From Candidatus Zixiibacteriota bacterium (GTDB lineage Bacteria; Zixibacteria; MSB-5A5; SM1-73): a stretch of DNA of 64,000 bases. Of this stretch, positions 1-64,000 are shown piece after piece. The notes below the pieces were generated by a model that saw nothing but the letters and a program-made list of their open reading frames with translations, was not told the origin of the DNA and ran no database searches. Where the stretch lies: assembly GCA_049694315.1 (NCBI GenBank), contig JBAVQU010000008.1:17665-81664 (forward strand), in the 5' to 3' direction. A program made the translations under genes and the position numbers. Each line of letters opens with the position of its first letter. The stretch's first letter is position 1.

Positions 1-1
1 C

Positions 2-943
2 GATAAGGGCGCCTGGGTGCTGCACATGTTGAGACACATGGTGGGGGATTCCACCTTCTTTCACATTTTCCGAAGCTACTATTCCGATCCGCGCTACGCC
101 AACGGAGTGGCGGAAACAGAGGATTTTCAAGGCATTTGTGAGGCGGTCTCGAGCAAAGACTTGGACTATTTCTTCCAGGAGTGGATTTACGGGACCTACT
201 ATCCACGGTATCAGTACTCCTATACTTTCCAGGCGGCCGGTGGAGGCTATTACGACGTCTTCATTCACTTGGACCAGACTCAAAGCACCAATCCCAACTT
301 CTTCACCATGCCGATCGACCTGCGGGTCGCCACAAGTTCCGGCAATACCACGGTGGTGGCATTCAACGATCCGCGGCACAAGGATTTTGTCGTGCGGGTG
401 CCTTCGGCCCCCACCAGTGTGAGCATAGATCCGGATGGCTGGATCCTAAAGTCTTCGTCTTCCGTCTCCTATGGAATGAACATAGTCACCACAGATTTGC
501 GGTCAGCCGCCCTGTCCTCCGCTTACGCCGAGACTCTTCTGGCCATGGGGGGAGTGCCTCCATACAAATGGAAAGTTCAAATCGACAGCTTGCCCAACGG
601 TCTGGTGCTGGACTCTCTGACCGGGATCATCTCCGGTGTCCCCACCGTTTTGGACAGCTTCGATTTCACCGTGAAGGTGACCGATTCCAGCTCCCCGGCC
701 AAAACTGACAATCAACAGCTTTACATCCTGGTGAACCAAACTTCATTCATCCACGGGGATGCCAATCACGATTCCCTGGTGGATGCGGGGGACGTCGTAT
801 ACCTGGTCGATTACCTCTTTCTGTCCGGCCCTGCACCCATTCCCCGGCAGGCCGGCGATGTGAATTGCGATGGGATTGTGAATACGTCCGACGTTATCTA
901 TCTGATTAACTACCTCTTCAAAGGAGGGCCGCCTCCGTGTTAG
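2..943 (+). CDS. M1-family aminopeptidase, C-terminal fragment (5' end outside the window) with a dockerin-like C-terminal module
   Basis: The frame is open from nt 2. DKGAWVLHMLRHMVGDSTFF...DLDYFFQEWIYG matches the region after the catalytic domain of M1 peptidases. The tail carries two GD(A/V)N-D-x(2)-(V/I)-x(2)-DV-x-YL-x-(N/D)YLF repeats. Confidence 0.75.
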   Translation, partial: DKGAWVLHMLRHMVGDSTFFHIFRSYYSDPRYANGVAETEDFQGICEAVSSKDLDYFFQEWIYGTYYPRYQYSYTFQAAGGGYYDVFIHLDQTQSTNPNFFTMPIDLRVATSSGNTTVVAFNDPRHKDFVVRVPSAPTSVSIDPDGWILKSSSSVSYGMNIVTTDLRSAALSSAYAETLLAMGGVPPYKWKVQIDSLPNGLVLDSLTGIISGVPTVLDSFDFTVKVTDSSSPAKTDNQQLYILVNQTSFIHGDANHDSLVDAGDVVYLVDYLFLSGPAPIPRQAGDVNCDGIVNTSDVIYLINYLFKGGPPPC

Positions 944-1080
944 AGAGGGACCTGTTCGCAAGCAGCGGAAGGGGCTAAGAAGGACGGACCGCGAACCGTC
1001 CATGGACTTTTTGGGGGTGGTGGATGGGACCAGAAATCACAAACTGCGAACCCTGAATTGAAAATAAGGGGGAGCATCCA

Positions 1081-1121
1081 GCCCCGATCCCGCGACTTGC
1101 GGGATCGGGGCCTCTTTTTTT
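1081..1121 (+). terminator. Rho-independent terminator after the peptidase gene
   Basis: Perfect GC-rich stem gccccgatcccgc/gcgggatcggggc with a 4-nt loop, followed by ctcttttttt. Confidence 0.8.
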
Positions 1122-1188
1122 CCCGCTCCTCTCATGTCATGAAGACCGGACAAGCGGTGGGGAAAGACCGATTATCCGAGTGCCGGTC

Positions 1189-3447
1189 CTAAAAGCTAAA
1201 CCAGTAGTCTGTTTTCACAAAAAACAGATCCTCTTTCCTTTTGGACAGCTCCACTTCTCCCGGATTCATAACCAAGTTCTCATTGTGGTTGTAAGCCAGA
1301 TATATGTAGCTTCCGGGCAAGTAGTTGTATTCCAACAAGAGGTTCAGATCGGTGGTCTGGTCCTTCCGATCATCCTGGTAAAATGCTTTGAAGGAAAGCT
1401 GGGGGATAATCAGAAGATGGGAGCGGGCCGAGACTATCCATTCACTGGATGAAGTGTCCGTAGCGCTCGACGACAAAAAGTCGAAATGAACGTTTTCTAA
1501 GGTGACGATCAGCTGCAGCCGGTCTATGGGTTTGATCTGTGAGGAAAAGGCCAGATGCCGATACGAGTTGTCCCAGGACTTCGGTCTCAGCTTGAAGTAC
1601 TTGTCACCGACTGCTACAAACTTGGTGGTTGACATTCCCGGAACATCAAAAAGATAGTACTGGGTTCCGATTCCGTAAGTGATGCTTCCCACCACACTTT
1701 TCCAGGTGTGCGTGCCCAGGTAAAGCTCCCAATAATCATAGGTGACAGAGAAATCGTAAGGCAACTGGTAAGGACGTCTGTACTTGGGGAATTTGAAGAG
1801 GTATTCATAACGCGTCAAGTAAACGTCGGTCATGTTGGTTAAGGTGCTTCCGAAGCCCAAATAAAAGTGCTGCTGTGTCTTCTTGTGGTCGTGGTTTTCG
1901 TAGTAGTCGTATGAACCATAGGGGTTCAAGTTGTAGAAACCGTGTTTTCTTACCCACCAGCTGTAACTCAGATAAGCAGAGCCTCCTTTAATGTCTGTGT
2001 AAGGGATATAGCTGGTGGAGGTCGTGCAGTTCTCGGCGATGTCCTGAAACTTGAGGTCGAACTGAAGAGGAGCGCTACCCAGCCTTTGGCAGGCCAGGTA
2101 ATAAGCCCATCGGTCTTTTTTGTCGTCGCCATGAGGATGATGGATGACAGATACAAGGGGATAAAGACCAAAATCCTTGCCCAAGGATAGATAAGAATCG
2201 AAAGCCAAGGCTCCGTCTATCCAGCGGGAGTCATTGAGACCGTCTCCCTTCAATTCGTGGGTGGAGGTGGCCAACAAGCCGATGGTGGAGGATTTGAGTA
2301 TGTCCTTCTGCAGCCGGAAAGCACTATAATCCTCCCGCGGAATCCCGTCGGCTCTGTCTGTGGCCACGTTCAATGCCCCCAGGGAGAGACCTGCGACTCT
2401 CCCCACCAGCTTGGCCCCACCCAGGATGTCGACCGGGTTTTGCCTTTCCCGCCGACTACCTATGGAGCGGGTATAGAGAAGCGTGATAGGGGTCTTGAAT
2501 AGCTCCAAACCTTCCAAGAAGAAGGGTCTTTTCTCCGGAATCAGTCTCTCTTGGGGAAGGAGATTGAAGGTATCCACATCCGCTTCAATCAAGGCAAATT
2601 CCGGATTCAGGGTCAGATTCAGGGTCAGAGCATTGGTCAAATCGCTCTTCACGTCCAACCCCGCTTGAAACTTGTCCTCTTTTTCCGCATACTTATCGTG
2701 ATTGAAGGCTAAGTACGGGAAAAGATTGACGTGGGTGCGGGCTTGAATCTGCTCCAGACCCACCAAGTTTCCATACTTGGATACGCCGGCAGGATTCATC
2801 CCGGTCTCAGACCAGTAACCGATCTGCCTTCCCTGCAAATCCACCAGGAAGTTTATCCCCCACCGGGGAGCCTTGGGATCGTACCGGAGGATCCGAAAAG
2901 GAATGGCAAATTCACAGGACCAGGCATGTAAGGAATAGCTGGTGGCCGACTGCCAGATCCCATCCCATTTTAAGTCCATCTTGGAGCCTTCCGCCTCTGC
3001 ATGGCCATCATACTGCGAGTTTAAGGCATTTACTCCGAAGAAGTAACAGCTTCTTCTGTCGTTCATGCAGTCCAAATAGATGAAGGCACAATCGTCATAG
3101 TTGACCTCGGCATCGTCCCTTTTTAAGGTCCGGGCGGTCACCTTCAATGACTCGGGGAGAATGGTTTCGAATGCGACATAGAGATTCTGATTGTCGTAGG
3201 CAATCCTTACCTTCGAGTGAAATGCAGGTTTTTCTCCTTGCACCGGATACATGGTGACAAAATCCGTGATCGGCTCCTGTTTTAGCCAGCAGACATCATC
3301 CAGTTTCCCGTCGATTTTGGGTGGCTCGGTCACATAGATTGCTTTCATCTTTTTCTCTTCCGTCTGTTCAGCTCCCAGGGATATGGAATTAATTGAAATA
3401 AGGGACCAGAGCATTAAAAGCAAAAAAACCTTAATCCTTTTGTTCAA
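1189..3447 (-). CDS. Secreted CBM9-like / DUF5916-family protein, probably outer-membrane associated
   Basis: 752 aa ORF with an N-terminal signal peptide (MNKRIKVFLLLMLWSLISINSISLGA). The N-terminal IDGKLDDVCW...YDNQNLYVAF motif is typical of CBM9/DOMON-like modules. The long C-terminal region is beta-rich and ends in an aromatic residue. Confidence 0.6.
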   Translation of the reverse strand: MNKRIKVFLLLMLWSLISINSISLGAEQTEEKKMKAIYVTEPPKIDGKLDDVCWLKQEPITDFVTMYPVQGEKPAFHSKVRIAYDNQNLYVAFETILPESLKVTARTLKRDDAEVNYDDCAFIYLDCMNDRRSCYFFGVNALNSQYDGHAEAEGSKMDLKWDGIWQSATSYSLHAWSCEFAIPFRILRYDPKAPRWGINFLVDLQGRQIGYWSETGMNPAGVSKYGNLVGLEQIQARTHVNLFPYLAFNHDKYAEKEDKFQAGLDVKSDLTNALTLNLTLNPEFALIEADVDTFNLLPQERLIPEKRPFFLEGLELFKTPITLLYTRSIGSRRERQNPVDILGGAKLVGRVAGLSLGALNVATDRADGIPREDYSAFRLQKDILKSSTIGLLATSTHELKGDGLNDSRWIDGALAFDSYLSLGKDFGLYPLVSVIHHPHGDDKKDRWAYYLACQRLGSAPLQFDLKFQDIAENCTTSTSYIPYTDIKGGSAYLSYSWWVRKHGFYNLNPYGSYDYYENHDHKKTQQHFYLGFGSTLTNMTDVYLTRYEYLFKFPKYRRPYQLPYDFSVTYDYWELYLGTHTWKSVVGSITYGIGTQYYLFDVPGMSTTKFVAVGDKYFKLRPKSWDNSYRHLAFSSQIKPIDRLQLIVTLENVHFDFLSSSATDTSSSEWIVSARSHLLIIPQLSFKAFYQDDRKDQTTDLNLLLEYNYLPGSYIYLAYNHNENLVMNPGEVELSKRKEDLFFVKTDYWFSF

Positions 3448-3571
3448 AATTCCTCCTTTGTGCTTTTGCGACTACTTATCTGTGCAAGTTCCCAGCCACT
3501 TTAGTGGCGTGAACTCCAAAATTCTTATGAATGCATGCACACCTGACTAAAGTCAGTTAGAACTATATAAG

Positions 3572-3715
3572 TTTTTACACTCCATTTTATAGTTTTTTAA
3601 TCCCCCTTTGATTCCCCCTTTATGAAAGGGGGAGAAGTGTTTTTGTGGTTTTCTTGACCTCTCCCCCTGTCCCCCTCTCCTTACTAAGGAGAGGAGGAAC
3701 AAAAGGGGGTGAGGT
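3572..3715. repeat. Composite intergenic repeat: module X (tttttacactccatttt...aatccccctttg...aaaggggga) plus module Y (GC-rich imperfect palindrome)
   Basis: Both modules recur at 4835-4969 in swapped order. Module Y is the palindrome ccccctgtccccctctcc/ggagaggagg...gggggtgaggt. Confidence 0.7.
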
Positions 3716-3915
3716 AAAAAACGCTTTTGTGTGACCACGAAAGGTGACCATACGCCCGACACAACTATCACTCGACAAAACAAGAACAGAACCACGTGCA
3801 TGCGGTGACATATCGTTACCCCAGAGAGTCTCTTAGGCAAGAACTAACAGGAATATGCTACTAAATAAAATAAGTTCGTTGGTATTCGTTTTCATTGATG
3901 GCTCCTATCCGATAA

Positions 3916-4812
3916 TTACGGTAATGGTTTTTCAATTACGTACTCGATGCGTGCACCATAAAAACAAAGATACACCGGGGCGACCTCTATTGTTAAGAAG
4001 TAAAAAAATTTACTGTTGTCAATCATAGCACTAGAAAACGAAGAAACTGTGGCAGAGTCCCAAGAGACCACATGCCGTTCCAATGGAACGATTCCCAATG
4101 TGTCAACTTGTTGGGGGAGATAATAATAGGTTGCACGCGAGACCCTAAAAGTGCCAGGGTTCCCTGGGGGGTTATAATCAGAGTTATAGTAGAGTACAAC
4201 TTTAGTTATAATTGCACCCTGCGGAAGGTGAATGGGCGCAGAAACCCCAATTTTGGGACCTGAGGATCCACTAAAGCAGGAACGCCACTCTTGGTGTTCA
4301 CTAAACTCTGCCATCCCATAAGCAGCGCTCTGGAGCAGGTCAAATGAAAAAGAAGGGATCGAGTAATATCTTGTTGTCGGGTCTATGTGAATACTGTTTA
4401 CGTATATTGTATCACCCATTGCCCCGTCGATGCTGCCCACGTGATAAGCATATGCCACGCTCACCATCGGCTTTCTGGGTGTTATCTCCGGGTCGTCGCC
4501 TACTTTGACCCCTAAATATCTTATTGAGCCATCAAAAACTGAATAGGGAATTGAGTTCACACTTCCTAAAAGAACATTAAACACTCCTTTCTCCACTACC
4601 ACTGCAGACCGCGTCTCAGTCCACAGAGGAGTACTGCCGTTTGAGTCTGCATAAATGGTGAAGACCATCTGGATAGTCGTATCCAGAGGCGCACCGGTTG
4701 TCTTGGTTAGCTTCCCCTGGTAGTTAATCATTTGGGGAACTTCAGCCGAAGCTTGGTTGTATAAGAACCAAGAGAGGACAACGAATACCGAAATCAGGTA
4801 TAGCTTTTTCAT
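3916..4812 (-). CDS. Secreted hypothetical protein
   Basis: 298 aa ORF with a signal peptide ending in ASA. The ATG is preceded by aaaggagtaag. Confidence 0.6.
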   Translation of the reverse strand: MKKLYLISVFVVLSWFLYNQASAEVPQMINYQGKLTKTTGAPLDTTIQMVFTIYADSNGSTPLWTETRSAVVVEKGVFNVLLGSVNSIPYSVFDGSIRYLGVKVGDDPEITPRKPMVSVAYAYHVGSIDGAMGDTIYVNSIHIDPTTRYYSIPSFSFDLLQSAAYGMAEFSEHQEWRSCFSGSSGPKIGVSAPIHLPQGAIITKVVLYYNSDYNPPGNPGTFRVSRATYYYLPQQVDTLGIVPLERHVVSWDSATVSSFSSAMIDNSKFFYFLTIEVAPVYLCFYGARIEYVIEKPLP

Positions 4813-4834
4813 TTCTTACTCCTTTCTTTACCAC

Positions 4835-4969
4835 ACCCCCTGTTTCCCCCGCTCTACATGTATGGAGAGGAGGAACATAGGGGGAGAGGTGGTTTTCTAC
4901 GTTTCTTGGTGATACAAATTTTTACACTCCATTTTGTCAACTTTTTAATCCCCCTTTGTGAAAGGGGGA
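4835..4969. repeat. Second copy of composite repeat modules Y and X
   Basis: ccccctgtttcccccgctct...ggagaggaggaacatagggggagaggtgg, then tttttacactccattttgtcaactttttaatccccctttgtgaaaggggga. Compare 3572-3715. Confidence 0.7.
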
Positions 4970-5071
4970 TTATGATTTTAGTCTAGGATGGGAGTTACAC
5001 CTCTATTCCTTTCCCTGGCAGGGGTGCACGGACGTGCCCGTCTGGCAACCCCTGTCCGATCTGGATTGTCC

Positions 5072-7576
5072 TTACGGAGTTGACAAAACCAAGCTTAATT
5101 GAGCTTTCCTTTTCCGGGAGCGGTTGATCAGATAGGCGGCCGTACCGTAGTAAGCGACGTGAATGAATATGAAGGTGGAGGCGTCAGCAATGTTTCTCCA
5201 CCCGACGGTTGCCGCTCCCAGGGTGAAAGCTCGGATTAGGGTGCCGAAAGCACCGACGTAGAGAGTCAAGAGAACCGGCAGCAGGTTGAAGATGAAGAAC
5301 CAAAGCATCACGCTGACCCCAAGGGCAAAGAACGGAGCATAGAAACGTATCACCTTCAGCTCGTGGGGGGAGGCCGTTAATCGGGTGTCTTTGGTTCTTT
5401 CTATCAGGGAATTCATCTTGTTTCTAAACGGGGCAATTCCCATGCCGGATACCCTCTTCAAGGCCGGGAGAATCACCCGCAAGTATATGAAGGTCTTGGT
5501 ATCCTCCATCAAATTTCGGCAATTTAGGCTGTGGGCAATGGCATAGTAAAAATCCGTGCGCATGTAAAACATGCACTGGAAGACTATCATGTAGAAGCTG
5601 GAAAAGATGAAAAGCTTGGCTAACTTGTCAAACCACGGATGGGACAGGAAGCCGTAAAGTGACCCGAGAACTCCCCCATTGGCCCCGGATGCCAGTCTCG
5701 CCAGCCAAGAGTGGCTAGAGCCGAGGTACAATAGGATGACTAATATCGATAGGGTTACGATATCGTTGAAGGCTCCGACCAGATAGACTATGAGCTTCTT
5801 TCTTTTGGGCAAAACCCAGGCATTGGAGACGTCCGTCTCCATTACCAACAGATACAGTCTGGTGCTTAGTCTGAAGGCGCTTTTCACCCCGTATTTTCTG
5901 GCGGCAAAGAAGTGAAACAACTCGTGTTTGGACGCTAAAATCGCTCCGGCGATGACCACGGCAAAGCCTGTCAGGGTGAAAAAGTTAGAGACGATCATGT
6001 AACGATAATGAGGCCGCAAAGCCGGATTTGAAATCATCAAGATCAGGGCGAGGGCCACGATGACCGAAGATATCACTGCCACCGGCCAGGACAGAATCCA
6101 CGAGAAGAGCTTGGGGTTGATTCGGTTGAAGACCGATTCAATCTTCCGGGTGGCCAGCTTTTCTCTGTCCAAGAGCATTCCGTTGACGCTTTTGACGAAT
6201 CCAGAGGAGAGCATGGATCTGATGAAATCTTGGATGTCGTAAGACTGCCTGGTTTCCTCATAGACTTTGTCCGTTACTTTTTTGACGTTCTTCTCTTGCT
6301 CCAACTGTTCTAAGATCCTAACCCCCACCTCCGGGAATTCTCCGTAGGTTCCGGTGTCCTCTTGTCCCACGATCCATCTTCCCTCGACCTTTGTCTTCAA
6401 CAGAGGGTTGAATTCCACCTCTTCTATTTCCGTCCCTTCAAGCTGGTTTACAACATCCGGTCTCTCCTTTTTGTCTTTGAGAGAAAGGTAGAGGCATTCT
6501 ATCAGCTTTCCTTCCCGGGTTCTTTGATGAATTGCCCCACCCTGGCAGAAATCCCAGGCGTCGCAGGCTTGGCAGTGAGCATCGTCTCTCAACCATTCCT
6601 TGTCTGTGAATCTCCTGAATTCGTTTTCCCAAACATCTTTGAATCTTTGTTTCAGAAGATCGCCCTGGATGGAAAGCTCTCGCGAGATTTCCAGGCACCC
6701 GCCCAGTTTTCCGTCATGGGTGATGGTGGCAGACTGAATCCCGGCGGTGCACAAGAAGAGGAAATCTCTTATTCTTCCCTCAAACTCTTCCCCACACCAG
6801 CCTTCGCAGGCCAGACTCACCTTCAGTTTACTCTTCTCCTGTCTGAATCTGTTGTTCAATGAGGAAATCCAAGATAGGAGCTGAAAGGTCTGCTCCTCTG
6901 AGATCTGCAAGTCCGGTCTGGTCTTGGCTCTTCCGATGGGAATGAGATGGCAGATCTTCCAGTCCCTTACGTCCAGTTGTACAAGAAGATCGTGTATTTG
7001 GGGCAGATCGGCAAAATTCAAAGAGGTGACCACAGTAGTGATTTGCAGGTATAGATCGGGATAACGCGTCCTGAGATACTTGATAGCTTTGACTACCTGC
7101 CCGAAGCTCCGTTTTTTCCTTTGCTTATTGTGGGACCCTTTGTTCCCGTCTATGGAAAGGGCCAAAGCTTCGGTCTTGGCTTTTATCAATTCGTCGATGA
7201 ACCCCAGGTTTTTCCCCAGGAAATATCCATTGGTGGATAAGGCGACTCTGAACCCCAAGGAGGACAGGAATCTGATTATCTCCATTAAGTCGGGGCGCAG
7301 GGTAAGCTCGCCGCCGGTGAGGGCAACCGTTAGCTTCTCCGGCTCGAAGTCCTCGGCAATCTCCTTGAAGATTCTTTTGGCTTGATCGGTGGTCAGATCG
7401 GGTCCCTCGTTTTCCTTCCATTCCTCCGGATTGCCGCAGTGCAGGCAATCCATGTCACACTCCTTGGTGATCTCCCAGCCGATCAGACGGAGATTTCGTT
7501 CTTGGATGGCCTCTCTGACTTTCTGAGGATGCTCTTGCAAGTATTTCTGACGGTCAACCAACTCTCGTGGGGACAT
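5072..7576 (-). CDS. Radical SAM/SPASM maturase fused to a PqqD-like RRE and a polytopic HExxH (M50-like) membrane domain
   Basis: CDMDCLHC (Cx3Cx2C) at aa 40-47. Cys-rich SPASM region at about aa 256-361 (CEGWC...C...C...HCQACDAWDFCQGG). PqqD-like segment at about aa 385-465 (...RILEQLEQEKNVKKVTDKVYEETRQSYDIQDFIRSMLSSGFV). This is followed by at least 8 hydrophobic helices, with HELFH at aa 551-555 and GAFND about 45 aa later. Confidence 0.8.
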   Translation of the reverse strand: MSPRELVDRQKYLQEHPQKVREAIQERNLRLIGWEITKECDMDCLHCGNPEEWKENEGPDLTTDQAKRIFKEIAEDFEPEKLTVALTGGELTLRPDLMEIIRFLSSLGFRVALSTNGYFLGKNLGFIDELIKAKTEALALSIDGNKGSHNKQRKKRSFGQVVKAIKYLRTRYPDLYLQITTVVTSLNFADLPQIHDLLVQLDVRDWKICHLIPIGRAKTRPDLQISEEQTFQLLSWISSLNNRFRQEKSKLKVSLACEGWCGEEFEGRIRDFLFLCTAGIQSATITHDGKLGGCLEISRELSIQGDLLKQRFKDVWENEFRRFTDKEWLRDDAHCQACDAWDFCQGGAIHQRTREGKLIECLYLSLKDKKERPDVVNQLEGTEIEEVEFNPLLKTKVEGRWIVGQEDTGTYGEFPEVGVRILEQLEQEKNVKKVTDKVYEETRQSYDIQDFIRSMLSSGFVKSVNGMLLDREKLATRKIESVFNRINPKLFSWILSWPVAVISSVIVALALILMISNPALRPHYRYMIVSNFFTLTGFAVVIAGAILASKHELFHFFAARKYGVKSAFRLSTRLYLLVMETDVSNAWVLPKRKKLIVYLVGAFNDIVTLSILVILLYLGSSHSWLARLASGANGGVLGSLYGFLSHPWFDKLAKLFIFSSFYMIVFQCMFYMRTDFYYAIAHSLNCRNLMEDTKTFIYLRVILPALKRVSGMGIAPFRNKMNSLIERTKDTRLTASPHELKVIRFYAPFFALGVSVMLWFFIFNLLPVLLTLYVGAFGTLIRAFTLGAATVGWRNIADASTFIFIHVAYYGTAAYLINRSRKRKAQLSLVLSTP

Positions 7577-7790
7577 GTCGTCGTCGCCTTCTCATTATTG
7601 GTGACTTGCTCCTTCCGTCCGATGTCGCGTTCGTCAACACAAACTCGTTTCCGGGTTGTGTTAGATACCAAGCTCATTCATCCAAGACCCTCGCCAGAGC
7701 CATGCTCCACCGCAAATGGAGTGCGGACACTGCCTGATAAGGGCAATGTCCACACACCGCAAAACCTCCCCACCTTTTTGTCATCCGCTG

Positions 7791-7874
7791 CTATCCCGGA
7801 GGCATGACCATGGGCTGCATTGTGGGAGGTCCGGTGGTGTCGATCCTCTCCAGCCAGTTGATGGTGATTTTCAT
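7791..7874 (-). CDS. Putative RiPP precursor peptide 1 (27 aa: MKITINWLERIDTTGPPTMQPMVMPPG)
   Basis: Too short for the ORF track. ATG at 7874 is preceded by aaggagg. It is a paralogue of 8017-8106, and the differences between them are mostly synonymous in this frame. Confidence 0.65.
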   Translation of the reverse strand: MKITINWLERIDTTGPPTMQPMVMPPG

Positions 7875-8016
7875 CTCTCTCTGCCTCCTTGCTCAAGGGA
7901 TTTAAGCTAGTGCCCCCCTGAACGGGACAAAACTGTAAGGTTTAACGCGAGAGCTTTCAAAGCGTGGACATCACCCCAGAGGGGCGATGTCCACAGGCTG
8001 TAACCGCCACCTTCTG

Positions 8017-8106
8017 CTAGACGCCACCGCCGACAACTATCATCGGCTGCATCACCGGTGGGTCAGTGGTGTTGATTCTCTCCAGCCAGTTGATGGTGAT
8101 CTTCAT
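8017..8106 (-). CDS. Putative RiPP precursor peptide 2 (29 aa: MKITINWLERINTTDPPVMQPMIVVGGGV)
   Basis: Too short for the ORF track. ATG at 8106 is preceded by ggaaggaggtga. The first 22 codons are conserved with peptide 1, and the C-terminus diverges. Confidence 0.65.
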   Translation of the reverse strand: MKITINWLERINTTDPPVMQPMIVVGGGV

Positions 8107-8419
8107 CCGTAATCACCTCCTTCCTTCGAAAGGATTGAAGAGCTTGCCTCGAAGAGACAAGACCCGGAAAGTCTATTCTTTGAAACACGACAAAGAAGCC
8201 GTAAGCCTTCCACCGATACCACCTAACACGTTAAGATCAAAGACCTTATTAGCTGATCGAATTGGGGAGGATGCGCTCTTCTTGCCCATCGGAGTCTGGA
8301 CAAAATTGGTTATGTCTCTCTACAGGTGTTTATCATAATCTACCACTCGCTCCCCTGATGTCAAGTGAAAAATTCGGGGCGCCAAAGATTTTTTGGTGGT
8401 TACCGGAGGCACGTCCGGC

Positions 8420-8450
8420 AAAAAAAAGCCCCTGCAAACCTGCAGGGGCT
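8420..8450 (-). terminator. Rho-independent terminator of the PPIase gene
   Basis: Stem gcccctgca/tgcaggggc with an A-run on the plus strand, which is a U-run on the minus-strand transcript. Confidence 0.8.
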
Positions 8451-8475
8451 TCCGACATAGACGAATCATTTCCTT

Positions 8476-9120
8476 CTACTGTTTCTTTTCGTAGACTTTG
8501 GTCATGATAACTTTCTCTGTGGGCATGTCATTTACGCCGGTTGGAACGTGAGCGATTTTGTCCACCACGTCCATACCTTTGATTACATGGGCGAAGACCG
8601 TGAAGCCCTGACTGTCCAAGTGCGCAGTGCTCTCTGTTGATAAGCAAATATAGAATTGGCTTCCGCTGTTACCTTCTGCCGATCTTGCCATGGCTATGGC
8701 GCCGCGCTCATGCTTTTTTACCGTAGGCTCGTCGGGCAGCTTGTAGCCCGGTCCACCGGTTCCATCGCCCAAAGGATCGCCGCCTTGAATGACAAAACCG
8801 GGTTTGACGCGATGAAAAGTCAGGCCATCATAGAATCCGCTGTTGACCAATCTCAAGAAATTCTGCGCCAGCTTGGGAGACTCCTTCCAGTAAAGCTCTA
8901 TCTCCATGGTGCCCATGTTGGTTTCCATCATCACGATAGGATTCTTGTCACGCACGATCGGCTCCTGGGAGATTGGTTTGGTCTCGGTCTGGGCCTCGGT
9001 CTTAGCTACTTGGGCCGGCTGTTCCTCTGTCTTTTGCGTTTTGACCTCCTCTTTCTTCCCGCAGCCGAAGAGGAAGAAAATCAATAAAGCCGATAGAGTT
9101 AATACTAATGCCTTGTTCAT
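8476..9120 (-). CDS. ppiB: Cyclophilin-type peptidyl-prolyl cis-trans isomerase, lipoprotein
   Basis: Lipobox LFGCG. FHRVKPGFVIQGGDP...GGPGY...GAIAMARS...NSGSQFYI is the cyclophilin signature region. Confidence 0.85.
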   Translation of the reverse strand: MNKALVLTLSALLIFFLFGCGKKEEVKTQKTEEQPAQVAKTEAQTETKPISQEPIVRDKNPIVMMETNMGTMEIELYWKESPKLAQNFLRLVNSGFYDGLTFHRVKPGFVIQGGDPLGDGTGGPGYKLPDEPTVKKHERGAIAMARSAEGNSGSQFYICLSTESTAHLDSQGFTVFAHVIKGMDVVDKIAHVPTGVNDMPTEKVIMTKVYEKKQ

Positions 9121-9452
9121 CCCGGCTCCTTTGCTTAAGAAGTTTGGGAACTCTTTTCACCATCTCCTGCTTAAGAATTGCAGATCGTTCCCCGAGCGAA
9201 AATACCAAAGCGGGCACTTCCTGTCAAGACCTAATGTGGGATTCGGCGAAGAAAGATGGTTCCGGTGAAATCTGGAGGAGACGGTCTTGAGACTCGAAGG
9301 GGTAGGAGAATTCCCACCCCCTCGCCCACGGTGTTATCTGGTGTTGTCGTTACGGAAGCATCAGATTTCGGGAGTTGGTGGTCAGGAAGCCGATGTGGGG
9401 TTATGAAGTTGAGCCTATCCCAAAAATCCCCCGTTCCGAGGTTTGGCCTCCG

Positions 9453-10715
9453 TCACGGGAAAATCCCGCGTCGGTGGTATATTTTCTCCAGTCGCTCCAG
9501 CGCGGCAGCGTAAGCCGCCTTGCGCCAGTCGATCTTCTTCTCCGCGGCTTTCGTGTTTATCAAATTGAATGCATCCACTATCCTGCTGCGCAGTTTGGAA
9601 TCCACCTCATCTAAATCCCAGAATTCGCTGCGTTTGTTCTGAAGCCACTCGAAATAGCTCACGATCAATCCGCCGGAGTTACACAAAAGATCCGGGAGGA
9701 TGTCGATGCCTCTCTGCCGCAGAATCCGGTCACCGTCCGGATCGGTAGGGCCATTGGCTCCCTCCGCCACCAGCTTGACCTTGAGAAGCGGAGCCGTATT
9801 GCCCGTGATCTGATTCTCCAGCGCCGCCGGAATGAAAATGTCGGCCTGCGTCTGAAGAAAGGTAACATGATCCATCGGTTTAGCCTGGGGATACCCCTTG
9901 ATTCCGCCATTCTTTCTGACGTAAGCGGTCAAATCGTCCGGGTCTATCCCCTGAGGATCAAGGATGGCGCCGGTGAAATCCTCAGCCGCCACCAGTTTCG
10001 CTCCATGCGGTTTCAAAAGCCGGGCGGCCCAGGATCCGACCTTTCCGAATCCTTGAACCAGGTAAGTGGCCCCGGACAGGTCGAAACCTTTGAGCTTCGC
10101 CCACTCCTCCACTAAGAAAACCATCCCCTGACCGGTGGCTTTGTCACGACCCAGGCTCCCTCCCGATTTGACCGGCTTGCCGGTCACCACGTGTTTACAC
10201 GCCTGCCGTTTGTGCGGAGGAACGGTGGACAGATAAGTATCCAATATCCAAGCCATGATCTGAGCACCGGTGCTCAAGTCCGGGGAAAGGATGTCATACT
10301 CTGGTCCTATGTTGTTCCCTAAAGCGAAGGTGAACCTCCGGGTAATTCGCTCCAGCTCGTTGAATGTGAATTCAGACGGGTTGAACCTGATTCCGCCGTT
10401 GGCACCTCCCATGGGGATATTGGCGATGGCCGCCTTCCAGGTCGTGCAAGTGGCTAAGGCACGCACTTCTTCCAGCTCCAGTGCAGGATGATAGCGTAAT
10501 CCGCCCTGAAACGGCCCCATCACATTGTTGTGCTGCACCCTGAAGCCGGTAAACATCTCCACCCGACCATCGTCCATCTTCACCGGGAAATTGACCACAA
10601 TCTCGTTGGCAGTTTTAGCCAGCATTCCGCGGACGTCGGGATCTAACCCAATCATTTTGGCCGCGTCATCCACATGCTCGATCACGGTATCGCAGAAACT
10701 CTTTTGTTTTGCCAT
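9453..10715 (-). CDS. gdh: Glu/Leu/Phe/Val-family dehydrogenase (glutamate dehydrogenase, about 420-aa type), paralogue 1
   Basis: WKAAIANIPMGGANGGI, the GTGAQIMAW-type region, VQGFGKVGSW (Rossmann) and EGANGPT are all present. Confidence 0.85.
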   Translation of the reverse strand: MAKQKSFCDTVIEHVDDAAKMIGLDPDVRGMLAKTANEIVVNFPVKMDDGRVEMFTGFRVQHNNVMGPFQGGLRYHPALELEEVRALATCTTWKAAIANIPMGGANGGIRFNPSEFTFNELERITRRFTFALGNNIGPEYDILSPDLSTGAQIMAWILDTYLSTVPPHKRQACKHVVTGKPVKSGGSLGRDKATGQGMVFLVEEWAKLKGFDLSGATYLVQGFGKVGSWAARLLKPHGAKLVAAEDFTGAILDPQGIDPDDLTAYVRKNGGIKGYPQAKPMDHVTFLQTQADIFIPAALENQITGNTAPLLKVKLVAEGANGPTDPDGDRILRQRGIDILPDLLCNSGGLIVSYFEWLQNKRSEFWDLDEVDSKLRSRIVDAFNLINTKAAEKKIDWRKAAYAAALERLEKIYHRRGIFP

Positions 10716-10747
10716 GGTTTCTTCTTGAGCTTGAGATTGTTAAGACA

Positions 10748-12028
10748 TCATGGGAAAATCCCACGTTCTCGGTAAACCGTCTCTAAGCGAGACAGGGCTA
10801 CGATGTAAGCTGCGGTACGCCAATCGGTCCGATACTCCTTGGCGGTATCTCGCACGTGCTCATAGGCACTCACGATCTTCCGGTATAGTTTGCTGTCCAC
10901 CTCGGCTAAATCCCAGAATTCGCTGCGCTTGTTTTGCAGCCACTCGAAATAGCTGACCACCACTCCGCCGGCGTTGCACAGGATGTCGGGAATCAAATCG
11001 ATTCCTTTTTGCTGGAGTACCCTGTCACCATCGGGATCCGTGGGGCCGTTAGCTCCCTCCGCCACCAACTTGACGTTTAGGAGCGGGGCGGTTTCTCCGG
11101 TGATTTGGTTCTCCAAGGCGGCGGGAACGAAGATGTCGGCCGGGGTACGAAGCAGGGTCTTCCGATCGATCGGCTTGGAGCTTGGATAGCCGACGATAAG
11201 GCCCTTGTTCTTCTTGGCGTAAACCACCAGGTCTTCCGGATCGATCCCGTCGGAGCTGGCGATGGCTCCGCTGGCATCCTCTGCGGCGATCAGCTTCGCC
11301 CCGTGTGGTTTTAGAAGCAGAGCAGTCCAGGAACCAACGTTTCCGAATCCCTGCACCGTGTAGGTGGCGCCTTTTAGGTTAAAACCTTTGTCCTTGGCCC
11401 AGTGTTCGATAGTGTAGACCACCCCTTGACCGGTAGCCTTGTCGCGCCCCAAGCTTCCGCCCGACTCAATCGGCTTGCCGGTTACCACATGGATGCAGGC
11501 CTGTCTCTCGTGCGGCGGCATGGTGGAAAGAAAAGTATCCAAAATCCAAGCCATGATCTGGGAGTTGGTATTAACGTCCGGTGCGGGGATGTCGTACTCC
11601 GGTCCGATATTGTTCCCCAAAGCGAAGGTGAACCGACGGGTTATTCGCTCCAACTCGCTGGCCGAATACTTGAAAGGATCGCATTGAATCCCTCCCTTGG
11701 CCCCTCCAAACGGTATGTTGGTCAATGCTCCTTTCCAGGTCATCCAGGTAGCCAATGCCCGGACTTCGTCAATGTCTACCGCAGGGTGAAAACGAAGCCC
11801 ACCTTTGTAGGGACCTAAGGCATTGTTATGCTGGACCCGATAGCCGGTCAACATCTCAATACGACCATCGTCCATCTTGACCGGAAAGTTGACGACGATC
11901 TCGTTGTTGGTCTTGCCCAAGATCTTGCGCATGTCCAGGTCCAGCTTCATCAAGTCTGCTGCCTTGTTGAATTGCCAGACCACGTTGTCATACACGCTGG
12001 TTCTTCTTCCCCCGGATGCGTCTGTCAT
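10748..12028 (-). CDS. gdh: Glutamate dehydrogenase, paralogue 2, in tandem with 9453-10715
   Basis: Colinear and highly similar to the neighbouring gene (FPVKMDDGR.EM.TG.RVQHNN..GP.KGGLR.HP; VQGFGNVGSW; EGANGPTDPDGD). SD aaaggagg. Only 32 nt separate the two genes. Confidence 0.85.
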   Translation of the reverse strand: MTDASGGRRTSVYDNVVWQFNKAADLMKLDLDMRKILGKTNNEIVVNFPVKMDDGRIEMLTGYRVQHNNALGPYKGGLRFHPAVDIDEVRALATWMTWKGALTNIPFGGAKGGIQCDPFKYSASELERITRRFTFALGNNIGPEYDIPAPDVNTNSQIMAWILDTFLSTMPPHERQACIHVVTGKPIESGGSLGRDKATGQGVVYTIEHWAKDKGFNLKGATYTVQGFGNVGSWTALLLKPHGAKLIAAEDASGAIASSDGIDPEDLVVYAKKNKGLIVGYPSSKPIDRKTLLRTPADIFVPAALENQITGETAPLLNVKLVAEGANGPTDPDGDRVLQQKGIDLIPDILCNAGGVVVSYFEWLQNKRSEFWDLAEVDSKLYRKIVSAYEHVRDTAKEYRTDWRTAAYIVALSRLETVYRERGIFP

Positions 12029-12063
12029 CTTTACCTCCTTTGAGTCTGGTGTCTGCCTGACTC

Positions 12064-12117
12064 TAAAAACAGTGCCAGACGGGGACGTTAAGGGTTTGAT
12101 TCCACGTCACCCGTCTG
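12064..12117 (-). terminator. Hairpin plus U-run between the Cys-motif gene and gdh; possible terminator or attenuator
   Basis: Minus strand: cagacgggtgacgt...acgtccccgtctg, followed by gcactgttttt. Confidence 0.45.
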
Positions 12118-12172
12118 ACGCTGAAGTCGAATTGCTTATCTACGGCCGAAGAAAACGTTTCGTTGGCGACTT

Positions 12173-12520
12173 CTATTCGTATTCCTCGCACCGCCAGACA
12201 CCGTCTTCCGGCCTAGGGAAGGTGCAGGTCTTGCGATTCTCACAATTCAGGCACAGCCCTTTGAACTGGCCCTTGCTATTTTCGGCCACCACGGATTCTC
12301 TTCTGGCATGGGCGGCCGCCAGAAAACTCTCGACCGTGGTTCGGTCCACCGGTGCGTCGATGGCTTCGAACTCTTCGCACTGCCATACCGGTTGATCCGG
12401 ATTTCTAGGATAACTGCAGCTGCGAACGTGGTCGCAGGTGAGACATAATCCACCATATTCCGGCTTTCTCAGGACCTCGGCTATGGTCGTCTCAGCGGTC
12501 TTAGTTGATGGATTCTTCAT
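12173..12520 (-). CDS. Small protein with a duplicated 4-Cys motif (unknown family)
   Basis: 115 aa. It contains two copies of GLCL(T/N)C-x5-C-x(11-12)-VW-x-CEE(F/Y)E, one of them at the extreme C-terminus. SD aaaggaggtag. A sigma-54 promoter lies upstream. Confidence 0.7.
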   Translation of the reverse strand: MKNPSTKTAETTIAEVLRKPEYGGLCLTCDHVRSCSYPRNPDQPVWQCEEFEAIDAPVDRTTVESFLAAAHARRESVVAENSKGQFKGLCLNCENRKTCTFPRPEDGVWRCEEYE

Positions 12521-12573
12521 TTCAACTACCTCCTTTGTGAGTTTATCATTTCCACCGGCCCCCCTTATTTATA

Positions 12574-12588
12574 GCAATGGCCGTGCCA
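12574..12588 (-). promoter_or_regulatory. Sigma-54 (-24/-12) promoter
   Basis: The minus strand reads TGGCACggccaTTGCt, matching the TGGCAC-N5-TTGC consensus. It lies about 54 nt upstream of the ATG at 12520 and directly downstream of an NtrC-family activator gene. Confidence 0.75.
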
Positions 12589-12790
12589 AGCCTCCAAGAC
12601 GGGAGATTCGAGGCTTTTCATCTCCTGAAATTCATTTGTTTGTGACCTGTAACCACGCTAAAACCAATGAGTTACAGTGACATAGTTATTCTGTCAAAGA
12701 AAGGGAAGAGATAAAGGCAAGCTCTTTTAAGGATAAATGATTATCGGACAGATTTGAATCACCGGGGAGAATTTCCCCGAATTGATCGAG

Positions 12791-14161
12791 TTAACTCGTG
12801 GAATTTTCGGAGGGAGTCGGTTTCTGTAATTTCTCGCGCAGGGTCTTTCGATCGATGCCCAAGATCTGTGCCGCCTTGGTCTTGTTTCCTTTCACGCTCG
12901 ATAGAACGTTGCGGATGTACTCCACCTCGACTTCTGCCAAAGTCCGGTTCAGTCCGATTTCTCTTTGCGCCGTGAACCGCATTAAGGACGGAAGGTCCGG
13001 AACGTCGATCGATTCCCCATCGGTCATCACTACCAGACGCTGGATGACGTTTTCCAGCTCACGGACATTGCCGGGCCAATCATAATGCTTCAGCGCCTCC
13101 AGCGCATTCTCGGAGAAACGGGGGCTGGGTTTGCCGAACTCCTCGGCGTATTTGGTGGCAAAGTGGTTGGTCAAAAGCACTATGTCCTCCCACCTTTCTC
13201 GCAGGGGAGGAATGGCAATATTGATTACGTTGAGCCGGAAATACAAATCCTCCCGGAAGAGCTGTTTGTTGACCAGGCTGAGCAGATCTTTGTTGGTGGC
13301 GGCCAGAATCCTGACGTCGACCTTGCGGGGACGAGTTGTGCCTACCATGTAGACCTCTGTGTCCTGAAGTACCCGGAGCAGCTTTACCTGCATGGACAGG
13401 GAGGTTTCGCTGATCTCATCCAAGAAGATCGTGCCGCCGTCGGCGGTTTGAAAAAAGCCGGCTCGGGATTCGATGGCTCCGGTGAACGACCCTTTGACAT
13501 GGCCAAACAGCTCACTTTCCAGGAGCCCCTCCGGTATTCCGCCGCAGTTCACCGGCACGAAGGGAGCGGAGGCACGCGGACTGCCGTAGTGAATGGCTCG
13601 CGCCACCAGCTCCTTGCCGGTTCCGCTCTCTCCGGTGATGAGCACGGTGGCGGAGGTGGAGGCTGCCTTAGTGATCGCTTCGAAAACCTTGAGCATCGCT
13701 TCCGATTCTCCGATCAAACCACCCGGCGCCTTGGTGGCTCGAGGAGTGAGATTTCGTCCCGCTCGCCGTGCCTGCAGCTTGTCCAAGACCTTTCGCACGG
13801 CGAAGAATAGCTCCTGGTCAGTAAAAGGCTTGGGCAGGTACTCCTCCGCCCCGATCTTGATGGCCTTGACCGCCCCTTCGATGGTGGCGTAGCCGGTGAT
13901 CATGATCACTTCGGTATCCTTTAGGTTTTCCCGAATGTGTCGCACCATGTCCAGCCCGCTCACTTTGGGCATCTTCAGATCGGTGATGACCAGATCCACC
14001 GTGGTCCCTTCGAGAATCTTGATCGCCTCCGCCACGTCCGAGGCGGTGAAGACCTGGTACCCCTGGGAGGTTAAGTTTCTTTGAAGCACCTCCAGGGTGT
14101 TGGGAGCGTCGTCAACCACCAGAATTCGCTCTGTATCGACTGCGGCCGACATGCTATTCAC
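12791..14161 (-). CDS. Sigma-54-dependent response regulator (NtrC family)
   Basis: Receiver domain (DLVITDLKMP), AAA+ domain (GESGTGKE, GSFTGA, ESELFGH) and a C-terminal Fis-type HTH (GNKTKAAQILGIDRKTLREKL). Confidence 0.9.
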   Translation of the reverse strand: MNSMSAAVDTERILVVDDAPNTLEVLQRNLTSQGYQVFTASDVAEAIKILEGTTVDLVITDLKMPKVSGLDMVRHIRENLKDTEVIMITGYATIEGAVKAIKIGAEEYLPKPFTDQELFFAVRKVLDKLQARRAGRNLTPRATKAPGGLIGESEAMLKVFEAITKAASTSATVLITGESGTGKELVARAIHYGSPRASAPFVPVNCGGIPEGLLESELFGHVKGSFTGAIESRAGFFQTADGGTIFLDEISETSLSMQVKLLRVLQDTEVYMVGTTRPRKVDVRILAATNKDLLSLVNKQLFREDLYFRLNVINIAIPPLRERWEDIVLLTNHFATKYAEEFGKPSPRFSENALEALKHYDWPGNVRELENVIQRLVVMTDGESIDVPDLPSLMRFTAQREIGLNRTLAEVEVEYIRNVLSSVKGNKTKAAQILGIDRKTLREKLQKPTPSENSTS

Positions 14162-15875
14162 TCTCCTCTTCCTCTGATAGCCTGCTCACGGGAAGCCGTA
14201 TCTCAAACCGGGTGCCGACACCTTCTTTGCTTTTGACCTCGATTTGGCCTCGATGGGAGCTGACGATCCCATGCACCACGGAAAGACCTAATCCGGTCCC
14301 CTCTCCTACTTCCTTGGTAGTAAAGAACGGTACGAATATCTGTTCTTGCACTTCTTGGGCCATTCCCAGTCCGGTATCCTCCACCACTAACGCCACGTAG
14401 TCACCTGCGGCCAGGGTTTGAATGGTAAGCCTGCCGCCCTTGGGCATGGCCTGAATGGAATTGACCACCAGATTAACCAGGACCTGTTGCACTTGAGCTG
14501 CATCCGCTATCATCCCGGGCAGGTTCGGGGAGAGAAGACGCACCAGCTCAATCCCTTCCTTGGCACAACGGGACTCAAAGAAGTACAGTCCCTCTTCTAC
14601 TATCTGGTTCAAATTCACCTCAGTCTTCTTGGTCGGCATCTGGCGGGCGAAGATCAAAAGCTTTTTCACCACCTCCCGCGCATGTAGGGAGGCATTCACG
14701 ATCTTCTCAATGTCCTGCAGCGCCTGCGTGGGGAGCTGTGGGCATTTGGTGGCCAGCTGAGCGAAGCCTAAGATGTTGCCCAGAGGCTCGTTTAGCTCGT
14801 GAGCCACTCCGGCGGCAAGCTGCCCGATGGTGGCTAGGCGGTCGGCATGCATGAGCTGGTTCTGGAGCTGTGCTTTCTCCTCCTCCGCCTGCCTGCGCTC
14901 GATCTTCAACGCCACTTCTCTGGCCACTGCATCGATTAGGCTTCTCTCCTCCTTAAGATACGGGCCTTCATCCAGCTCCGGCTTTTCTTCGAGGTAGACC
15001 ACCTCCACCACCCCTCTTCTCTTGCTACTCACCACAATGTCCGCAATCTGTATGTGTCTCCCCTCCCGGAAATCAGGCATCGAGTAGGAGTGCCCGTCCA
15101 AGACGATTCTGGCGGTGGCGATCTCAGGGTACAGCCAGGCAGGGGGAAGAAGCTCAACGATGCCCTCCAGCATTTTGTCTAAGGACAGGTCCGGGCGTGC
15201 CACCAGTCTGGCAATCCCGTAAAGGCAGGTCAACTCTTTGACCCGCTCGCGCAAAGCCACCTGAGCACTGCGGTGAACAAAAGCCACCCCCAGGGTTTGC
15301 GCCAAACCTTCATAGAAATCTATCTCTTCTTTGGAGAAGAAATCGGTGCGCTTGCTTCTCAGATGCAGAAGCCCAATATTGTCCTGGTCCACCACCAAAG
15401 GAAAAACCGCTAGGGATTTCCACTGGCTTGACTGGGATAGGTCGTAGGGAAGGAGGGGATTTTCCAAATCATTCGTCCAGAAACTCCCCTTTTTTGTGAA
15501 ATGGGATAGTGCCGGATCAAACTTCCTCAGCAGAACTTCCCGGCAGAGCCTCTCCAGGCCATCGACCTCCGAGGAACAAGGGATCATCCGATGGTCTTCA
15601 GTATGCAGGCAGGGGAGATACTCCAAATGAAATGAGGTCTCAGCATTTTTGATCATCTCGCAGCGATAGTATTTTTGGCGTCTTTTCAACCGGAGCTCCA
15701 CCCCATCGCATCCGGAGAACTCGATCAGCTTTCTCAATACCTCTCGCACAAAATCAATCCGAGGAAGGCCTCGATTGGAATAGAGGAGTATTTCGTGAGA
15801 GAGCGCCAAAAAGGCTTCAGCCATGTTTTGGCCGGAGGAATTCGCTTCGCCTTGTTTTGGATTACGGTTCATCAT
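14154..15875 (-). CDS. Sensor histidine kinase with GAF-like N-terminal regions
   Basis: H-box AAGVAHELNEPL. N/G boxes (LVNLVVNSIQAM, DTGLGM, GTGLGLS). Overlaps the regulator gene by 8 nt. Confidence 0.85.
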   Translation of the reverse strand: MMNRNPKQGEANSSGQNMAEAFLALSHEILLYSNRGLPRIDFVREVLRKLIEFSGCDGVELRLKRRQKYYRCEMIKNAETSFHLEYLPCLHTEDHRMIPCSSEVDGLERLCREVLLRKFDPALSHFTKKGSFWTNDLENPLLPYDLSQSSQWKSLAVFPLVVDQDNIGLLHLRSKRTDFFSKEEIDFYEGLAQTLGVAFVHRSAQVALRERVKELTCLYGIARLVARPDLSLDKMLEGIVELLPPAWLYPEIATARIVLDGHSYSMPDFREGRHIQIADIVVSSKRRGVVEVVYLEEKPELDEGPYLKEERSLIDAVAREVALKIERRQAEEEKAQLQNQLMHADRLATIGQLAAGVAHELNEPLGNILGFAQLATKCPQLPTQALQDIEKIVNASLHAREVVKKLLIFARQMPTKKTEVNLNQIVEEGLYFFESRCAKEGIELVRLLSPNLPGMIADAAQVQQVLVNLVVNSIQAMPKGGRLTIQTLAAGDYVALVVEDTGLGMAQEVQEQIFVPFFTTKEVGEGTGLGLSVVHGIVSSHRGQIEVKSKEGVGTRFEIRLPVSRLSEEEESE

Positions 15876-16016
15876 GGGTGGCCTACTCTTTAGCCGTATG
15901 TATGACAGTATCGGGAAGCTGACGGTCTCTCCAAGCGTTAGCGCGCCCGAAACCTGGAGATTCGACTGACCCAGGAGTAAATCCCGTAGAAGAGCTTCTT
16001 AGTTGGCTGGTTCTGC

Positions 16017-16054
16017 AAGAAGAGGTGCCGGATCAGCTGCCGGCACCTCTTCTT
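16017..16054 (-). terminator. Long perfect hairpin downstream of gdhA; possibly a bidirectional terminator
   Basis: Stem agaggtgccgg/ccggcacctct, extendable to about 15 bp. The T-run is clear only on the plus strand. Confidence 0.4.
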
Positions 16055-16069
16055 TTTCGCAAAATCCGG

Positions 16070-17440
<1,371 letters not shown>

Positions 17441-18147
17441 TTAGAGTAATTATCCAGCAACTCTGCTAACATCCAAAAAGCTCTCCTGCTTGAAAGCTTT
17501 CCTGGTCAAGGATGTCTTTCAAGTTACCATTTTGTCCTCCTTCTTTCAGTGTCCGTTCCGTCCGATAGTGAATCTCCCGTTGACCAACTCTCCTCCAGCC
17601 GAGATGCTGGATAATAGATTGCACTGTTCTGTGGGACGCAACCACCTTAGCGTCTTCCTTGTTCCGAACAGAGCTACAACTCCGTGCTGGCGATCTCCTT
17701 TCTCAAGTCAATTCCTCGAAACCTCTCAATCGGAGAGGTCAGCATGAGAATTTATTAGTATACAAAACCCTTCTCATTTGTCAAGAAGAAAACGAGGAAT
17801 TTCTCCCACTTTTTCGGATGGGTGTGGAAATCTGGGGAGAATCTCCTTGTTCTTGCTTATTTCAATCCAAGTAATGCCTTCTGTTCCTGCATAATCTGGC
17901 AAAATTCCCACTAATTGGGTAAAAAGACCCCATTCGAAGGGAGCATCCCGCTATGGGATAGGGTGAGAAGTCAAGCCGTGAACTTCAAGTGAGAAACAAG
18001 CGAAACCTGGATCTTTGATGGCAAACCGCCAAATGCGACGGTTCGAATGTCGGGTTTTTTGAATATGGGTAGGAAGCAGATTCCGTTATTCTGGACGTTT
18101 GGGTTGCGTCCTCAACCTTTACGATTCGTCTTCAAGATGTTCTGATT

Positions 18148-18522
18148 CTACCCCGTGTTCAAGTGGTTCTGCCGTTCAATGAATTCCTTTAATTCGCTGC
18201 GCACCGACTGCAGTTCCTTCTTAATGATCAAAAGATCGTTCTTAAGCTCGTCGTCGTAATCCTCCTCTTCAGACGCACCTTCCTGCAAGTCGGCCAGCCT
18301 GGTCTCAGTTCGAGAGATTACGGTCTCAACTCCTTTCACCGCCTCCTGGGTCTTCATCATCTCTGCTTTCAGTTGAAGCAGAACTTCTTCTTTGGTTTGA
18401 GCAATGGATTGGTGAAGCTGCCCCAGACGTTCATTGATCGCCTCAAGCTCCTCCTCCACCATGTTCCCCAATGCCTCCACTGCTTCTCCCACCTCTTCAA
18501 TGTCGCTTCTTTCCAGGACCAT
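18148..18522 (-). CDS. Acidic coiled-coil hypothetical protein
   Basis: 124 aa ORF, E/L/K-rich with a heptad-like pattern. No motif recognised. Confidence 0.5.
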   Translation of the reverse strand: MVLERSDIEEVGEAVEALGNMVEEELEAINERLGQLHQSIAQTKEEVLLQLKAEMMKTQEAVKGVETVISRTETRLADLQEGASEEEDYDDELKNDLLIIKKELQSVRSELKEFIERQNHLNTG

Positions 18523-18555
18523 TCCAGTTGCCTCAAGATCTGAACCTGCGGTAAA

Positions 18556-19530
18556 TCAACCTCCGGTTCCCGTCTTCTCTTGGACTTCCGACTTTTCCTC
18601 TTCGACGGGGGACGCGCAGGAGCGGGTGCACCATTCCACTATGGATTTCATCTCTCTAAATCTGGCTGCGCTGGAGGGTGCACCCAGAACCACGGCCAAG
18701 ATTTCCTCTCCATCTTTGCCTTCAACCAAGGTGCCCAAACAGAACCCGGACGCACCATTATAACCCGTCTTTCCTCCCTTCACGTTCAGGGAGCCACAGA
18801 GGAGCTTATTGGTACTCCTGATCTGGTGGGGTCTCCTCCGCTTGCCTACCGAGCAGAACTGATAGGTGGATTTTCCCGTGATGGCAGCGATTGTGCTCTC
18901 CTTTTGGGCAAAGTACAGGAGCCGGGCGCAGTCTAAGGCTGTGGACCGGTTATTGGTATCCAGTCCGGTTGGTTCAAAGAAGACGGTGTTTTGCAGGCCG
19001 ATCTTCTTCGCCTTCTGATTCATCCGGGCCACGAACTCCCCTGACGAAAGACCGCACGAGCGGGCCAAGGTCCTGGTAGCCCGATTGTTTGAGCTCATCA
19101 AGCTAGCGTGAAGGAGGTCATTCAAGGTGAAAATCTCTTTGATTTTCAGCTGAGACCATCCTGCCCCTTCGGCATCTGCCACGTTTATGCTGGCGGTGTC
19201 ATTCAAGTTCGGGTTGGTTTCCAGAAACACCAATGCAGTCATGAGCTTGCTGAGGCTGGCGATAGGAAGAGCCTTCTCCATGTTCTTCTCAAAAAGGACT
19301 TCGCCCTTGGTAGCGTCCAGCACCACGGCGGCTTCCGACTTTATGCGAAGCTTATAGCTCTCCAAAGCCGCTTGGCTTTTGTGAACGGTCCGAAGGGGCA
19401 CCTCCGCCTTCCAGAGCGAACTCACGGCCCCCAGTCTGTCGTAAGCCCAAAACCAGCTCTCGCCGGTAATTTTTGAAATCGCCAAGATCATGGAAAGGGG
19501 GATAATAATAAGTATTAGCTTTCTTCTCAT
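18556..19530 (-). CDS. dacA: D-alanyl-D-alanine carboxypeptidase (S11, PBP5/6-like)
   Basis: SLSK (SxxK), SSNN (SxN) and GGKTGY (KTG), plus a signal peptide. Confidence 0.8.
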   Translation of the reverse strand: MRRKLILIIIPLSMILAISKITGESWFWAYDRLGAVSSLWKAEVPLRTVHKSQAALESYKLRIKSEAAVVLDATKGEVLFEKNMEKALPIASLSKLMTALVFLETNPNLNDTASINVADAEGAGWSQLKIKEIFTLNDLLHASLMSSNNRATRTLARSCGLSSGEFVARMNQKAKKIGLQNTVFFEPTGLDTNNRSTALDCARLLYFAQKESTIAAITGKSTYQFCSVGKRRRPHQIRSTNKLLCGSLNVKGGKTGYNGASGFCLGTLVEGKDGEEILAVVLGAPSSAARFREMKSIVEWCTRSCASPVEEEKSEVQEKTGTGG

Positions 19531-19752
19531 CGGTCTCTTCTCCTCAATTCATAGCTGGACACGTTCCCATTTTCTTATCGGGAAGTATCGGCTGACTATT
19601 CAGTCCACTCTACTCTTTGGCTTCCCCATTGCCTGAAACCTCGCTCTTCCACACCGGGGGCAGATCCACTTCCTCTGTTTGTGAAAAGCTCTTCTTATCT
19701 CCTTCATCTTTATCTTACACTTTCGGCAATGCATGAGTTCGCGATGGGTGTG

Positions 19753-20796
19753 TCATTTTTTCAGGAATTCCAATGCATCCATCAGCTTCCCACATCCCAA
19801 TCTCACCGGATCGACCGTGGGGAGTCCGGTTTCCCTTTCGGTTTTGTCGATCTCCCTTCTTGCCTCCGGTTCGGTCAAGCTCTGGGTATTTAAGGAGATC
19901 CCGATTACCTTGCAGGGCTTTACCGGCGCGGCGACTCCCTCATGCAGCCTAGCCAGCTCGGAAAGAGGCGGAATCCTCACTTGATAGTTCTTTATCTTTT
20001 CCCTCCCGGGGTAATGACACAATACCATGGCATCTGGAAGACTGCCATGAACTAAAGCCAAGGAAACTCCAGAGTAGCCCGGATGGATAATGGTTCCCTG
20101 TCCCTCGACACATAATAAATCATAAGAGCTCGATTTTGCAATAAGAAATTCTTCTATGGCCCCCGACATGAAGTCCCCGATCACCGAGTCGATGGGCACC
20201 CCTTCATCGGCAATCACCATGCCGGTCTGACCGGTGGCAACGAATAACGAATTCCAACCGTGCTTCTTCGCCTCCCTGGTCATCTCAAGAGAGGTGACCA
20301 TCTTCCCGGTTTTGCAGTCTGTTCCCACGGTCAGAACTACCTTGGCTTTGATCAGACAAGGATCGCCGGAGGAGACTCGGTTATACTGTCTGGACTCACG
20401 CAAATCATGAATCTTAGTCCCGTTCGATGAAGCCAGCCGGGATAGTTCGGCGTCCTGGTTCAACATGTCGTGCAGCCCGCTGATCACCTCCAGCCGATTC
20501 TCCAGGGCCTGTTTCACTATGCCTCTCCATGCTAAGGGCAGCTTGCCGCCTCTGGGGGCAATTCCAATTAGAAGTGCATTCGGAGCATGTCTGAATGAAT
20601 CCGCCAGAACGGCAACAATGGGAATATCTCCCCCGAATCCTAGAACCTGTTGAACCGTTTTTCCCGCTTTGGTGGAATCGAGTATGGCCACCACTTCTTC
20701 GGGTTTATACATTATCAAGCCGGAGGCGGTCTTGGCCTCCAGGTCTCCAAAGTATCCTTCGGTTAGAACCACTATGCGTCTTTTTCTTACTGTCAT
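19753..20796 (-). CDS. DUF1611-family protein
   Basis: VGTDCKTGKMVTSLEM...ATGQTG...EGQG..HPGYSG resembles DUF1611. I start it at the ATG at 20796 (MTVRKRR) rather than at the upstream non-ATG start used in the ORF track. Confidence 0.65.
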   Translation of the reverse strand: MTVRKRRIVVLTEGYFGDLEAKTASGLIMYKPEEVVAILDSTKAGKTVQQVLGFGGDIPIVAVLADSFRHAPNALLIGIAPRGGKLPLAWRGIVKQALENRLEVISGLHDMLNQDAELSRLASSNGTKIHDLRESRQYNRVSSGDPCLIKAKVVLTVGTDCKTGKMVTSLEMTREAKKHGWNSLFVATGQTGMVIADEGVPIDSVIGDFMSGAIEEFLIAKSSSYDLLCVEGQGTIIHPGYSGVSLALVHGSLPDAMVLCHYPGREKIKNYQVRIPPLSELARLHEGVAAPVKPCKVIGISLNTQSLTEPEARREIDKTERETGLPTVDPVRLGCGKLMDALEFLKK

Positions 20797-20869
20797 GATT
20801 TTCTGTTCGTCACCCGCTCCTGTAATGGGACGGGGTACGGTGTAATATAAGAGATTAAGAGTCAAAATG

Positions 20870-21060
20870 AAAAGTTCAAAATTACGATTCGAAAATCAAA
20901 ACTTACTGCAACCAGATTCTGCTCCCTCTGATTTTGAATTTTGCTCTTTCATTCTTGCGTTTCGTGTTCACCGTTTCCCTGACCCTCGACTTCACTCAGG
21001 GCAAACCCTCTCCCCTCCCGGAGAGGGAAGATCGTGATTTAACCCCCGTCCCCATCCGAA
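20870..21060. repeat. Composite intergenic repeat: AT-rich ttcaaaat module plus GC-rich palindromic module
   Basis: aaagttcaaaattacgattcgaaaatcaaaac ... ctcgacttcactcagggcaaaccctctcccctcccggagaggg. Related to 32688-32850. Confidence 0.55.
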
Positions 21061-21079
21061 CAAAGATTCATAAGAAGTT

Positions 21080-21107
21080 GTAGGGGCGGTTCATGAACCG
21101 CCCCTAC
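21080..21107 (-). terminator. Perfect palindrome just downstream of the SBBP gene stop; probable terminator hairpin
   Basis: gtaggggcggttcatgaaccgcccctac. A related hairpin, gggcgacc-ataaa-ggtcgccc followed by ctac, is at 31038-31058. Confidence 0.5.
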
Positions 21108-21125
21108 AATACCAAACGGAAGAGG

Positions 21126-22814
21126 TCATTTCAAAAGGACCATCTTGTTAGCTAGAATCTGGTCTCCTACTTTCAATTGATAAAAGTAGACTCCACTGAC
21201 TGATCGCTCTCCCTTATCATTCTTCCCATCCCATTGGACAGAATAACTTCCTGGATGTTTGTTCTCATTTACCAAGGTCCTGACCACCTCCCCCAAGACA
21301 TTATAGATTCTAAGGGTGGTCGGGACGGGGCTGCGGGCCGTGGATTGCGGACGGTGGACGGTGTAGTGGATGGTGGTGGAGGGGTTGAACGGATTGGGGT
21401 AGTTCTGGGAAAGAGTGAATTCCGAGGGGCTTCCAGAGCTTTCGGCCTCATCCTTCACCGCGCTTGGTTTTTTGACATACTTTATAGTAGTATAGTCCGT
21501 GTAAGTCAAAGCATTGTAGCTAGTTCCGGTTACGTAAACATTGCCCGAATCATCTACAGCTATGGCAGAAGCCGCATCCGAATTGTTAGCTGGGCTGTTG
21601 TATCTTATAATCCAAGCAGTGTCTCCGTTAGGATGATACTTTATAGTGGCAAAATCATTGTCCGTCCCGATGCCACCGTAACTTCCTCCAGTCACATAGA
21701 TATTGTCAGAATCGTCTACGGCTATGGCACGAGCCACATCATCGCTGTTTCCCGGTCCCTCGTATAATCTCGCCCAGAGACTGTCCCCCTCGGAATTATA
21801 CTTTATCGTGGCATAGTCGGTGTTGTCATCACCGGTGTAACTGCTTCCGGTTACGTAGATATTATCCGAATGATCTAAGACCATAGCATAAGCGTTATCA
21901 GTGGAGTTATACAGTCCATTGTATCTTCTCACCCAGGCAGTGTCCCCATTCGGATAGTATTTTATGACGGCATAGTCGTCTTCGGTTACATCGCCATAAC
22001 TATATCCACACACATAGACATCTTTAGAACCATCGATGGCTATAGCATTGGGATAATCATCGCTATTCCCTGGTCCGTTGTATCTTCTTACCCAGACGGT
22101 ATCTCCCCCAGGGGTATATTTGATGGTGGTATAGTCGTAGCGTGTCCCACTGCCCTCGCTATATCCGGTCACATACACATAGCCGGAATCATCCACGGCC
22201 AGGGCAGAAGCATTATCATAAGAGTTTCCCGGTCCATTGTATCTTCTAACCCAGACTGTGTCGCCATTGGGATAATACTTTATGGTTGCATAGTCCCAAT
22301 CTGTCTCGCTGACTTTGCTACTTCCGGTCACATAGACATAGCTGGAATCATCCACCGCTATGGCAATAGCATCATCATCTGAGTTTGCCGGTCCGTTGTA
22401 TCTTTGAACCCAAGCAACATCTCCATTGGGAAAATACCTGATTGTAGCATAATCATAAGAAGTTCCAAGGCCGTAACTCGCTCCGGTCACGTAGACATTG
22501 TCAGAACCATCTACCGATAGACCATAGGCCGCATCATCGATGTTCCCCGGTCCATTATATCTTCTCACCCAGGCGGTATCCCCGTTGGAGTAATACTTGA
22601 TGGTGGCATAGTCATAATCTGTGCCGCTGCCTTTGCCATATCCGGTCACATAAACATTACCTGAGCCATCTACTTCGATGGCTGAAGCATGGTCTTCGTT
22701 ATTTCCCGGTCCATTGTACATTCTCACCCAGGCGGTGTCAACCGACTCGGCAAATGATGGAGATGCACACAACAACAGCACTATCCCCAAAACCATCTTT
22801 AGAGCTTTTAGCAT
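21126..22814 (-). CDS. SBBP (beta-propeller) repeat protein with a T9SS-type C-terminal sorting domain
   Basis: At least 8 repeats of DTAWVRRYNGPGN..D.A.AIAVDDSGNVYVTG.S.G.GT..DY.TIKY. C-terminal NYPNPFNPSTTI...GVYFYQL.......KMVLLK. ATG at 22814 with SD aaggagg, followed by a signal peptide. Confidence 0.8.
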   Translation of the reverse strand: MLKALKMVLGIVLLLCASPSFAESVDTAWVRMYNGPGNNEDHASAIEVDGSGNVYVTGYGKGSGTDYDYATIKYYSNGDTAWVRRYNGPGNIDDAAYGLSVDGSDNVYVTGASYGLGTSYDYATIRYFPNGDVAWVQRYNGPANSDDDAIAIAVDDSSYVYVTGSSKVSETDWDYATIKYYPNGDTVWVRRYNGPGNSYDNASALAVDDSGYVYVTGYSEGSGTRYDYTTIKYTPGGDTVWVRRYNGPGNSDDYPNAIAIDGSKDVYVCGYSYGDVTEDDYAVIKYYPNGDTAWVRRYNGLYNSTDNAYAMVLDHSDNIYVTGSSYTGDDNTDYATIKYNSEGDSLWARLYEGPGNSDDVARAIAVDDSDNIYVTGGSYGGIGTDNDFATIKYHPNGDTAWIIRYNSPANNSDAASAIAVDDSGNVYVTGTSYNALTYTDYTTIKYVKKPSAVKDEAESSGSPSEFTLSQNYPNPFNPSTTIHYTVHRPQSTARSPVPTTLRIYNVLGEVVRTLVNENKHPGSYSVQWDGKNDKGERSVSGVYFYQLKVGDQILANKMVLLK

Positions 22815-22850
22815 GATATACCTCCTTGTTTTTGACCTGTTTGCTTTTGT

Positions 22851-22987
22851 CACCCTCTCCCTACCCCCTCCCATTGAGGGAGGGGGAAAGAAAAACCTTC
22901 CCCCTTGATGGAGGAGGAAACATCTTTAACCCCAGCCCCTCGTTCCCGCTCTCCGTAAAATGGACAGGGGGACCAAGGGTGAGAGGT
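22851..22987. repeat. GC-rich imperfect palindromic intergenic element
   Basis: caccctctccctaccccctccc-attga-gggaggggg ... cccgctctcc...gggggaccaagggtgagaggt. Same family as 3658-3715, 4835-4892, 28111-28163, 29490-29600 and 32727-32850. Confidence 0.6.
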
Positions 22988-23583
22988 CACTTAATTACAT
23001 GCAAGAAATCTCCTAACAAAAACTGCATTCTTCCGATCAGAAGTGAAATTCGGGACATGACCGTATAGCCGAAAGTGGCTCCGAAGAAGATCATCAAAAA
23101 CCAGGTGCCCATTTTTGCGGTTGCGCCAAACCAGCCTTTATGCTCCTTGGAGAAAAAGAAATAAGCCAAGATGGTAGCGATGCCCAAGAATATGATGATT
23201 CCATCCACAGTGGCAAAATCGGTCATGGAGGCCTGCATCTGGCTGAAGAGCCTTGCCTGTATGGTGGCGGGTATGGCCACTCCGGCACCTGCTCCGATGA
23301 TCAGGGCAATGGATATCCGAGAAAGCCAAGCATATCTCGGCACCAATCTTAGCAACATGAAAATGCCCAGGACGCCGGGTATAATATAAACAAATTCTCC
23401 CCGTCTGAAAACAGGATTTATCAATTTCGGCATGAGGGTGGTGTTCAAAGCTATAACCAGAACATAGCCCACCGAGATGCCGACCAGAAGATGTTCAGCG
23501 AACCTGTAAAAGGGATTATCCTTATACAGGAAGGAAAAAATGCACAGGGTTAGGAAAGTCGCAATTAGAGTTTCAATATTCAT
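22987..23583 (-). CDS. Polytopic membrane protein, unknown function
   Basis: 198 aa with about 6 hydrophobic helices. Confidence 0.55.
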   Translation of the reverse strand: MNIETLIATFLTLCIFSFLYKDNPFYRFAEHLLVGISVGYVLVIALNTTLMPKLINPVFRRGEFVYIIPGVLGIFMLLRLVPRYAWLSRISIALIIGAGAGVAIPATIQARLFSQMQASMTDFATVDGIIIFLGIATILAYFFFSKEHKGWFGATAKMGTWFLMIFFGATFGYTVMSRISLLIGRMQFLLGDFLHVIK

Positions 23584-23667
23584 AGTTTATTTCGTCCGTA
23601 GTCCGCTGTCCGTCGACCGTCGCAAACGCTTTTTAGGGTTTTGCGACCGACGGCGGACGATTTTATT

Positions 23668-25317
23668 TCAATTCAATCCCGATATATTTCCGTTCTCATC
23701 CAAATCGAAGTTGAATGCGGCCGGTAGAGTAGGCAAGCCGGGCATGGTGGTGATCTCACCGGCTAAGGCATATAGATATCCGGCTCCTGCGGCAGGTCGA
23801 ACGTCCTTTATGGGGAAGCGAAAATTCTCCGGCCTTCCTTTAAGCTTGGGATCATGCGATAACGAATTAGGCGTCTTGGCTATACAGACCGGGAGATTGT
23901 CCAATCCCCAGGAATTGAAAAGATCGATTCTCTTCTCCGCGAGAGGAGAATAGGTAACCTCACCTGCCCCGTAGATTTTCTTGGCGATCGTCTCAATCTT
24001 CTCCTTTGTCCCTCCTCCCGCATACAGAAATTCAAAAGAGCTTCCCTTATCGGCTAATCTTACGACCTTTTCCGCCAACTCTACTCCGCCCTCCCCACCC
24101 CGGCCAAACATCTCTGCCACAGCCACCTCATCCGCGCCAGCTTGGATCGACTTTTCTCTTAGCAAGGAAAGCTCGTTCTCGGTATCCTCCGAGAAACGAT
24201 TTATGGCTACTATTACCCGAAGCCCAAAAAGCTTAAGATTCTCTATATGTTTCTGCAAGTTCTGGCAACCTTTTTCCAAGATCGAGAGATTCTCTTGGCC
24301 GACAGCTTTTTTGTCATAGATTCCGATTCCGTGCATCATCAGGCTTCTCACTGTGGCGACCAAAACCGCCAAATCCGGTCTCAACCCGCTCTCCCGACAT
24401 TTTATGTTCATCAGCTTCTCCGCCCCGCAGTCCGCACCGAAGCCGGACTCAGTTATGAGGTAATCGGTAAGCTTCAGGGCGATAAGATCGGCTATGACGG
24501 AGCTATTTCCGTGCGAGATATTAGCAAAAGGACCGGTATGGATGAAGGCCGGAGCGTTCTCGGAGGTCTGAACTAAGTTGGGGTTGAAGGCTTTCTTCAA
24601 GACCACCGCCATGGCTCCGGTAGAATTCAGATCCCCGGAGGTTATCATCTTCTTGTTTTGATCCATTCCCACAATTATCTTCGAGAGCCTGTTCTTGAGA
24701 TCTTTTAAGTCGTTGGATAAGGACAAGATCGACATGACCTCACTGGCCGGAGTAATGTCGAAAGTTGACTCCCTGGGTATGCCGTTCGATTTACCTCCTA
24801 AGCCTACAATGATATTCCTTAAGGCCCGATCATTTATGTCCACCACCCTGGACCAGAAGATCCCTGAAATATCGAGACCCAATTTATTTCCCTTTTGCAG
24901 ATGCGTATCCAAAATGGCTGAAAGGAGATTGTGCGCATAACCGATGGCGTGAAAGTCCCCCGTGAAATGCAGGTCTATCTCCTCCTTGGGCAAGACCTGT
25001 GCTTTTCCTCCCCCGGTGGCACCACCTTTAATTCCGAACAAAGGACCCATGGAGGGTTGCCTTAGAGTGCACATGGATTTCTTGCCGATTCTGTTTAAGG
25101 CTTCGGAGAGGCCGATGGCGGTCACGGTTTTTCCTTCGCCCAAAGGAGTAGGGGTGATGGCGGTCACAAAAACGTATTTGCCCGATTTTCGACTCTTTAG
25201 CCTCTCCAGAGCCTTGAAAGAGACCTTGGCGATGTATGATCCGTAGAGTTCTAACTCATCCTCTTTCAAACCGAGCTTTTCAGCTATTTCCAGGATTGGC
25301 TTGATCTTCTCAGACAT
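23668..25317 (-). CDS. fhs: Formate--tetrahydrofolate ligase
   Basis: ITPTPLGEGKTVTAIGL, LRQPSMGPLFGIKGGATGGG and DLHFTGDFHAI are present. I start it at ATG 25317 (MSEKIKPILEIAEKLGL). Confidence 0.9.
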   Translation of the reverse strand: MSEKIKPILEIAEKLGLKEDELELYGSYIAKVSFKALERLKSRKSGKYVFVTAITPTPLGEGKTVTAIGLSEALNRIGKKSMCTLRQPSMGPLFGIKGGATGGGKAQVLPKEEIDLHFTGDFHAIGYAHNLLSAILDTHLQKGNKLGLDISGIFWSRVVDINDRALRNIIVGLGGKSNGIPRESTFDITPASEVMSILSLSNDLKDLKNRLSKIIVGMDQNKKMITSGDLNSTGAMAVVLKKAFNPNLVQTSENAPAFIHTGPFANISHGNSSVIADLIALKLTDYLITESGFGADCGAEKLMNIKCRESGLRPDLAVLVATVRSLMMHGIGIYDKKAVGQENLSILEKGCQNLQKHIENLKLFGLRVIVAINRFSEDTENELSLLREKSIQAGADEVAVAEMFGRGGEGGVELAEKVVRLADKGSSFEFLYAGGGTKEKIETIAKKIYGAGEVTYSPLAEKRIDLFNSWGLDNLPVCIAKTPNSLSHDPKLKGRPENFRFPIKDVRPAAGAGYLYALAGEITTMPGLPTLPAAFNFDLDENGNISGLN

Positions 25318-25359
25318 TTCAAATCCCTTCCTCTTACGTCCACAGTCCACTGTCCACAG

Positions 25360-26187
25360 CTAAAGCGGTTTTGCGGTGGGCTGTCGACTGTGGACTGTGG
25401 ACTGGCTATTCAAGAAGTAGGCTACATTACCCCAAATCACCAACAAGATTATCACCAAATGACACGCCGACTGCGCATCCATGCCTTTCTGTCCCATTCC
25501 CGGCTTCTTGATCAACATCTCATACTCTGCCGCCCCTTTGAGACCGCCCACCAGACCGACCAATTGACCGGAGGAGAGAAAGGGATAGAAGCTGGTGGCC
25601 ATCACCGCGGTGGTAGCACAGGCGAGCTTCTTGTGATAGCGGGAGACTGCATAATCCACCCACGAAACCGGCATGTCACCATCTGCCACTGAGATGATCA
25701 ATTCGACATCATCATAATTTTTGATGTCTCTCATCATCGGAATTTGTTCCAAAGATGTGTTATTGTAATCCTGCGGAAAGACTCTTTTTATCTCCTCTCC
25801 CATTCCCAAAATAGCCGACTGAGATTGCGGCCTGAATCCCAAGAACACATAATCTTCTCCATACTTGGCGTGACATTGATTTGCGGTCTCTCTTAAGATC
25901 TGGTCTCCGATAGCAGTCCCCTCGGCCATGAGAGCTAATCCCACCACCTTGAGTTTCTTCGCAAAGCAATGGTATAGAATCGCCTGAGCCATCGGCTTCA
26001 CTTCCGGCAGAGAGGAGGCTTCATGATCGAATGAAACCATCACTACCGATCCGGAATCCAATCGGTCTATGCTTTCGTACACATTTCTCACCTCGGAGGT
26101 GACCTGGTTGGGCAATCCGATTTTGATCACCAGAGGAATGGCAACGGAGAAGGCAATTAAAATAAATATCAATCTTCGGGACATCAT
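25360..26187 (-). CDS. Membrane-anchored hypothetical protein
   Basis: 275 aa with an N-terminal TM helix and a C-terminal TM helix. Confidence 0.5.
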   Translation of the reverse strand: MMSRRLIFILIAFSVAIPLVIKIGLPNQVTSEVRNVYESIDRLDSGSVVMVSFDHEASSLPEVKPMAQAILYHCFAKKLKVVGLALMAEGTAIGDQILRETANQCHAKYGEDYVFLGFRPQSQSAILGMGEEIKRVFPQDYNNTSLEQIPMMRDIKNYDDVELIISVADGDMPVSWVDYAVSRYHKKLACATTAVMATSFYPFLSSGQLVGLVGGLKGAAEYEMLIKKPGMGQKGMDAQSACHLVIILLVIWGNVAYFLNSQSTVHSRQPTAKPL

Positions 26188-26241
26188 AGAGAATAAAAAT
26201 TCAAACTAAAAATTGAAAATTAAGATTTAAACTTCAAACCT

Positions 26242-27423
26242 TCATCTTTTTCTCTTTAGCAAGATCATAGCTATGTCATCTGTTTGCAGTATTCCTTTTG
26301 TAGACTTCTCCACTTCTTTGATAATGGATTCAACGATGGAATCCGTGCTTTTCTCTCGAAATCTGATTAGGAGTTCTATCACGTTCTCCTCACCCATAGC
26401 TTCGATTTCTGGAAGACCAGCTTCGGTCAAGCCATCCGTATATAACAAAAGAAGGTCTCCGGGTTTGAGAACGACAGAATCAGTTTCGAATTCGGAATCC
26501 GAACTGATACCCAAAACCATCCCTCCCTGGGTGAGTCTCATAAAGGTACCGTCCTGCCGAACAACCACCGGAGGGTTGTGGCCTGCATTTATATAAGTAA
26601 ATTCACCAGTTAGATTATTTAGCTTTCCGATGAAAAAAGTAACGAACAAGTGCGAGGGGGTATCCTTGAATAGACCTCGATTGATTCTGGTCACCGCCTC
26701 AACGGTGCAGCAATCGTCTGCCAAAGTATGTAGGGTGGCATGGAGGTTGGCCGCGACCAAGGCGGCAGGTACGCCCTTGCCCGAGACATCCGCGATGACC
26801 ACCGCCACGCCGCTTTTCAGGGGAATAACATCGAAGTAGTCTCCCCCCACCTCTTTGGCCGGTCTGAAAAAGGTGGACACCTCAAAGCCTTCGATTCGGA
26901 TCGGACCCCGGGGCAGAAACCCGGCCTGTACCTGGCGGGCCACCTGCAGTTCCTTCTCCAGAAGCTCCTTCTCTCTTATCTTCTCGTAGCTCTTCTCCAG
27001 TTCCGTTTTGAGATGCTGGTATAGCGTCATAAGCAGGGTCACTAACATCCCTATTCCGCCCGCGATCAGCAAGAAAGTAAACAGCAGTTTGGTGGAGAAG
27101 CCAGGCATGACTCCGAATTGAACCATAAGGAAGAAAAAGAGCGTGGCAGCTCCCAGGGCCACGACGAAAAACGTAAGGACTTGGCTCACCATTCTGAATG
27201 GCTGGGGAAGCGACTCCAGTCTTTCGGAAATCGGAATTCCCACCAAGGCGCAAGCAAATCCAATCATGTTTCCGATAAGCGGACCCAGGATGACCGAACT
27301 TAGCACCAGATTCCAGGAGAGAACCCTGGCGAAGAACAGGCTTATTAGGAGGTAGCTGACAAAACCGGGTACGGTAGAAACCAGAAAGATCGTGATGTAG
27401 TCTTTATCCTTTGGTTTTTTCAT
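26242..27423 (-). CDS. PP2C/SpoIIE-family serine phosphatase with an N-terminal membrane domain
   Basis: GGDYFDVIPL, ADVSGKGVPAAL, NAGHNPP, LLLYTDGLTE and TDDIAMILL are present, preceded by about 5 TM helices. Confidence 0.8.
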   Translation of the reverse strand: MKKPKDKDYITIFLVSTVPGFVSYLLISLFFARVLSWNLVLSSVILGPLIGNMIGFACALVGIPISERLESLPQPFRMVSQVLTFFVVALGAATLFFFLMVQFGVMPGFSTKLLFTFLLIAGGIGMLVTLLMTLYQHLKTELEKSYEKIREKELLEKELQVARQVQAGFLPRGPIRIEGFEVSTFFRPAKEVGGDYFDVIPLKSGVAVVIADVSGKGVPAALVAANLHATLHTLADDCCTVEAVTRINRGLFKDTPSHLFVTFFIGKLNNLTGEFTYINAGHNPPVVVRQDGTFMRLTQGGMVLGISSDSEFETDSVVLKPGDLLLLYTDGLTEAGLPEIEAMGEENVIELLIRFREKSTDSIVESIIKEVEKSTKGILQTDDIAMILLKRKR

Positions 27424-27475
27424 GCTCGTTCCTCACTTTCTGTTTGACTCAAGTGGCGGCTCTCTATCGGGCGCG

Positions 27476-28096
27476 CTATCTGCCCCCCAGATACGTTCTT
27501 TCGATCCCCAGGATGATTCTCAAGGAGGTGGAGATGGTTCCCAGTCCGATTCCGATATAAAGTCCTCTTTTAGCGGCCATGCTGGGAACGCGTAAAATCC
27601 AGTTAGCAGAGTCCGGAATCCAATGGGAGGTGTAACTGCCCAGCGGGACACGACCTAACATGACGATGATAGCGACCAAGAGAAGCAGGCCCGCTTCCCA
27701 GCTTCGGGCACGAAATCCGCGGTAGGCTGCGGATGCGACAAAGAAAGCCAGAAGCGAGAACATGGTGGATTGCATCGGGGCTTGCATGGTATTGAACATC
27801 CAGAGGAATGGCGTTTTCTCTCCGGTTCCCTGCCACAATCCAAAGATTACCATCACCACCAGTCCCGCCAAGCCGATCAGATTATATCCCCAGCCGGATT
27901 GTATCTGGGTTATCTTTTTCGCATTTAGATTTATGTAGCTGACCACCCCGATCAGCAGGGTGAAGACGAAGATGATCTGCATCCAGTCCAAGACCATCTG
28001 ATAGGCGGAAATGGATGCTCGATGCGGGACGAAGAACTGCACCAGCATGAAGGCACCGAAGATGAAACAGACGATGATGGGAATGGTTCTTTGCAC
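27476..28096 (-). CDS. Polytopic membrane protein, unknown function
   Basis: 206 aa with about 6 hydrophobic helices. Confidence 0.5.
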   Translation of the reverse strand: MQRTIPIIVCFIFGAFMLVQFFVPHRASISAYQMVLDWMQIIFVFTLLIGVVSYINLNAKKITQIQSGWGYNLIGLAGLVVMVIFGLWQGTGEKTPFLWMFNTMQAPMQSTMFSLLAFFVASAAYRGFRARSWEAGLLLLVAIIVMLGRVPLGSYTSHWIPDSANWILRVPSMAAKRGLYIGIGLGTISTSLRIILGIERTYLGGR

Positions 28097-28110
28097 GTTC
28101 TTCCAATGAT

Positions 28111-28163
28111 CCCCTCACCCTTTTTCCTTCTCCCCAGAGGGGAGAGGGCTAGGGTGAGGGGGA
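28111..28163. repeat. GC-rich palindromic intergenic element
   Basis: cccctcaccctttttccttctcccc-agag-gggagagggctagggtgaggggg. Confidence 0.65.
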
Positions 28164-28167
28164 ATCG

Positions 28168-29295
28168 CTAGTACGTCGAAAATAGTCTGATGAACCAACT
28201 TAGCCCAAGGACCCCTGCAATCCCTCCAATCAATATTAGCAAAACAATAACCGCCTTTAACCAATCCTGACCCTTGATGCTTCCTAAGACCTGCTTATCC
28301 TGGGTCAAATATCCGCTGGCAACGAAAAGCTCTTCACCCATCAAAGTATAATCGCATGCCACTATGAAGAAAGACAACTGGATGGTGGAATCGGTCCCGG
28401 CAATCTGAAAAGCTCCGATTGAGTTGCCGGTTTCCGCCAGAATCAACGCTTCCGCTTCGAAAGTTCCCAAAAACAGATTAGTAGCAGGAAGCTGGCGGGT
28501 CATGATCCCGTCCACTGCGGCCGCATAACCAAACTGGCTTTGGGTGACAAAAAATATGTTGTCGGGATGGTATGCGTCGGGATGACCTGCCCGGGAGCAT
28601 GCTTCTTTTACCACCTCTTGAGCCGTGGTCATCACCACCGGGTCGTAGTTGGGGAATATCAGGGGAGTGTTGTATTCCGCAGTCTTCTCCGCCACACTGG
28701 ATAGGATATTCATGGATGCCATGGTGGCCACTCGATCCATCTTGCCCAAACCCGCGGAATAAAGTATCGGCTTACCCATCTCCGTGGCTCGACCGATGGC
28801 ATCGTCTATGGCCTGCAATCCTGCAATCGGCCGGATATAGAGTCTTCTGCCTGATTTGGCATATAGAATAAATCCCAGGATAAACATAAAAGAGATAATC
28901 GTACCGAAAAGAATGTTGGTCCTTTGAGTGTTGAACCATTGGCCTTTCGAAACCACAGGTCCAGTGACTGCCGAAAACAAAGTATCGTTGCCCTTGGTCC
29001 CTTTTAGAAAATAAGAGTATCTGACTCCATCTTTGACATGTGTGTCAACAAATTGGGTGTCTGTGGATGAAATCTTCCCGGCCAACTCGAAACCTTCATC
29101 ATGCTCTGCCGATCTCCAGATTTCATATTCGGTTTTGCTGGTGTCCTGGGGCAACCCTTCAAAGGTCAGGGTAATACTCTCCCCTCTGTCGTTGGGGGTG
29201 TCCACAGCTTTCAGTTTGACCCGAAGTTGCGCCGAAACGATGCAAGGAAGAAGGAAAAGTGGAAAAAGGAAGATGAGGAATTTTGATTTCAGCAT
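28168..29295 (-). CDS. Signal-peptide and TM-helix hypothetical protein
   Basis: 375 aa with a signal peptide, a beta-rich N-terminal module, an internal TM helix and a C-terminal TM helix. Confidence 0.5.
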   Translation of the reverse strand: MLKSKFLIFLFPLFLLPCIVSAQLRVKLKAVDTPNDRGESITLTFEGLPQDTSKTEYEIWRSAEHDEGFELAGKISSTDTQFVDTHVKDGVRYSYFLKGTKGNDTLFSAVTGPVVSKGQWFNTQRTNILFGTIISFMFILGFILYAKSGRRLYIRPIAGLQAIDDAIGRATEMGKPILYSAGLGKMDRVATMASMNILSSVAEKTAEYNTPLIFPNYDPVVMTTAQEVVKEACSRAGHPDAYHPDNIFFVTQSQFGYAAAVDGIMTRQLPATNLFLGTFEAEALILAETGNSIGAFQIAGTDSTIQLSFFIVACDYTLMGEELFVASGYLTQDKQVLGSIKGQDWLKAVIVLLILIGGIAGVLGLSWFIRLFSTY

Positions 29296-29378
29296 CCTGG
29301 ACTTAGCTGATCCTATGAGTCTGAACTCGAGCCATCAAGTTTTTTCTCACAAGCTAAGGGATCGATGTGGCTTGTCAA

Positions 29379-29486
29379 GGTAAAACTTCCCGGAGAACGC
29401 TGGTTCAGGGTGCCCCTACCCTGAACGATTAGTGTTGCAGGATAATGATACACCCCTACGATAGGTAAGGTAAACTTCCCGGAAAC
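29379..29486. mobile_element. MITE-like element of about 70 bp, flanked by an 18-20 bp direct repeat
   Basis: ggtaaaacttcccggagaac (29379-29398) and ggtaaacttcccggaaac (29469-29486) bracket ggttcagggtgcccctaccctgaac...cacccctacgatag. The core recurs at 30950-31015. Confidence 0.45.
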
Positions 29487-29763
29487 CTCACCCCCATCTT
29501 ACGGCTCTTCTATTTCCCCCTCTCCATTTCTCGGTTTGACTTCCTCACCATTCTGAACCTGTAGAAGGATGGAGAGGGGGATTAAGGGAAAGAGGTAATC
29601 TTATGCTGGTCTGATGAACCCTCTTTCTACTGCACATTTGCTCGATTTAACCAGAACTTACAAGCCAATGCAAAAAGTAGTGAGACTAAAGAAATTTTTG
29701 TTGTATTATTGAATAATATTCATTATTTAATAGACACCCATTAGGTTAAGGAGGTGAGGTTTT

Positions 29764-30393
29764 ATGATTCTGGGTCGAAAGGATTATTCACTAATAGCAC
29801 TTTTCGTATTTTTTTGTTCTCTTACTGGATGGGCTCAAAGCCAAAACATTACACCCCAGAGTAATCATGATTGGGAGATAAGCATAGGCGGGGGATATTT
29901 TTCGCCTGCCCGGGAGGGTTTTAGAGAATGCGATGGAAGCAATCTGAAATATCAGATCGGGGTGGCAAGCAAAATCTCCCGACTGACAAGTCTGGCAATC
30001 GATTTGTCGTATACCCGTCTGTCTAAATCAGTATATCCTGTCAGATATGCAGAGATCTCTATTGTACCATCGATCAGAGTACTTTGGCCCAAAGCCCTGT
30101 TTCCATATTGGGGAGGAGGGTTAGGATTCTATAGCGGCTCCATTGGTTTCAAAGAAGATGAAAATTACTTCAGTCAAGAAACCGGCTCCTATGTAGACGC
30201 CAAAGAAAAAAAGTTTTCGGAAACCGGCCTCGGATTTGAATTGTACAGCGGTATCAGGGGTGCAATCAACTCGAGAATGTTTTTGGGCTTAGAATTGAGA
30301 TACTCTCACACCTTTCTGGGTGATCCCCATAAGGGGCAGCATGGAGATATTGGTGGATTTTACATATTGCTGAAGTTGGGAGGGCTTCTTTGA
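29764..30393 (+). CDS. Putative outer-membrane beta-barrel protein
   Basis: SD aaggaggtgaggtttt, a signal peptide, and alternating aromatic/Gly-rich beta-strand pattern. The region is visibly AT-richer than its flanks. Confidence 0.5.
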   Translation: MILGRKDYSLIALFVFFCSLTGWAQSQNITPQSNHDWEISIGGGYFSPAREGFRECDGSNLKYQIGVASKISRLTSLAIDLSYTRLSKSVYPVRYAEISIVPSIRVLWPKALFPYWGGGLGFYSGSIGFKEDENYFSQETGSYVDAKEKKFSETGLGFELYSGIRGAINSRMFLGLELRYSHTFLGDPHKGQHGDIGGFYILLKLGGLL

Positions 30394-30857
30394 GCGTAAG
30401 AGGAGATAATATGAATGTAAAAGCTATGGTATTCATTTTTTGGGGATTATTGTTCTTGGGCTGTTCTCACCAGCCAACCAGCCCTCAAAAAGAGAACGAT
30501 CTCGCATTTACGGTGGTGGCTTGTGAACAAGCGGATGAGTTCTTCCAAAATCAAGATAATTTTCTAGCCAATCCTTCCGGATATTATGCCTGTTTTTGTC
30601 CGAGTAAGACGAATACCGCAGAGATGGTGATTCCTTTTACCCTCCCCGAACCTATGAGGGTAAAGGTTGTGATCATGAGCGGAACCGGTTATACTCTTAA
30701 AACTTATGACCAGGTGTTTCCAGTAGGTTTATCTGAATTATATTGGGATGAGACGGGTCCCGGGGGAAAGCCAGTGGAGCCGGGACTCTACATTGTGTCT
30801 ATATTAGCTGAAATTGGGTACCGTGCCAAGATGTTTACTATATTACAAAAAGAGTAA
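30390..30857 (+). CDS. Lipoprotein with an Ig-like (FlgD-Ig/T9SS-like) C-terminal module
   Basis: Lipobox LFLGCS. 4-nt overlap with the upstream gene. C-terminal GLYIVSILAE... Confidence 0.45.
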   Translation: MSVRGDNMNVKAMVFIFWGLLFLGCSHQPTSPQKENDLAFTVVACEQADEFFQNQDNFLANPSGYYACFCPSKTNTAEMVIPFTLPEPMRVKVVIMSGTGYTLKTYDQVFPVGLSELYWDETGPGGKPVEPGLYIVSILAEIGYRAKMFTILQKE

Positions 30858-30949
30858 CGATTTCCTCCTGTTGCTTAAAAGAGACCGACAACGCTCAAGA
30901 AGTAACGTTTACCTGGATTAAGGCGTTGCTTGAGATACGACTCAGAATC

Positions 30950-31015
30950 GGTTCGGGGTGCCCCTACCTTGAACCTTTCGTGTTGCGGGGTAAGAACATC
31001 ACATACCAACTATAA
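30950..31015. repeat. Second copy of the ggttcRgggtgcccctaccYtgaac...gtgttgcRgg element
   Basis: About 45 nt align with 29402-29446, with only a few substitutions. Confidence 0.55.
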
Positions 31016-31213
31016 GATGAAAATTCTCCTACATAACGGGCGACCATAAAGGTCGCCCCTACGCTATTCACATCTACGTTTTTCTTGACACCCCCCAGGT
31101 GCCATCTTATATTGCGTTTTGACTGAACACCTCTCGCAGACTGAAGTCTGCGGCTGCAAAATCCTCCCGGTTGTCAATCTGTAGCCGCAATCTTTGGATT
31201 GCGCCAATTGAAT

Positions 31214-32689
31214 ATGGAGAATCCTATGGAAGAAACCAGCGAAATCCTGCAACATAGAATAGACAAGCTGAAGAAGCTGAAAGAGAAAAACGTCAATCCG
31301 TATCCATACGCCTTTAAAAAAACCCATACTGCGTCTGAGACAGTCCAGGGTTTTGAGAAACTTGAAAGCGATCAAACGGAAGTCAAGGTGGCTGGACGAA
31401 TGGTCTCCTTACGCCTACACGGCAAGAGTCTGTTTGCCCACATTCAGGACGGCTCTGGAAGAATCCAGATCTATGTCAAATCCGATGAGGTCGGGGGGGA
31501 GAAATTCGAGCTTTTTGACCTGTTCGACATTGGGGATTTTCTGGGAGTAACCGGAAAAGTGTTTAAGACCAGAACCGGCGAGATCACCATCCGGGTGACC
31601 GATTTCGTCCTCCTCTCCAAATCCATGCTCCCCCTTCCGGAGAAATGGCACGGGTTGCAGGATAAGGAACTGAGATACCGGCAAAGGTATGTCGATCTTA
31701 TTGTGAACGAAGATGTGAAGAAAATTTTCATCTTCCGCACCGAACTGATAAAATCCCTCCGGAGATTTTTGGACGACTCAGGCTTCGTGGAGGTGGAGAC
31801 TCCTATTCTTCAACCGCTTTATGGTGGCGCCTTTGCCCGGCCATTTACTACTCATCATAACGCTTTGGATATAAACCTTTATCTCCGGATTGCGGATGAA
31901 CTGTACCTGAAAAGATTGATCGTGGGGGGATTTGAAAAAGTCTACGAGATTTCCAAAAGCTTCCGCAACGAGGGGATGGACCGGAATCACAATCCTGAGT
32001 TCACCATGCTTGAATTGTATCAAGCCTATGCAGACTACGATGACATCATGGAGCTTTATGAGAACCTCTTGAACGACGTGGCCTCGAAGGTTATCGGTTC
32101 CAACAAGTTTGAATTCGAAGGCAACCAGATCGAGCTGACTCCCCCCTTCAGAAGGATTCCACTATTAGAGTCAATCAAAGAGCGTACCGGAGCGGACTTA
32201 GCCGACAAGAGCGAAGAAGAGACCAGAAAGATCGCTTCACAGTTGAATGTGAAAGAAAACTTGAAGCGGCCCAAAGGAAAGCTGATCGAAGCCATATTTG
32301 AAACGCAGGTTCAGCCGCATCTGATTCAGCCCACCTTTATAACGGATTTTCCGGTGGAGATGTCTCCTTTAGCCAAACACCACAGGGAAAAACCCGGCTT
32401 GACCGAAAGATTCGAGCTTTTCATCGGCGGATGTGAAATGGGAAATGCTTTTTCTGAGCTGAATGATCCGCAAGACCAAAGGGAGAGATTCCTGCAGCAG
32501 GCGGAATTAGCCAAAAGAGGTGACGAGGAGGCGCAGGTGCTGGATGAGGATTTCATTCGGGCTTTGGAGTACGGCATGCCCCCCACCGGCGGGCTTGGGT
32601 TTGGCGTGGATAGGCTGGTGATGGTGCTGACCAATACCCATTCCATCCGGGACGTGATTTTCTTCCCGCAGATGAGGCCGGAGGAATAA
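31214..32689 (+). CDS. lysS: Lysine--tRNA ligase, class II
   Basis: OB-fold N-terminus (VAGRMVSLRLHGKSLFAHIQD), RQRYVDL, FRNEG, and motif 3 GGLGFGVDRLVM. Confidence 0.9.
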   Translation: MENPMEETSEILQHRIDKLKKLKEKNVNPYPYAFKKTHTASETVQGFEKLESDQTEVKVAGRMVSLRLHGKSLFAHIQDGSGRIQIYVKSDEVGGEKFELFDLFDIGDFLGVTGKVFKTRTGEITIRVTDFVLLSKSMLPLPEKWHGLQDKELRYRQRYVDLIVNEDVKKIFIFRTELIKSLRRFLDDSGFVEVETPILQPLYGGAFARPFTTHHNALDINLYLRIADELYLKRLIVGGFEKVYEISKSFRNEGMDRNHNPEFTMLELYQAYADYDDIMELYENLLNDVASKVIGSNKFEFEGNQIELTPPFRRIPLLESIKERTGADLADKSEEETRKIASQLNVKENLKRPKGKLIEAIFETQVQPHLIQPTFITDFPVEMSPLAKHHREKPGLTERFELFIGGCEMGNAFSELNDPQDQRERFLQQAELAKRGDEEAQVLDEDFIRALEYGMPPTGGLGFGVDRLVMVLTNTHSIRDVIFFPQMRPEE

Positions 32690-32850
32690 AAGTTCAAAAT
32701 TCAAAGTGCAAAATTCGAAATTACAAACCCCCTTCCTCTCCCCTTTGGCGGTTTGGCTTTGCTCACCGCCCTGAGCATGTGCTTCGACTTCGCTCAGCAC
32801 CCGGAGTTTTTCGAAGGGGCGAAGGGGAAGAGGATTAAGGTTAGGGGAAA
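32688..32850. repeat. Composite intergenic repeat: AT-rich ttcaaaat/gtgcaaaat module plus GC-rich palindromic module
   Basis: aaagttcaaaattcaaagtgcaaaattcgaaattacaaa, then cccccttcctctcccc...cttcgacttcgctcagcac...ggggaagagg. Confidence 0.6.
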
Positions 32851-32953
32851 CAAGAAAGACATATCAATGTCCTGAGCCTCCCGAAGAAAGGTGTCCTGAA
32901 CCAACAATGGAAAGCTGAAGCTTTCCGCTACATTTGCAATCAGTAAACTTAAA

Positions 32954-33967
32954 ATGAATTTGCACTTATTACTAAAATACCAACGTGCTTTTATTTCATA
33001 CTGGTCTGGCAAAACCAACCTGAAATACCCCCCGCTTTTTTATTCCATAGAGGTTACCAATATCTGCAACTATCGTTGTGGCTATTGTCCACAGAGCAAT
33101 TTGGATAATCACATTATCAAAAAAGGTCAGATGAGCATTGGCCTGTTTGAGGATATTCTAGAGAAGATCGCGAAGCTAAAACCGGTGACACAAATTTATC
33201 TCACCGGAAGTGGTGAACCGCTGATGCATCCTGAGCTGGAGAAGTTCATCTCTTTGTCCAATCAATATGGTTTCATCCCCAGTTTTTCTTCGAACGGTTC
33301 TTTGTTTACCGAAGAGAGGATTGAAAGTCTCATGAATTCCGGAAAATTCTCTTTGACCGTCGATTTTTCACCCCACCGGGAGATTTATGAAACCAATAGA
33401 GCAGGAGGTAACTGGGAATCGGTTTATAAGAATCTAAAGAATCTGCTGAATGCCAAAAGAAAGTTGGGAGGGAATTATCCCAAAGTTGAAATCCGCGACA
33501 TGTCTACCATGGCTTTAAGTTCTTTGAAGGAAAGAGAAAGGTCTCTGTCTGATTTGAAAGGCATGTTTGACGGTCTTCCGGTGGACAGATACTCACAGCT
33601 CAAAGTTCATGGCTGGACCGGTAATGTTGACCGGAGAATCTCCGCCGGTGCCCGAAATAAGAATAAATATCGGCTTTGCACCCATCCCTGGTCGATTTTC
33701 GTAATAACTTGGAGTGGCCAAGTAATCCCCTGTTGTCGGGATTTTGGGTCGGAGTACGTATTAGGAAAGATAGATGGCGAAAATGGCACTACAGGCATCT
33801 GGAACAACGAGAAAACCATATCCTTAAGAAAAGCATTAAAGGAGAAAAAGCCGCAGGAAATCAACATATGCAGAAATTGTGACCGTCCCTGGACCGGAGG
33901 AAGTGTCGCTCGATCCAAGCCGCAGATGATCAAGAGGATTCTGTGGGAAAAAGTTATAAGTAACTAA
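32954..33967 (+). CDS. Radical SAM/SPASM domain protein (stand-alone)
   Basis: CNYRCGYC (Cx3Cx2C) near the N-terminus. C-terminal Cys cluster CTHPW...IPCCRDF...ICRNCDRPW. Confidence 0.75.
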   Translation: MNLHLLLKYQRAFISYWSGKTNLKYPPLFYSIEVTNICNYRCGYCPQSNLDNHIIKKGQMSIGLFEDILEKIAKLKPVTQIYLTGSGEPLMHPELEKFISLSNQYGFIPSFSSNGSLFTEERIESLMNSGKFSLTVDFSPHREIYETNRAGGNWESVYKNLKNLLNAKRKLGGNYPKVEIRDMSTMALSSLKERERSLSDLKGMFDGLPVDRYSQLKVHGWTGNVDRRISAGARNKNKYRLCTHPWSIFVITWSGQVIPCCRDFGSEYVLGKIDGENGTTGIWNNEKTISLRKALKEKKPQEINICRNCDRPWTGGSVARSKPQMIKRILWEKVISN

Positions 33968-34062
33968 TAATTGAAGAATGCAAATTACAGATTGCAAAGT
34001 GCAAAATAGAACTTATCTTATTGTTATCCGTTCAATCCGTTGACAATTTTTGAATTTTATCT

Positions 34063-35292
34063 ATGTCATTCGAATTCTTCATAGCCAAGAGGTATCTTAA
34101 ATCGAAGCGAAAGACCAAGTTCGTCTCCGTCATCACTTTGATTTCGGTGGGGGGCGTTTTGATCGGGGTGACGGCACTGGACTTCATACTGTCCATGATG
34201 AATGGATTCGAAAGAGAGGTGCGCTCGCGCATCATCGGCACCACCGCGCACATCAGCGTGTACTCCGCCTACAGCGAAGGCATAGACAACTACCAAGACC
34301 TCCTTCCTCAAGTCAAAGAAATAAAACACGTGGTGGACGTGGCCCCATACATCTATTACAAGGCCGCCATCGCCACCAAGACCGGCAGCGACGGCATAGT
34401 GGTACGGGGAATCGAGGCGGAGAAGGAGACACTGGTCACCGATCTTCGAAGAAACCTGAAGATTGGGGACCTTAGGCTGGAGCCGGAGGGGGATGAGCCT
34501 CCCGGAATCCTTCTTGGCGCCACTCTGGCTGATCGGCTGGGAGCAAAGCTGGGCGACCCCGTAGTTCTGTTCAGTTTAAAAGAAGGCTCTTTGACCAGCG
34601 GCTGGACCGCGCCCAAAGCCTCCAAGCTGAAAGTGAAGGGGATATTCGAAACCGGAATGTATGAATACGACGCCTCTTTGGCTTATATCTCGCTATCCAC
34701 AGCTCAGAAGCTTTTCAATCTGGGCAGCAGGATAACCGGGCTTCAGATCAAGTTGGATAATCTATACCAAGCGGGGAAGGTGTCCAAGGAACTGGAAGGA
34801 AAACTAGGTCCTCATTACTATGCCTTAGACTGGATGCACATGCACAAAAATCTATTCTCCTGGATGACGCTGGAGAAATACGCCATGTTCATCGTGTTGA
34901 GCTTGATCGTAGCCGTGGCCGCCTTCAACATCATCAGCACCTTAATCATGGTGGTGATAGAGAAAAGAAAGGATATCGGCATCTTAAAATCCATGGGATG
35001 CACCAACCCCAGCATAATGAAAATCTTCATGTTTGAGGGCCTGGTGGTAGGGGGAATTGGAATCGTCTTGGGAAGCGCTTTCGGATACATTCTGTGCTGG
35101 ATTCAAAAGACCTTCAACTTGGTCTCCCTCCCTCCGGAAATCTACTTCATCAATTCCCTTCCGGTGGAGATGCGGCCGGTCGATTTCATCATGGTGGCTT
35201 CTGCCGCCATGGTTCTGACGTTTTTGGCCACCGTTTATCCCGCCCGCAGAGCCTCCCAGCTTTCGCCGGTGGAGGCGATCCGCTACGAGTAA
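34063..35292 (+). CDS. lolE: Lipoprotein-releasing ABC transporter permease (LolC/E, FtsX family)
   Basis: FIAKRYLKSKRK...ISVGGVLIGVTAL..ILSMMNGFE, plus a C-terminal FtsX 4-TM region. Confidence 0.8.
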   Translation: MSFEFFIAKRYLKSKRKTKFVSVITLISVGGVLIGVTALDFILSMMNGFEREVRSRIIGTTAHISVYSAYSEGIDNYQDLLPQVKEIKHVVDVAPYIYYKAAIATKTGSDGIVVRGIEAEKETLVTDLRRNLKIGDLRLEPEGDEPPGILLGATLADRLGAKLGDPVVLFSLKEGSLTSGWTAPKASKLKVKGIFETGMYEYDASLAYISLSTAQKLFNLGSRITGLQIKLDNLYQAGKVSKELEGKLGPHYYALDWMHMHKNLFSWMTLEKYAMFIVLSLIVAVAAFNIISTLIMVVIEKRKDIGILKSMGCTNPSIMKIFMFEGLVVGGIGIVLGSAFGYILCWIQKTFNLVSLPPEIYFINSLPVEMRPVDFIMVASAAMVLTFLATVYPARRASQLSPVEAIRYE

Positions 35293-35577
35293 GGATCGTA
35301 GCGGTTCGATTCATCGAACCAACGCGCGGCCATATAAATGCGACAGCCACACAAATCCAATAATTTTATACATCTTTACGATTGACAAAATCAAGATTAC
35401 TTTCTAAATTGTGCATGGCCTTATATCAATTATGTTACATGCCACAGACACCTGAAGGATTCCGATTTTTCATGTCCGGGGCGCAGGGCTCCTGACTTAC
35501 CCAGCTAGGGTGGCGGGAGACAAATGGTGTGGGGGTAAATTTAAGAAGATATTAAACTCTAATTCAAGAGGCGAAAA

Positions 35578-36690
35578 ATGGCAATTAGTGAGGAATTAAA
35601 ATATGCTGACTTAGAGGAACTCTATATCGACCCACTGAATCCGCGACTTGGTAGAGGTGATGTAGCTGAAGATATAAGCCAAGCTAAGGTGCTTGAGCTA
35701 ATGAAGGATTGGACTCTCGACGAACTGGCGGTGTCATTTCTTGAGAGTGGGGGTTTCTGGACACAAGAGGCTTTACTTGTAACCAAAGAAAAACTGAAAG
35801 GTAAAGAACGTTTGGTGGTAATAGAAGGCAACCGAAGACTCGCTGCGCTGAAATACCTGAAAGATGCACTAGAAGGAAATCCAGCATCTCCTAGATGGAA
35901 AGAAATTGCACGCGGAGCAAAACCGCCAAAAGATCTCTTTACAAGAATTCCATACATACTAGTTGATTCACGTAAAGATATTGAATCGTTCTTAGGCTTT
36001 AGGCATGTAACCGGAATAAAGGAATGGAAACCAGCGGAGAAAGCTGAGTTCATCGCGCGTTTGATTGATGACCGAGGTTTTTCTTATGAAGAAGTTAGAC
36101 GTAAAATCGGTAGTAAGACACCTACGGTTCGTCAGAACTATATCTCGTACCGAATGTTATTACAGATCAAGGACTCAGATCAACAAATCCCTAAAGAGAA
36201 TTTCGAAGAGCGTTTTAGTGTGATGTTCCTTTCCCTAAGAGAAAAAGGTGTTCAGAAATTCCTTCAGATCGCCATAATGGCTGAACCAAAAAAGGCTCAA
36301 AAACCAGTACCAAGGACGCATCTTAAGGCTCTGGGTAACTTCGCCTTGTGGTTATTTGGTGATGAAAATCGGGAACCTCTTTTTACAGATTCGCGTCAAG
36401 TAACTAAGTTCGGGCGCATACTAGAGAGTAGGGATGCTCTTGAATACCTCGAGAGAACCGAGAACCCTAACTTTGAAGTTGCTCACCAACTCGCAGGTGG
36501 AGATGAACCTGAAATAGCAAAACAACTTGAGAAAGCTGCAGATAACATTGAGGTTTCATTGACTCGTGTGCATCTATACAAGAAATCAAAAGACATTCGA
36601 AAAGCAGTAAGTAGATTAGTAGCTGATTCGATGCAGCTATTTGAAATCTTCCCTGATATCAAAACCCAGGTCGAGAAGGATCGCATGTAA
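35578..36690 (+). CDS. ParB/sulfiredoxin N-terminal-domain-like protein
   Basis: IDPLNPR at the N-terminus and VIEGNRRLAAL (ParB-N-type (D/E)GNRR box). SD agaggcgaaaa. Lies in an AT-rich island. Confidence 0.6.
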   Translation: MAISEELKYADLEELYIDPLNPRLGRGDVAEDISQAKVLELMKDWTLDELAVSFLESGGFWTQEALLVTKEKLKGKERLVVIEGNRRLAALKYLKDALEGNPASPRWKEIARGAKPPKDLFTRIPYILVDSRKDIESFLGFRHVTGIKEWKPAEKAEFIARLIDDRGFSYEEVRRKIGSKTPTVRQNYISYRMLLQIKDSDQQIPKENFEERFSVMFLSLREKGVQKFLQIAIMAEPKKAQKPVPRTHLKALGNFALWLFGDENREPLFTDSRQVTKFGRILESRDALEYLERTENPNFEVAHQLAGGDEPEIAKQLEKAADNIEVSLTRVHLYKKSKDIRKAVSRLVADSMQLFEIFPDIKTQVEKDRM

Positions 36691-37628
36691 TGTTTCAATT
36701 GCCGACGAATGGCATTGCTCGTTCAATAAACGAGCATAATTCCAGATTAGATGTCTTTAGTGATTGGCTAGAGGCTTCTGTTCTTTTCAGCGATAGTGAG
36801 CTTTCACGAACGGATGTTGTTGATGCTTTGATCGAACATAGAATCTACGATCAGCAAGACTTCGCTGATCAGTGGGTCACTAACGCATGGGGGGAAATAG
36901 AGCGACGACAAAAGTGCATAGGTAATGGATCGCCGTACGATATTACACCACAAAGAATTTCCAGAAAGTCATCTTGGGAAGATGTCTCTGCATATAGTTT
37001 TTGTTTGCTACTTTCTTTAGTAAACAACTACTCTGGTTTAAATGGACAATGGCAAGAGAAATTTCGAACTGGTTACATCGAACAAGGTGAGCTATTTGAG
37101 CTACTTACTAAGGAATCTTTGGAAAAACAATTCCCTGACTGGAGAATGTATCATACTGGCTGGTCAAGATCATCTCCAAGTAAGTTGATAAAAATTGTTG
37201 ATGAAATTGCGGCACAGCTTGGTGAAACCAAGGGTAATCTTGAACTATGGACATCACCTGATGCACATGAAGCTGGGTTGGATTTGCTTTTTTACAGACC
37301 TTTTGAGGATAACCGAGTCGGTATTCCTCTTTATTTGTTGCAATGTGCAAGCGGGGGTAATTGGACAGACAAACTCCATACTCCATGCTTGAAGACATGG
37401 ACTAAAGTCATTCAATTTGCAGCAACACCACGTAAAGCTTTCGCTACGCCATTTGCACTTGAAGATGGCGTTTTTTGTGGGTATTGCAATCTTGTCGACG
37501 GTCTTTTTCTTGATCGATATCGACTACTTAGCCCTTCTCATGAAGATAAAAACTGGCTTTCAACACAATTGAATAACCGGATTAAAAAGTGGCTCAGACC
37601 CAGAATTAAAACCTTTCCAGCTTATTAA
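36690..37628 (+). CDS. Hypothetical protein, translationally coupled to the ParB-like gene; possible PD-(D/E)xK nuclease
   Basis: TAATG overlap with the upstream stop. GELFELL...EAGLDLLFY...LLQCASGGNWTDK is reminiscent of the Mrr_cat layout; this is weak by-eye evidence. Confidence 0.5.
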   Translation: MFQLPTNGIARSINEHNSRLDVFSDWLEASVLFSDSELSRTDVVDALIEHRIYDQQDFADQWVTNAWGEIERRQKCIGNGSPYDITPQRISRKSSWEDVSAYSFCLLLSLVNNYSGLNGQWQEKFRTGYIEQGELFELLTKESLEKQFPDWRMYHTGWSRSSPSKLIKIVDEIAAQLGETKGNLELWTSPDAHEAGLDLLFYRPFEDNRVGIPLYLLQCASGGNWTDKLHTPCLKTWTKVIQFAATPRKAFATPFALEDGVFCGYCNLVDGLFLDRYRLLSPSHEDKNWLSTQLNNRIKKWLRPRIKTFPAY

Positions 37629-37653
37629 AACGATATACGAATTGAGTGGAAGA

Positions 37654-38958
37654 ATGAAATTCATAGACCTCTTCGCGGGACTCGGTGGTTTTCATTTAGC
37701 ACTCAGACGCTTGGGACATGAATGTGTTTTTGCATCTGAGCTGGATGAACAATTAAGAGAAGTCTACCAACAGAATTTTGATTTGAGGCCGGAAGGTGAT
37801 ATTCGTCAAATCAGTCCTAATAGAATTCCTGCTCATGATATTCTTTGTGCTGGATTTCCCTGCCAGCCATTTTCAAAAGCAGGCGAGCAGGAAGGTTTTG
37901 GGTGCCCCAAATGGGGTGATCTTTTTGATTATGTTCTTTCTGTTCTTGAACACCATCGTCCTTCCTATGCTCTCTTGGAGAATGTTCCGAATCTTCTTTA
38001 CCATAATAATGGTAAAACATGGAAATCTATTCTCTTAAAGCTACATTCTTTAAACTACCATATTGATCACAAGAAACTCTCGCCACATAAGTTTGGTATT
38101 CCCCAAATTAGAGAAAGAATCTTCATAGTTGCTAGCCAATCGCCATTAAACGGTTTCTCGTGGCCAATACCGCCAATTCAATGTGAGCCACATATTAAAT
38201 CAATTTTGGATGAGCATCCCAAGAATGCTAAACCTATAACACCTACAGTCCAGATGTGCTTGGATACATGGCAGAAATTCCTTGACTTATTTCCTAAAGA
38301 CGAAACACTCCCTTCATTCCCGATTTGGGCGATGGAGTTCGGAGCCACATATCCATACATAAAGATAACTCCTTATTCTATAGGTAACTACCGCTTGCGA
38401 CAATTCAGAGGCTCATTTGGCCAATCCCTTGACAAAACAGAACCCTCGAAACGATTAATGTTTTTACCTCCATATGCACGAGTTAAAGAACACTCATTTC
38501 CTGCTTGGAAGGTGGAGTTCATTACAAAGAACCGCAATCTTTTTGAGAAGAACAAGAAGTGGATAAAACTATGGCTGCCAGAAATAAGAAAATTCCCAGC
38601 AAGTTTGCAAAAGCTTGAATGGAATTGTGGCTCGGAGCCACGTAATGTCTATAATTATGTCATCCAGTTTAGAGCTTCTGGTGTGCGCATCAAGAGACCT
38701 TCAACATCCCCCTCCCTTATAGCGATGACCACAACACAAGTTCCCATAATCGCATGGGAAAAACGTTACATGACGCTGCATGAATGTGCGCACTTGCAAT
38801 CGATGGATGAATTAAAGTATCTCCCCTCTTCTGAAACCCGTGCTTACAAAGCACTTGGAAATGCTGTCAATGTCAACTTGGTTATGATGATTGCGAAGAA
38901 TTTACTATCTTCCTCTGATAGAAAAAAGATCTCTCAATTGGAAAGCAAGGTAATTTAG
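37654..38958 (+). CDS. dcm: DNA (cytosine-5)-methyltransferase
   Basis: Motif I DLFAGLGG, motif IV GFPCQPFS, motif VI ENVPNL, motif VIII QIRERIFIV, motif X LGNAVNV. An alternative TTG start lies at 37642. Confidence 0.9.
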   Translation: MKFIDLFAGLGGFHLALRRLGHECVFASELDEQLREVYQQNFDLRPEGDIRQISPNRIPAHDILCAGFPCQPFSKAGEQEGFGCPKWGDLFDYVLSVLEHHRPSYALLENVPNLLYHNNGKTWKSILLKLHSLNYHIDHKKLSPHKFGIPQIRERIFIVASQSPLNGFSWPIPPIQCEPHIKSILDEHPKNAKPITPTVQMCLDTWQKFLDLFPKDETLPSFPIWAMEFGATYPYIKITPYSIGNYRLRQFRGSFGQSLDKTEPSKRLMFLPPYARVKEHSFPAWKVEFITKNRNLFEKNKKWIKLWLPEIRKFPASLQKLEWNCGSEPRNVYNYVIQFRASGVRIKRPSTSPSLIAMTTTQVPIIAWEKRYMTLHECAHLQSMDELKYLPSSETRAYKALGNAVNVNLVMMIAKNLLSSSDRKKISQLESKVI

Positions 38959-39026
38959 CACAGTTTTTCAAGTTCTCACTAACGCTCACTCTTATATTTA
39001 TTTTTCATATCCGTCCGTTTCCAAAT

Positions 39027-39590
39027 ATGAATAATCGCTACCCTTCATACCGTAGCTTTCAACCATCTAATGCGATTTCCTCCGCCAATAAGAAGATGGT
39101 GAAATCAGCTAATACAAGAGCTGAAATTATTCTCCGTCGCTCATTAAGAAAGGCAGGTATGCACTTTCGCATTAACGACCTAAGCATTCCGGGCAAACCC
39201 GATCTTACCTTTCCTCGTTATAAGGTAGCTATTTTTTGTGATGGTGATTTTTGGCACGGCAGAGATTGGCGTCAACTTCGGAAAAAGTTAATGAATCGTG
39301 CTAATTCCTCTTATTGGATCGCTAAGATAATTGCTAATCGTAAACGTGATAGAGCAGTGAATCATCTCTTGTCAAAAATGGGATGGATTGTTGTCCGTAT
39401 CTGGGAAACCGATATTTTATCAGATATCGATAGAGTTTCAAGTTCTCTTTTGCTTCTTTTACATAAAGGTAAGCTCGTCAAAACCTCGTGCCGCGGCGCC
39501 GCTTCTGCAGCCGACACAAGAAAGGGTAACGGGGCACTGCGAAAAAAGAGAAAGAGCCTCACCTATCGTCCCCGCGACAACACGACTTAG
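39027..39590 (+). CDS. vsr: Very short patch repair endonuclease (Vsr) with a C-terminal basic tail
   Basis: SAN...EI.LRR.L...G..FR.N....PGKPDL.F......IFCDGDFWHG, followed by IVVRIWE. Confidence 0.85.
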   Translation: MNNRYPSYRSFQPSNAISSANKKMVKSANTRAEIILRRSLRKAGMHFRINDLSIPGKPDLTFPRYKVAIFCDGDFWHGRDWRQLRKKLMNRANSSYWIAKIIANRKRDRAVNHLLSKMGWIVVRIWETDILSDIDRVSSSLLLLLHKGKLVKTSCRGAASAADTRKGNGALRKKRKSLTYRPRDNTT

Positions 39591-39743
39591 GTGCAGCCGC
39601 TCATTTTATCGAACACCTCAGTTCGGCAGAATGCGACCCCGACCTTCTCCTTTGTTTGAGCAGAACATCCGAAATTGGGCATGCCCAGAAACTCACAGGG
39701 CGAGCAAAAGATCTTGCTCGCCCCAGTGACATTTGTCCTCATC

Positions 39744-39926
39744 TTAACCGAATTTACAGCAGGCGCACCAGCAATAGATCGGCGGCTCGAGGGTGCAGTA
39801 CATGCACCAGGCTGTGCACCTATTGGCACTGGCGTGGTTGGGAGCATAGAACGCGGTGAATCCAAAAACCAGGGCCACAACCGCGAAGATCAGCACGAGG
39901 ACTCTGAGCTTCCTTAAGGCTTTCAT
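39744..39926 (-). CDS. Cys-rich small protein B (signal/anchor helix plus 7-Cys C-terminus)
   Basis: ATG at 39926 preceded by ggaggtga. MKALRKLRVLVLIFAVVALVFGFTAFYA, then ...CTAWCMYCTLEPPIYCWCACCKFG. Paralogue of 40034-40255. Confidence 0.6.
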   Translation of the reverse strand: MKALRKLRVLVLIFAVVALVFGFTAFYAPNHASANRCTAWCMYCTLEPPIYCWCACCKFG

Positions 39927-40033
39927 CTGTCATCACCTCCTCTCTTGGTCTTTGATCTTGAACCGATTTTGCGACATCAGGCTGAATTGGCACTAGATGG
40001 TTTATTGAAAACGTCCCATCCAAGCTTGTCGGA

Positions 40034-40255
40034 CTATCGAGCCGGGGAAGTCGGACAAAGACGACACTGTTCCCAGCAGACGATGGGAGGATCCATGGTG
40101 CAGGAAAGAACCCAACAGCAGTGCCCGGGATCACCTGCGCCTGGAGCGCTGAGCACGTTCAGTCCCAAGACCAATGCCAGCATCGCGATGAGTAACACGA
40201 ATATCCTAACTTGCCTGAGAAGCGTTCCCAACTTAACTCCCTTTCGAAAACTCAA
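40034..40255 (-). CDS. Cys-rich small protein A (signal/anchor helix plus 6-Cys C-terminus)
   Basis: TTG at 40255 overlaps the thioredoxin gene stop. An alternative TTG at 40231 follows aaaggga. Core CCWVLSCTMDPPIVCWEQCRLC. Confidence 0.55.
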   Translation of the reverse strand: MSFRKGVKLGTLLRQVRIFVLLIAMLALVLGLNVLSAPGAGDPGHCCWVLSCTMDPPIVCWEQCRLCPTSPAR

Positions 40256-40842
40256 GGAGACGAGGAGAGCATCTCTTCGATCTCCTTTTTGTAACTGTCC
40301 GAAAGAGGTCCGGGCCAGACTTTGAGAACAACACCATTGGCGTCGATGAGCATGGTCTGGGGAATCACCTCTACTTTATACTTCTCCAATAGCGATTGAT
40401 CAGAGACCATCACGATGGGAAACTCTAACTGAAATTTCTTGGCGAATTCATCTGTCTCTTTGGCTTCAGAATTGGTCGCCCCGAAAAATCTAAACTTTGC
40501 GGAGTTGTATTTTCGACAAACCTCTTTCCAAAACTCCAGATTATGCTCGCATGACGGGCAACCAACAGAAAACCAGAAGAGAACCGTTTTTTGGGAGGAA
40601 GGGTATTCTACCTTGACTTCTTTGCCACTCAGATCGATGCCTGCAAAAGGAGGAACTCTCTCTGCAGGATTGAGGATCTTGAAGGGACCTCGGGGTGCGC
40701 TCAATGCTGCGAGCAGCTTTCGATTCTCCTTAACCAAAAGGAAGATCTCAATGGCCATTGCCAGGACTACAATGAGAAGAACTATCGACCACAACTGGGC
40801 TTTCCAAGAACCGGATTTTTCGGTCATAGCGCATGTCTCCAT
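40252..40842 (-). CDS. TlpA/ResA-like membrane-anchored thiol-disulfide oxidoreductase
   Basis: N-terminal TM helix. WFSVGCPSCEHN (CxxC) within a thioredoxin-fold pattern. Confidence 0.8.
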   Translation of the reverse strand: METCAMTEKSGSWKAQLWSIVLLIVVLAMAIEIFLLVKENRKLLAALSAPRGPFKILNPAERVPPFAGIDLSGKEVKVEYPSSQKTVLFWFSVGCPSCEHNLEFWKEVCRKYNSAKFRFFGATNSEAKETDEFAKKFQLEFPIVMVSDQSLLEKYKVEVIPQTMLIDANGVVLKVWPGPLSDSYKKEIEEMLSSSP

Positions 40843-41635
40843 TTTGAGCTTTGGTCCACAGCGGCATTCTCAATGCCCGTCTGCGGGCTTTTGTTTGGCA
40901 TGGTCACGGTATGGTCTCAATGAGGCCCCCGAAAGAGTGGAAAAGAGCCGCCGGAGGTGCCCGAACCGAGAAACATAGGCACTCTTTGGCAGCGGTAGAG
41001 CGGCCACAAATGACGCCCAGAAGGCCTCAGTTCCAATACTTGTCAAAGAAAAGCGCAAGTCCCGGTGACAAATAAAAATAGGGCGAAAGAATCGAATCTG
41101 TTTTCCGACTCGCGTTGTCTGATTTTTTGGAACATACCTGCTTTCCCCGCCGCTTGTCAAGCAAAAAGTTTTAATTCTTTTCCCGGGTATTTCGACACGG
41201 TGAGACCGAAGGGTTCTTTCTTGGGGTTCTGTAAGTCGTTGTGGAACAATGGGGGTAAGGTTGGGGCGTGCGGACTACAGCCATTACGACGATTTGATTA
41301 GAAAGAAAATACGATTAGGGCAAAAGTTTCCCTTGACTTCTACCATTGGTATACTATGATTGACTCGACCGAACACACTTCAATAGACGGGATTCGGGTC
41401 TTCTTAGACCCCAAGGCTGGAACAAACAGGGTTGCAGGCCACCGGCTCGGCTAAACTAGTGAAGCTCATACTCGTGTGTCCGGTGAAAGCATCTGCGAAA
41501 CAGAAACGCAATTGAGTGGTTCATACCAGCAAAAAGAGTTGTGATGAGTTGATGTAATCCCATTCCGGGAGCAGGTCCGAGCCTTTCGGACACAAACAAT
41601 TCATCTGCCAACGTGGGCAGAGAAAGGAGAGAAGT

Positions 41636-41920
41636 ATGTCATATCACACCGTATTGGAATTTACGTTCATAGAATTTGACAAGAACTGGTCGAGAGCTGG
41701 CACAGTTCAACTTCAATACACTGCTAATAACACGGCGCAGTTATTAGTGGTGGCAGAAGGAAAAACGGGAGTCAAGACCACTTATTTGTTCCAGATGGAA
41801 AGGGGCGAAATTGTTCTGGTCTCGTATGACGTGAATCTGGTTTACATACCTTCAAAATGTATTCAGCGAAAAGCGGGTGACGCTACCAAATGCCTGAAGA
41901 CAGAGAAAGACAAGTCTTAG
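41636..41920 (+). CDS. Hypothetical protein
   Basis: 94 aa ORF with SD gaaaggagagaagt before the ATG. Confidence 0.45.
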   Translation: MSYHTVLEFTFIEFDKNWSRAGTVQLQYTANNTAQLLVVAEGKTGVKTTYLFQMERGEIVLVSYDVNLVYIPSKCIQRKAGDATKCLKTEKDKS

Positions 41921-42107
41921 TCATCCATCCAAGAGAAACACCCGCAAAGACGCATAACCAGGTGTTTTGGGAAGGCTGATTCTCTCGACGCGGGCTTCAC
42001 AAACACCAGAATCGTCGTCTGCTTGTTGCGGTCAGGGAAGGAATCGAGAAGAATAGAAGAATGGGAATAGAGTTCTTAGGATTCTTCTGCTTGAAGGGAA
42101 AGAATCC

Positions 42108-42839
42108 TTGATTGAGAAAGGAACAAATATGATGTCGGATATGGATGAGACTGAGTTCAAACAGAGAGCACCTGAGCTGTTCAAGGAATTGAAAGAAAGG
42201 GCTGAGGGTCTGAAAGACATCGAGGCTGTCGTCGATGAAATGGTGAAGCTCATCAGCGAGGCAGAGTCGTTTTTCAATAAAGAGAATGTGACGGCATCCC
42301 AAGATAAATATCGTGAAGCTCTGAGAAGAATAGAAAGGGCAGAGATGAGTCTGCGGTCAGACTCCCTTGCCTGGAGACTGCTTTGGTTGGAGCTAGGTTA
42401 TTTGGTTTCACTCCTACTTTTGGGATACCTCACATATAGGTGGCCCCTGTTTCGTTTGTGGAACGGCCTGATCAATCTGAGCATTCAAACCGCTTGGTTT
42501 GGAGCACTGGGTGGAGTAACCATCGCCATTTATGGAATATATAATCACATCCAGACCAGGGATTTCGATCCAAAATACAAATTATGGTACATCTGCAAAC
42601 CCATAATGGGAGGCATCTTCGGGTGGTTTGTATATTTGATATATTTCATCGGCTTAATATCGGTTCAGGGCATTCAAAACGTTGAAATCCACACTCCGGA
42701 ATTTCCCTTTGCCATCGCTTTTTTGGCGGGCTTCAGTGAGAGATTTACAATCAGAATGATTGACAAGCTAATGGCGGTTCTGACCACCTGGGAAGAAAAG
42801 CCAGCGGATGGCGCTTTCAAAGCGAATGCCCCAAAGTAG
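42108..42839 (+). CDS. Membrane protein with an N-terminal coiled-coil region
   Basis: 243 aa with about 4 TM helices in the C-terminal half. The start is uncertain (ATG candidates at 42129/42132). Confidence 0.5.
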   Translation: MIEKGTNMMSDMDETEFKQRAPELFKELKERAEGLKDIEAVVDEMVKLISEAESFFNKENVTASQDKYREALRRIERAEMSLRSDSLAWRLLWLELGYLVSLLLLGYLTYRWPLFRLWNGLINLSIQTAWFGALGGVTIAIYGIYNHIQTRDFDPKYKLWYICKPIMGGIFGWFVYLIYFIGLISVQGIQNVEIHTPEFPFAIAFLAGFSERFTIRMIDKLMAVLTTWEEKPADGAFKANAPK

Positions 42840-43120
42840 ATTTGTTAGAATGAACTTTGAAGGGAATCTCGTCTAAAGAAAGTCAATCGAGAAAAACGAT
42901 GACCGGTTCTACCTTGAGAATGTATTAAACGGTGCCGGACGTAAAGCTCTACGTAATGGGGGTCACACCACGCAAGCTACACACCTTAAGTTTTCCGGGA
43001 GCCCACAAAAGGCTACCGTGTGTCGCTCACGCTTGGAAACAATAAAGGGCGGGTGTAACCCCGCTCTTACAAAGACAAAAATCAATTGGCCAAGGTTCCC
43101 GCAAGAGAGCGGGGTCCAAT

Positions 43121-44782
43121 TCATAAGATTGCCGGGCTTGTGATCTCAGAGCCTTCTTTGACTTCCGTCTCGGTTGCGCCCGAAGCTGGGAGGGTGATGG
43201 TGAAAGTGGTGCCTTCCCCAGGCTCACTTTCCACAGTTATCTCTCCGTTGTGTCGGGAGATGATCCCATAAGCCACGCTCAGACCCAAACCGTTGCCCTT
43301 TTCGTTCTTGGTGGTAAAGAACGGTTCAAATACCCGGCTCTTTATCTCCTCGATCATCCCCATACCATTGTCGCTGACTTTGATCTCCACTCGATCTTCG
43401 CGCATTCTGGTGGCGATTCTTATCCTGCCTCCATCCGGCAGAGCGTCAATGGAGTTGAATATCATGTTGGTCAAAACCTCTCTTAGCTCCGACGGATTGC
43501 CCATGGGACTGGAAAGCTCTCCCGGTTCGGTATCGACCTCAATGCGAATTCCTTTCAGCTCCGCCTCATCTTTCCATTTGGGTTTGGTGATTTCCGTCGC
43601 TTCTTTCACGATCGAATTTATGTCCAGCCTGGCGAACTCTCTTTCTGAGGTGGCTTGATGGGTCCGGGCAAACTTCTGGATGCGTTTCACCGTCTCTGCT
43701 CCGTCGTTAGTCAGTTGCTCGACCACCTTCAGCCATTTCAACAGCTTTTCTTTAGTATGATCCGAAATCGTGGCCTCCCCCACTTCCCGTAAAAGCAACT
43801 GTGTTCGGCCCAGGATGGCCGCCAGGATGTTGTTGAAGTCATGCGACATTCCACCGGCCAGATTCCCCAGGGCCCTTATCTTCTCCGACTGGATGAGTCT
43901 GTTCTGGGTGGCCTTCAGCTCATCAATGGTGTTTTTCAAGGTCTCGGTCTGTTTCTTCAGTCTTTCGTAAAGCTCCGCCTTCTCTATGGAGACGGCGGCA
44001 TTTTCCGCAAATATCGAGACCAGCTTTAAGTCGGCTTCGGTGAAACTTCTTTTACTGTCGAAAAGGCTGATGTTCAAAACTCCTTTAGCCTTGTTCTTCA
44101 CCATCAGGGGAACGCACAGGCTGTGGGCGATTTTCTTCTCCTTCTTAATGAAATCCGGAAAACGATCCTCATTCAGATCCTCCCCCAAGTGGAGGGGCTT
44201 TCCGTGCTGCATTACCCACCCGGCCACACTTTTTCCTATCTCCACCTCTGCATTCTTTACCAGATCGCTTTGCGGTCCCCATACCGAAACGCAGCGCAGC
44301 TTGCCTATCTGGGGATCAAAGAGGAAAAGCGAAGACTGATCGCCGCCTAAGGTTCTCAGCGCCTTGCTGGATATGGTGTCAAGAATCCCGGAGAGCACCA
44401 TCTCGGAGTTGACCAGGGTGACGACCTCGAAGACGGCCTGGAGCTCGGTCAGGCGCCGCTCCAACACCTGGGCGGCAATTCTCTGCTCCACCAAGTCCCG
44501 CTGAAGCTTCTTGACCGCTATCTCTTTAATAACCACGTAAGCGATGAAGAGCAGCGAGAGAGCGACAAATCCCAGGAGCAGGGAATTGAACATCTGGGCG
44601 TCGATTTGCTCTTCATAAAGCTGCTGGATGTCGGAGTAAAAGACCACCAGGACGATGAAGGCCGAGAGGATCAGAAACACCGCAAGCACCAATGTCCACA
44701 TCTGCCAATCGCGCCTTTCTGCCTTTCTAAGCTCTTTCTTCAACCGATCCATCTTTTTGCTCCTAAAGATGAATTGACCCAT
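43121..44782 (-). CDS. Sensor histidine kinase with TM anchor and GAF domain
   Basis: H-box LAGGMSHDFNNIL. N/G boxes NMIFNSIDA, DNGMGM, GNGLGLS. Confidence 0.85.
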   Translation of the reverse strand: MGQFIFRSKKMDRLKKELRKAERRDWQMWTLVLAVFLILSAFIVLVVFYSDIQQLYEEQIDAQMFNSLLLGFVALSLLFIAYVVIKEIAVKKLQRDLVEQRIAAQVLERRLTELQAVFEVVTLVNSEMVLSGILDTISSKALRTLGGDQSSLFLFDPQIGKLRCVSVWGPQSDLVKNAEVEIGKSVAGWVMQHGKPLHLGEDLNEDRFPDFIKKEKKIAHSLCVPLMVKNKAKGVLNISLFDSKRSFTEADLKLVSIFAENAAVSIEKAELYERLKKQTETLKNTIDELKATQNRLIQSEKIRALGNLAGGMSHDFNNILAAILGRTQLLLREVGEATISDHTKEKLLKWLKVVEQLTNDGAETVKRIQKFARTHQATSEREFARLDINSIVKEATEITKPKWKDEAELKGIRIEVDTEPGELSSPMGNPSELREVLTNMIFNSIDALPDGGRIRIATRMREDRVEIKVSDNGMGMIEEIKSRVFEPFFTTKNEKGNGLGLSVAYGIISRHNGEITVESEPGEGTTFTITLPASGATETEVKEGSEITSPAIL

Positions 44783-44938
44783 TAGTCAAAATCGGCAGAA
44801 AGCCGTCGAACTTGACTGGGATTCCAATCTCCGGTCAGGGAAATAGGATGGTGCACCTGGAGGGGGAAATAGAGAAACGCTCTTTTCCTTGACCAGCTCT
44901 GCCGGGAGGCGGCAGATGAAGTCAAAGAGACTTAGGCG

Positions 44939-45442
44939 CTATTTCTTTTTTGCGCGGATGGCTTCCATCAAGAGGGGAATCAAAACAAGTTGGAGGGCTA
45001 TTCCAGGTAACCCGGTGATCACCGAGACCTTGAGGAATGCCTTTGGCCCATAAGGGAGGAATAGGAACAGCCCGAACACAAAAAGCCCTAAGGCAAAAGC
45101 CAGCCGCCCCAAAATCATGGCCAAAACCAGCGACAGCATGGGAGACTTTATCATTCTTATCAGTATCCCGATGGAGACGCCGTAAATCATCAGCTCCAGG
45201 CTCATCAGAGGAACGGCATATGGAGGAGGCATGCCGGTGAGCAGAAAACTCAAGCCCGGGCAGACCAGCCCCACGATCAAGCCCCCGATCGGACCTACGA
45301 AAATGCCTGCCAAGAAAACGGGAATATGCATGGGCAGAAAGATTCTGCCCGACAGAGCTACCTGATGGAAAACGATGGGAACAACTATCCCTAAGGTTAT
45401 GAAAAGTGCGGTTAGGGTTATGTCTTTGGTGGTTAGTTTCAT
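44939..45442 (-). CDS. ECF-transporter S-component-like membrane protein
   Basis: 167 aa with 5-6 TM helices. LPMHIPVFLAGIFVGPIGG...GMPPPY pattern. Confidence 0.55.
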   Translation of the reverse strand: MKLTTKDITLTALFITLGIVVPIVFHQVALSGRIFLPMHIPVFLAGIFVGPIGGLIVGLVCPGLSFLLTGMPPPYAVPLMSLELMIYGVSIGILIRMIKSPMLSLVLAMILGRLAFALGLFVFGLFLFLPYGPKAFLKVSVITGLPGIALQLVLIPLLMEAIRAKKK

Positions 45443-45484
45443 CCTGGTAGTACCACTCCATGGTCATTCGTCAGCCAGGGGCCG

Positions 45485-46084
45485 TCACTTTCTGGCGCTG
45501 GCCAGATAAAGATCCGGTTGATCAATGATCTTAATGTCCTGTAACCCGGAGTTCCTCATCATCTTCGTCATCTCGGAGTCTGGAGGCAAGACGTCGTGCT
45601 CGACTGCCCCTCCGGCCCTTTGGTGGTGCTCAGCCAACTCCTTCTTGCCCAGAAGGTGGGCTATGTAGACTCTTCCACCTTTCTTCAAGACTCTTCCAAT
45701 TTCCCGCATCGCCTCCGTTTGAGCACACACATGGGCAAATGCGGCCAGACAGGTGATGCAATCGATGGTACCATCTTTGAGGGGTAGGGAATCCGCAGAC
45801 CCATTGACAAAACGGATATTCGCCCTATGCTTACTCATCTGGGCTTGTGATATCATCTTCCAGGAAAAATCCAGCGATAGAATTTTTCCTTTGTCTCCGG
45901 CTCTGGCGGAAAGATGCGGAAGGAGTACCCCGTTACCTGTCCCGACATCCAGAACCCAATCTCCGGGTCTTAACTCGAACTCCTCCGCCAACTTCTCAAT
46001 CTGTTGTCTGTCGTCCGGGTGATTTCGGTCGTCCCACCCCGGGGCCTTCTGGTCAAAGAAGTGCCTTTTCGAAAGATCCTTCAT
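45485..46084 (-). CDS. Class I SAM-dependent methyltransferase
   Basis: Motif I VLDVGTGNG, with a post-I acidic residue (SLDFS). Confidence 0.75.
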   Translation of the reverse strand: MKDLSKRHFFDQKAPGWDDRNHPDDRQQIEKLAEEFELRPGDWVLDVGTGNGVLLPHLSARAGDKGKILSLDFSWKMISQAQMSKHRANIRFVNGSADSLPLKDGTIDCITCLAAFAHVCAQTEAMREIGRVLKKGGRVYIAHLLGKKELAEHHQRAGGAVEHDVLPPDSEMTKMMRNSGLQDIKIIDQPDLYLASARK

Positions 46085-46416
46085 ATGGTAACCACCCCGT
46101 TAGCCTCAGTCAGCACCTTAACGATCTCAGACATGTTGCTTACTCTCCCGGCCTCCATCTGGTCGACTAAACCATAGAAGTTGACGCAGGTGCCACAGGA
46201 AATTATCTCCACACCCAAGTTTTCCAAGGAGTGCAGACTCTCCAGGACGGGTGAGCCTCTGGCGGCCAGCTTCACGCCGGCGTTGTAAAGCACCAAAATA
46301 GCAGGTCTCTTGTCGGCTCCCGGTAAAGTCTTGAGAAAGTTGGCCAAAAGGCGACTCCCCAGCTCATCATTCCCCTCTCCCATCTTATCGCTATTCATAA
46401 CCACAATGTCGGACAT
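46081..46416 (-). CDS. DsrE/YedF-C-terminal-like sulfur-relay family protein
   Basis: 111 aa. GEGNDELG..L...FL..L........ILVLYNAGVKL...GS.....L..LE..GVEI..CGTC. 4-nt overlap with the methyltransferase gene. Confidence 0.55.
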   Translation of the reverse strand: MSDIVVMNSDKMGEGNDELGSRLLANFLKTLPGADKRPAILVLYNAGVKLAARGSPVLESLHSLENLGVEIISCGTCVNFYGLVDQMEAGRVSNMSEIVKVLTEANGVVTI

Positions 46417-46553
46417 TAAAGTCCTCCTTGGCTGTCAGTCACCTGGCGCAAACCCATAGATTCTTGCCAAGTATAGTAATCCGTTTTGCTTTTGTAAAGC
46501 AATTAAAAAGAATCCCTCCCCCGGGCGGTGGGAGGGATTCGAGAGAGATCAAA

Positions 46554-48089
46554 TCAGCAGGAGGCGGGAGGGGCGGGACCTTCTTTGTACAGATAGTTAA
46601 TCAGGAAAACCAGGTCCTCTGCGGTGATGGTTCCGTCGCAGGTGACGTCGCCGGCTCCCAGCGGATTAGGCGAAACGTCTCCCCTGAAAAGATAATTCAC
46701 CACGAATATCACATCCGAGGCATCGATCACTCCATCCCGGTTGGCATCGCCGGTCCTGTAACCGACCGATCGGGCTACCGTGATCAGGGTGGCCAGACAC
46801 ATCTTGGTCACTTCCGTCATGTAGGGGAAGTTCAGGCTGTCGACGACATCATAGTTCTTATGCCAGCCGCCGTAGAAGAAATCACCTTCCTCCGCACAAA
46901 GCGCTTGGTATCCCTGTTGGTAGAACGAGTAATGGTCGCTGCCTGAAGTTTGACCCGAATAGTAAGGGTGCAAAGAAGTATAAGTATTGGCCATGTCGAT
47001 CATGAGGTCGACGTAATCCATGGCGCCTGCATCTGCGTAAATGGCCACGTCCGGATCGGCATCGACGCTGTGACCGATCATATCGGAGTTAATCATCAGG
47101 GGAAGATCCGTCCTGAGCGCATGAAGATATTGGGCAAAGTAGCTGCTCCCCACCAATCCCTGTTCTTCCTGAGCAAAGGGAACAAACATCACCGTGACCG
47201 GCAGAGGATGTTGGGCAACGATTCGAGCCATTTCCAGGGTAGCCACCGTGCCGCTGCCGTTGTCATCTGCCCCCGGGGCCCAGATCAAAGGGCTGCCACT
47301 CCCGTACACCACCGAATCATAATGCCCACCCACCACTATTACCTGGTCGGGCTGTACCGTCCCGATCACGGTCGCCACCACGTTCCACTGATGGGAATCG
47401 TGGTAGTAGTGATGAAGCCATACGCTGTCTATGCCAAAGCTTACGAACTCATTATAGAGCCAATCCCTGGCTCTGATGATAGAATCAGAATAGGAATACC
47501 TGGTCTGGAAGTTTTGCAGTCTTAAATCCCAGGCGTAGAGCGAATCTTGAGATATCAAGGAGAGGAGACTGTCGATGCCGGAGTCACGAGCATAATACTT
47601 AGGCAACCTCACCCGTGGGGGTGGGTATTTCAATGGCAGAGGATGGCGAAAGACCTTGACAATTAGGTAACCTTTCTCAGCCAGGGCTCTTGCCTTTTCA
47701 TCGGCGATCTTCATGAAATGGAACCGCTCAGCGCTCGCCAGGACTTGGCCATACTCGGATAGGCCAACTCCCTCCGTTCCTTCATCTTCGGAGATCAGGT
47801 AGTAGCTTTCGGTCCATGGCTCTTCATCGATGATTTCGAAGGTCAAACCGGCGCTGCCCAAAGCACTCAGGTTGGACCTCTCAAATTCGGCTATCACCAG
47901 GTTCCCGCCTGGCAGGCCTTCAGGGAATTTGTGATAAACGACTAAGTTGAGCTGGTCGGCCTTTTGATAGTCCGCCTCTCCTGTCAGCCTCAGTTTCACC
48001 AAGACCGGTGAGCCATCTGCCGGTCCCGATCCGCCGGCAGTCATGGCGGCGATAGTCAAAAGGAAAAGAATCATTCTGCCTGTTCTCAT
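46554..48089 (-). CDS. M28-family metallopeptidase with a dockerin-like C-terminal module
   Basis: GADDNGSGTVATLEMARI. ATG at 48089 after gaggag, followed by a signal peptide. The tail is GDANRDGVIDASDVIFVVNYLF...GDVTCDGTITAEDLVFLINYLY. Confidence 0.8.
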   Translation of the reverse strand: MRTGRMILFLLTIAAMTAGGSGPADGSPVLVKLRLTGEADYQKADQLNLVVYHKFPEGLPGGNLVIAEFERSNLSALGSAGLTFEIIDEEPWTESYYLISEDEGTEGVGLSEYGQVLASAERFHFMKIADEKARALAEKGYLIVKVFRHPLPLKYPPPRVRLPKYYARDSGIDSLLSLISQDSLYAWDLRLQNFQTRYSYSDSIIRARDWLYNEFVSFGIDSVWLHHYYHDSHQWNVVATVIGTVQPDQVIVVGGHYDSVVYGSGSPLIWAPGADDNGSGTVATLEMARIVAQHPLPVTVMFVPFAQEEQGLVGSSYFAQYLHALRTDLPLMINSDMIGHSVDADPDVAIYADAGAMDYVDLMIDMANTYTSLHPYYSGQTSGSDHYSFYQQGYQALCAEEGDFFYGGWHKNYDVVDSLNFPYMTEVTKMCLATLITVARSVGYRTGDANRDGVIDASDVIFVVNYLFRGDVSPNPLGAGDVTCDGTITAEDLVFLINYLYKEGPAPPASC

Positions 48090-48335
48090 GGAATCTCCTC
48101 GAAAAACCTCAGAGGTTGAAGTACAATGTTCTTTCACGCCAGAACCTTTGACCGGCGAGACTAACCCCTTTTGCCCAAAAGGGTTATGATGCTCGACTTT
48201 CCTCTTGGGCAAACCACGTTTCCGAACCTAATATAGTCCAAAATCCAGATTTGTCAATGGTCAAACGGAGCCTTGAGGGCTTCCTGAACATGCCTCTTTC
48301 TGTGCATTCCGAGTGGGAGAACCAAGAGAAGCTGG

Positions 48336-49613
48336 TTAAGTCTTTCTTTCCTTCTTTTTGGCAGCAGGAAAGAGGACGTTATTCAGTATGAGTCGATACC
48401 CGGGAGAGTTCTTGTGTAGGTTCAGATCGGTAGGCGGATCTCCAACCATATGCTGATAGTCCTCCGGATCGTGTCCCCCGTAGAAAGTCCAGGTGCCCCT
48501 CCCGATATTACCGTGGATGTACTTTACCTCGTCTCTTCCCTCGGTCTCTCCCAGGATGGTGACGTACTTCTTCAAGAGGCTTTTTCTGAAGGCGGTGGTC
48601 TGGCCCATGAATCCCTGCACCACGTTGACGTGATCCTGCACCAGCATGGTCGGCACCGGATCCAGCTTGGCCGAGAAATCAAAAAGCGTAAAATAGTCCG
48701 ACTCCGGGCCTATCCGGGCGGCGGTCTTGTCGGGTCCCGTATCTATGTTCGAATGCTCATACTTGTAGGCGTCGGTGGAGACCTGAAAATCCGTAAAGGC
48801 CAAGGTCTTGGAGTAATCGAGCTTGTTCTGGCAGTCGGGATCTGTTGGATCGCCATCCAGTTCTTCGGGGACGATATCTACGTTCTCCGCTGCCAGTGCT
48901 ATGTCCATGGTCTCGGTGGCGGAGCACATGGCGAAGACGAATCCACCCCGGACGGCATAGTCCTTGATCGCCCGGGCGACCAGTTTCTTCTCATCCGGCA
49001 CTTTCGCGAAACCCAGCTTCTTGGCCATCAGCTCGGACACCGCCACCTCTTGCTTGTACCAGAGCGCATTTCTGTAGGAACCGTAGAATTTTCCATACTG
49101 ACCGGTAAAATCCTCATGATGCAGGTGCAGCCAGTCATATTTCTCCAGTTCGCCTCTTACCACCTCTTCATCCCATAGCGTCGTGTATGGTATTTCCGCA
49201 TAGGTCAGGGCCAGAGTGACGGCATCGTCCCAGGGCTCCTTGTTGGGAGGAGTGTAGATGGCGATGGCCGGCGCTTTCTCCAAAAGCACCACCTCCATGT
49301 TGTTCTGCTCGATCTCCTTATAGATGGACGCCGCGGAGCTTAAATCGATCTCACTGAATGACACTCCTCTCAACCTGCAGATATCCGCCATGTCCTCGCG
49401 GAAATCGGTCATAAACGATCCGCCGCGGTAGTTCAGCAACCATTCCACATTGTAACCATGCTCTAAGGCCCAGTAGGCCACCCCGTATGCCTTTAGGTGA
49501 TCGGTCTGGGCCAGATCCATATAGATCAGAATCTTGTTGGCAGAGGAGCAGCCGAACAGAAGAGAGAAAAAAACGGGAAGAATAATGACGGCCCTAAGCA
49601 GTTTTCTAACCAT
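48336..49613 (-). CDS. Conserved lipoprotein of unknown function
   Basis: 425 aa with lipobox LLFGCS. No catalytic motif recognised. Confidence 0.55.
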   Translation of the reverse strand: MVRKLLRAVIILPVFFSLLFGCSSANKILIYMDLAQTDHLKAYGVAYWALEHGYNVEWLLNYRGGSFMTDFREDMADICRLRGVSFSEIDLSSAASIYKEIEQNNMEVVLLEKAPAIAIYTPPNKEPWDDAVTLALTYAEIPYTTLWDEEVVRGELEKYDWLHLHHEDFTGQYGKFYGSYRNALWYKQEVAVSELMAKKLGFAKVPDEKKLVARAIKDYAVRGGFVFAMCSATETMDIALAAENVDIVPEELDGDPTDPDCQNKLDYSKTLAFTDFQVSTDAYKYEHSNIDTGPDKTAARIGPESDYFTLFDFSAKLDPVPTMLVQDHVNVVQGFMGQTTAFRKSLLKKYVTILGETEGRDEVKYIHGNIGRGTWTFYGGHDPEDYQHMVGDPPTDLNLHKNSPGYRLILNNVLFPAAKKKERKT

Positions 49614-49967
49614 AGTAGTCTCCGGAGTCTTTCAGGTCCTTGGTGCTGGTTGTCGGCAGGCAATGCTCTGTCCGTTACTACAAAAGGTCGCCGCACCCTT
49701 AAGGGTGCGGGAAGATGCGCCCCGCCTTCAGGCAGGACCGCTACCGGGAAACTGGCGAGCCAAGAAGTCTCCTCGCTTGTAATTGAGAATACGTAGGGAG
49801 GCTCTCCTCAAATAGGATAAATCAGCACGGAATGGAGGATGACGGATGGCGGATTGCTCGACCCTAAGGAATGCCAATCTCTCCGCCGGTAGAATGGGGA
49901 GCAGTACGGAGCAAAGCGTTTGGGTTTGGCCCGGTTCTAAATCGGCGGTGAGCGAAGTCATGACATC

Positions 49968-51674
49968 TTATGCAGATTCTTCTGGCGACGACAAGGTGGG
50001 TCGGTGCAAGCCTTTGTGTTTGAAATAGTATGTCTCCGCTAAGGACAGGATATTGAATACGGTCCAGTAGAGGGTCAGTCCGGCGGGAAACTTGAAAAAG
50101 AAGAAGAAAAAGAGAATGGGCATGAAATAAACCATCATCGCCTGCTTAGGGTCTTTGATGGTGATCTTCTGCTGCCAGAACATAGTAGCAGCCATGATGA
50201 CGGGAAGAACGTAGTACGAGTCCATCTGGGAAAGGTCTTTGAGCCAGAAGACGAACTTTGCTCCCCTGAGTTCTATGGTGCTCCGGAATACCACAAACAG
50301 GCCATAGAAGACCGGCATTTGAAAGAGGAGAGGAAGACATCCGGAAAACGGATTTACTCCTGCCTGCTTATACAGCTTCATGGTCTCTTGATTCAAACGA
50401 GCAGGGTCCTTTTTGTATCTCTCCTTCAATTGAGCCAGCTTGGGTCCAAGCTCCTGCATCTTCCAGCTGGTGTGGGTGCTTTTGCGAGTGAGGGGATGGA
50501 AAACCACTTTCATCAATATGGTAAAGAAGATGATCACCAGCCCGTAGTTGGGGAAGATCTTGTGCAAGTTCACAAATAGCCACAAAACCGCTATGGAAAA
50601 CGGACGAATGATCTTCCAGCCCAAGTTGACCATGCGGTCCAAGTCCATGCCGTAGCTTCTGAGAAGGTGATAATCTATAGGTCCCACGTAGATCATGAAC
50701 TGATCCTTCAGCCCGAGCGTCCGCTCCAGGGGCATCTCCAGAGTCACGCCAATCCTTCTGGTTTCAACTTGCTCCTGTCCCCTAAGGGTGAGACTTCTTC
50801 TGCCCCAGGCAGAAAATCCCGCTCCCTTCTGGGATAGGGGGACGATGGCCGCGGCAAAGTACTTGGAGCGGGTGGCCACCCACTTAGTTTCTCCTGAGGC
50901 CGCCTCCTGCAGAGTCCCGATCTCAGCCCCTTTGGGTTGATTGAATTTCTTTATCTCCGACAACTCGGTTCCCATCATAGAATAAGCCGAGAAGTAGTTG
51001 AAATCCTCGGTTCTGTTCTTCTCGGTAGAGTTAAGTCCCGATGCCCAACCCAGAAGGTACTTTCGACCCAAATCGAGTTGACCTGATCCGCTGACTTCAA
51101 GCTCCAGACCAAAGTCGTACCGCCCGTTGACAAAAGTGTATCTCTTGGTGATCTGAGTCCCTGACTGCGAAGGAAGCACAAAATTGATGGCTCCCGCCGT
51201 CGCGGTTTTCCCCAGAACCAGCTCCTCCTTATCCGCCTGGAAGTTGTAAGAGTCCAGATTGACGTTGCTGTCGGGAAAGGTCAGGTTTAGGGGAGGAGAG
51301 GACTCGTCCAAAGGAATAAGCTGTATGTTTTTACCATCGGAGTCGACGTATTTTTTCAGAGTGAAGCTTTTCAGCACTGCCCCGCGGGTGGAAAACTCAG
51401 CCGTGTAAAGCTCGGTTTCCACCTTCACGATTCTTTCCTTAAGGAGAGTATCAGCCGGAGCCAGGCCCCGGGCTTTGGATTCCACCTGTGCCGGAGAAAT
51501 CTCCTTCAACTCTGACGCAGAAGGCAAAAGCTTTCCGGTGGAATCAGTCGTCGTTTGAGGCTCAACCGGAGTTCTTTGAGCCTTCTTCCCTCCGGTAATC
51601 CATTCCATGTACAACGGGTAGAGAATGATGATCACCAGGATCAAGACGAAACCGATGATACTCTTTTTGTCCAC
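49968..51674 (-). CDS. yidC: Membrane protein insertase YidC
   Basis: Large periplasmic P1 region, then the conserved C-terminal core (NYGLVIIFFTILMKVVFHPLT...KLYKQAGVNPFSGCLP.L.Q.PVF). Synteny with yidD-rnpA-rpmH. Confidence 0.9.
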   Translation of the reverse strand: MDKKSIIGFVLILVIIILYPLYMEWITGGKKAQRTPVEPQTTTDSTGKLLPSASELKEISPAQVESKARGLAPADTLLKERIVKVETELYTAEFSTRGAVLKSFTLKKYVDSDGKNIQLIPLDESSPPLNLTFPDSNVNLDSYNFQADKEELVLGKTATAGAINFVLPSQSGTQITKRYTFVNGRYDFGLELEVSGSGQLDLGRKYLLGWASGLNSTEKNRTEDFNYFSAYSMMGTELSEIKKFNQPKGAEIGTLQEAASGETKWVATRSKYFAAAIVPLSQKGAGFSAWGRRSLTLRGQEQVETRRIGVTLEMPLERTLGLKDQFMIYVGPIDYHLLRSYGMDLDRMVNLGWKIIRPFSIAVLWLFVNLHKIFPNYGLVIIFFTILMKVVFHPLTRKSTHTSWKMQELGPKLAQLKERYKKDPARLNQETMKLYKQAGVNPFSGCLPLLFQMPVFYGLFVVFRSTIELRGAKFVFWLKDLSQMDSYYVLPVIMAATMFWQQKITIKDPKQAMMVYFMPILFFFFFFKFPAGLTLYWTVFNILSLAETYYFKHKGLHRPTLSSPEESA

Positions 51675-51710
51675 GAAGGTCTCCTAAGGCATGAATTCGC
51701 CGGCTTACAG

Positions 51711-51932
51711 CTACGGCAGGGGATCGAATCCTCCCGGGTTAAACGGATGGCAACGGACAAGCCTTTTCACCGAAAGCCACGCTCCTTTGATTATTCCAAA
51801 CTTCCGGAAAGCCTCTATGGCATACTCAGAACAGGAAGGATGGAACCGGCAAGAAGGGGGAAACGCAAGTCCCAACGTGTTCTGGTAGATCCTGATAAGA
51901 AAAATCGGGATGCGATTGATAGTTTGTTCCAT
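51711..51932 (-). CDS. yidD: Membrane protein insertion efficiency factor YidD
   Basis: CRFHPSCSEYAIEAFRKFG...RL.RCHPF..GG.DP. I start it at ATG 51932; the ORF track extends to 51977. Confidence 0.85.
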   Translation of the reverse strand: MEQTINRIPIFLIRIYQNTLGLAFPPSCRFHPSCSEYAIEAFRKFGIIKGAWLSVKRLVRCHPFNPGGFDPLP

Positions 51933-52130
51933 CTCATCACCCGCCGGGGTCAAGCTGATACTGTCAGGCTGGGACATTCTCGACCGGCTGTGTCCTCATG
52001 TTTGGCAGAAAAAATCTTCTCACTTCGCTTTACTAAACCGGGACATCGTGCGGACTGAGGTCCGAACCAAGCGCGATCAAGTGAATCAGATCATCTTCGC
52101 TGGGGTGCACGTCCGGTGAGTTCCCGTTGG

Positions 52131-52466
52131 TCAACGGATCAAACTCACCATCTCTGCTTTCAACTCGCGGACGTCCTTCTCTGCGGCAGCAGACCGGCAG
52201 AGCACTACCACCTGTTCATCCCTGCCGAATCTATCCTTGTTCCTCCTCAGAAATTCCCGGATCATTCTCTTGAGTCTGTTTCTTGAAGCCGCCTTTTTGA
52301 TCCCCCGGGCGACTTTGATGCCGAACTTTTGTCCCTCATGGTGATCGGCCCGCAGCCGGAATACGACTAAGCTCGCCCCTCCTCTCCTGGCGCCGTGTTC
52401 CAGGATTCGCTTGAACTCAAATTCCTTTTTGACAACTAAGGTTTTGGGGAATCCTTCGTTTTTCAA
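52131..52466 (-). CDS. rnpA: Ribonuclease P protein component
   Basis: 111 aa basic protein between rpmH and yidD. K.A..RNRLKR..RE motif. Confidence 0.85.
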   Translation of the reverse strand: MKNEGFPKTLVVKKEFEFKRILEHGARRGGASLVVFRLRADHHEGQKFGIKVARGIKKAASRNRLKRMIREFLRRNKDRFGRDEQVVVLCRSAAAEKDVRELKAEMVSLIR

Positions 52467-52491
52467 ATAAGGTCACTCTGTGCCGGAGAGG

Positions 52492-52638
52492 TTACTTGGG
52501 AACCCGAACAGTCAATCGGGCTCGACCTTTGGCCCGACGTCTTTTCAGAGTCTTTCTGCCGCCCTTGGTGGACATTCGTTTCCGAAAACCGTGCTCCCTG
52601 GCCTTTTTCACGTTAGAGGGCTGAAAAGTTCTTTTCAT
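52492..52638 (-). CDS. rpmH: 50S ribosomal protein L34
   Basis: Not in the ORF track. Minus-strand translation is [48 protein letters not shown] (48 aa), preceded by SD aaaggagac. Confidence 0.95.
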
Positions 52639-52782
52639 GCTGTCTCCTTTTTATGCTCGCCACGCCATTAGCGTTCCAATATACGCGCCGATCCCATGTC
52701 CGTCAAGAAAAAAGTGCCGCTCGCCGCTGCGGCTGCTGAATAAAAAATCTTGACTTTTCATTCTCTGTAGGTTAATTAAATA

Positions 52783-52811
52783 TTGACGGCGGAGAATAAT
52801 CCAAATAAAAT
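52783..52811 (+). promoter_or_regulatory. Candidate sigma-70 promoter of the DCD / GNAT-ASCH operon
   Basis: TTGACG, 17-nt spacer, TAAAAT, about 40 nt upstream of the ATG at 52853. Confidence 0.4.
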
Positions 52812-52852
52812 TTCATATTTCTTAACTATAAGGGTAATCAACATATCAACAA

Positions 52853-53974
52853 ATGAGCAAAGAAGACTATAAAGAGTTTAGACCTGGTGTTCTAAATCAA
52901 GAGCAGGTTCTTAATCTAGACGGAGCAGTGATTCACAATTTAAAAAACGAAGCTGTTGATCTTTCTGCCTTTGACCTACATATATCTCAACAAGGCTGGG
53001 AAATGAAAGGAAGTATAAAAGCTTCACAAAATACAAATATAGACAAGATAATTAGAGAATTCAGTGAGCACGCCTTGTCAAACGGTGGACCATGGATACT
53101 TAAAACCGGTAAAACCTATATTTTTGCATTACGAGAATATCTCACACTCCCGAATAACAGCAAGCTCTTTGGCCAAGCTACCGGTAAGAGCTCGATAGGG
53201 AGATTGGATGTACTTACGAGATTAATGGTAAATAACTGCCCCTCTTTTGATACAATAAAAGATGATGGCTATAAGGGGAGTCTTTATTTAGAGGTCACCC
53301 CGATCACTTTCCCAATACAAGTTCAGGAGGGCAATGCTCTTTGCCAATTGAGACTTTTTAGGGGTTTACCTGAATGGAGTGAAATCAAAGAAGAGGAACT
53401 ACAACTGTTTGGTCCAATGATTTTAAAAGAGGATGGAGAACCGAAAATAGTAGATGTGAAAGAACTTACTGTAAACCTAATGCCCGATGAAAAAGGGATT
53501 TCTGTATTTGGGACTAAAGAAAAGAAAGAAATTGAGGAGAAGAATATAGTCGTGGATTTAACCAAAGGAACGGAGTTCCACAACCCCAAAGAGTTTTGGG
53601 AAGATATTAAGTTGAAAAAAGACTTTACATTGGAAATAACACCAGAAAGATTTTATATTCTCAGATCAAAAGAAAGATTTAAATTACCTCTTAATGTAGC
53701 TGTTTCTTGTCAGGCTGTTTCTGAGACCTTAGGAGAGTTAAGAATTCACTATGCTGGTTTTGTTCATCCGGGTTTTGGTTTTGACCGAGAGAAAGGGACT
53801 CCAATAATATTTGAGGTGAGAGGACATAATGTCACGACATTTCTACGTGATGGTGAGACGCTTGCCCACTTCAAATATTATTGGATGTCGGAACGTTGTA
53901 AAGAACAGAAAAAAAGTGGTTACGAAGAACAGGAACTGAAACTTTCACGATACTTCAAGGAATGGACTAAATGA
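52853..53974 (+). CDS. Long-form 2'-deoxycytidine 5'-triphosphate deaminase (DCD, dUTPase-fold) family protein
   Basis: GKSSIGRLDVLTRLM....FD.....GY.G.LYLEV.PITFPI.V..G..L.QLR...G in the first half. FYILRSKE...LP.......QAVSETLGELRIHYAGFVHPGFGF......TPIIFEVRGH and C-terminal LKLSRYF in the second half. This matches my recollection of the about 360-aa DCD family. Confidence 0.7.
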   Translation: MSKEDYKEFRPGVLNQEQVLNLDGAVIHNLKNEAVDLSAFDLHISQQGWEMKGSIKASQNTNIDKIIREFSEHALSNGGPWILKTGKTYIFALREYLTLPNNSKLFGQATGKSSIGRLDVLTRLMVNNCPSFDTIKDDGYKGSLYLEVTPITFPIQVQEGNALCQLRLFRGLPEWSEIKEEELQLFGPMILKEDGEPKIVDVKELTVNLMPDEKGISVFGTKEKKEIEEKNIVVDLTKGTEFHNPKEFWEDIKLKKDFTLEITPERFYILRSKERFKLPLNVAVSCQAVSETLGELRIHYAGFVHPGFGFDREKGTPIIFEVRGHNVTTFLRDGETLAHFKYYWMSERCKEQKKSGYEEQELKLSRYFKEWTK

Positions 53975-54999
53975 AAGCAGAAGGTAACCTATTTACAGAA
54001 CTAAGTGTAAACCGAAATCTGAAAGTGATCAAGTTTGGTGGAGATTTCGTGCCTCCTCCCGATTCCTTGAGACATTTAGAACAGTTGGTGGAGGAATGCG
54101 AGGATCTTTATCCAGGCATAGATATTTGGTTCAAGAAGAAAGTTATGCCTGATCTACAAGAAAAGAACAGGGTTGCCTTTTTGGTTTACAACGATTCTCG
54201 TCCTATCGGTGCGGCAGTAGCTCGAAAAGGAGATGACACCAAACTATGTAGCCTTAGGGTTCTTCCGGAAGAACAGAAGAAGGGACTTGGGCATCTTTTA
54301 ATTGCTCTAATAGCAAACGAGGTCAGAAATACAGCTTCACATGTTCATTTTACCGCTCCTTCCAGGTTATGGTTTGAATTGGAACAATTCTTTAAAAGTT
54401 ATGGATTTGTAAATAATGGACTCGCCGGAGTTCAATATCGACTTTTTGATGAAGAATTATCTTGTAGCGCAGATTATAAGGATATCTGGAGTGGTGTGGT
54501 CAACAAACTTCCTGCTATTATTGAGAATTTCACCTTAAATGGAAACAGATCACACTGCGATTTAGTACTTAGTATCCAACCAGATTTTGCAAAAAGAATA
54601 ATTCAGGGAAGAAAAAGGGTAGAAATTAGACGAAGATTTTCAGAAAGATGGAAAGGTGCTTCCACTCTAATTTATGCTTCTTCTCCTGATAGGCATTTCG
54701 TTGGAGAGGCGATAATAGATGATGTCATAACAACTTCGCCTGAAAGGATTTGGTCAAATTGGAAAGATGAAATCGGGTGTACTTATGTTGAATTTGCTTC
54801 ATATTGCAAGGGTGCTTCAGAAGTTAGTGCCATAATATTCAAGGAAGTCAAACCATTTAAGGACCCTATACCACAGATACAGATGGAACAGCTATTACAA
54901 AAGGATTTAAAAGCACCTCAGTCATATTTAGAAGTAAAAAAACAGACGGTATGGCCTACCGCACTGTCCCTCAGTTGTCTTCTTCGCACGAATGTTTAG
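53971..54999 (+). CDS. GNAT acetyltransferase - ASCH domain fusion protein
   Basis: ATGA overlap with the upstream gene. GNAT motif A region LCSLRVLPEEQKKGLGHLLIA. The C-terminal half (LVLSIQPDFAKRIIQGRKRVEIRRRF...LIYASSP.RHFVGEAIIDDV) has an ASCH/PUA-like pattern. Confidence 0.6.
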   Translation: MKAEGNLFTELSVNRNLKVIKFGGDFVPPPDSLRHLEQLVEECEDLYPGIDIWFKKKVMPDLQEKNRVAFLVYNDSRPIGAAVARKGDDTKLCSLRVLPEEQKKGLGHLLIALIANEVRNTASHVHFTAPSRLWFELEQFFKSYGFVNNGLAGVQYRLFDEELSCSADYKDIWSGVVNKLPAIIENFTLNGNRSHCDLVLSIQPDFAKRIIQGRKRVEIRRRFSERWKGASTLIYASSPDRHFVGEAIIDDVITTSPERIWSNWKDEIGCTYVEFASYCKGASEVSAIIFKEVKPFKDPIPQIQMEQLLQKDLKAPQSYLEVKKQTVWPTALSLSCLLRTNV

Positions 55000-55497
55000 A
55001 GTGGCCTTTTGATTTAATCTCCCACCGCCAGGATCTGAAAAGGAACATCTCCTTGGTCGTGGAATATCTTGCTTAGTCTATATCCTGATCTGTGCCCGCC
55101 GAAACTAACTGAATGCCATGACAATACAGATAAATTACATTCCTCGCACAGGCAATTCACTATTGTCTTCATTTCAAACATTCCAAAACCTTAGCAACCA
55201 AGCTAAATTTGTGCTTCCCTAAAGAGGGAAATAGGGAGTTGTCAATCATCACCAACGCCAAAGAATCGGACCGCTCTTCGATCGACCAACCGCAACTCGA
55301 ATTCTCAGGATTGCTCCACCCGATGAGAACAGTTGATCGGCGTAATGATATGACAAAAAATAGAATAGCCAGTCCGCTCGCGGAAAACATGAGTCGAATT
55401 CAAAATCAGAGACGGCAGGAACCCCCTCCAGAACTCCCTTCTAAGAAAGTCAGGTCATGCAACTTATAAGTTTTCTTCGGTCACCCCATAAAAAGCC

Positions 55498-55526
55498 TTG
55501 ACAAGGAAATCCAAGAGGGTTATTTT
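55498..55526 (+). promoter_or_regulatory. Candidate sigma-70 promoter upstream of dnaA
   Basis: TTGACA, 17-nt spacer, TATTTT, located just upstream of the DnaA boxes. Confidence 0.35.
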
Positions 55527-55565
55527 GAAGGACGTGAACCCATAAGTGATTATCTGTTAACAAGA

Positions 55566-55715
55566 TGTGGATAATCTGTGACAATTTCGCAAGTCTATAC
55601 GAATGATAAGCTAACGGGGGTTCCAGTTTCCTCCTTGATTGTGGATAACATTCTTTCCTTGGACATGGAAGCATCCATAAACACCCACCATTCACAAAGA
55701 TAGAGTTTTTCCACA
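55566..55715. promoter_or_regulatory. DnaA-box cluster upstream of dnaA
   Basis: Perfect TGTGGATAA at 55566-55574 and 55640-55648. TTTTCCACA (1 mismatch, opposite orientation) at 55707-55715. Confidence 0.7.
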
Positions 55716-55817
55716 AGTGTTGGTAACTTGTTGCTGGTTACTCGCACCCGATTGAGCCGGATACCAAGCGAGAGAGACTTTGTATTTGTACTGGAAAACA
55801 CAAGAGGGCGATTCCAT

Positions 55818-57170
55818 ATGGAAACGGATGGCGCGAGACTCTGGGAAGACTGTCTATCGCATTTGAGAAAAAGAATAAGACAGCAAAGCTTCTGCACCTG
55901 GCTGAGAGCCACACGGGGGCTTCCATCTCCCGAAGGGTCAATCCGGGTGGCCGTACCCAACAAGTTTGTGGCGGATTGGCTGGAGGAGCACTATCTGAGC
56001 CTGATCAAGGAGAGCCTAAAGGAAGTGGCTCAGGGCGAGTTGTCTTTAAGCTTTCACCTATCCAAGGACTCACAGAATTATCACCCTCAGATGAGCATGA
56101 ATTTCGATCAACCGCCCGCCAGAAAGTCTGCTGCGCAGCTTGCTCCCGAGAAAGGGCTAAATCCGAAGTACACTTTTGAAGCCTTCGTGGTGGGAGAGAG
56201 CAATCAGTTTGCTCACGCCGCCGCCATGGCAGTGGCCGAGGCTCCAGGCAAAACGAAGTACAACCCGCTGTACGTTTACGGCGGAGTCGGCCTGGGCAAG
56301 ACTCACTTGGCTCAAGCCATCGGTCACTTCGCTCTGGATGCCTACGAAGGCATAAAGATACTCTACGTGACCAGCGAGAAATTCACCAATGATTTCATCA
56401 GCTCCATCACCTCCAACACCACCCAGGAGTTCACCAGTCTCTATCGAAACGTAGACATCCTGCTTTTGGACGACATTCAATTCTTCACCGGCAAAGAGAG
56501 CACTCAAGTTCAATTCTTTCATACCTTCAACGTGCTTTACCAGAATGGAAAGCAAATCGTTTTGACCTCGGATCGTCCCCCCCGGGAGATAAGAGGAATA
56601 GAGGAGAGGCTTCTGTCGCGCTTCCAGCAAGGACTGGTCACCGACATTCAGCCGCCGGACTTGGAGACCCGCATAGCCATCCTCAACAAGAAAACCGAGT
56701 CCGACAATATCTCCATTCCGATCGAGGTAGCCACCTTTATCGCAGACAACATAACCTCCAACATTCGCGAGCTGGAGGGATCATTGATTCGCCTCTTGGC
56801 TTACGCCTCTCTGAATTCCAAAGAGATCACCGTGGATTTGGCCAAGGAGGTTCTGAAAGATACCATAAGAAATGGAACTAGGGAGGTTACCATAGACCAG
56901 ATCCAAAGAAAAGTGGCTGCCGCCTATAGTCTTTCTCCGGAGAGCCTATGCTCCAAGAGGAAAACCCAGGAGATCGCGTTGGCTCGCCAGGTGGCGATGT
57001 ACTTGTCCCGCAGCCTCACTAATGGCTCTTTGAAAGCCATCGGCTTGCATTTTGGCGGAAGGGATCATTCAACTGTGATCTACGCTTGCAGTTTGGTGGC
57101 TGAAAACCTAAAACTGGATCACGCTTTTAAGTTAAAGGTTGATTTAATCATCAACTCTCTTTATGTTTAA
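55818..57170 (+). CDS. dnaA: Chromosomal replication initiator protein DnaA
   Basis: NPLYVYGGVGLGKTHL (Walker A), LLLDDIQF (Walker B), SNIRELEG, and C-terminal HFGGRDHSTVIYA. I start it at ATG 55818 (METDGARLWEDC). Confidence 0.95.
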   Translation: METDGARLWEDCLSHLRKRIRQQSFCTWLRATRGLPSPEGSIRVAVPNKFVADWLEEHYLSLIKESLKEVAQGELSLSFHLSKDSQNYHPQMSMNFDQPPARKSAAQLAPEKGLNPKYTFEAFVVGESNQFAHAAAMAVAEAPGKTKYNPLYVYGGVGLGKTHLAQAIGHFALDAYEGIKILYVTSEKFTNDFISSITSNTTQEFTSLYRNVDILLLDDIQFFTGKESTQVQFFHTFNVLYQNGKQIVLTSDRPPREIRGIEERLLSRFQQGLVTDIQPPDLETRIAILNKKTESDNISIPIEVATFIADNITSNIRELEGSLIRLLAYASLNSKEITVDLAKEVLKDTIRNGTREVTIDQIQRKVAAAYSLSPESLCSKRKTQEIALARQVAMYLSRSLTNGSLKAIGLHFGGRDHSTVIYACSLVAENLKLDHAFKLKVDLIINSLYV

Positions 57171-57418
57171 ATGATGTTACTTTCTTCTGGTTAACTGGTG
57201 GAAAACAACACCTTTGGATTGGCTGGATCATGGAGTAAACTCCCTTACACATATTAGTTAACAGACGTCAAAATAATCAGATATACATAACTTAAACCAA
57301 GACAATCTTATACACCAACTATTTAAGATGTATTAACATTTCAACACCATTATTCATTATTATTTAAATTTGATGTCTTTAATATGAATTCTAAAGAAAA
57401 CTTAAAGGAGAGTGTTCT
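57171..57418. other. AT-rich dnaA-dnaN spacer; candidate DNA-unwinding part of oriC
   Basis: Very AT-rich, for example cattattcattattatttaaatttgatgtctttaatatgaattc. Only degenerate DnaA-box-like sites are present (gtggaaaac, ttatacacc). Confidence 0.4.
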
Positions 57419-58534
57419 ATGAAATTTTCACTGCCCAAAAGCAAGATATTTTCTTGTGTTCAAACGGTCATGAATGCCGTTCCTACGCGCACCACCCTGC
57501 CGGTTTTGTCCAATATTCTCCTAGAGGTCTCCGATTCAAAACTCAAGATAGCTGCGACCGATCTCGATCTATCGGTGATCACCACCATCCCGGTCGCATC
57601 CACCAAAAAGGAAGCGATAACCATTCCGGCTAAGACCTTCTATGACATATTAAGAGAGCTTCCCGAATCGGAGGTAGACATCCATGCGGCTGAGAATCGC
57701 ATGGAGTTGAAGGCTGAAAGGGGAACCTATAAGTTGTCGGGAATCCCGGCTGAGGAGTATCCCAAACTGCCGACGGTGAATCTTGCCAAAGAAATAAAAA
57801 TCCCAGGTATCGACTTGGTTAGGATGATTAAGAGAACCATCTTTGCCGTCTCCACCGACGAGACCCGACCGGCCCTGAATGGAGTCTTATGGCAGACATC
57901 CGGCCACAACATGCAGATGGTAGCCACGGATGGTCATCGGTTAGCCAAGATGTCTTCAAAGAATAGCAAACTCAAAGGTTTGCACGAGGACGTCATCATA
58001 CCTCCTAAGGTGCTAAACCTCTTAATAAAACTGACAGGAGAGGATGAAGCGCAGGTCGGGGTGATCTTCGCCGAAAACAGCATTATCTTTAATTTGGGTG
58101 ACACCATCTTAAGTTCACGTTTGATCGAGGGACCCTACCCCAATTTCGACCAAGTGATCCCCAAACACAATGGCAAAAAGCTGGTAGTCAACAAGGAATT
58201 CTTGGCCAGTGCGGTCCGAAGAATGTCGATTTTGGCCAACACCCTGACTCATCAGGTGAAGTTCTCCTTAAAAAAAGACACCATAGAGCTTTCCTCCGCC
58301 AATTTTGACTTAGGCGGCGAAGCCAAAGAAACTGTGCCTTGCGATTATACCGGTGAGCCGATGGAAGTCGGATACAACGCCAGTTATGTCTTGGACATCC
58401 TCAGGCAGATGGACGGGGACGACGTGGTCTTTGAGTTGGGGACCCCGGTGTCAGCCGGCAAGGTGTATTCCACTGAATGCAAGGAGGGGGAGGATTATCT
58501 TTGTCTCTTGATGCCTCTTCGTTTAGCAGAGTGA
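57419..58534 (+). CDS. dnaN: DNA polymerase III beta subunit (sliding clamp)
   Basis: 371 aa. LSNILLE...LKI.ATDL, TRPALNGVL, ATDGHRLA, EG.YPNF..VIP, and C-terminal LLMPLRL. Confidence 0.95.
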   Translation: MKFSLPKSKIFSCVQTVMNAVPTRTTLPVLSNILLEVSDSKLKIAATDLDLSVITTIPVASTKKEAITIPAKTFYDILRELPESEVDIHAAENRMELKAERGTYKLSGIPAEEYPKLPTVNLAKEIKIPGIDLVRMIKRTIFAVSTDETRPALNGVLWQTSGHNMQMVATDGHRLAKMSSKNSKLKGLHEDVIIPPKVLNLLIKLTGEDEAQVGVIFAENSIIFNLGDTILSSRLIEGPYPNFDQVIPKHNGKKLVVNKEFLASAVRRMSILANTLTHQVKFSLKKDTIELSSANFDLGGEAKETVPCDYTGEPMEVGYNASYVLDILRQMDGDDVVFELGTPVSAGKVYSTECKEGEDYLCLLMPLRLAE

Positions 58535-58842
58535 AGACGGCGTGACACGTATTCTCCATTAAGTTAGCGAAAATGGTAGAAGTGCGGGGAGGACCATAAG
58601 TCCGATAGACGAGGGTTTCTCCCCGTTTTGTTTTCGAGGCCAGACTCTTTTTGCGGAAATCGAAGAGCGGGTTCAAACCGTTGATGGTAGATTCTTTGGT
58701 GCGGCGGAAGCATCCCCCCTTGACCCTCAAGTGTTCGCCTGCCTTCTCTGACCAGACCCGGCAAGAAAAATTCTTGAAAATGTGATTTCCCTTCCCTATA
58801 TTAAAGCAGAAGAAGCACGAACTGACGAAACAGGAGTCGTAG

Positions 58843-59421
58843 TTGGAGAAACTCTGGGCGCCGTGGCGCGAAAAATTCGTCCTATGTGAGAAACACCCCG
58901 GCTGTTTCCTTTGCAGGACAGCCAAAGAGAAGCAGGACCGGAAGAATCTGATTCTCTTAAGGGGACAGAAGTGTTTCGTGATCCTCAATCGCTACCCATA
59001 CAATAACGGTCATGTGATGGTGGCTCCGTTTCGCCACGTGGGTAATTTAGAGGACTTAAAAGATAATGAGTCAAGCGAGCTTCTTAAGATCTCTCAGCTT
59101 TGCATAGGAGCCATCAAATCGGGCCTGAAGTCGCAGGCAATCAACTTGGGGATGAATCTGGGGAAGGTTTCCGGAGCCGGAGTGGAAGACCATCTCCATT
59201 TGCATATCGTCCCCCGCTGGCTGGGGGATACCAATTTTATGCCCATTATTGGGGAAACTAAGATCATCTCCGTGGGGCTTTCCAGTACTTACCGGGTTTT
59301 GAAGGAGGAACTGGAGAAACTGTGCAACCAAGACTTGTCAGCGGTCGGTTGTCCGTCCAGACGGACATCCCCGGGCAAAAATCCCAGGCCAAGGCTCAAG
59401 AGACAGGAGCGGCGGACGTGA
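58843..59421 (+). CDS. HIT-family nucleotide hydrolase/phosphorylase
   Basis: NRYPYNNGHVMV and the histidine triad HLHLHIVPRW. Confidence 0.8.
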   Translation: MEKLWAPWREKFVLCEKHPGCFLCRTAKEKQDRKNLILLRGQKCFVILNRYPYNNGHVMVAPFRHVGNLEDLKDNESSELLKISQLCIGAIKSGLKSQAINLGMNLGKVSGAGVEDHLHLHIVPRWLGDTNFMPIIGETKIISVGLSSTYRVLKEELEKLCNQDLSAVGCPSRRTSPGKNPRPRLKRQERRT

Positions 59422-59422
59422 A

Positions 59423-61051
59423 ATGAAGATTCCAAGGAAAAAGGAGCTCCTGAAGCTCCAGGCACAATATCGAACCGATAAGAAGATTGGCGAAGCGTTG
59501 GGTGGAGTGCCGGAGTATTTAGTGGCCTACTGGAGAAGGAAGAAGAAGATCGGGCAGTACTCCAGCCTCAAATACTCCTTCAGGGAGATCAACGACCTGT
59601 GGGAAACCTACGGTAATGACCGGAAGGCCGGCGACAAGCTGGGCATCTCCAAGGCTGGATTCTATAAGTGGCGCAAGAAATACGACCTTTTGGAGAAGCC
59701 CAAAGTACTCAGGTTTCAGCAGCTGGAGTTCTCCTTAGCTGGACAGCGCGGTTCTTCGGAAGGTCAAGACATGCTGCTTAAGCGGAATTCAGGAAATCTC
59801 TCCATAGCCCAGAAGCTTCTGGCTAAAAAGACGGGGAAACCCGAAACCGTAGTGGGAGAAATCGTGAATGTGGAACCGGACCTGGCCATGAGCCACGATA
59901 ACGCCGGTCTGGTGATAAAGCAATTCAAGCAGATCGGCCAGGCCCGGGTGTGGAATCCGGACAAGATCGTCATCCCCCTGGATCATCGCGCTCCGGCGGA
60001 ATCAGAAAAAACCGCCACCGCGCATAAGTCCATCCGGCAGTTTGTCAAAGAGCAAGGAATCAAGAACTTCTACGACATACGGGAGGGAATCTGTCATCAG
60101 GTGGTGTTAGAGAAGGCTCACATTCTGCCGGGGGAATTGGCTCTGGGAACCGACTCACATACCACCTCTTACGGCTGTGTAGGCGCCTTGTCCACGGGCA
60201 TAGGCGCTACGGAGATGGCGGCAGTCTGGGCCACCGGGAAAATCTGGCTGAGAGTGCCGGAGTCGATGAAGATAGTCATCCAAGGAAAAATGCCCAAAGG
60301 GGTTTATGCCAAAGACGTGATACTCTATATCATAGGTCAACTTACAGTGGAAGGCGCAAATTATAAGTCAGTGGAATTTTATGGTGAGACCGTGACCAGA
60401 ATGTCCGTCTCCGAAAGGTTCACTGTGTGCAACCTCTCCATGGAGATGGGGGCAAAATTCGCCGTGGTCCCGTTTGACCGGGTTACCGAGAGATACTTGT
60501 CGGCCATAACCAGTCAAAGATACCAGCCGATCTTTTCGGATGCCGAAGCCATTTTTGAGAAGGAATATGCGTTTGAAGTAGGTGGCTTAGAGCCTCAGGT
60601 CGCCTGTCCCCACAACGTGGATAACGTTAAACCGATAAGCCAAGTGAAGGGCATAAAGATCGATCAGGTGGTGTTGGGTTCCTGCACCAACGGCAGATTG
60701 GACGATCTGGAGATCGCAGCCCGAATTCTCAAAGGGAAGAAAGTCAGCCCGGAGACCAGGATGCTGGTGTTGCCTGCGACCAGAACGGTGTACCTGCAAG
60801 CCATGAACAAAGGCTATCTCAAAGCCTTTGTGGATGCCGGGGCGGTGATACTAAACCCCGGATGTGGGCCTTGCCTGGGGGCGCACGAGGGAATCTTAGC
60901 CGCAGGAGAAAAGTGTCTGGCTACGACCAATCGCAATTTTAAGGGGAGAATGGGATCGCCGGATTCCGAAGTCTACTTAGGCAGCCCCGCCCTGGCGGCC
61001 GCCACGGCCATCAAAGGAGAAATCGCGGATCCGAGGGAGTTCTTGAAATGA
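59423..61051 (+). CDS. leuC: 3-isopropylmalate dehydratase/homoaconitase-family large subunit with an N-terminal extension of about 116 aa
   Basis: Aconitase core from LSIAQKLL (DHRAP, GTDSHT, GSCTNGR, GCGPCLG, NRNFKGR). The in-frame upstream 116 codons are basic and HTH-like. An internal ATG at 59771 would give a canonical 426-aa protein. Confidence 0.8.
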   Translation: MKIPRKKELLKLQAQYRTDKKIGEALGGVPEYLVAYWRRKKKIGQYSSLKYSFREINDLWETYGNDRKAGDKLGISKAGFYKWRKKYDLLEKPKVLRFQQLEFSLAGQRGSSEGQDMLLKRNSGNLSIAQKLLAKKTGKPETVVGEIVNVEPDLAMSHDNAGLVIKQFKQIGQARVWNPDKIVIPLDHRAPAESEKTATAHKSIRQFVKEQGIKNFYDIREGICHQVVLEKAHILPGELALGTDSHTTSYGCVGALSTGIGATEMAAVWATGKIWLRVPESMKIVIQGKMPKGVYAKDVILYIIGQLTVEGANYKSVEFYGETVTRMSVSERFTVCNLSMEMGAKFAVVPFDRVTERYLSAITSQRYQPIFSDAEAIFEKEYAFEVGGLEPQVACPHNVDNVKPISQVKGIKIDQVVLGSCTNGRLDDLEIAARILKGKKVSPETRMLVLPATRTVYLQAMNKGYLKAFVDAGAVILNPGCGPCLGAHEGILAAGEKCLATTNRNFKGRMGSPDSEVYLGSPALAAATAIKGEIADPREFLK

Positions 61052-61104
61052 TAACCACCCAAACAACCGGGGGGAACCTTTGGAACCTCTTTTGAAAACG
61101 TGAG

Positions 61105-61332
61105 GTGATGAGATTGGAGATCGTTTTCAGCCGACATGCAAGAAGGCAGATGAGATGGAGAGATATCAGCGAACAAGAAGTCAAACAGACCCGGTCTGAT
61201 TACGATAGAATAGAAGACTCCGTTAGGACAAGAAAAAACGCTTTGAAGAAAATCGGGAAAAGGTTGATAAAAGTGACCTTCAGGGAAGAGGACGACAAAA
61301 TCCTTGTAATAACGGCCTTGGTAAGAAAATAG
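61105..61332 (+). CDS. DUF4258-family protein (putative toxin)
   Basis: 75 aa. FSRHARRQMRWRDISEQEV is the typical DUF4258 N-terminus. Confidence 0.65.
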   Translation: MMRLEIVFSRHARRQMRWRDISEQEVKQTRSDYDRIEDSVRTRKNALKKIGKRLIKVTFREEDDKILVITALVRK

Positions 61333-61352
61333 GCTAGAAGCGGGGAGTTCTT

Positions 61353-61568
61353 ATGAAAATAGAATACGATAAACAGGTTGATGCGCTCTATATCAGGATT
61401 CAAGAGAAGAAGGTTGCTCAAACCAAAGAAGTGGCCGACGGTGTGAATCTGGATTTGGACGAGACTGGTAAACTGATCGGTCTTGAGATATTGGGGGCGA
61501 CCGAGAGATATTCTCTGTCGGACATCTTCAATTTGTCTTCGGAAAACCTGATATTGGAAAAACAGTAA
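61353..61568 (+). CDS. DUF2283-family protein (putative antitoxin partner)
   Basis: 71 aa. YDKQVDALYIRI......E....V.LD.DETGKLIGLEIL.A is the typical DUF2283 pattern. Confidence 0.65.
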   Translation: MKIEYDKQVDALYIRIQEKKVAQTKEVADGVNLDLDETGKLIGLEILGATERYSLSDIFNLSSENLILEKQ

Positions 61569-61733
61569 AACTCTCGCGAGATGAAACCGAAAAGAAGGGA
61601 ATATTTCCCTAATCACTTAGTGTTGTCCGGGCGAGTGTTTAACCTCAGCCCGATCCGGGAGACAAAGCAGAGCCGAGAGGCAACTTCTATCGATCCGCTT
61701 AATCGGGTGTGAGACTGTAACGATTCCACGCAT

Positions 61734-62237
61734 GTGATTACCATGGAACAAATAACTGGTCGGGTATGGAAATTGGGGGATAACGTCGATACGGATGTGA
61801 TCTATCCGGGGAAATATCTTCCCATAATCGACGCTCCGGAGATGGCTTTGCATGCCCTGGAAGGCTTGGACATTGAATTCCCCAAGAAGATTCAAAAGGG
61901 TGACATAATAGTAGCAGGGTCGAACTTTGGTTGCGGAAGCTCCCGCGAACAGGCCGCTACTTCTCTCAAATATGCAGGGATCGCTTGCGTCGTGGCAAAA
62001 TCTTTTTCCCGCATATTTTTCCGGAACGCCATCAATCAGGGATTAGCTTTGGCTCAATCCAAAGAGGCGCCGGATCAGATTCAGGCGGGCGAGAATGTTA
62101 CCATCAATTTTGCCGGTGGGGAGATCATTACTTCGCAAAACCACGAATTCTCCTTCCCTCCCCTACCTGAGTTCCTGATGGGAATCCTGGAAGACGGTGG
62201 GCTAATCCCGCATGTGAAAAAGAGTCTGGGAACTTGA
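61734..62237 (+). CDS. leuD: 3-isopropylmalate dehydratase/homoaconitase-family small subunit
   Basis: GRVWKLGDNVDTDVIYPGKYL and GSNFGCGSSREQA. The start is either GTG 61734 or ATG 61743. Confidence 0.85.
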   Translation: MITMEQITGRVWKLGDNVDTDVIYPGKYLPIIDAPEMALHALEGLDIEFPKKIQKGDIIVAGSNFGCGSSREQAATSLKYAGIACVVAKSFSRIFFRNAINQGLALAQSKEAPDQIQAGENVTINFAGGEIITSQNHEFSFPPLPEFLMGILEDGGLIPHVKKSLGT

Positions 62238-62317
62238 TTTCCATTTGTCAAATGCTGAAACAAGAGGCGGGATGAATTCCCGCCTCTATGTGTTAAGCTT
62301 GTCACATCTTCATAGAG

Positions 62318-62343
62318 CAGGGCATTTAGCCCTGCGTTTTGTT
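62318..62343 (+). terminator. Rho-independent terminator after leuD
   Basis: gcagggc-attta-gccctgc followed by gttttgtt. Confidence 0.6.
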
Positions 62344-62345
62344 CG

Positions 62346-62378
62346 AAGAAAAGAATCGCCGAGGCAAGGTGCCTCGGC
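62346..62378 (-). terminator. Rho-independent terminator after pmbA
   Basis: Minus strand: gccgaggc-acctt-gcctcggc followed by gattcttttctt. Confidence 0.6.
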
Positions 62379-62398
62379 TACGAACTCTATAATCCCCA

Positions 62399-63718
62399 CT
62401 AATTCTTGGTAGCAACACTGACGTTATCGCATAATATCGCCGGCACCCAGGCCCCCCAAGCGGAAGGATGAAGTGCATCGCCGACCTCTATGACGTCTTT
62501 TAACGTTTCGTAAACATTACCCGCCACCATCGCGTCTTTCACCCGGCCCACGATTTCGCCGTTTTCAACATATAATCCGGGATTAACACCCACCGAATAA
62601 TCTCCATTAGGTATATTCCCGCTGTGAGGTCCCAGTGCGCCGTCGATGATCATGCCCCGGTCAATTGCCTTCACCAGTTGGGAAAAGGATTTGTTCCCGG
62701 GTTGGATACGCATGTGGGTGAGCACTGGTCCTGGTTTCTGGGTAACGGGATCCGTTGCCCCAAAACTGATGATGGTCCTATACCCATGTCCGGTCGATTT
62801 GGCCTTCAGTTTGCTGGCATAATCCAGATCATAATAGAAACTCTTCAGGACGCCCTTTTCGACAATAGTGAGTGGTTTGCAGGCGACACCTTCGTCGTCA
62901 AAGGATCGCGCTCCGGGACGTCGGTCATCCAGCGGATCATCGTAGATGGTGACATTCTCACCGAATATTCTTTCCCCCACTTTGCCGGCAACAGGCGACA
63001 CTCTTTCGTAAACATTCTTAGAGCTGGTCCCACTCAAGATTCTCCAGCTAAGAGTGAGCATGCTATTGGGCATAAACAGAACCTTCATCCTTCCGCCCTT
63101 AGGCTCCACGACACGCGAGGACGTCTTATAAAGCTCTATCATTTCATTAACCATGGTATCCGGCATCCTTTCAAAGCTTTTGTTTTGGAAAACCCGCCAG
63201 ATAGCAGAGCCGGATCCGGGAAATATGACGCCTCCGGACGCCCCATATTCTCCACCCATGATCGACACATCCGTGCCCTCGCTGTTAATGATGCGTGTTT
63301 CAGTAAGCTGGGCAGACGCACCGAAGAGTATTTCACCGTCGGTTCTCGATTTCAAAAGATCACATACTCTGGTACACTCATCCACCATTTGCTTGGAGGA
63401 AACGCTTTGTAAAGAAGGGTCAAAGGTGTCGAGTTGGCGAAGCTCGGTGGTAAGCGGGAAGTCATAACTGGCCTCTACTTTCCCTTCCAGGGAGGCGAGT
63501 GCATTCTCTAAGATCTCTTCGCGATCTATCAGGTTTCTGGTGTAAGCAAATCCCAGCTTGCCGTCCTTGATTATCCTTAAAGCCACCCCCGATTGGAGTG
63601 TACCGTCTATGTCGTGAAGCTGGGCATTTTCAAAGGAAACGGAATTATAGGTACTCTCCTGAGAATAGACCTCCACCTTGTCGCAGAGTTTTTTTGCCAT
63701 TTGCAGTAGCTTTTCCAT
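62399..63718 (-). CDS. pmbA: TldD/PmbA-family metalloprotease (PmbA-like)
   Basis: About 440 aa with the C-terminal GxxxGxxxNG-type region (VENGEIVGRVKDAMVAGNVYE.L). ATG at 63718 overlaps the upstream stop (TAATG). Confidence 0.8.
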   Translation of the reverse strand: MEKLLQMAKKLCDKVEVYSQESTYNSVSFENAQLHDIDGTLQSGVALRIIKDGKLGFAYTRNLIDREEILENALASLEGKVEASYDFPLTTELRQLDTFDPSLQSVSSKQMVDECTRVCDLLKSRTDGEILFGASAQLTETRIINSEGTDVSIMGGEYGASGGVIFPGSGSAIWRVFQNKSFERMPDTMVNEMIELYKTSSRVVEPKGGRMKVLFMPNSMLTLSWRILSGTSSKNVYERVSPVAGKVGERIFGENVTIYDDPLDDRRPGARSFDDEGVACKPLTIVEKGVLKSFYYDLDYASKLKAKSTGHGYRTIISFGATDPVTQKPGPVLTHMRIQPGNKSFSQLVKAIDRGMIIDGALGPHSGNIPNGDYSVGVNPGLYVENGEIVGRVKDAMVAGNVYETLKDVIEVGDALHPSAWGAWVPAILCDNVSVATKN

Positions 63719-64000
63719 TATACGCCTCCTATAACCAGATTCCTCACCAATACATGTGGAGCACCGAAACACGAACGGATATTCGCCTGCCCCTTTCCAC
63801 ATCCCCCGACTTGAGACAACGCCAGATCGTTTCCCACCCTCTCGATGTCCATCAGCGTTTTGTACAGATTGCCCGAGATATTTATGTCCCGAACCATTTC
63901 TCCCAACTTTCCGCCTTTCACCACATACCCGTACTGGGCACCGAACGTAAAATTCTCTCCGGAAGTTTCTCCGCCTTTTGTATCCACGAGGTACAAACCG
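63718..64000 (-). CDS. tldD: TldD-like protease, C-terminal fragment (5' end outside the window)
   Basis: ...GENFTFGAQYGYVVKGGKLGEMVRDINISGNLYKTLMDIERVGND...GGCGKGQ is the TldD C-terminal signature. The frame is open to the window edge. Confidence 0.8.
   Translation of the reverse strand, partial: GLYLVDTKGGETSGENFTFGAQYGYVVKGGKLGEMVRDINISGNLYKTLMDIERVGNDLALSQVGGCGKGQANIRSCFGAPHVLVRNLVIGGV

Follow-up and report, generated by a model that had tools for sequence, protein, structure and literature searches.

The locus lies on the minus strand of a 64,000-nucleotide stretch of DNA from a Candidatus Zixiibacteriota bacterium, referred to here as the window. Its central gene encodes an 834-aa protein in which a radical SAM (rSAM) core, a SPASM region, a RiPP recognition element (RRE) and a polytopic HExxH membrane domain follow one another in that order. 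The neighbours of this gene are two short peptide ORFs, both upstream, a 298-aa ORF that matches no Pfam family, and a DUF5916 protein. The genes and signals are as follows.

8337..8364, minus strand: promoter-like site, TTGACA, 16-nt spacer, TAGATT, with TG extension; 10 of 12 consensus matches
8017..8106, minus strand: precursor A, MKITINWLERINTT followed by DPPVMQPMIVVGGGV, 29 aa; ribosome-binding site GGAAGGAGG
7964..7994, minus strand: hairpin after precursor A, 14-bp stem, no U tract; -36.9 kcal/mol, z = -4.45, none of 200 shuffles as stable
7791..7874, minus strand: precursor B, MKITINWLERIDTT followed by GPPTMQPMVMPPG, 27 aa; ribosome-binding site AAGGAGG
7718..7758, minus strand: hairpin after precursor B, 14-bp stem; -34.7 kcal/mol, z = -2.08, weak evidence
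5072..7576, minus strand: fused maturase gene, a single reading frame of 834 aa plus stop codon
1189..3447, minus strand: CBM9/DUF5916 protein with signal peptide, a conserved downstream neighbour in the close clade only; membership uncertain

The promoter-like site lies about 230 nt upstream of the precursor A gene and is a consensus match only, four such sites being found where 2.8 are expected. Within the maturase gene, the following parts were located.

6983..7474, minus strand: radical SAM core, aa 35-198 (Pfam Radical_SAM), with CDMDCLHC at 40-47 and the SAM-binding motif GGE at 88-90
6494..6808, minus strand: SPASM-type auxiliary cluster region, aa 257-361, with Cys 257, 261, 276, 294, 335, 338, 344 and 361
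6182..6424, minus strand: RRE, a PqqD-like winged helix by profile and fold, aa 385-465
5075..6109, minus strand: membrane domain with six TM helices and HExxH, aa 490-834; a divergent intramembrane metalloprotease of M50-like type
5912..5926, minus strand: HELFH (aa 551-555), on the cytoplasmic end of helix TM2, with the putative catalytic Glu and zinc ligands
5552..5554, minus strand: D675 in MRTDFYY, invariant; putative third metal ligand

The original prediction had placed an rSAM/SPASM enzyme, a PqqD-like element and an HExxH membrane domain in one polypeptide, and all of these parts are indeed found in the single 834-aa ORF. Seven full-length relatives from independent metagenomes are 72-81% identical to the protein, and three further fused clades lie at 35-41% identity; all fused-enzyme sequences are metagenomic. 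A metagenome locus scan with a nine-member fused alignment as query returned three loci. No full-length relative turned up among the GTDB species representatives, which yielded only relatives of the rSAM domain, in Clostridia. The wider RRE-protease family was revealed by an exhaustive HMMER scan, a word-indexed protein search having returned few relatives.

Pfam Radical_SAM (PF04055) matches aa 35-198 at 73.7 bits against a cut-off of 29.5. The Cx3Cx2C motif, which had been recognized as CDMDCLHC, reads C40-D-M-D-C44-L-H-C47, and its three Cys residues are invariant in the 10 fused homologues that were aligned. Pfam SPASM (PF13186) also exceeds its cut-off at aa 276-339 (27.5 versus 21.5 bits). 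The seven-Cys motif of SPASM domains, CX9-15GX4C ... CX2CX5CX3C ... C, ligates two auxiliary [4Fe-4S] clusters. In the same 10 homologues, C276-x12-G-x4-C294, C335-x2-C338-x5-C344 and C361 are invariant and are accompanied by C257 or C261, in agreement with the SPASM-type auxiliary Cys cluster of the original prediction, save that the fourth Cys of CX2CX5CX3C is missing and A348 is in its place. The extra upstream Cys (C257 and/or C261) could stand in for the missing residue. Foldseek searches with the modelled rSAM half return RiPP rSAM maturases as top matches, including SkfB, PqqE, SuiB, anSME, CteB and EpeE, the last at rank 22.

Among curated families, the best match of aa 17-363 is TIGR04133 ('rSAM with lipoprotein'), which aligns over the full model length at 247.6 bits, far under its curated cut-off of 425 bits, with the next family at 119.8 bits. 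The other fused clades likewise match TIGR04133 best, and AhbD/NirJ are the next curated rSAM matches after it. Members of TIGR04133, however, are soluble proteins of about 350 aa, and no partner lipoprotein for the rSAM domain occurs among the ORFs adjacent to the maturase gene. The nearest standalone relatives of the rSAM domain are TIGR04133-like; those examined score 267-304 bits, themselves below the TIGR04133 cut-off, and each of the five closest is preceded by a protein with two or three VYGPP repeats. These partners are larger (lipo)proteins and not short peptides, which argues that the rSAM clade around TIGR04133 is not exclusively peptide-directed. A 377-aa protein upstream of one standalone relative (L024) was considered as a hidden RRE-protease and rejected (hhalign probability 0.1).

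For the segment of about 80 aa that had been assigned a PqqD/RRE pattern, Pfam PqqD (PF05402) stays below threshold, scoring the isolated segment at 16.1 bits (E = 0.015) against a cut-off of 23.4; the same model is matched at E <= 0.01 by 15 of 103 relatives. Searched with hmmsearch, the 103-member family profile matches the lasso B1 protein TbiB1 (5v1u, E = 5.3e-5), a PqqD family protein and TfuB1. The AF2 model of the region shows four short beta-strands (386-414) followed by three helices (416-457), with pLDDT >90, and Foldseek pairs it with TbiB1 at probability 1.0 (TM 0.69-0.71, rmsd 2.5-3.1), with the CteB RRE at 0.94 and with ThcOx at 0.82. Solved RREs have a winged helix-turn-helix fold built from a three-stranded sheet and three helices. 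These profile and fold matches are consistent with a winged-helix RRE at aa ~385-465, and they disfavour the view that the middle segment is not PqqD-like by profile.

The HELFH sequence (551-555) is embedded in a helix (533-561), as originally predicted, and stands where the hydrophobic segment 534-550 ends. In an alignment of 111 sequences in which column identity averages 17%, H551, E552 and H555 never vary, which argues that this is no chance HExxH. Two details of the original prediction require correction. At least eight TM helices had been proposed, whereas family-averaged hydropathy and K/R bias indicate about six, with both termini inside, so that the RRE, the HExxH motif and D675 are all predicted on the cytoplasmic side. 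Also, a GAFND downstream of HELFH had been likened to site-2 (M50) proteases. This GAFND (601-605) aligns with the AGP-type motif of MJ0392, and G601 is invariant but D605 is not; the invariant acid is D675, in an MRTDxYY motif after TM4 (G601 and D675 in 103-111 aligned sequences). This motif differs from the canonical site-2 protease (S2P) motif NxxPxxxLDG, which is not present as such in the 834-aa protein and whose LDG supplies, from a second membrane helix, the Asp that acts as third zinc ligand in S2Ps.

Pfam Peptidase_M50 (PF02163) scores the 834-aa protein at 23.1, 25.3 and 26.6 bits, just under the threshold of 27.2, and a relative, P0016, at 30.6 bits; 76 of the 103 relatives match it at E <= 0.01. 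The 834-aa protein falls below the cut-off of every NCBIfam protease model. Across the 103 members of the family, the daptide intramembrane metalloprotease model (daptide_HExxH, NF041824) is matched by 43, RseP by 14 and YydH/LiaK by 14. The family profile itself matches S2P MJ0392 (3.6e-4 over ~85 residues) and the HExxH helix of RseP, and sequence profiles match 3b4r and 7w6x. When the C-terminal model (pLDDT 91) was searched against the PDB with Foldseek, no S2P was listed, and the top matches, none of them significant, were ABC exporters. This null result is not decisive against M50 homology, since sequence profiles and curated RiPP-protease models tie the family to M50. On the evidence of these profiles, the membrane domain is a divergent relative of the M50/site-2 proteases, and an unrelated transporter with a fortuitous HExxH is disfavoured by the invariant HExxH...D and by the matches to M50 and RiPP proteases.

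Precursors A and B combine an MKITINWLERI(D/N)TT leader with a Pro/Met-rich core. The precursor A peptide is identical in L001-L003, with A-type orthologues in L004, L007, L008, L009 and L010, while B-type orthologues occur in L001-L005 and L007-L010, that is, in all close-clade loci with upstream DNA. Indeed, one to three short peptide ORFs precede every fused homologue with enough DNA upstream, in four clades and down to 35% identity (the loci with upstream DNA being the window, L001-L005, L007-L010, L013, L014, L022 and L023). The adjacent precursor pair of the original prediction is thereby confirmed as a recurrent feature, and the suspicion that homologues never neighbour short conserved ORFs is not borne out. 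In the fused clades, the leader follows the pattern phi-x-phi-(N/K/R)-W-L-E-(R/K)-(I/L)-(D/N/E)-(T/M)-T; a regular expression for it, derived post hoc from these same sequences, has no other match in 275 kb read in six frames. Of 16 N-terminal codons compared across loci (14 for the leader, two for the start of the core), eight carry synonymous substitutions. A Met 4-8 residues after TT is kept in all fused clades, and the cores of precursors A and B begin with (G/D/N)-P-P. Short ORFs thus adjoin the enzyme and join a conserved leader to a variable core, as in RiPP cassettes generally. Because the cores of precursors A and B have no Cys, thioether (sacti- or ranthipeptide) chemistry was rejected for the fused clade. 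The loci of fused homologues hold no conserved transporter or immunity gene.

The RRE-protease module is not confined to the fusion. As a standalone family it comprises 913 clusters at 50% identity, and it also adjoins or is fused with ThiF enzymes, P0038 being a fusion of ThiF, RRE and protease. A related leader motif occurs in three of five ThiF loci scanned and in the single locus without a tailoring enzyme. For instance, the ThiF-linked locus of Calothrix encodes the leader IQIRKLERLETT, ending in TT, before the core KGRDGGCC, that of Nocardia encodes ISIRRLDKKETT, ending in TT, before GLPC..., and the enzyme-less locus encodes ITVRKIEDISTT, again ending in TT, before GGPTLG.... Priestia has a related N-terminal phi-phi-phi-R-K-L motif with no TT. 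TT-terminated leaders of the form phi-x-phi-(K/R/N)-(W/K/R)-(L/I)-(E/D)-x-x-x-T-T are found in four of the five leader families seen, and in the loci compared the leader motif tracks the RRE-protease module and not the tailoring enzyme.

Taken from sequence, these parts make it likely that the locus is a minimal, self-contained RiPP-type cassette, with one to three precursor genes and one membrane-anchored enzyme that recognizes, modifies and trims the peptides. The steps that follow are those we infer for it. Precursors of 27-29 aa would be translated from their own strong ribosome-binding sites, and the cytoplasmic RRE (aa ~385-465) would bind the conserved leader, a step that the joint occurrence of leader motif and module supports indirectly. 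As no separate RRE precedes the rSAM domain, whose Cx3Cx2C begins at aa 40, one RRE would serve both catalytic domains. The rSAM/SPASM domain may then abstract an H atom from the Pro/Met-rich core, with epimerization or a C-C or C-O cross-link as candidate products, either near the conserved Met 4-8 residues past TT or at the (G/D/N/S)-P-P after TT. The leader would be removed by the six-TM HExxH domain, whose H551/E552/H555 and D675 are predicted where TM2 and TM4 end on the cytoplasmic side, with the cut probably at or just past TT, beside helix-breaking G/P residues, and a hydrophobic peptide of 13-15 residues would be released at the membrane. The proposal that modification, leader recognition and leader cleavage sit in one membrane protein is supported by the RRE fold, the invariant HExxH...D and the adjoining small ORFs; export by the membrane domain, which the original prediction had also entertained, would be pure conjecture. 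The fusion most likely arose when an rSAM gene was joined to the N-terminal end of an RRE-protease that already existed.

Three other explanations were weighed. That assembly or annotation produced the fusion as an artefact, with two adjacent genes joined by a sequencing error, or that the short ORFs are non-coding repeats, could be suspected from the metagenomic origin of the sequences and from three contigs that all break off at one position, 919 bp upstream of the gene, a hint of assembly trouble around repeated precursor genes. We consider this extremely improbable: more than 12 independent contigs, drawn from different samples and spread over four clades of 35-81% identity, carry the fused ORF at 830-856 aa without interruption; confidence in the AF2 model is good through most of the N-terminal half and all of aa ~385-820, dropping in some stretches of the SPASM region and in the 346-373 linker; and the peptide ORFs keep their frame and ribosome-binding site, with only synonymous changes at most leader codons. 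Also quite improbable is a membrane domain that works in anchoring, in export or as a regulatory site-2-type protease (acting, for example, on an anti-sigma factor) with only an indirect link to the peptides. The Foldseek result, with its non-significant ABC exporters and no S2P, and the sub-threshold Pfam M50 score would fit such a role, as would the export function proposed for EpeP besides cleavage (PMC10885120). Against it, HExxH and D are invariant over 111 diverse sequences, the RRE is always fused directly to the membrane domain, the shared leader motif follows the module in rSAM, ThiF and enzyme-less contexts, relatives score on the models of the RiPP proteases MpaP and YydH/LiaK, and no sigma or anti-sigma gene is conserved nearby.

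It is also unlikely, in our estimate, that the rSAM domain acts on another substrate, be it a larger secreted protein or lipoprotein or a cofactor as for AhbD/NirJ, while the RRE-protease processes the small peptides independently. Such a division of labour draws on the ranking of TIGR04133 and then AhbD/NirJ as best curated matches, on the VYGPP-repeat proteins preceding all five closest standalone relatives, and on the signal-peptide DUF5916 protein conserved downstream in the close clade. The DUF5916 protein is, however, an unlikely rSAM substrate: it lacks any xPP motif and is missing from the three distant fused clades (L013, L014 and L022), whereas the peptides are always present. The (G/D/N)-P-P with which the cores of precursors A and B start resembles the Y-G-P-P repeats, the shared RRE is the sole recognition domain available to the rSAM domain, and a shared substrate is the usual meaning of a two-enzyme fusion.

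The cassette reading, in which one enzyme both modifies and trims the peptides, can be set against known systems. Daptide MpaP is an RRE fused to a PF02163 intramembrane metalloprotease (NF041824), for which RRE-dependent leader removal has been proposed (Ren et al. 2023, bioRxiv 10.1101/2023.03.08.531785; PMC10036551). MpaP shares the order of an N-terminal RRE and a polytopic HExxH M50-like domain, and its model is the one matched by 43 of the 103 module relatives. The 834-aa protein differs in having an rSAM/SPASM enzyme fused in front of its RRE-protease, in giving no NF041824 match even at E 0.01 (curated cut-off 300 bits), and in its leader motif, the positions identified by daptide leader mutagenesis spelling E-L-D-P-M-E-x-P (PMC10036551). 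Adjacent ORFs have no match to the daptide tailoring families (DUF-RRE MpaB, dehydrogenase, aminotransferase, methyltransferase). In epipeptide systems, rSAM enzyme and M50 protease are encoded by separate genes (PMC10885120). Precedents for M50 proteases in RiPP maturation are EpeP and TglG/TmoG (PMC10885120). The epipeptide system YydFGHIJ/EpeXEPAB (PDB 8ai4) likewise combines an rSAM/SPASM-type maturase (YydG/EpeE), an M50 protease (YydH/EpeP) and a short precursor, and 14 of the 103 relatives match its protease model. Unlike the fused locus, it has a separate gene for each enzyme, an ABC transporter (YydIJ), of which none is adjacent to the maturase gene here, and unrelated precursors. The rSAM domain of the 834-aa protein resembles TIGR04133, AhbD and MftC more closely than it does YydG, whose family model is not among its best 25 rSAM matches, and the protein has no match to the YydH/LiaK model NF058609.

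Lasso B1 proteins (TbiB1, TfuB1) and other PqqD-like RREs are the best profile and fold match of aa ~385-465. In lasso systems, too, the leader passes from an RRE to a peptidase, and the cleavage site has a conserved Thr nearby (PMC10885120), comparable to the TT-ended leader here; their partner, however, is a cysteine protease and not a membrane metalloprotease, and this locus has no lasso cyclase. With the site-2 proteases MJ0392, RseP and SpoIVFB, the membrane domain shares an HExxH placed close to the cytoplasmic face within a TM helix, after which come a beta-hairpin and a helix with the AGP-type motif. It differs from them in having no PDZ or CBS domain and no overall Foldseek fold match, in carrying its acid in MRTDxYY instead of NxxPxxxLDG, and in its presumed substrate, a soluble leader peptide delivered via the RRE as opposed to a membrane-spanning regulator.

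According to the original prediction, no characterized RiPP maturase was known to have this architecture. Literature searches (RRE + M50, PqqD + site-2 protease, rSAM + intramembrane fusion, TIGR04133) brought up only a protease review and the daptide paper, and no description of the triple rSAM-RRE-M50 fusion or of its precursor family. Its parts, on the other hand, had been described: the RRE-M50 fusion was known from daptide MpaP, and rSAM and M50 enzymes were known as separate genes from epipeptides, so that only part of the architecture is new. A bolder and more tentative reading, which we hold possible but somewhat doubtful, is that the RRE and M50-like module is a portable leader-peptidase platform that reads a shared leader and is combined with rSAM, ThiF or no enzyme, and that the uncharacterized TIGR04133-like rSAM domain attached to it here modifies Pro/Met-rich cores, possibly at x-G-P-P, in a way so far undescribed for RiPPs, making this a new single-enzyme RiPP class.

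If the proposed pathway is correct, one gene and a 27-aa ORF would make up a complete route in which a single polypeptide unites recognition with radical chemistry and with removal of the leader, close to the smallest form that an rSAM RiPP system can take, and the cassette would lend itself to heterologous expression and engineering. It would provide an example of one RRE serving two catalytic domains, and would tie an uncharacterized TIGR04133-like rSAM clade to a defined short substrate, opening the chemistry of that clade to direct test. It would also point to membrane leader peptidases that depend on an RRE and have a common leader motif, as a large family that is largely unannotated.

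The ORF at 5072..7576 on the minus strand is a single unbroken frame encoding 834 aa. Its N-terminal half bears out the original prediction of a radical SAM (rSAM) Cx3Cx2C motif and a SPASM-type auxiliary Cys cluster, and both domains exceed their Pfam cut-offs:

aa 35-198: Radical_SAM, 73.7 bits (cut-off 29.5)
aa 276-339: SPASM, 27.5 bits (cut-off 21.5)

The motif CDMDCLHC supplies C40, C44 and C47, followed by GGE at 88-90. The auxiliary Cys residues form the pattern C276-x12-G-x4-C294, C335-x2-C338-x5-C344 and C361, with Ala348 replacing the fourth canonical Cys of CX2CX5CX3C. The rSAM-motif and auxiliary Cys do not vary across ten aligned fused homologues, each of which has C257 or C261 as well. 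Foldseek with the full-length AF2 model (mean pLDDT 82.7, pTM 0.68) returns RiPP-type rSAM/SPASM enzymes as its first matches, namely SkfB, PqqE, SuiB, BlsE, anSME, CteB and EpeE. The nearest curated family is TIGR04133, at 247.6 bits versus a cut-off of 425 (runner-up family, 119.8); the literature searched yielded nothing on it.

A PqqD-like leader recognition element (RRE) had been placed at about aa 385-465, and correctly so, although the lone sequence scores only 16.1 bits against Pfam PqqD (threshold 23.4). A profile built from 103 sequences of the C-terminal module (RRE plus protease, aa 365-834) matches the lasso-peptide RRE TbiB1 (5v1u, E 5.3e-5), the PqqD family protein 9x8z and TfuB1, and 15 of the 103 members match PqqD themselves. 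In the AF2 model of the module (pLDDT 91.4, pTM 0.89), aa 386-457 are modeled as four short beta-strands and then three helices, a predicted fold consistent with a winged-helix RRE; Foldseek aligns this region to TbiB1 (probability 1.0, TM 0.69-0.71) and to the RREs of CteB (0.94) and ThcOx (0.82).

When aa 365-834 were run exhaustively against 1.84 billion representatives, HMMER returned 913 clusters at E <= 1e-3 (625 at E <= 1e-10). The best 150 of the 913 are mostly proteins of ~410-430 aa, with alignments mostly beginning at the RRE. Among 103-111 sequences (mean column identity 17-23%), only H551, E552, H555, G601 and D675 are invariant. The module profile matches the site-2 protease MJ0392 (3b4r, 3.6e-4) and RseP. 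Pfam Peptidase_M50 is matched by 76 of 103 members, and the NCBIfam models for daptide biosynthesis intramembrane metalloprotease, RseP and YydH/LiaK family epipeptide maturation metalloprotease by 43, 14 and 14, respectively. The fused enzyme itself falls slightly below the Peptidase_M50 cut-off (23.1-26.6 versus 27.2 bits) and matches no NCBIfam protease model, and Foldseek of the module model against solved structures recovered no site-2 protease. We therefore class the domain as a divergent M50-like intramembrane metalloprotease rather than certify it as M50. Hydropathy averaged over the family predicts six TM segments (about 499-515, 534-550, 602-618, 656-672, 748-781 and 800-816) rather than the eight or more first proposed. 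Loop by loop, K/R content alternates cleanly (14.8 / 1.2 / 6.1 / 1.2 / 13.2 / 0.9 / 4.4), which indicates an N-in/C-in topology that would place the RRE, the HExxH motif at the end of TM2 and D675, beyond TM4, on the cytoplasmic side. The HExxH residues of the proposed site-2-like HELFH are invariant. GAFND has its counterpart in the AGP-type helix motif of MJ0392, and D675, in MRTDxYY, is a better candidate than the Asp of GAFND for the putative third metal ligand.

Upstream of the maturase gene lie two short precursor ORFs, each preceded by an AAGGAGG-type ribosome-binding site:

8364-8337, minus: promoter-like site upstream of the precursors
8017..8106, minus: precursor A, MKITINWLERINTTDPPVMQPMIVVGGGV
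7964-7994, minus: stable hairpin after precursor A (14-bp stem, no U tract, z = -4.45)
7791..7874, minus: precursor B, MKITINWLERIDTTGPPTMQPMVMPPG
7718-7758, minus: hairpin after precursor B (14-bp stem, no U tract, z = -2.08)

The hairpins could serve processing or stability, or could set the precursor-to-enzyme ratio as partial terminators. Seven full-length fused relatives at 72-81% identity come from independent metagenomes. Precursor-like ORFs, 1-3 of them, occur in every relative with upstream DNA, with types A (...PM[IV][IV][IV]GGG[VAT]) and B (...PMVMPPG) conserved and synonymous substitutions across loci at half of the 16 N-terminal codons compared. For one homologue (P0004), three independent contigs (L001-L003) all start at exactly the same point, 919 bp ahead of the gene and just past the precursors, which suggests an assembly break, perhaps at further repeated precursor copies.

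Three distant fused clades have upstream peptides with the same leader and differing cores:

P0010 (L013), 41% identity: MKEIRFRWLEKIDTTASSPPIMAVLIAPVPP and MMKDIGIRWLEKIDTTASGIMVTAAVYMLPS
P0011 (L014), 37% identity: ...VEFRWLEKLEMTADLNTVMVHWEPCLGLC
L022 and L023, 35-42% identity: ...WLEKLEMTSLH(T/G)(N/A)TVMT(H/T)FP...

One Met, flanked by V/I/P/T/A and 4-8 residues past TT/MT, is kept in all fused clades. A leader regex, derived post hoc, matches nothing beyond these precursor ORFs in 275 kb x 6 frames.

A related leader also accompanies the module where no rSAM domain is attached. Standalone RRE plus M50-like proteins share operons with ThiF-family adenylyltransferases at these loci:

L011 6853-9284
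L012 2090-4813
L026-L029, plasmid copies of Streptomyces, Nocardia, Priestia and Macrococcus, all within ThiF operons

Cluster P0038 is a ThiF, RRE and protease fusion. Short precursors with a TT-ending leader are found in Calothrix (...IQIRKLERLETTKGRDGGCC), where module P0159 lies downstream of a ThiF-family gene, and in Nocardia (...VVISIRRLDKKETTGLPCSGNGAS). The Priestia locus has a related 21-aa peptide, MKKIVVRKLATVTVPQLRPGT, in three copies, all without TT, and scans of the Streptomyces and Macrococcus loci found no such precursor. Neither of two recent reviews on ThiF-type RiPPs names an M50 partner. P0012, the closest standalone relative among the matches listed, has no tailoring enzyme nearby; its locus encodes a peptide with the N-terminus MKMEKITVRKIEDISTTGGPTLG...:

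L020 5756-5950: 64 aa, very hydrophobic, leader ...ITVRKIEDISTT, then GGPTLGVLEYIV...

There is also an ABC transporter a few kb upstream. The locus resembles that of a bacteriocin, and its peptide may need no maturation beyond removal of the leader.

Because the leader motif is shared across rSAM, ThiF and enzyme-less contexts, we infer that the module's RRE recognizes this leader, which its protease would cut off at TT or directly behind it. Beyond the domain identities, topology and precursor association established here, the RRE of the fused enzyme would bind its precursor leader, and would serve both catalytic domains, since no RRE precedes the rSAM domain, whose cluster motif starts as early as aa 40. 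Thioethers are ruled out for the window's precursors, as their cores contain no Cys; epimerization, by analogy with the pairing of epipeptide rSAM enzymes and M50 proteases, or a C-C/C-O cross-link are the candidate reactions. Among standalone proteins, the rSAM domain has its nearest relatives in Clostridia/Lachnospiraceae MAGs (31-34% identity; TIGR04133-like, 267-304 bits). In front of each stand 1-4 lipoprotein or membrane-protein genes, whose products bear up to three (V/A/L)YGPP repeats each:

L015 3333-3923
L016 5267-5866
L017 3727-3999
L018 5581-5853
L024 364-3261

No other ORF near these relatives contains GPP, and (V/A/L)YGPP may be the substrate motif of this TIGR04133-like clade; the window's cores open with T-T-(G/D/N)-P-P.

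Other genes of the window include the following:

1189-3447, minus: CBM9/DUF5916 protein carrying a signal peptide, downstream of the fused enzyme
3916-4812: secreted 298-aa ORF, no Pfam match, between the two
9453-10715 and 10748-12028, minus: two paralogues in tandem (420 and 426 aa), putatively glutamate dehydrogenase-like by sequence
12173-12520, minus: 115-aa ORF, two Cys-rich repeats (C-x2-C-x6-C ... W-x-C-E-E-(F/Y)-E), no Pfam match, just downstream of a sigma-54-type response regulator (12791-14161)
17-943, plus: secreted protein (C-terminal fragment) with He_PIG Ig-like and type I dockerin domains

Dockerins are unusual except in cellulosome-forming organisms. The CBM9/DUF5916 gene directly follows the maturase in all close-clade loci reaching far enough but is missing from the distant fused clades, so it could reflect either a functional link, possibly an outer-membrane step, or mere synteny.

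We conclude that the cassette is a genuine RiPP-type system, both conserved and compact, in which known parts take a new single-polypeptide arrangement and the precursor family is new. Daptide MpaP, an "RRE-peptidase" (PF02163) or "RRE-dependent intramembrane peptidase" (PMC10036551), already pairs two of the parts, to which the fused enzyme adds rSAM/SPASM; EpeP/YydH and TglG/TmoG are further RiPP proteases of M50 type (PMC10885120). The literature searched describes no rSAM/SPASM, RRE and M50 triple fusion. The fusion is rare (3 of the best 150 family representatives), and 185,579 GTDB species representatives include no full-length relative. The system is not categorically new; it opens an uncharacterized rSAM clade to direct experiment and brings to light a large family of leader peptidases that have a common leader.

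Follow-up and report, generated by a model that had tools for sequence, protein, structure and literature searches.

According to two accounts of the epipeptide system (PMC10885120; PMC7026026), it comprises a small precursor, a radical SAM (rSAM) enzyme that carries auxiliary Fe-S cluster(s), and an intramembrane protease of the M50 type with an HExxH motif, which is thought to cleave and export the product. The removal of leaders by M50 proteases in RiPP pathways is exemplified by EpeP, TglG and TmoG (PMC10885120). In the systems of PqqE/PqqD, SuiB, SkfB and CteB, an RRE binds the leader and an rSAM/SPASM enzyme modifies a short peptide, and the locus described here appears to share this logic. 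It also shares the set of a precursor, an rSAM enzyme and an M50-type protease with the epipeptide system of B. subtilis (YydF/EpeX, YydG/EpeE and YydH/EpeP). We consider it quite probable that two short ORFs of this locus encode the precursors of a previously undescribed RiPP family, and that the neighboring fusion enzyme is a single all-in-one, membrane-anchored maturase.

The window, that is, the whole stretch of 64,000 nucleotides that was analyzed, contains two minus-strand ORFs that had been pointed out in a preliminary description, and both the coordinates (Table 1) and the translations given there matched exactly. Copy A encodes MKITINWLERINTTDPPVMQPMIVVGGGV and copy B encodes MKITINWLERIDTTGPPTMQPMVMPPG. 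Residues 1–14 were assigned to the leader in both types, leaving residues 15–29 of type A and 15–27 of type B as the core. Shine-Dalgarno sites of the GGAGG type had been claimed for both ORFs, and AAGGAGG was found before each ATG with a spacer of 9 nt. A codon-by-codon recount reproduced the 9 differences among the first 22 codons, six of them synonymous (K2, R10, T14, P16, P17 and P21) and three changing the residue (D/N12, G/D15 and T/V18). The statement that the copies diverge completely past codon 22 was slightly too strong: V and I stand at codon 23, and Gly and Pro are abundant in both tails. The gene for the 834-aa protein, correctly described as an adjacent radical SAM gene, begins 214 nt beyond the stop codon of copy B. 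The duplicated unit spans ~230 nt and consists of an upstream element, the Shine-Dalgarno site, the ORF and a downstream hairpin. The peptide ORFs were uncalled as genes in most assemblies examined.

Table 1. Positions of the features discussed in the text; amino acid numbers refer to the 834-aa protein unless stated otherwise.
Feature	Position in the window	Strand	Basis and details
Precursor peptide gene type A	8017..8106 (8106->8017)	minus	ORF and translation, 29 aa, ATG...TAG
Precursor peptide gene type B	7791..7874 (7874->7791)	minus	ORF and translation, 27 aa, ATG...TAG
Shine-Dalgarno site of copy A, AAGGAGG	8116..8122	minus	9 nt 5' of ATG, read from sequence
Shine-Dalgarno site of copy B, AAGGAGG	7884..7890	minus	9 nt 5' of ATG, read from sequence
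Hairpin 3' of copy A	7963..7995	minus	13-bp stem TGTGGACATCGCC / GGTGATGTCCACG and 2 inner pairs
Hairpin 3' of copy B	7722..7754	minus	13-bp stem TGTGGACATTGCC / GGCAGTGTCCGCA
Sigma-70-like promoter match TTGAAA-17-TACAGT	7932..7960	minus	between copies A and B; consensus match only
Three-domain fusion, 834 aa	7576->5072	minus	radical SAM/SPASM protein by Pfam
Radical SAM/SPASM domain, aa 1-365	6482..7576	minus	Pfam, alignment of 15 fusions, Foldseek
PqqD-like RRE, aa ~385-465	6182..6424	minus	beta-sheet and three helices; profile and fold matches
M50/site-2-protease-like polytopic membrane domain, aa ~480-834	5072..6139	minus	borderline Pfam, weak fold match
HELFH motif, aa 551-555	5912-5926	minus	
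CBM9 and DUF5916 protein, 752 aa	1189..3447	minus	Pfam; signal peptide; C-terminal ...DYWFSF

The pattern of substitutions had been read as a sign that selection acts on the peptide and not on a motif of RNA or DNA, and this reading was upheld. Over codons 2–17 of 13 distinct copies from related loci, a pN/pS of 0.16 was obtained, and the variable columns numbered 5, 2 and 12 at codon positions 1, 2 and 3, respectively. R10 was encoded in three ways among the copies (AGA, AGG and CGA), the remaining two frames of the same strand were interrupted by stops, and the related loci carried the same ORFs in frame. The amino acid motif survived where the enzymes were only 37–41% identical, and it persisted in archaeal loci that are AT-rich and in GC-rich loci, despite their very different DNA composition. 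It was concluded that the peptide ORFs are real coding genes under purifying selection on the protein.

The co-occurrence of such ORFs with homologues of the 834-aa gene had been proposed as a test. Among the loci that have a homologous enzyme of 830–857 aa and whose upstream DNA extends for 250 nt or more, all 11 carried one to three such ORFs directly upstream and in the same orientation. These loci represent three clades with an enzyme identity of 37–81%, Thermoplasmata archaea included. Seven of them are bacterial and have two to three copies each (the window, L001, L002, L007, L008, L011 and L012), their enzymes being 73–100% identical; the context evidence within this clade comes mostly from close relatives, and the system is rare. 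In the four distant loci, with enzymes about 37–41% identical to that of the window, the upstream ORFs were MMKDIGIRWLEKIDTTASGIMVTAAVYMLPS and MKEIRFRWLEKIDTTASSPPIMAVLIAPVPP in L017, MKEIEIRWLEKIDTTSPAPVMISAVFPPPL in L018 (Thermoplasmata), ..ETIDVKWLEKLEMTSLHTNTVMTHFPAAW in L019 and ..VEFRWLEKLEMTADLNTVMVHWEPCLGLC in L021. A peptide identical to type A of the window was found in L002–L006, and type A orthologues were found in L001, L007, L008/9, L011, L012 and L016; type B orthologues, which end in (V/I)(M/A)PPG, were present in every bacterial locus. Since both paralogue types are conserved at every bacterial locus, two products or one two-component product are likely. When genome contigs were scanned with the enzyme alignment, the only matches were two unrelated rSAM proteins of 27–29% identity, at L013 (Phycisphaeraceae) and L014 (an archaeon), and no WLE-type ORF was found at either locus. 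The scan of metagenome contigs with the peptide alignment gave two loci, one of which was already among the set. P0011, P0012 and P0015, considered as fusions of reversed order, turned out to be double-rSAM proteins; no M50 domain or nearby WLE peptide was found at L020 (the P0011 locus), the one examined of the three.

Further, the signals around the ORFs were compared. The sequence AAGGAGGTGA was kept ahead of all bacterial copies except copy B of the window, which has AAGGAGGCAG. The hairpins gave a consensus structure of -22.1 kcal/mol with compensatory changes at 3 pairs (13 copies), and the stem was conserved in sequence as well as in structure. They were rejected as canonical intrinsic terminators, as none was called by terminator prediction and the U-tract was absent; no U-tract was seen behind the stem of copy A. 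The promoter match located between the two copies suggests that copy B may have a promoter of its own, and TTGAAG-17-TAATAA elements were recognized by eye ahead of other copies. A sigma-54 promoter was rejected by inspection for the conserved upstream element because of its wrong spacing. At gathering thresholds, no Rfam matches were obtained over the whole window.

If the locus held no gene but a duplicated non-coding repeat or a small RNA with fortuitous open frames, then a stem kept in sequence as well as in structure and ORFs uncalled in most assemblies would fit. This explanation is left with a negligible probability by the low pN/pS and the concentration of variation at third codon positions, the perfect Shine-Dalgarno site at a fixed distance ahead of nearly every bacterial copy, the retention of the motif in loci of such different composition, and the empty Rfam search; on the codon-level evidence, it already counts as effectively refuted. 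It is also extremely unlikely that the ORFs serve in cis as regulatory leader peptides or arrest peptides, where ribosome stalling (e.g., at Pro-Pro) and the hairpins would attenuate the rSAM gene at the level of transcription or translation. Such a role would agree with short ORFs directly upstream of an enzyme gene, with a conserved hairpin after each of them and with the Pro-Pro kept in the bacterial clade, and arrest peptides can show conservation at the amino acid level. However, there are two to three tandem copies, each with its own Shine-Dalgarno site and promoter-like element, the hairpins have no U-tract and none was called a terminator, and Pro-Pro is missing in L019, L021 and one peptide of L017. 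Moreover, the RRE and the protease of the enzyme both need a peptide substrate, and in the Streptomyces locus L022, treated below, the homologous ORFs sit downstream of the protease gene, which is incompatible with an upstream attenuator.

For the precursor reading, the division of the peptides is central. The N-terminal leader of the rSAM-coupled peptides follows the consensus h-x-h-x-W-L-E-(K/R)-h-(D/E)-T-T, and its Trp is invariant in all 12 peptides. The core consists of 13–17 residues, is hydrophobic with a high share of Met, Pro, Gly, Val and Ile, and contains a Met that is always 7–10 residues past the D/E of the TT motif. The C-termini are variable, no conserved Tyr was found among the rSAM-coupled peptides, and Cys occurs in one of the 12 distinct ones. 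Both copies of the window are free of Cys, as had been noted, and the argument drawn from this against sactipeptides and ranthipeptides was borne out: 11 of the 12 peptides have no Cys, and the StsB and PapB models scored far under their cut-offs. The preliminary description was also right about the layout of a conserved leader and a variable core, but placed the boundary too late: it lies earlier than codon 22, as sharing across the clades, and with the ThiF-type relatives described below, is limited to residues ~3–14. The xPPx(M)QPM stretch, the conservation of which is confined to the bacterial clade, including its Pro-Pro, was assigned to the core. The leader had not been recognized from any described RiPP class; consistently, the peptides had no matches in Pfam or NCBIfam, and no match was found in the literature searched.

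Three points had escaped the preliminary description: the fused architecture of the enzyme, the two conserved paralogue types and the sharing of the leader with ThiF-type clusters. The 834-aa protein, which has homologues in uncultured archaea and bacteria, joins three domains, namely an rSAM/SPASM domain, a PqqD-like RRE and a membrane protease that is M50-like. The rSAM domain matched PF04055 with E=2.6e-20, and SPASM was detected by PF13186 at 27.5 bits (cut-off 21.5). In the alignment of 15 fusions, the CX3CX2C motif at C40/C44/C47 was invariant, and so were six further Cys residues (276, 294, 335, 338, 344 and 361), seven or eight being usual for SPASM; the SPASM region was poorly modeled (pLDDT <50 at residues 320–361). 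The best Foldseek matches of the rSAM model were PqqE (E=3.8e-9), then SkfB and SuiB. The RRE matched PF05402 with E=0.014–0.00045, where 4 of 16 domain sequences gave a match (best 4.5e-4), and its profile found TbiB1 (E=0.001) and a PqqD-family protein (E=0.002) among PDB sequences. By Foldseek, the RRE model was closest to TbiB1 with its leader (probability 1.00, TM 0.69), followed by the RREs of McbB, ThcOx and CteB. The profile search, the predicted fold and the Foldseek matches support a PqqD-like RRE, the evidence being good by fold and weak by sequence alone.

In the C-terminal domain, H551, E552 and H555 of the HELFH motif were invariant in 19 sequences and fall within a predicted helix of residues 533–561. 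The model, with a C-terminal pLDDT of 83.6, places HExxH in a transmembrane helix with a beta-hairpin after it. Other invariant residues of this domain are ETD 580–582, D605, RTD 673–675, D692 and D798. The domain of the window scored 23.1–26.5 bits against PF02163, under the cut-off of 27.2, and its homologue P0089 scored 30.6 bits; relatives of the domain matched weakly the daptide and YydH/LiaK HExxH protease models and carry the IMG label "putative peptide zinc metalloprotease protein". RseP was the sole protease among the fold matches to membrane proteins, and the match was weak (probability 0.63, E about 1). The second site-2 protease motif, N-x-x-P-x-x-x-x-D-G, is without its Asp: the window has FNLLPVLLTLYVG, in which only P767 is invariant. 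One of the invariant Asp 582, 605, 675, 692 or 798 could be the zinc ligand instead. Since the domain departs from canonical peptidase M50 in the second motif and in the Pfam threshold, it is best termed M50-like.

In all bacterial loci with contigs that continue beyond the fusion, a gene for a CBM9/DUF5916 protein was found downstream of it, and this holds also for the P0008 contig, which was available as gene calls without DNA; the other flanks differed. The product is a probable outer-membrane beta-barrel, and a functional link to the fusion is presumed. No conserved transporter or immunity gene was found near the fusion loci, and no ThiF-like gene was detected near the window or any fusion locus, as judged by Pfam labels and by Pfam/NCBIfam scans of the immediate neighbors.

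A related arrangement was found in actinomycetes, where stand-alone RRE and M50 homologues of ~410–430 aa (E down to 3e-27) follow ThiF-family adenylyltransferases. These loci come from records of a plasmid collection and belong to Streptomyces, Nocardia, Actinacidiphila and Nonomuraea, the last being a record of 11.85 Mb. Four of them (L022, L023, L025 and L028) have small ORFs with the same leader, namely MEKIEIRPLDRLETTAQSCPRCA, MEKIEIRMLDKLETTAVCHEDVPCS, ..RIGFRRLERVETTNSPCANAS, ..LEVKIRKLEKIETTINRGGASG and ..VVISIRRLDKKETTGLPCSGNGAS; no small ORF with the leader was found in L026. Tandem precursor copies occur in L022 and L024. The leader of the ThiF-coupled peptides reads h-x-h-R-x-L-(E/D)-(K/R)-h-E-T-T, with R, P, M or K at the position of Trp, and the cores have 8–10 residues and contain Cys. 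When all stop-to-stop segments of ten loci (3,769 in number) were searched with an HMM built from the rSAM-coupled leaders alone, ranks 1–4 went to ORFs from this set of five ThiF-type ones (E 0.011–0.031), the next match having an E of 4.2. The assignment of the leader is thereby supported independently. The module of the leader and the RRE-protease recurs with a different modifying enzyme; hence, the leader and the protease travel together, and the modifying enzyme is swapped. In the accounts of TLAT RiPPs that were consulted, neither this protease nor this leader is described.

These relatives bear on which part of the peptide is modified. The conserved N-terminal segment might itself be the target, for instance of an rSAM cross-link from Trp to the Lys/Arg three residues on, or to Glu, and the C-terminal tail might be a follower or membrane-targeting segment removed by the M50 domain. 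The Trp, present in every rSAM-coupled peptide and replaced in the ThiF-coupled leaders, tracks the rSAM enzyme and not the protease, which speaks for this possibility. Additionally, enzymes of the rSAM/SPASM type that link Trp to Lys are known, of which SuiB was among the top fold matches and the NCBIfam WgkB model among the weaker matches. We nevertheless regard such a modification as unlikely. The rest of the motif (L-E/D-K/R-h-E/D-T-T) is common to clusters without any rSAM, as would be expected if the shared RRE-protease recognizes it, and we know of no RRE-dependent system in which the RRE-bound segment is the modified one. The C-terminal part also keeps its Met and its length of 13–17 residues across the clades, which speaks against a mere spacer.

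Another explanation is that the protease domain alone acts on the peptides, which would give unmodified, pheromone-like products, and that the rSAM domain has some other target. In Gram-positive bacteria, intramembrane M50 proteases of the Eep type mature unmodified small hydrophobic pheromones, and in the cores described here neither a Cys nor an aromatic residue is conserved that could indicate a known rSAM cross-link. This explanation was judged very improbable for the locus. The rSAM/SPASM, RRE and protease domains are joined in one polypeptide across three clades diverged to 37–41% identity, which speaks for a single pathway; among solved structures, those of the peptide-modifying enzymes PqqE, SkfB and SuiB come nearest to the rSAM domain; and in the ThiF-type relatives the place of rSAM is taken by a class of RiPP-modifying enzymes.

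For the precursors of a RiPP, we propose that the central PqqD-like RRE would bind the leader, and the N-terminal rSAM/SPASM domain would abstract a hydrogen atom from the core and modify it. The HExxH M50-like domain would then cut the leader off shortly after TT, and the product, short and hydrophobic, would be released by it into the membrane or across it. Further handling of this product in the bacterial clade may fall to the CBM9/DUF5916 protein of the outer membrane. We infer leader binding, core modification, the cleavage site and export. Each peptide gene appears to form its own small, strongly translated unit with a promoter-like element, a perfect Shine-Dalgarno site and a stabilizing or terminating hairpin.

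The first candidate for the chemistry, by analogy with the rSAM and M50 epipeptide system, would be an L-to-D epimerization of aliphatic core residues. A new C-H functionalization or cross-link around the conserved Met is the second candidate, and a cross-link involving the invariant Trp is the third. The reaction may be new, since the residues on which all well-known rSAM peptide cross-links rely are absent from the cores. As for its role, the product is a candidate for a secreted signal that is small and hydrophobic, or for a peptide active on membranes. It is possible, and proposed here tentatively, that the locus represents a new RiPP class with an undescribed rSAM chemistry on a Cys-free, Met/Pro-rich core (e.g., at or next to the conserved Met) and the first described maturase in which a modifying enzyme is combined with an RRE and with an intramembrane protease for the leader, and that it belongs to a wider unrecognized platform of leader and RRE-protease, into which unrelated enzymes (rSAM or ThiF) are plugged and which has moved between Bacteria and Thermoplasmata.

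The locus provides a full set of RiPP candidates, namely a precursor, a leader motif, a core and a single-gene maturase. As the maturase is encoded by a single gene, its co-expression with one peptide should reveal the chemistry. The recurrence of one leader and an RRE-bearing membrane protease with either rSAM or ThiF enzymes illustrates a modular evolution of RiPPs, and it offers a handle for genome mining, in which the leader or the RRE-M50 protein is searched for instead of the modifying enzyme. To our knowledge, few archaeal RiPP systems are known, and the Thermoplasmata members would add to them. No description of this architecture or leader was found in the literature on TIGR04133, rSAM with M50, SPASM with site-2 protease, RRE with M50, or ThiF with metalloprotease, and both the precursor family and the maturase architecture were judged to be previously undescribed.

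Compared with the epipeptide system, the cores described here are likewise aliphatic and Cys-free, as are the epimerized sites of YydF. The homologue P0089 matched the YydH/LiaK model NF058609 with E=1.6e-5 (24.7 bits, cut-off 225) and the protease domain of the window gave no match to it, which is consistent with a distant relation to YydH/EpeP rather than family membership. When the rSAM domain was compared by fold, EpeE ranked 20th, behind PqqE, SkfB, BlsE, SuiB and MoaA, and no epimerase family was among the best 25 NCBIfam matches. The domain was thus rejected as a member of the YydG/EpeE family, since its best family was TIGR04133 and in fold it resembled EpeE no more closely than it did PqqE, SkfB or SuiB. 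In contrast to the epipeptide system, the enzyme and the protease form one polypeptide with the RRE between them, the precursor has half the length of YydF and an unrelated sequence, no ABC transporter of the YydIJ/EpeAB type was found in the conserved neighborhood of any locus, and the host organisms are archaea and a bacterium that appears to be diderm.

TIGR04133, the best-scoring named family, gave 247.6 bits (cut-off 425), and its members were 29–32% identical over about 90% of the rSAM domain (tblastn). In Bacteroidales and Treponema, the partner of this family is a "radical SAM-associated putative lipoprotein" of 130–280 aa, unlike the WLE peptides, and the family has neither RRE nor protease. 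The window system was therefore not assigned to TIGR04133 rSAM with a TIGR04134-type lipoprotein: the score is under the cut-off, and the lipoprotein partners are unrelated to the peptides. PqqE, SuiB, SkfB and CteB were the top structural matches to the enzyme, yet their family models were not reached; the peptides are without the Glu/Tyr, Lys/Trp or Cys that those enzymes use, and the RRE is located C-terminal to SPASM and followed by the membrane protease. PQQ and mycofactocin, which are marked by a Glu-x3-Tyr motif in PqqA and a C-terminal Val-Tyr in MftA, were rejected because of the variable C-termini without a conserved Tyr and scores of 62.5 bits for PqqE (cut-off 381) and 90.8 bits for MftC (cut-off 265).

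Among TLAT RiPPs, microcin C, pantocin A and enterofaecin have been described, to which the uncharacterized actinomycete clusters found here are added. The latter share with the window the leader motif, a homologous RRE and M50-like protease, and tandem precursors, but their modifying enzyme is a separate ThiF-family adenylyltransferase, their leader is without Trp and their cores contain Cys. The window system was not classed as a TLAT RiPP, as no ThiF-family adenylyltransferase was seen there and its overlap with these clusters is limited to the leader and the protease. Finally, the protease domain shares HExxH in a transmembrane helix and a borderline Pfam M50 match with the site-2 protease/RseP/Eep family. 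It differs in having no PDZ domain and no conserved Asp motif (LDG), in carrying the RRE in place of the usual substrate-gating domains, and in its presumed substrate, which is a soluble peptide of 26–35 aa and not a transmembrane protein.

The two small open reading frames (ORFs) lay on the minus strand where the preliminary description had placed them, and its codon tally proved exact: 9 of the first 22 codons differed between copies A and B, six synonymously and three nonsynonymously, and neither peptide contained Cys. An AAGGAGG sequence was located nine bases 5' of the ATG in both copies, and the duplicated unit of ~230 nt comprised an upstream element, the Shine-Dalgarno (SD) sequence, the ORF and a downstream hairpin. 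Among 13 distinct copies, pN/pS over codons 2-17 was 0.16, the variable columns were distributed as 5, 2 and 12 over codon positions 1, 2 and 3, and Arg10 was encoded by AGA, AGG or CGA. Stops interrupted the two other frames of that strand. Copies A and B are genes.

A perfect SD sequence preceded nearly every bacterial copy at a constant distance, and each copy was followed by a 13-bp hairpin, GTGTGGACATTGC...GCAATGTCCACAC, with three compensatorily changed pairs and no U-tract. A sigma-70-like match was found between copies A and B, and, judged from these signals, each copy looked like a small expression unit of its own. Since the hairpin core GTGGACAT/ATGTCCAC was nearly invariant in sequence, besides structure, among the bacterial copies, a sequence-specific role beyond transcript stabilisation was suggested, for instance as a palindrome bound by a protein or as a target of an RNase.

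Features of the window, of its 834-aa protein and of compared loci (L numbers; P numbers are database homologues of the 834-aa protein)
Feature	Source	Position	Product or detail
Copy A	window, minus strand	8106->8017	MKITINWLERINTTDPPVMQPMIVVGGGV
Copy B	window, minus strand	7874->7791	MKITINWLERIDTTGPPTMQPMVMPPG
Hairpins	window; also after every copy in L001-L016	7722-7754 and 7963-7995	
rSAM/SPASM enzyme	834-aa protein	residues 1-365	PF04055 E=2.6e-20; PF13186 above cut-off
RRE	834-aa protein	residues ~385-465	beta-sheet and three helices (model)
Polytopic membrane domain	834-aa protein	residues ~480-834	HExxH; H551, E552, H555 invariant
CBM9+DUF5916 protein	window; homologues in L002, L007, L008, L009, L011	1189-3447	~745 aa
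Extra ORF	window	3916-4812	fibre-like N-terminus
Extra ORF	window	3553-3840	
Glutamate-dehydrogenase-like gene	window	9453-10715	420 aa
Glutamate-dehydrogenase-like gene	window	10748-12028	426 aa
Sigma-54-dependent response regulator	window	12791-15875	
Sigma-54-dependent response regulator	L007	11593-12948	
Sigma-54-dependent response regulator	L008/L009	13400-14505	
Dockerin-like ORF	window	17-943	two repeats at its end
Repeat-bearing ORF	window	21126-22874	582 aa
159-bp tandem repeat	window	21914-22736	5.2 copies, 67% matches
Upstream peptides	L017 (enzyme P0009)		MMKDIGIRWLEKIDTTASGIMVTAAVYMLPS; MKEIRFRWLEKIDTTASSPPIMAVLIAPVPP
Upstream peptide	L018 (enzyme P0158)		MKEIEIRWLEKIDTTSPAPVMISAVFPPPL
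Upstream peptide, TTG start	L019 (enzyme P0162)		ETIDVKWLEKLEMTSLHTNTVMTHFPAAW
Upstream peptide	L021 (enzyme P0010)		..VEFRWLEKLEMTADLNTVMVHWEPCLGLC
Tandem-rSAM protein	L020	8001-10565	
Leader-bearing ORFs, tandem, downstream of protease gene	L022	8118-8486	MEKIEIRPLDRLETTAQSCPRCA + MEKIEIRMLDKLETTAVCHEDVPCS
Leader-bearing ORF	L023	5602-5724	..VVISIRRLDKKETTGLPCSGNGAS
Leader-bearing ORF	L025	3480-3596	..RIGFRRLERVETTNSPCANAS
Leader-bearing ORF	L028	3622-3798	..LEVKIRKLEKIETTINRGGASG
Three identical tandem 24-aa ORFs	L024	4036-4321	MKSMKKIVVRKLATVTVPQLRPGT

The neighbouring 834-aa protein is a three-domain fusion of a radical SAM (rSAM)/SPASM enzyme, a RiPP recognition element (RRE) and an M50-like membrane domain. 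C40, C44, C47 and six more cysteines were invariant in 15 homologues. The best named family of the rSAM domain was TIGR04133 (247.6 bits, below the cut-off of 425), and its model was best matched by PqqE, SkfB, BlsE and SuiB. When a profile of residues ~385-465 was compared with PDB sequences, two entries headed the list: TbiB1, a lasso-peptide leader-binding protein, at E=0.001, and a protein of the PqqD family at E=0.002. Foldseek matched this region to leader-bound TbiB1 with a probability of 1.00 and a TM of 0.69, followed by the RREs of McbB, ThcOx, CteB and TfuB1, and these matches identify the region as an RRE. The alignments behind the structure models were shallow (15-19 sequences).

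In the membrane domain the HExxH motif was situated within a long helix, after which came a beta-hairpin; more Asp and His residues were invariant. The window protein scored slightly below the Pfam M50 threshold and one homologue above it; relatives weakly matched the NCBIfam daptide and YydH/LiaK RiPP-protease models, and RseP, itself a weak match, was the sole protease among the fold matches. Strict M50 membership was unsupported because the canonical LDG Asp motif was not conserved, hence the domain is termed M50-like.

Database searches recovered seven relatives of the 834-aa protein with 72-81% identity, all metagenomic, and metagenome and genome scans showed this bacterial clade to be rare. 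The same in-frame ORFs were present in every bacterial locus with upstream DNA, always an A-type copy (C-terminus of hydrophobic residues and GGGx) followed by a B-type copy (C-terminus (V/I)(M/A)PPG); L011 carried a third copy. The sole neighbour linked to the fusion throughout the clade was the CBM9+DUF5916 gene, and all other flanks differed. Its product has a signal peptide, and its C-terminus is of the outer-membrane type; it is a probable outer-membrane protein and may be involved in passage or reception of the peptide product.

Two extra ORFs separated this gene from the fusion in the window. Four independent assemblies (that of L002 and three JGI samples, L003-L005) shared an endpoint ~400 nt upstream of copy A, which suggests a repeat or strain-variable junction. 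Sigma-54-dependent response regulators, in the window paired with a histidine kinase, were encoded within ~6 kb of several bacterial loci; as their position varied, chance in a genome rich in regulators may account for this. The glutamate-dehydrogenase-like genes upstream of the window locus were tandem and clearly paralogous, and the 159-bp repeat coded for a 53-residue module that recurs in the protein.

When 1.84 billion cluster representatives were searched exhaustively with a profile, P0009 and P0010 were the only full-length fusions added. The same search returned numerous rSAM proteins that stand alone, as well as numerous stand-alone proteins of ~410 aa matching the RRE+protease half alone. 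A word-indexed search added five fusions (P0158, P0159 and P0160-P0162), of which P0158 and P0159 were labelled by NCBI as Thermoplasmata archaeon MAGs. The co-occurrence of peptide and maturase, proposed earlier as a check, extended to all four distant loci examined, where small ORFs with the same motif lay directly upstream of fusions 37-41% identical to the window enzyme. The DNA of these loci ranged from AT-rich archaeal to GC-rich, therefore conservation acts at the peptide level. All 12 distinct peptides kept W-L-E and one Thr unchanged, and T-T was followed in these peptides by a hydrophobic tail of 13-17 residues, always with a Met 7-10 residues past D/E.

P0009, P0158 and P0159 carried an extra zinc-ribbon-like tail, CPxC...CPHC (encoded within the final ~45 codons of the fusion gene in L017 and L018), which bacterial fusions lacked. 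A conserved 262-aa HTH (Crp-like) protein was encoded divergently upstream in archaeal L017 and L018. The closest rSAM-domain relatives among 50%-identity cluster representatives (P0011, P0012, P0015, P0165 and P0166; 341-361 bits) were 736-873-aa proteins with two rSAM/SPASM domains in tandem. Neither a WLE-type peptide nor an M50 gene was found near such a protein in L020, where a Gly/Ala/Ile-rich 192-aa ORF lay upstream on the opposite strand.

Stand-alone homologues of the RRE+protease half were found by tblastn of a plasmid collection (E to 3e-27, coverage up to 98%) in Streptomyces, Nocardia, Actinacidiphila, Nonomuraea, Priestia and Macrococcus. A ThiF-family adenylyltransferase was encoded shortly upstream in every annotated locus opened: the two genes were adjacent or overlapping in four annotated actinomycete loci and separated by one or two others in Priestia and Macrococcus. 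At the unannotated Nonomuraea locus, a ThiF-family gene directly upstream was recognised by its nucleotide-binding motif. Small ORFs with the same leader were present at four actinomycete loci, and none was found at the fifth one examined, L026. An HMM built from rSAM-coupled leaders alone was run blind against all 3,769 stop-to-stop segments from ten loci (130 kb); its top four matches (E 0.011-0.031) were four of these ThiF-locus ORFs, the next having E = 4.2. It follows from the shared leader and this search that the N-terminal motif would act as a leader to which a common RRE-protease module binds, with the core starting after T-T, and that the module is used with two unrelated modifying enzymes. 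One observation points the opposite way: the leader Trp was invariant with rSAM partners but missing from the ThiF-coupled leaders. Contact of this Trp with the rSAM domain, or even its modification there, is therefore possible and is kept as the foremost alternative.

ThiF-family enzymes activate peptide C-termini in described RiPP pathways. Most of the short ThiF-locus cores (AQSCPRCA, AVCHEDVPCS, GLPCSGNGAS and NSPCANAS) had a Cys 1-6 residues from the C-terminus, and the L028 core, INRGGASG, had none. A route to thiolactone, autoinducer-like peptides is possible for the actinomycete clusters, a family which seems undescribed in the literature examined on ThiF-like adenylyltransferases (TLAT). 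On a Priestia koreensis plasmid (NZ_CP061869.1, L024), the 24-aa ORFs, of only loose leader similarity, directly preceded genes for ThiF, a substrate-binding-protein-like product, the RRE-M50 homologue and an MFS transporter, in that order.

In the best-supported scenario, each peptide would be produced in excess from a small unit of its own, its leader would be captured by the RRE on the cytoplasmic side of the membrane-anchored fusion, and its core would be modified by the rSAM/SPASM domain. The M50-like domain would then cut off the leader and release a hydrophobic product of ~13-17 residues or shorter at the membrane. Because an rSAM epimerase acts together with an M50 protease in the epipeptide system (PMC10885120), epimerisation of aliphatic residues would be the simplest guess for the reaction. 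Family-model and fold comparisons did not place the fusion enzyme among EpeE relatives, and the conserved Met hints at a different chemistry.

The interpretation of the preliminary description, RiPP precursors beside an rSAM maturase, was supported and extended. The peptides, the fusion architecture and the RRE-M50 protein were absent from Pfam, NCBIfam (June 2026 release) and the searchable literature. Membership in the epipeptide, TIGR04133, PQQ, mycofactocin, sacti-/ranthipeptide and TLAT groups each failed on at least one tested defining feature; the lipoproteins of 130-280 aa that genuinely partner TIGR04133 enzymes bear no relation to the window peptides. Only tentatively, with the balance somewhat against it, do we suppose that the enzymology is new as well and that a 'leader + RRE-protease' platform of general reach lies behind it. 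The window system is probably a radical-SAM RiPP system whose precursor family had gone unrecognised, whose maturase, a single polypeptide, has no precedent, and whose evolutionary link to ThiF-type clusters was unexpected. Its workings would resemble those of RRE-dependent rSAM RiPP pathways, combined with a membrane protease in the style of the epipeptides.

What the first reader, a model, noticed from the sequence alone, without database searches (positions are those of the whole stretch)
39744..40842. Operon of a TlpA-like thiol-disulfide oxidoreductase with two paralogous Cys-rich small proteins sharing a CT(L/M)(E/D)PPI(Y/V)CW core
On the minus strand, a membrane-anchored thioredoxin-fold protein (CPSC) is followed by a 65-73-aa ORF and, after a short gap, a 60-aa ORF with a strong GGAGGTGA SD. 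The first ORF overlaps the thioredoxin stop.

Both small proteins have a basic N-terminus, one hydrophobic helix ending in A-x-A/P-like sites, and a short tail with 6-7 cysteines:
- HCCWVLSCTMDPPIVCWEQCRLC
- RCTAWCMYCTLEPPIYCWCACC

The conserved core with a variable surround, plus a dedicated redox partner, suggests exported disulfide-rich or metal-binding peptides such as bacteriocin-like toxins, metallophores or signalling peptides. I do not recognise the motif.
Basis: partly seen in the sequence, partly recalled or inferred. Interest (0 to 1): 0.7.

Follow-up and report, generated by a model that had tools for sequence, protein, structure and literature searches.

The report
Secreted cysteine-rich hairpin peptides with own thioredoxin
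This is a real, previously undescribed gene module of Zixibacteria: a membrane-anchored thioredoxin-like enzyme followed by one to six small genes for exported, cysteine-rich hairpin peptides that it most likely folds by making their disulfide bonds. What the peptides do is still unknown.

Summary
On the minus strand lie a ResA/StoA/MauD-like thioredoxin-fold gene (CPSC, N-terminal membrane anchor; 40252-40827), peptide A (65 aa, 40034-40231) and peptide B (60 aa, 39744-39926), ending in a 12-bp terminator-like hairpin.

The module recurs in about 30 loci, and every named one is a Zixibacteria MAG. Every orthologue of this thioredoxin with downstream DNA is followed by 1-6 paralogous peptide genes, most with a full AAAGGAGGTGA Shine-Dalgarno. 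No other neighbour is conserved.

The peptides match no Pfam or NCBIfam family. Only 27 representatives turn up among 1.84 billion proteins.

- **Selection:** they evolve under purifying selection, and the core is more constrained than the leader.
- **Export:** the leader is a canonical Sec signal (P-x-T-A-x-A; Ala at -1 in 59/64).
- **Fold:** AlphaFold predicts a beta-hairpin around an invariant Cys pair and a PP turn.
- **Cysteine pairing:** variable Cys come and go in pairs. The only odd Cys sits at +10, a site limited to C/E/D/H next to an invariant Trp.

Best reading: Sec-exported, disulfide-stapled hairpin peptides matured by a dedicated extracytoplasmic thiol-disulfide oxidoreductase. 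The end function (antagonism, signalling, ligand binding) is unresolved. This is a new variant of a known kind.

The parts
40252..40827 (-). Thiol-disulfide oxidoreductase gene, 191 aa from ATG 40827 (an in-frame ATG at 40842 would give 196 aa). Thioredoxin fold of the TlpA/ResA/StoA/MauD kind.
   Evidence: Pfam AhpC-TSA 1.1e-11, Redoxin 1.6e-11. NCBIfam ResA 6.7e-15, StoA 1.5e-12, MauD 4.4e-07, all below the curated cut-offs. Nearest solved structures are ResA and StoA. Orthologue alignment A1 gives 63-73% identity and a start at MTEK.
40732..40794 (-). N-terminal transmembrane anchor of the oxidoreductase (LWSIVLLIVVLAMAIEIFLLV), with a Glu inside the helix that is conserved in orthologues.
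   Evidence: Read from the sequence. E32 and neighbouring residues are invariant in alignment A1. The same 'VEI' is present in the distant orthologues L021 and L026. Topology was not determined: the positive-inside count is ambiguous.
40549..40560 (-). CPSC active-site motif.
   Evidence: C95, P96, S97 and C98 are invariant in A1. The distant orthologue L026 has CSSC.
40034..40231 (-). Peptide A precursor gene, 65 aa from TTG 40231 (the mechanical ORF from TTG 40255 gives 73 aa). Subtype A: CCWVLSCTMDPPIVCWEQCRLCP, 6 Cys.
   Evidence: Orthologues are P0005-P0007. Alignment and dN/dS. SD AAAGGGAG lies at 40237-40244.
40133..40231 (-). Predicted signal peptide of A (residues 1-33, cleavage SAPGAG|DPGH). 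This site is less canonical than in the other subtypes.
   Evidence: Sequence rule (-1/-3 small residues). AlphaFold gives a helix at 3-27.
40037..40132 (-). Predicted mature peptide A (32 aa). Predicted hairpin at residues 38-44 / 52-58. Inferred disulfides C44-C52, C39-C59, C38-C56, with Glu54 at position +10.
   Evidence: AlphaFold pLDDT is 85-93 in the hairpin. Cys covariation and parity.
39744..39926 (-). Peptide B precursor gene, 60 aa. Subtype B: RCTAWCMYCTLEPPIYCWCACCKFG, 7 Cys.
   Evidence: Orthologues are P0002-P0004, P0022, P0024, P0026. dN/dS. SD GGAGGTGA lies at 39933-39940.
39825..39926 (-). Predicted Sec signal peptide of B (residues 1-34: n-region MKALRKLR, h-region, c-region APNHASA|N).
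   Evidence: Across 64 family members Ala is at -1 in 59, Ala/Val at -3 in 58, and Pro at -6 in 37/41 long types. AlphaFold gives a helix at 2-27.
39747..39824 (-). Predicted mature peptide B (26 aa). Predicted hairpin at residues 39-44 / 52-57. Inferred disulfides C44-C52, C41-C57, C37-C56, with an unpaired Cys54 at position +10.
   Evidence: AlphaFold pLDDT is 81-91. C(-3)/C(+13) covary perfectly, and the odd Cys is always the one at +10.
39697..39724 (-). Terminator-like 12-bp G+C-rich stem-loop, 20 nt after the stop of B, followed by UGUGAGUUUCU.
   Evidence: RNA fold gives -26.7 kcal/mol with z = -3.2 against shuffles. The consensus terminator scan did not call it because the T tract is short.

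Best explanation
The operon encodes a self-contained maturation module for exported disulfide-rich peptides.

**Proposed mechanism.**
1. Each peptide is made as a pre-peptide of about 60 aa with a Sec-type signal: a basic n-region, an 18-21-residue h-region, and a c-region P-x-T-A-x-A.
2. The signal threads the Cys-rich C-terminal 17-45 residues across the cytoplasmic membrane.
3. The co-transcribed thioredoxin-fold enzyme is held at the same membrane face by its N-terminal anchor. It introduces and/or shuffles 2-4 disulfides.
4. These disulfides staple a beta-hairpin built around an invariant Cys-x3-P-P-x2-Cys-Trp turn.
5. Signal peptidase I then releases a small, hydrophobic, roughly neutral, Pro/Trp-rich knotted peptide.

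**Functional site.** The scaffold Cys are all paired. The peptide displays one further residue at position +10, which is Cys in B and Glu in A, next to the invariant Trp.

**Likely role.** The released peptides probably act outside the cytoplasm as membrane- or envelope-active effectors, in antagonism or signalling.

**Shown versus inferred.**
- Shown: gene structure, paralogy, conservation, selection, the exclusive linkage to the thioredoxin, the signal-peptide features, and Cys covariation and parity.
- Inferred: export, cleavage, the outward topology of the enzyme, its direction (oxidase/isomerase), the disulfide map, and the biological role.
For: **Conserved unit.**
- The thioredoxin subfamily is followed by 1-6 peptide genes in all 9 genome loci.
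- The same holds in all 13 metagenome loci that have downstream DNA.
- It also holds in loci reached from the peptides and in distant pairs L021 and L026.
- All-vs-all comparison of neighbours finds no other conserved gene.

**Real, highly translated genes.**
- Core dN is 0.02-0.28 in most pairs (up to 0.45) and leader dN is 0.2-0.55 (0.01 in the nearly identical L001/L012 pair), against saturated dS.
- 62 of 71 genes have an SD, mostly the full AAAGGAGGTGA.

**Sec signal and SPase I site.** Ala at -1 in 59/64, Ala/Val at -3 in 58/64, Pro at -6. The leader is less constrained than the core.

**Hairpin.** AlphaFold models of B and A give two strands flanking the 7-residue PP loop, with pLDDT 81-93. 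Three Cys are invariant in 64 sequences.

**Disulfides rather than free thiolates.**
- C(-3) and C(+13) co-occur perfectly: 29 both, 49 neither, 0 single.
- C(-5) and C(+15) have phi 0.94.
- 34 of 35 cores with Cys at +10 have an odd Cys count, and 42 of 43 with E/D/H there have an even count.
- Within the C-type alone there are 10 cores with both Cys and 9 with neither.

**Enzyme.** Thioredoxin fold with an invariant CPSC and a membrane anchor, nearest to ResA, StoA and MauD.

**Precedents for a dedicated thioredoxin-fold partner of a Cys-containing exported peptide or protein.**
- PedC/pediocin, BlpG/thermophilin 13 and BdbA/sublancin (PMC4919988).
- MauD for the six disulfides of the methylamine dehydrogenase small subunit, with MauE as a DsbB-like oxidant in a related FCB phylum (bioRxiv 10.64898/2026.03.05.709764).
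Against: - The closest characterised relatives by sequence, ResA and StoA, are reductases, so the direction of the enzyme is not established.
- The positive-inside count for the enzyme's anchor is ambiguous: the N-tail is about +1 and the C-flank about +3. The distant L021 orthologue has an N-tail of +4.
- No immunity, transporter or receptor gene is conserved, as an antagonistic or signalling peptide would usually require.
- The mature peptides are not cationic: mean net charge is about 0.
- Orthologues are conserved rather than diversifying, unlike many toxins.
- The c-region of the window's A peptide is a less canonical cleavage site.
- Covariation counts are not corrected for shared ancestry.
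- AlphaFold secondary structure gives no disulfide map, and Foldseek found no structural relative.
Confidence: 0.5

Rival explanations
1. The peptides are extracytoplasmic metal- or metalloid-binding thiolate peptides: metallothionein-like or chaperone-like ligands for Cu(I), Zn, Cd, As(III) or sulfur species. The TlpA/ResA-type enzyme is a reductase that keeps their Cys reduced, as TlpA does for the Cu-site cysteines of ScoI and CoxB.
For: - The mature parts are 23% Cys with CC, CxC and CxxxC motifs, and 7 or 9 Cys in about half of them.
- The enzyme's best sequence matches are the reductases ResA and StoA.
- Position +10 is restricted to C/E/D/H, all metal-ligand residues, next to an invariant Trp, with Met frequent nearby.
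Against: - Variable Cys are gained and lost in pairs, and the Cys count is even once +10 is set aside. This is the signature of disulfide partners, not of a thiolate cluster.
- The peptides are rich in Trp, Tyr and hydrophobic residues, unlike metallothioneins.
- No metal-responsive regulator, efflux pump or cuproenzyme gene is conserved next to the module.
- The minimal S-type has only four Cys in a twin C-x3-C hairpin arrangement.
Confidence: 0.2
2. The N-terminal hydrophobic segment is not cleaved. The products are single-pass small membrane proteins whose Cys-rich tails stay at the membrane surface. There they form a stable complex or thiol-disulfide relay with the anchored thioredoxin, for example as redox buffer or sensor subunits.
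For: - The h-region is long (18-24 residues) and modelled as one 25-residue helix.
- The leader is well conserved among paralogues.
- The enzyme's own transmembrane helix is highly conserved and carries a buried Glu.
- The A-type c-regions are poorer cleavage sites.
Against: - Ala at -1, Ala/Val at -3 and Pro at -6 are nearly invariant, as expected for signal peptidase I substrates.
- Among orthologues the leader evolves faster than the core, as signal peptides do.
Confidence: 0.12
3. The peptides are precursors of radical-SAM-modified RiPPs (sactipeptide- or ranthipeptide-like thioether peptides), and the thioredoxin is an accessory of that pathway.
For: In one lineage (L001-L004, L012, L029) a radical SAM/SPASM peptide maturase overlaps the start of the thioredoxin gene. 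It is preceded by two further Cys-rich 43/48-aa ORFs and an ABC transporter. The maturase is related to the Clo7bot, TIGR04463 and CefB maturases, at 1e-78 to 1e-91 but below cut-off.
Against: - No such maturase is next to the module in the window (tblastn). The window's radical SAM gene at 32954-33967 is an unrelated housekeeping-type enzyme between lysS and lolC/E.
- It is also absent from most other loci.
- The leaders are Sec signals, not RiPP leaders.
- The maturase lineage has its own signal-less candidate substrates.
Confidence: 0.05
4. The small ORFs are chance ORFs or remnants of a degraded larger gene.
For: They are short, were unannotated or named 'hypothetical' in all sources, and match no Pfam or NCBIfam family.
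Against: - There are 64 homologous clusters with an invariant Cys framework.
- dN is far below dS.
- Strong Shine-Dalgarno sequences are conserved.
- Order and spacing after the thioredoxin are conserved.
- A confident structured model is obtained.
Confidence: 0.01

Closest known systems
Bacteriocin operons with a dedicated thioredoxin-fold accessory protein (PedC with pediocin PA-1, BlpG with thermophilin 13, BdbA/BdbB with sublancin 168)
   Same: A small exported Cys-containing peptide is encoded beside its own CXXC thioredoxin-fold protein, which is thought to ensure correct disulfides (PMC4919988).
   Different: - The enzyme here is not a PedC/BrcD-family member; its hits are ResA, StoA and MauD.
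- Export is by a Sec signal, not a double-glycine leader with a C39 ABC transporter.
- No immunity gene is present.
- There are up to six paralogous peptides with 4-9 Cys each.
- The peptide sequences are unrelated.
- The host is a Gram-negative-type candidate phylum.
MauD (with MauE) and the methylamine dehydrogenase small subunit
   Same: A membrane-anchored TlpA-like thioredoxin is dedicated to a small, exported, very disulfide-rich polypeptide in the same operon. MauD is proposed to act like DsbA, downstream of the DsbB-like MauE (bioRxiv 10.64898/2026.03.05.709764). The MauD model aligns to the window enzyme including its anchor region.
   Different: - The score is far below the MauD cut-off: 29.6 against 188.6 bits.
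- No mauA, mauB, mauE or mauG was found among the window ORFs scanned.
- The substrates are peptides of about 25-30 residues, not a 130-residue enzyme subunit.
ResA / StoA / TlpA / CcmG extracytoplasmic thiol-disulfide reductases
   Same: Nearest relatives of the enzyme by sequence and by solved structure. They share the N-terminal anchor and a CxxC thioredoxin domain.
   Different: - Those enzymes reduce apocytochrome c, spore-cortex factors or Cu-site proteins, and depend on CcdA/DsbD.
- Here there is no cytochrome-maturation or CcdA gene nearby, and the conserved partners are the peptides.
- All equivalog cut-offs are missed by a wide margin.
Two-disulfide beta-hairpin host-defence peptides (tachyplesin, gomesin, protegrin) and twin-CX3C hairpins (from my own knowledge)
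   Same: The minimal S-type members have C-x3-C ... C-x3-C around a turn. AlphaFold predicts a beta-hairpin for A and B.
   Different: - The loop is 7 residues with a Pro-Pro.
- Net charge is about 0 rather than strongly cationic.
- Extra Cys pairs and Pro-rich tails are present.
- The origin is bacterial, with a Sec signal.
- There is no sequence or Foldseek similarity.

Membership tests
TlpA/ResA/StoA-like membrane-anchored thiol-disulfide oxidoreductases (the enzyme) | Thioredoxin/redoxin fold | tested here: met
   Pfam AhpC-TSA 45.2 bits and Redoxin 44.6 bits, both above the gathering scores. PDB hits to ResA and StoA at 9e-11 to 5e-10.
TlpA/ResA/StoA-like membrane-anchored thiol-disulfide oxidoreductases (the enzyme) | CxxC active site | tested here: met
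   CPSC is invariant in 5 orthologues. L021 has CPSC and L026 has CSSC.
TlpA/ResA/StoA-like membrane-anchored thiol-disulfide oxidoreductases (the enzyme) | Catalytic domain faces the outside of the cytoplasmic membrane | not testable with these tools
   An N-terminal anchor is present, but the flanking-charge count is ambiguous. This needs PhoA/LacZ fusions.
ResA, StoA or MauD proper (NCBIfam equivalog/subfamily level) | Score above the curated cut-off | tested here: not met
   ResA 55.4 against 170 bits; StoA 47.7 against 210; MauD 29.6 against 188.6.
Class II bacteriocin locus with PedC-type accessory protein | Exported Cys-containing peptide adjacent to a thioredoxin-fold CXXC protein | tested here: met
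Class II bacteriocin locus with PedC-type accessory protein | Double-glycine leader plus C39-peptidase ABC exporter, and an immunity gene | tested here: not met
   The leaders are Sec signals with an A-x-A site. No ABC exporter or conserved small partner gene was found in the window or across loci.
Class II bacteriocin locus with PedC-type accessory protein | Antimicrobial activity of the peptide | not testable with these tools
   Requires folded peptide and an indicator-strain assay.
Sec (type I) signal peptides | Basic n-region, hydrophobic h-region, and a c-region with small residues at -1/-3 and a helix breaker near -6 | tested here: met
   There are 2-4 Lys/Arg in the first 10 residues and an uncharged run of 14-24 residues. 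Ala is at -1 in 59/64, Ala/Val at -3 in 58/64, and Pro at -6 in 37/41. The window's peptide A is the weaker case.
Metallothionein-like thiolate-cluster peptides | High Cys content in CC/CxC/CxxC motifs | tested here: met
   23% Cys in the predicted mature parts.
Metallothionein-like thiolate-cluster peptides | Few aromatic residues, and Cys acting as free thiolate ligands rather than pairs | tested here: not met
   Trp 6.5% and Tyr 4.8%. Paired gain and loss of Cys and even parity point to disulfide partners.
Radical-SAM RiPPs (sacti-/ranthipeptides) | rSAM/SPASM maturase encoded with the precursor | tested here: not met
   Absent beside the module in the window and in most loci. Present only in the L001/L012/L029 lineage.
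Two-disulfide beta-hairpin antimicrobial peptides | Beta-hairpin stapled by cross-strand Cys pairs | tested here: inconclusive
   The hairpin is predicted with pLDDT 81-93, and the invariant C0/C+8 pair flanks the turn. No coordinates or disulfide map are available.
Two-disulfide beta-hairpin antimicrobial peptides | Strong net positive charge | tested here: not met
   Mean net charge is -0.3, with a range of -5 to +3.

The most novel reading that the evidence does not exclude
The peptides are not toxins. They form a phylum-specific extracytoplasmic thiol-peptide system.

- Disulfide-stapled hairpins each present one reactive or ligand residue (Cys, Glu, Asp or His at +10, beside an invariant Trp).
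- These residues bind or carry a metal, a metalloid or a sulfur species, or buffer redox stress in the periplasm of an anaerobe.
- The dedicated TlpA-like enzyme recycles them.

This would be a gene-encoded peptide counterpart of low-molecular-weight thiols, operating outside the cytoplasm.
Probability: 0.2. Interest if true: 0.8.

Novelty: new variant of a known kind. Interest (0 to 1): 0.6.

Why it matters
**A new family in an uncultured phylum.** The work defines a new, sharply delimited family of gene-encoded, disulfide-rich mini-peptides together with a specialised thioredoxin. All members were previously labelled 'hypothetical'.

**Possible new scaffold.** If the peptides are bioactive, they offer a compact scaffold of 17-45 residues with 2-4 disulfides and a Pro-Pro turn. 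Natural variation across five paralogue types is already available for antimicrobial or peptide-engineering work.

**A route into anaerobe disulfide formation.** The dedicated enzyme gives a tractable substrate-enzyme pair for asking how anaerobes that lack DsbA/DsbB make or edit extracytoplasmic disulfides. This question has just been reopened by the MauE work.

**Testable predictions.** The covariation-based disulfide map and the C/E/D/H site at +10 are concrete predictions that can be checked experimentally.

Tried and rejected
**Searches that found nothing.**
- Pfam and NCBIfam scans of both peptides and of related small ORFs gave no family.
- A Foldseek search of the peptide B model against the PDB gave only meaningless hits, E about 9.
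- tblastn of peptide B against the plasmid and phage collections gave no match. There is therefore no sign of a mobile bacteriocin cassette.
- Five literature searches found no description of the family. They did turn up the analogues used here: PedC and MauD/MauE.

**A radical-SAM link for the window, looked for and rejected.** tblastn with the L001 maturase, its two candidate precursors and the ABC transporter hit nothing relevant. The only hit was the unrelated rSAM at 32954-33967, with 19.5% identity. NCBIfam places that gene nearest a tungsten-cofactor maturase, and it lies between lysS and lolC/E.

**Technical dead ends.**
The thioredoxin alignment was used instead.
- The consensus terminator scan did not call a terminator after ORF B. 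Folding the region showed the hairpin.
- The A-B spacer has no significant structure, z = +0.75.

**Readings considered and rejected.**
- A lipoprotein reading: there is no lipobox before the first Cys.
- Haem attachment: there is no conserved CxxCH.

**No electron-donor or acceptor gene found.** Pfam scans of the window's large ORFs returned no CcdA/DsbD, DsbB/VKOR or MauE.
Full report
**1. What is there**

On the minus strand of the window lie three consecutive genes.

*The enzyme.* It occupies 40252-40842 as a mechanical ORF.
- It matches Pfam AhpC-TSA, Redoxin and Thioredoxin_8 above their gathering scores.
- Its best NCBIfam hits are ResA (6.7e-15), StoA (1.5e-12) and MauD (4.4e-07). All are far below the curated cut-offs.
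- The nearest solved structures are ResA and StoA.
- Alignment with four orthologues (63-73% identity) shows the protein starts at MTEK, that is ATG 40827, giving 191 aa.
- The same alignment shows an invariant CPSC and a strikingly conserved N-terminal transmembrane helix with an internal Glu.

*Peptide A.* It is a 73-aa ORF from TTG 40255, which overlaps the enzyme's stop. However, all orthologues align from the next TTG at 40231 (65 aa), which is preceded by AAAGGGAG.

*Peptide B.* It is 60 aa (39744-39926) with GGAGGTGA 6 nt upstream.

*Operon end.* A 12-bp G+C-rich stem-loop (39697-39724; -26.7 kcal/mol, z = -3.2) follows B and probably ends the operon.

A and B are clear paralogues, with BLASTP E = 5e-16.

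**2. The peptides are real genes of a small, sharply delimited family**

- Single-sequence searches of 5.8 billion proteins found three homologue clusters besides the window's own protein for B, and three for A.
- A profile of 36 family members found 64 clusters. All are unnamed or 'hypothetical', and the only organism name is candidate division Zixibacteria.
- An exhaustive HMMER pass over 1.84 billion representatives found only 27 with E < 1e-3.
- Neither Pfam nor NCBIfam has a model.
- There are no matches in the plasmid or phage collections.
- No paper was found that describes the family.

Selection and translation signals:
- Orthologous pairs have saturated synonymous divergence (dS about 1-2).
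- dN is 0.02-0.28 in the Cys-rich core for most pairs (up to 0.45 in the most divergent pair) and 0.2-0.55 in the leader (0.01 in the nearly identical L001/L012 pair).
- Both parts are therefore under purifying selection, and the core is the more constrained.
- 62 of 71 distinct family genes carry a Shine-Dalgarno sequence. In most it is the full AAAGGAGGTGA, 5-8 nt upstream. This argues for strong translation.

**3. The conserved unit is enzyme plus peptides, and nothing else**

Contexts reached from the peptides always show a 190-193-aa thioredoxin immediately upstream and 2-6 paralogous peptide genes spaced about 70-135 nt apart.

- Searching 185,579 species-representative genomes with the enzyme alignment returned 9 loci. 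All are Zixibacteria MAGs, though some are labelled 'uncultured Ignavibacteria'. Each has 1-6 peptide genes directly downstream.
- The metagenome scan returned 14 more loci. All 13 that have downstream DNA carry peptides.
- Two distant pairs keep the linkage. In L021 the enzyme stop overlaps the peptide start. In L026 the active site is CSSC.
- Three very distant peptide homologues on short, high-GC contigs have no adjacent thioredoxin (L022/23, L024, L025).
- An all-against-all comparison of flanking ORFs found no other gene shared by all loci.

The window itself is chromosomal, with dnaA, dnaN and yidC nearby. It is syntenic with locus L009 at about 80% protein identity.

**4. Anatomy of the peptides**

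Alignment of 36-64 members resolves five paralogue types:

| Type | Cys | Example core |
|---|---|---|
| S | 4 | KRCLLVCMFDPVYECKVVCFK |
| A | 6 | CCWVLxCTMEPPIVCWEECRPCP (the window's first peptide) |
| A2 | 6 | CCYRVC..PP..CWDVCKPCP |
| C | 7-9 | CDCWCMICMLEPPYWCWCECCPCP |
| B | 7-9 | RCTAWCMYCT..PPIYCWCECC (the window's second peptide) |

Each type is conserved across species. The diversity is therefore old paralogy, not hypervariability.

*Leader.* The N-terminus has 2-4 Lys/Arg, then 18-24 uncharged residues, then a c-region. Across the alignment Ala is at -1 in 59/64, Ala or Val at -3 in 58/64, Thr at -4 in 46/64, and Pro at -6 in 37/41 long-type members. This is the classical signal peptidase I site under the (-3,-1) rule, which is established knowledge. 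The first Cys follows 1-4 residues later. The window's A peptide (SAPGAG|DPGH) is a weaker site.

*Mature part.* The predicted mature peptides are 17-47 residues (mean 30). They are 23% Cys, 16% Pro and 6.5% Trp, with net charge near zero.

*Predicted fold.* AlphaFold2 with the 64-sequence alignment models both window peptides the same way:
- a long helix (the signal);
- a low-confidence linker;
- a beta-hairpin, at residues 39-44/52-57 in B and 38-44/52-58 in A, with pLDDT 81-93;
- strands that flank the 7-residue T-x-[DE]-P-P-x-x loop closed by the invariant Cys pair.

**5. Disulfides or thiolates?**

I anchored 78 distinct cores on the invariant C0...C+8 pair and asked which Cys come and go together.

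- Cys at -3 and +13 co-occur perfectly: 29 with both, 49 with neither, none with one.
- Inside the C-type alone the split is 10 with both and 9 with neither.
- Cys at -5 and +15 co-occur in 54 cores and are both absent in 22, with two exceptions.
- Position +10, next to a Trp that is present in 77/78 cores, holds only Cys (35), Glu (20), Asp (16), His (6) or Trp (1).
- 34 of 35 cores with Cys at +10 have an odd number of Cys. 42 of 43 with Glu/Asp/His there have an even number.

Apart from +10, then, every Cys has a potential partner, and partners are gained and lost together. That is what disulfide pairs do, and not what a metallothionein-type cluster requires.

By elimination the predicted maps are:
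- B: C44-C52, C41-C57, C37-C56, with Cys54 unpaired.
- A: C44-C52, C39-C59, C38-C56, with Glu54 at the same site.

These counts are not corrected for shared ancestry, so they are an inference, not a proof.

**6. Mechanism proposed**

1. The pre-peptides are exported by Sec.
2. Their Cys-rich tails emerge at the outer face of the cytoplasmic membrane.
3. The co-expressed, membrane-anchored thioredoxin-fold enzyme forms and/or shuffles the 2-4 disulfides.
4. Signal peptidase I releases a compact hydrophobic hairpin that displays the +10 residue beside Trp.

The linkage, the signal features and the Cys pairing pattern are shown. Export, cleavage, outward topology, and oxidase/isomerase direction are inferred.

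*Direction is the weakest step.* ResA and StoA are reductases. However, thioredoxin-fold partners dedicated to disulfide formation in exported peptides or small subunits are well documented:
- PedC, BlpG and BdbA for bacteriocins (PMC4919988).
- MauD for the six disulfides of the methylamine dehydrogenase small subunit.
- MauE, recently shown to act like DsbB in Calditrichota and Thermodesulfobacteriota (bioRxiv 10.64898/2026.03.05.709764).

The positive-inside count for the enzyme's anchor is ambiguous in the main clade and clearer in L021.

*Biological role is open.* The following argue against a classical bacteriocin or pheromone, but do not exclude a Sec-exported effector:
- no conserved immunity, transporter, receptor or regulator gene;
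- neutral charge;
- conserved orthologues.

**7. Rivals**

- *Metal- or ligand-binding reading, with the enzyme as reductase.* It keeps some weight because of the Cys density, the ResA/StoA affinity and the C/E/D/H site. The pairing and parity pattern and the aromatic-rich composition argue against a thiolate cluster.
- *Uncleaved membrane-anchored reading.* It is disfavoured by the nearly invariant A-x-A site and by the faster-evolving leader.
- *Radical-SAM RiPP reading.* It applies at most to one lineage. There, an rSAM/SPASM maturase related to Clo7bot, TIGR04463 and CefB, two signal-less Cys-rich ORFs and an ABC transporter sit directly upstream, translationally coupled to the enzyme. The window has nothing of the kind next to the module.
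- *Chance ORFs.* This is excluded.

**8. Novelty and verdict**

The general design, an exported Cys-containing peptide with its own thioredoxin-fold helper, is known. The following are not described in the libraries and literature I could search:
- this peptide family;
- its hairpin / PP-turn / Cys framework;
- its tandem arrays of up to six conserved paralogue types;
- the dedicated ResA/MauD-like enzyme subfamily;
- the restriction to Zixibacteria.

I rate it a new variant of a known kind, of moderate-to-good interest. It offers a concrete, testable substrate-enzyme pair for extracytoplasmic disulfide chemistry in an uncultured anaerobe phylum, and a possible new disulfide-rich peptide scaffold.

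Noticed in passing
window 35578-39590 (+): A four-gene defence or restriction-modification island sits directly beside the module. It comprises a ParB-nuclease-like protein matching PADLOC PD-Lambda-5_A / PDC-M38A (370 aa), an unknown 312-aa protein, a C-5 cytosine methyltransferase (438 aa) and a Vsr mismatch endonuclease (187 aa). It lies between the module and the genes that flank the module in the related locus L009.
   Followed up: partly
L001 2856-6601 (also L002-L004; L012 and L029 carry the same lineage's peptide array, but the DNA held there starts too close to the thioredoxin to show these genes): In one Zixibacteria lineage the thioredoxin gene is translationally coupled to an upstream radical SAM/SPASM peptide maturase. 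The maturase is near Clo7bot, TIGR04463 and CefB but below all cut-offs. It is preceded by two signal-less Cys-rich ORFs of 43 and 48 aa (..C.CYC.PKL.KLMIWGE) and an ABC-2 transporter. This looks like an undescribed ranthipeptide-like RiPP cluster fused to the module.
   Followed up: partly
window 25402-29211 versus L009 6172-9053: The window is syntenic with L009 at about 80% protein identity (DUF6754, a 206-aa and a 264-aa protein, Peptidase_S11, DUF1611). In L009 the module sits divergently next to DUF6754. In the window it is inverted and about 10 kb away, with lysS, an rSAM gene, lolC/E and the defence island in between.
   Followed up: partly
window 40732-40794 (-); L021, L026: The transmembrane anchor of the thioredoxin is unusually conserved. 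It carries an invariant Glu inside the helix (A-[VI]-E-I), even in distant orthologues. This hints at a specific intramembrane contact, perhaps with the peptide leaders.
   Followed up: no
window 12173-12520 (-): A 115-aa ORF holds two copies of a Cys-rich unit (GLCLTCDHVRSCSYPRNPDQPVWQCEEFE / GLCLNCENRKTCTFPRPEDGVWRCEEYE). It has no Pfam match and lies between a glutamate-dehydrogenase-family gene and a sigma-54 two-component pair.
   Followed up: partly
window 9453-17422 (-): Three paralogous Glu/Leu/Phe/Val dehydrogenase genes (9453-10715, 10748-12028, 16070-17422) surround a sigma-54 activator response regulator and a GAF histidine kinase.
   Followed up: no
window 49968-58534: yidC (49968-51674), dnaA (55728-57170) and dnaN (57419-58534) are present, so the window probably spans the chromosomal replication-origin region.
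   Followed up: no
L022 855-1064; L024 455-700: Very distant family members that lack an adjacent thioredoxin are flanked by other small signal-peptide-bearing Cys-containing ORFs. One is a 69-aa protein ending ..CRFVLCAYPDCLPNEHTEIPAGQCCPVCVPN. None has a Pfam match.
   Followed up: partly
L001 887-1954; L013 3703-4772; L016 4424-5384: In three loci a Cys-rich DUF2769 protein (74 aa) and a 234-aa c-type cytochrome lie upstream of the module. L021 has a 626-aa multihaem cytochrome next to it. A link to cytochrome or redox metabolism was not examined.
   Followed up: no
window 5072-7576 (-): An unusually long (834 aa) radical SAM/SPASM protein lies about 33 kb from the module. Its function was not examined.
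   Followed up: no
P0054, P0057, P0065, P0082-P0085: Several database members are frameshifted or truncated versions of family peptides: the leader is intact and the core is out of frame. Some copies may be decaying, or these may be assembly errors.
   Followed up: no
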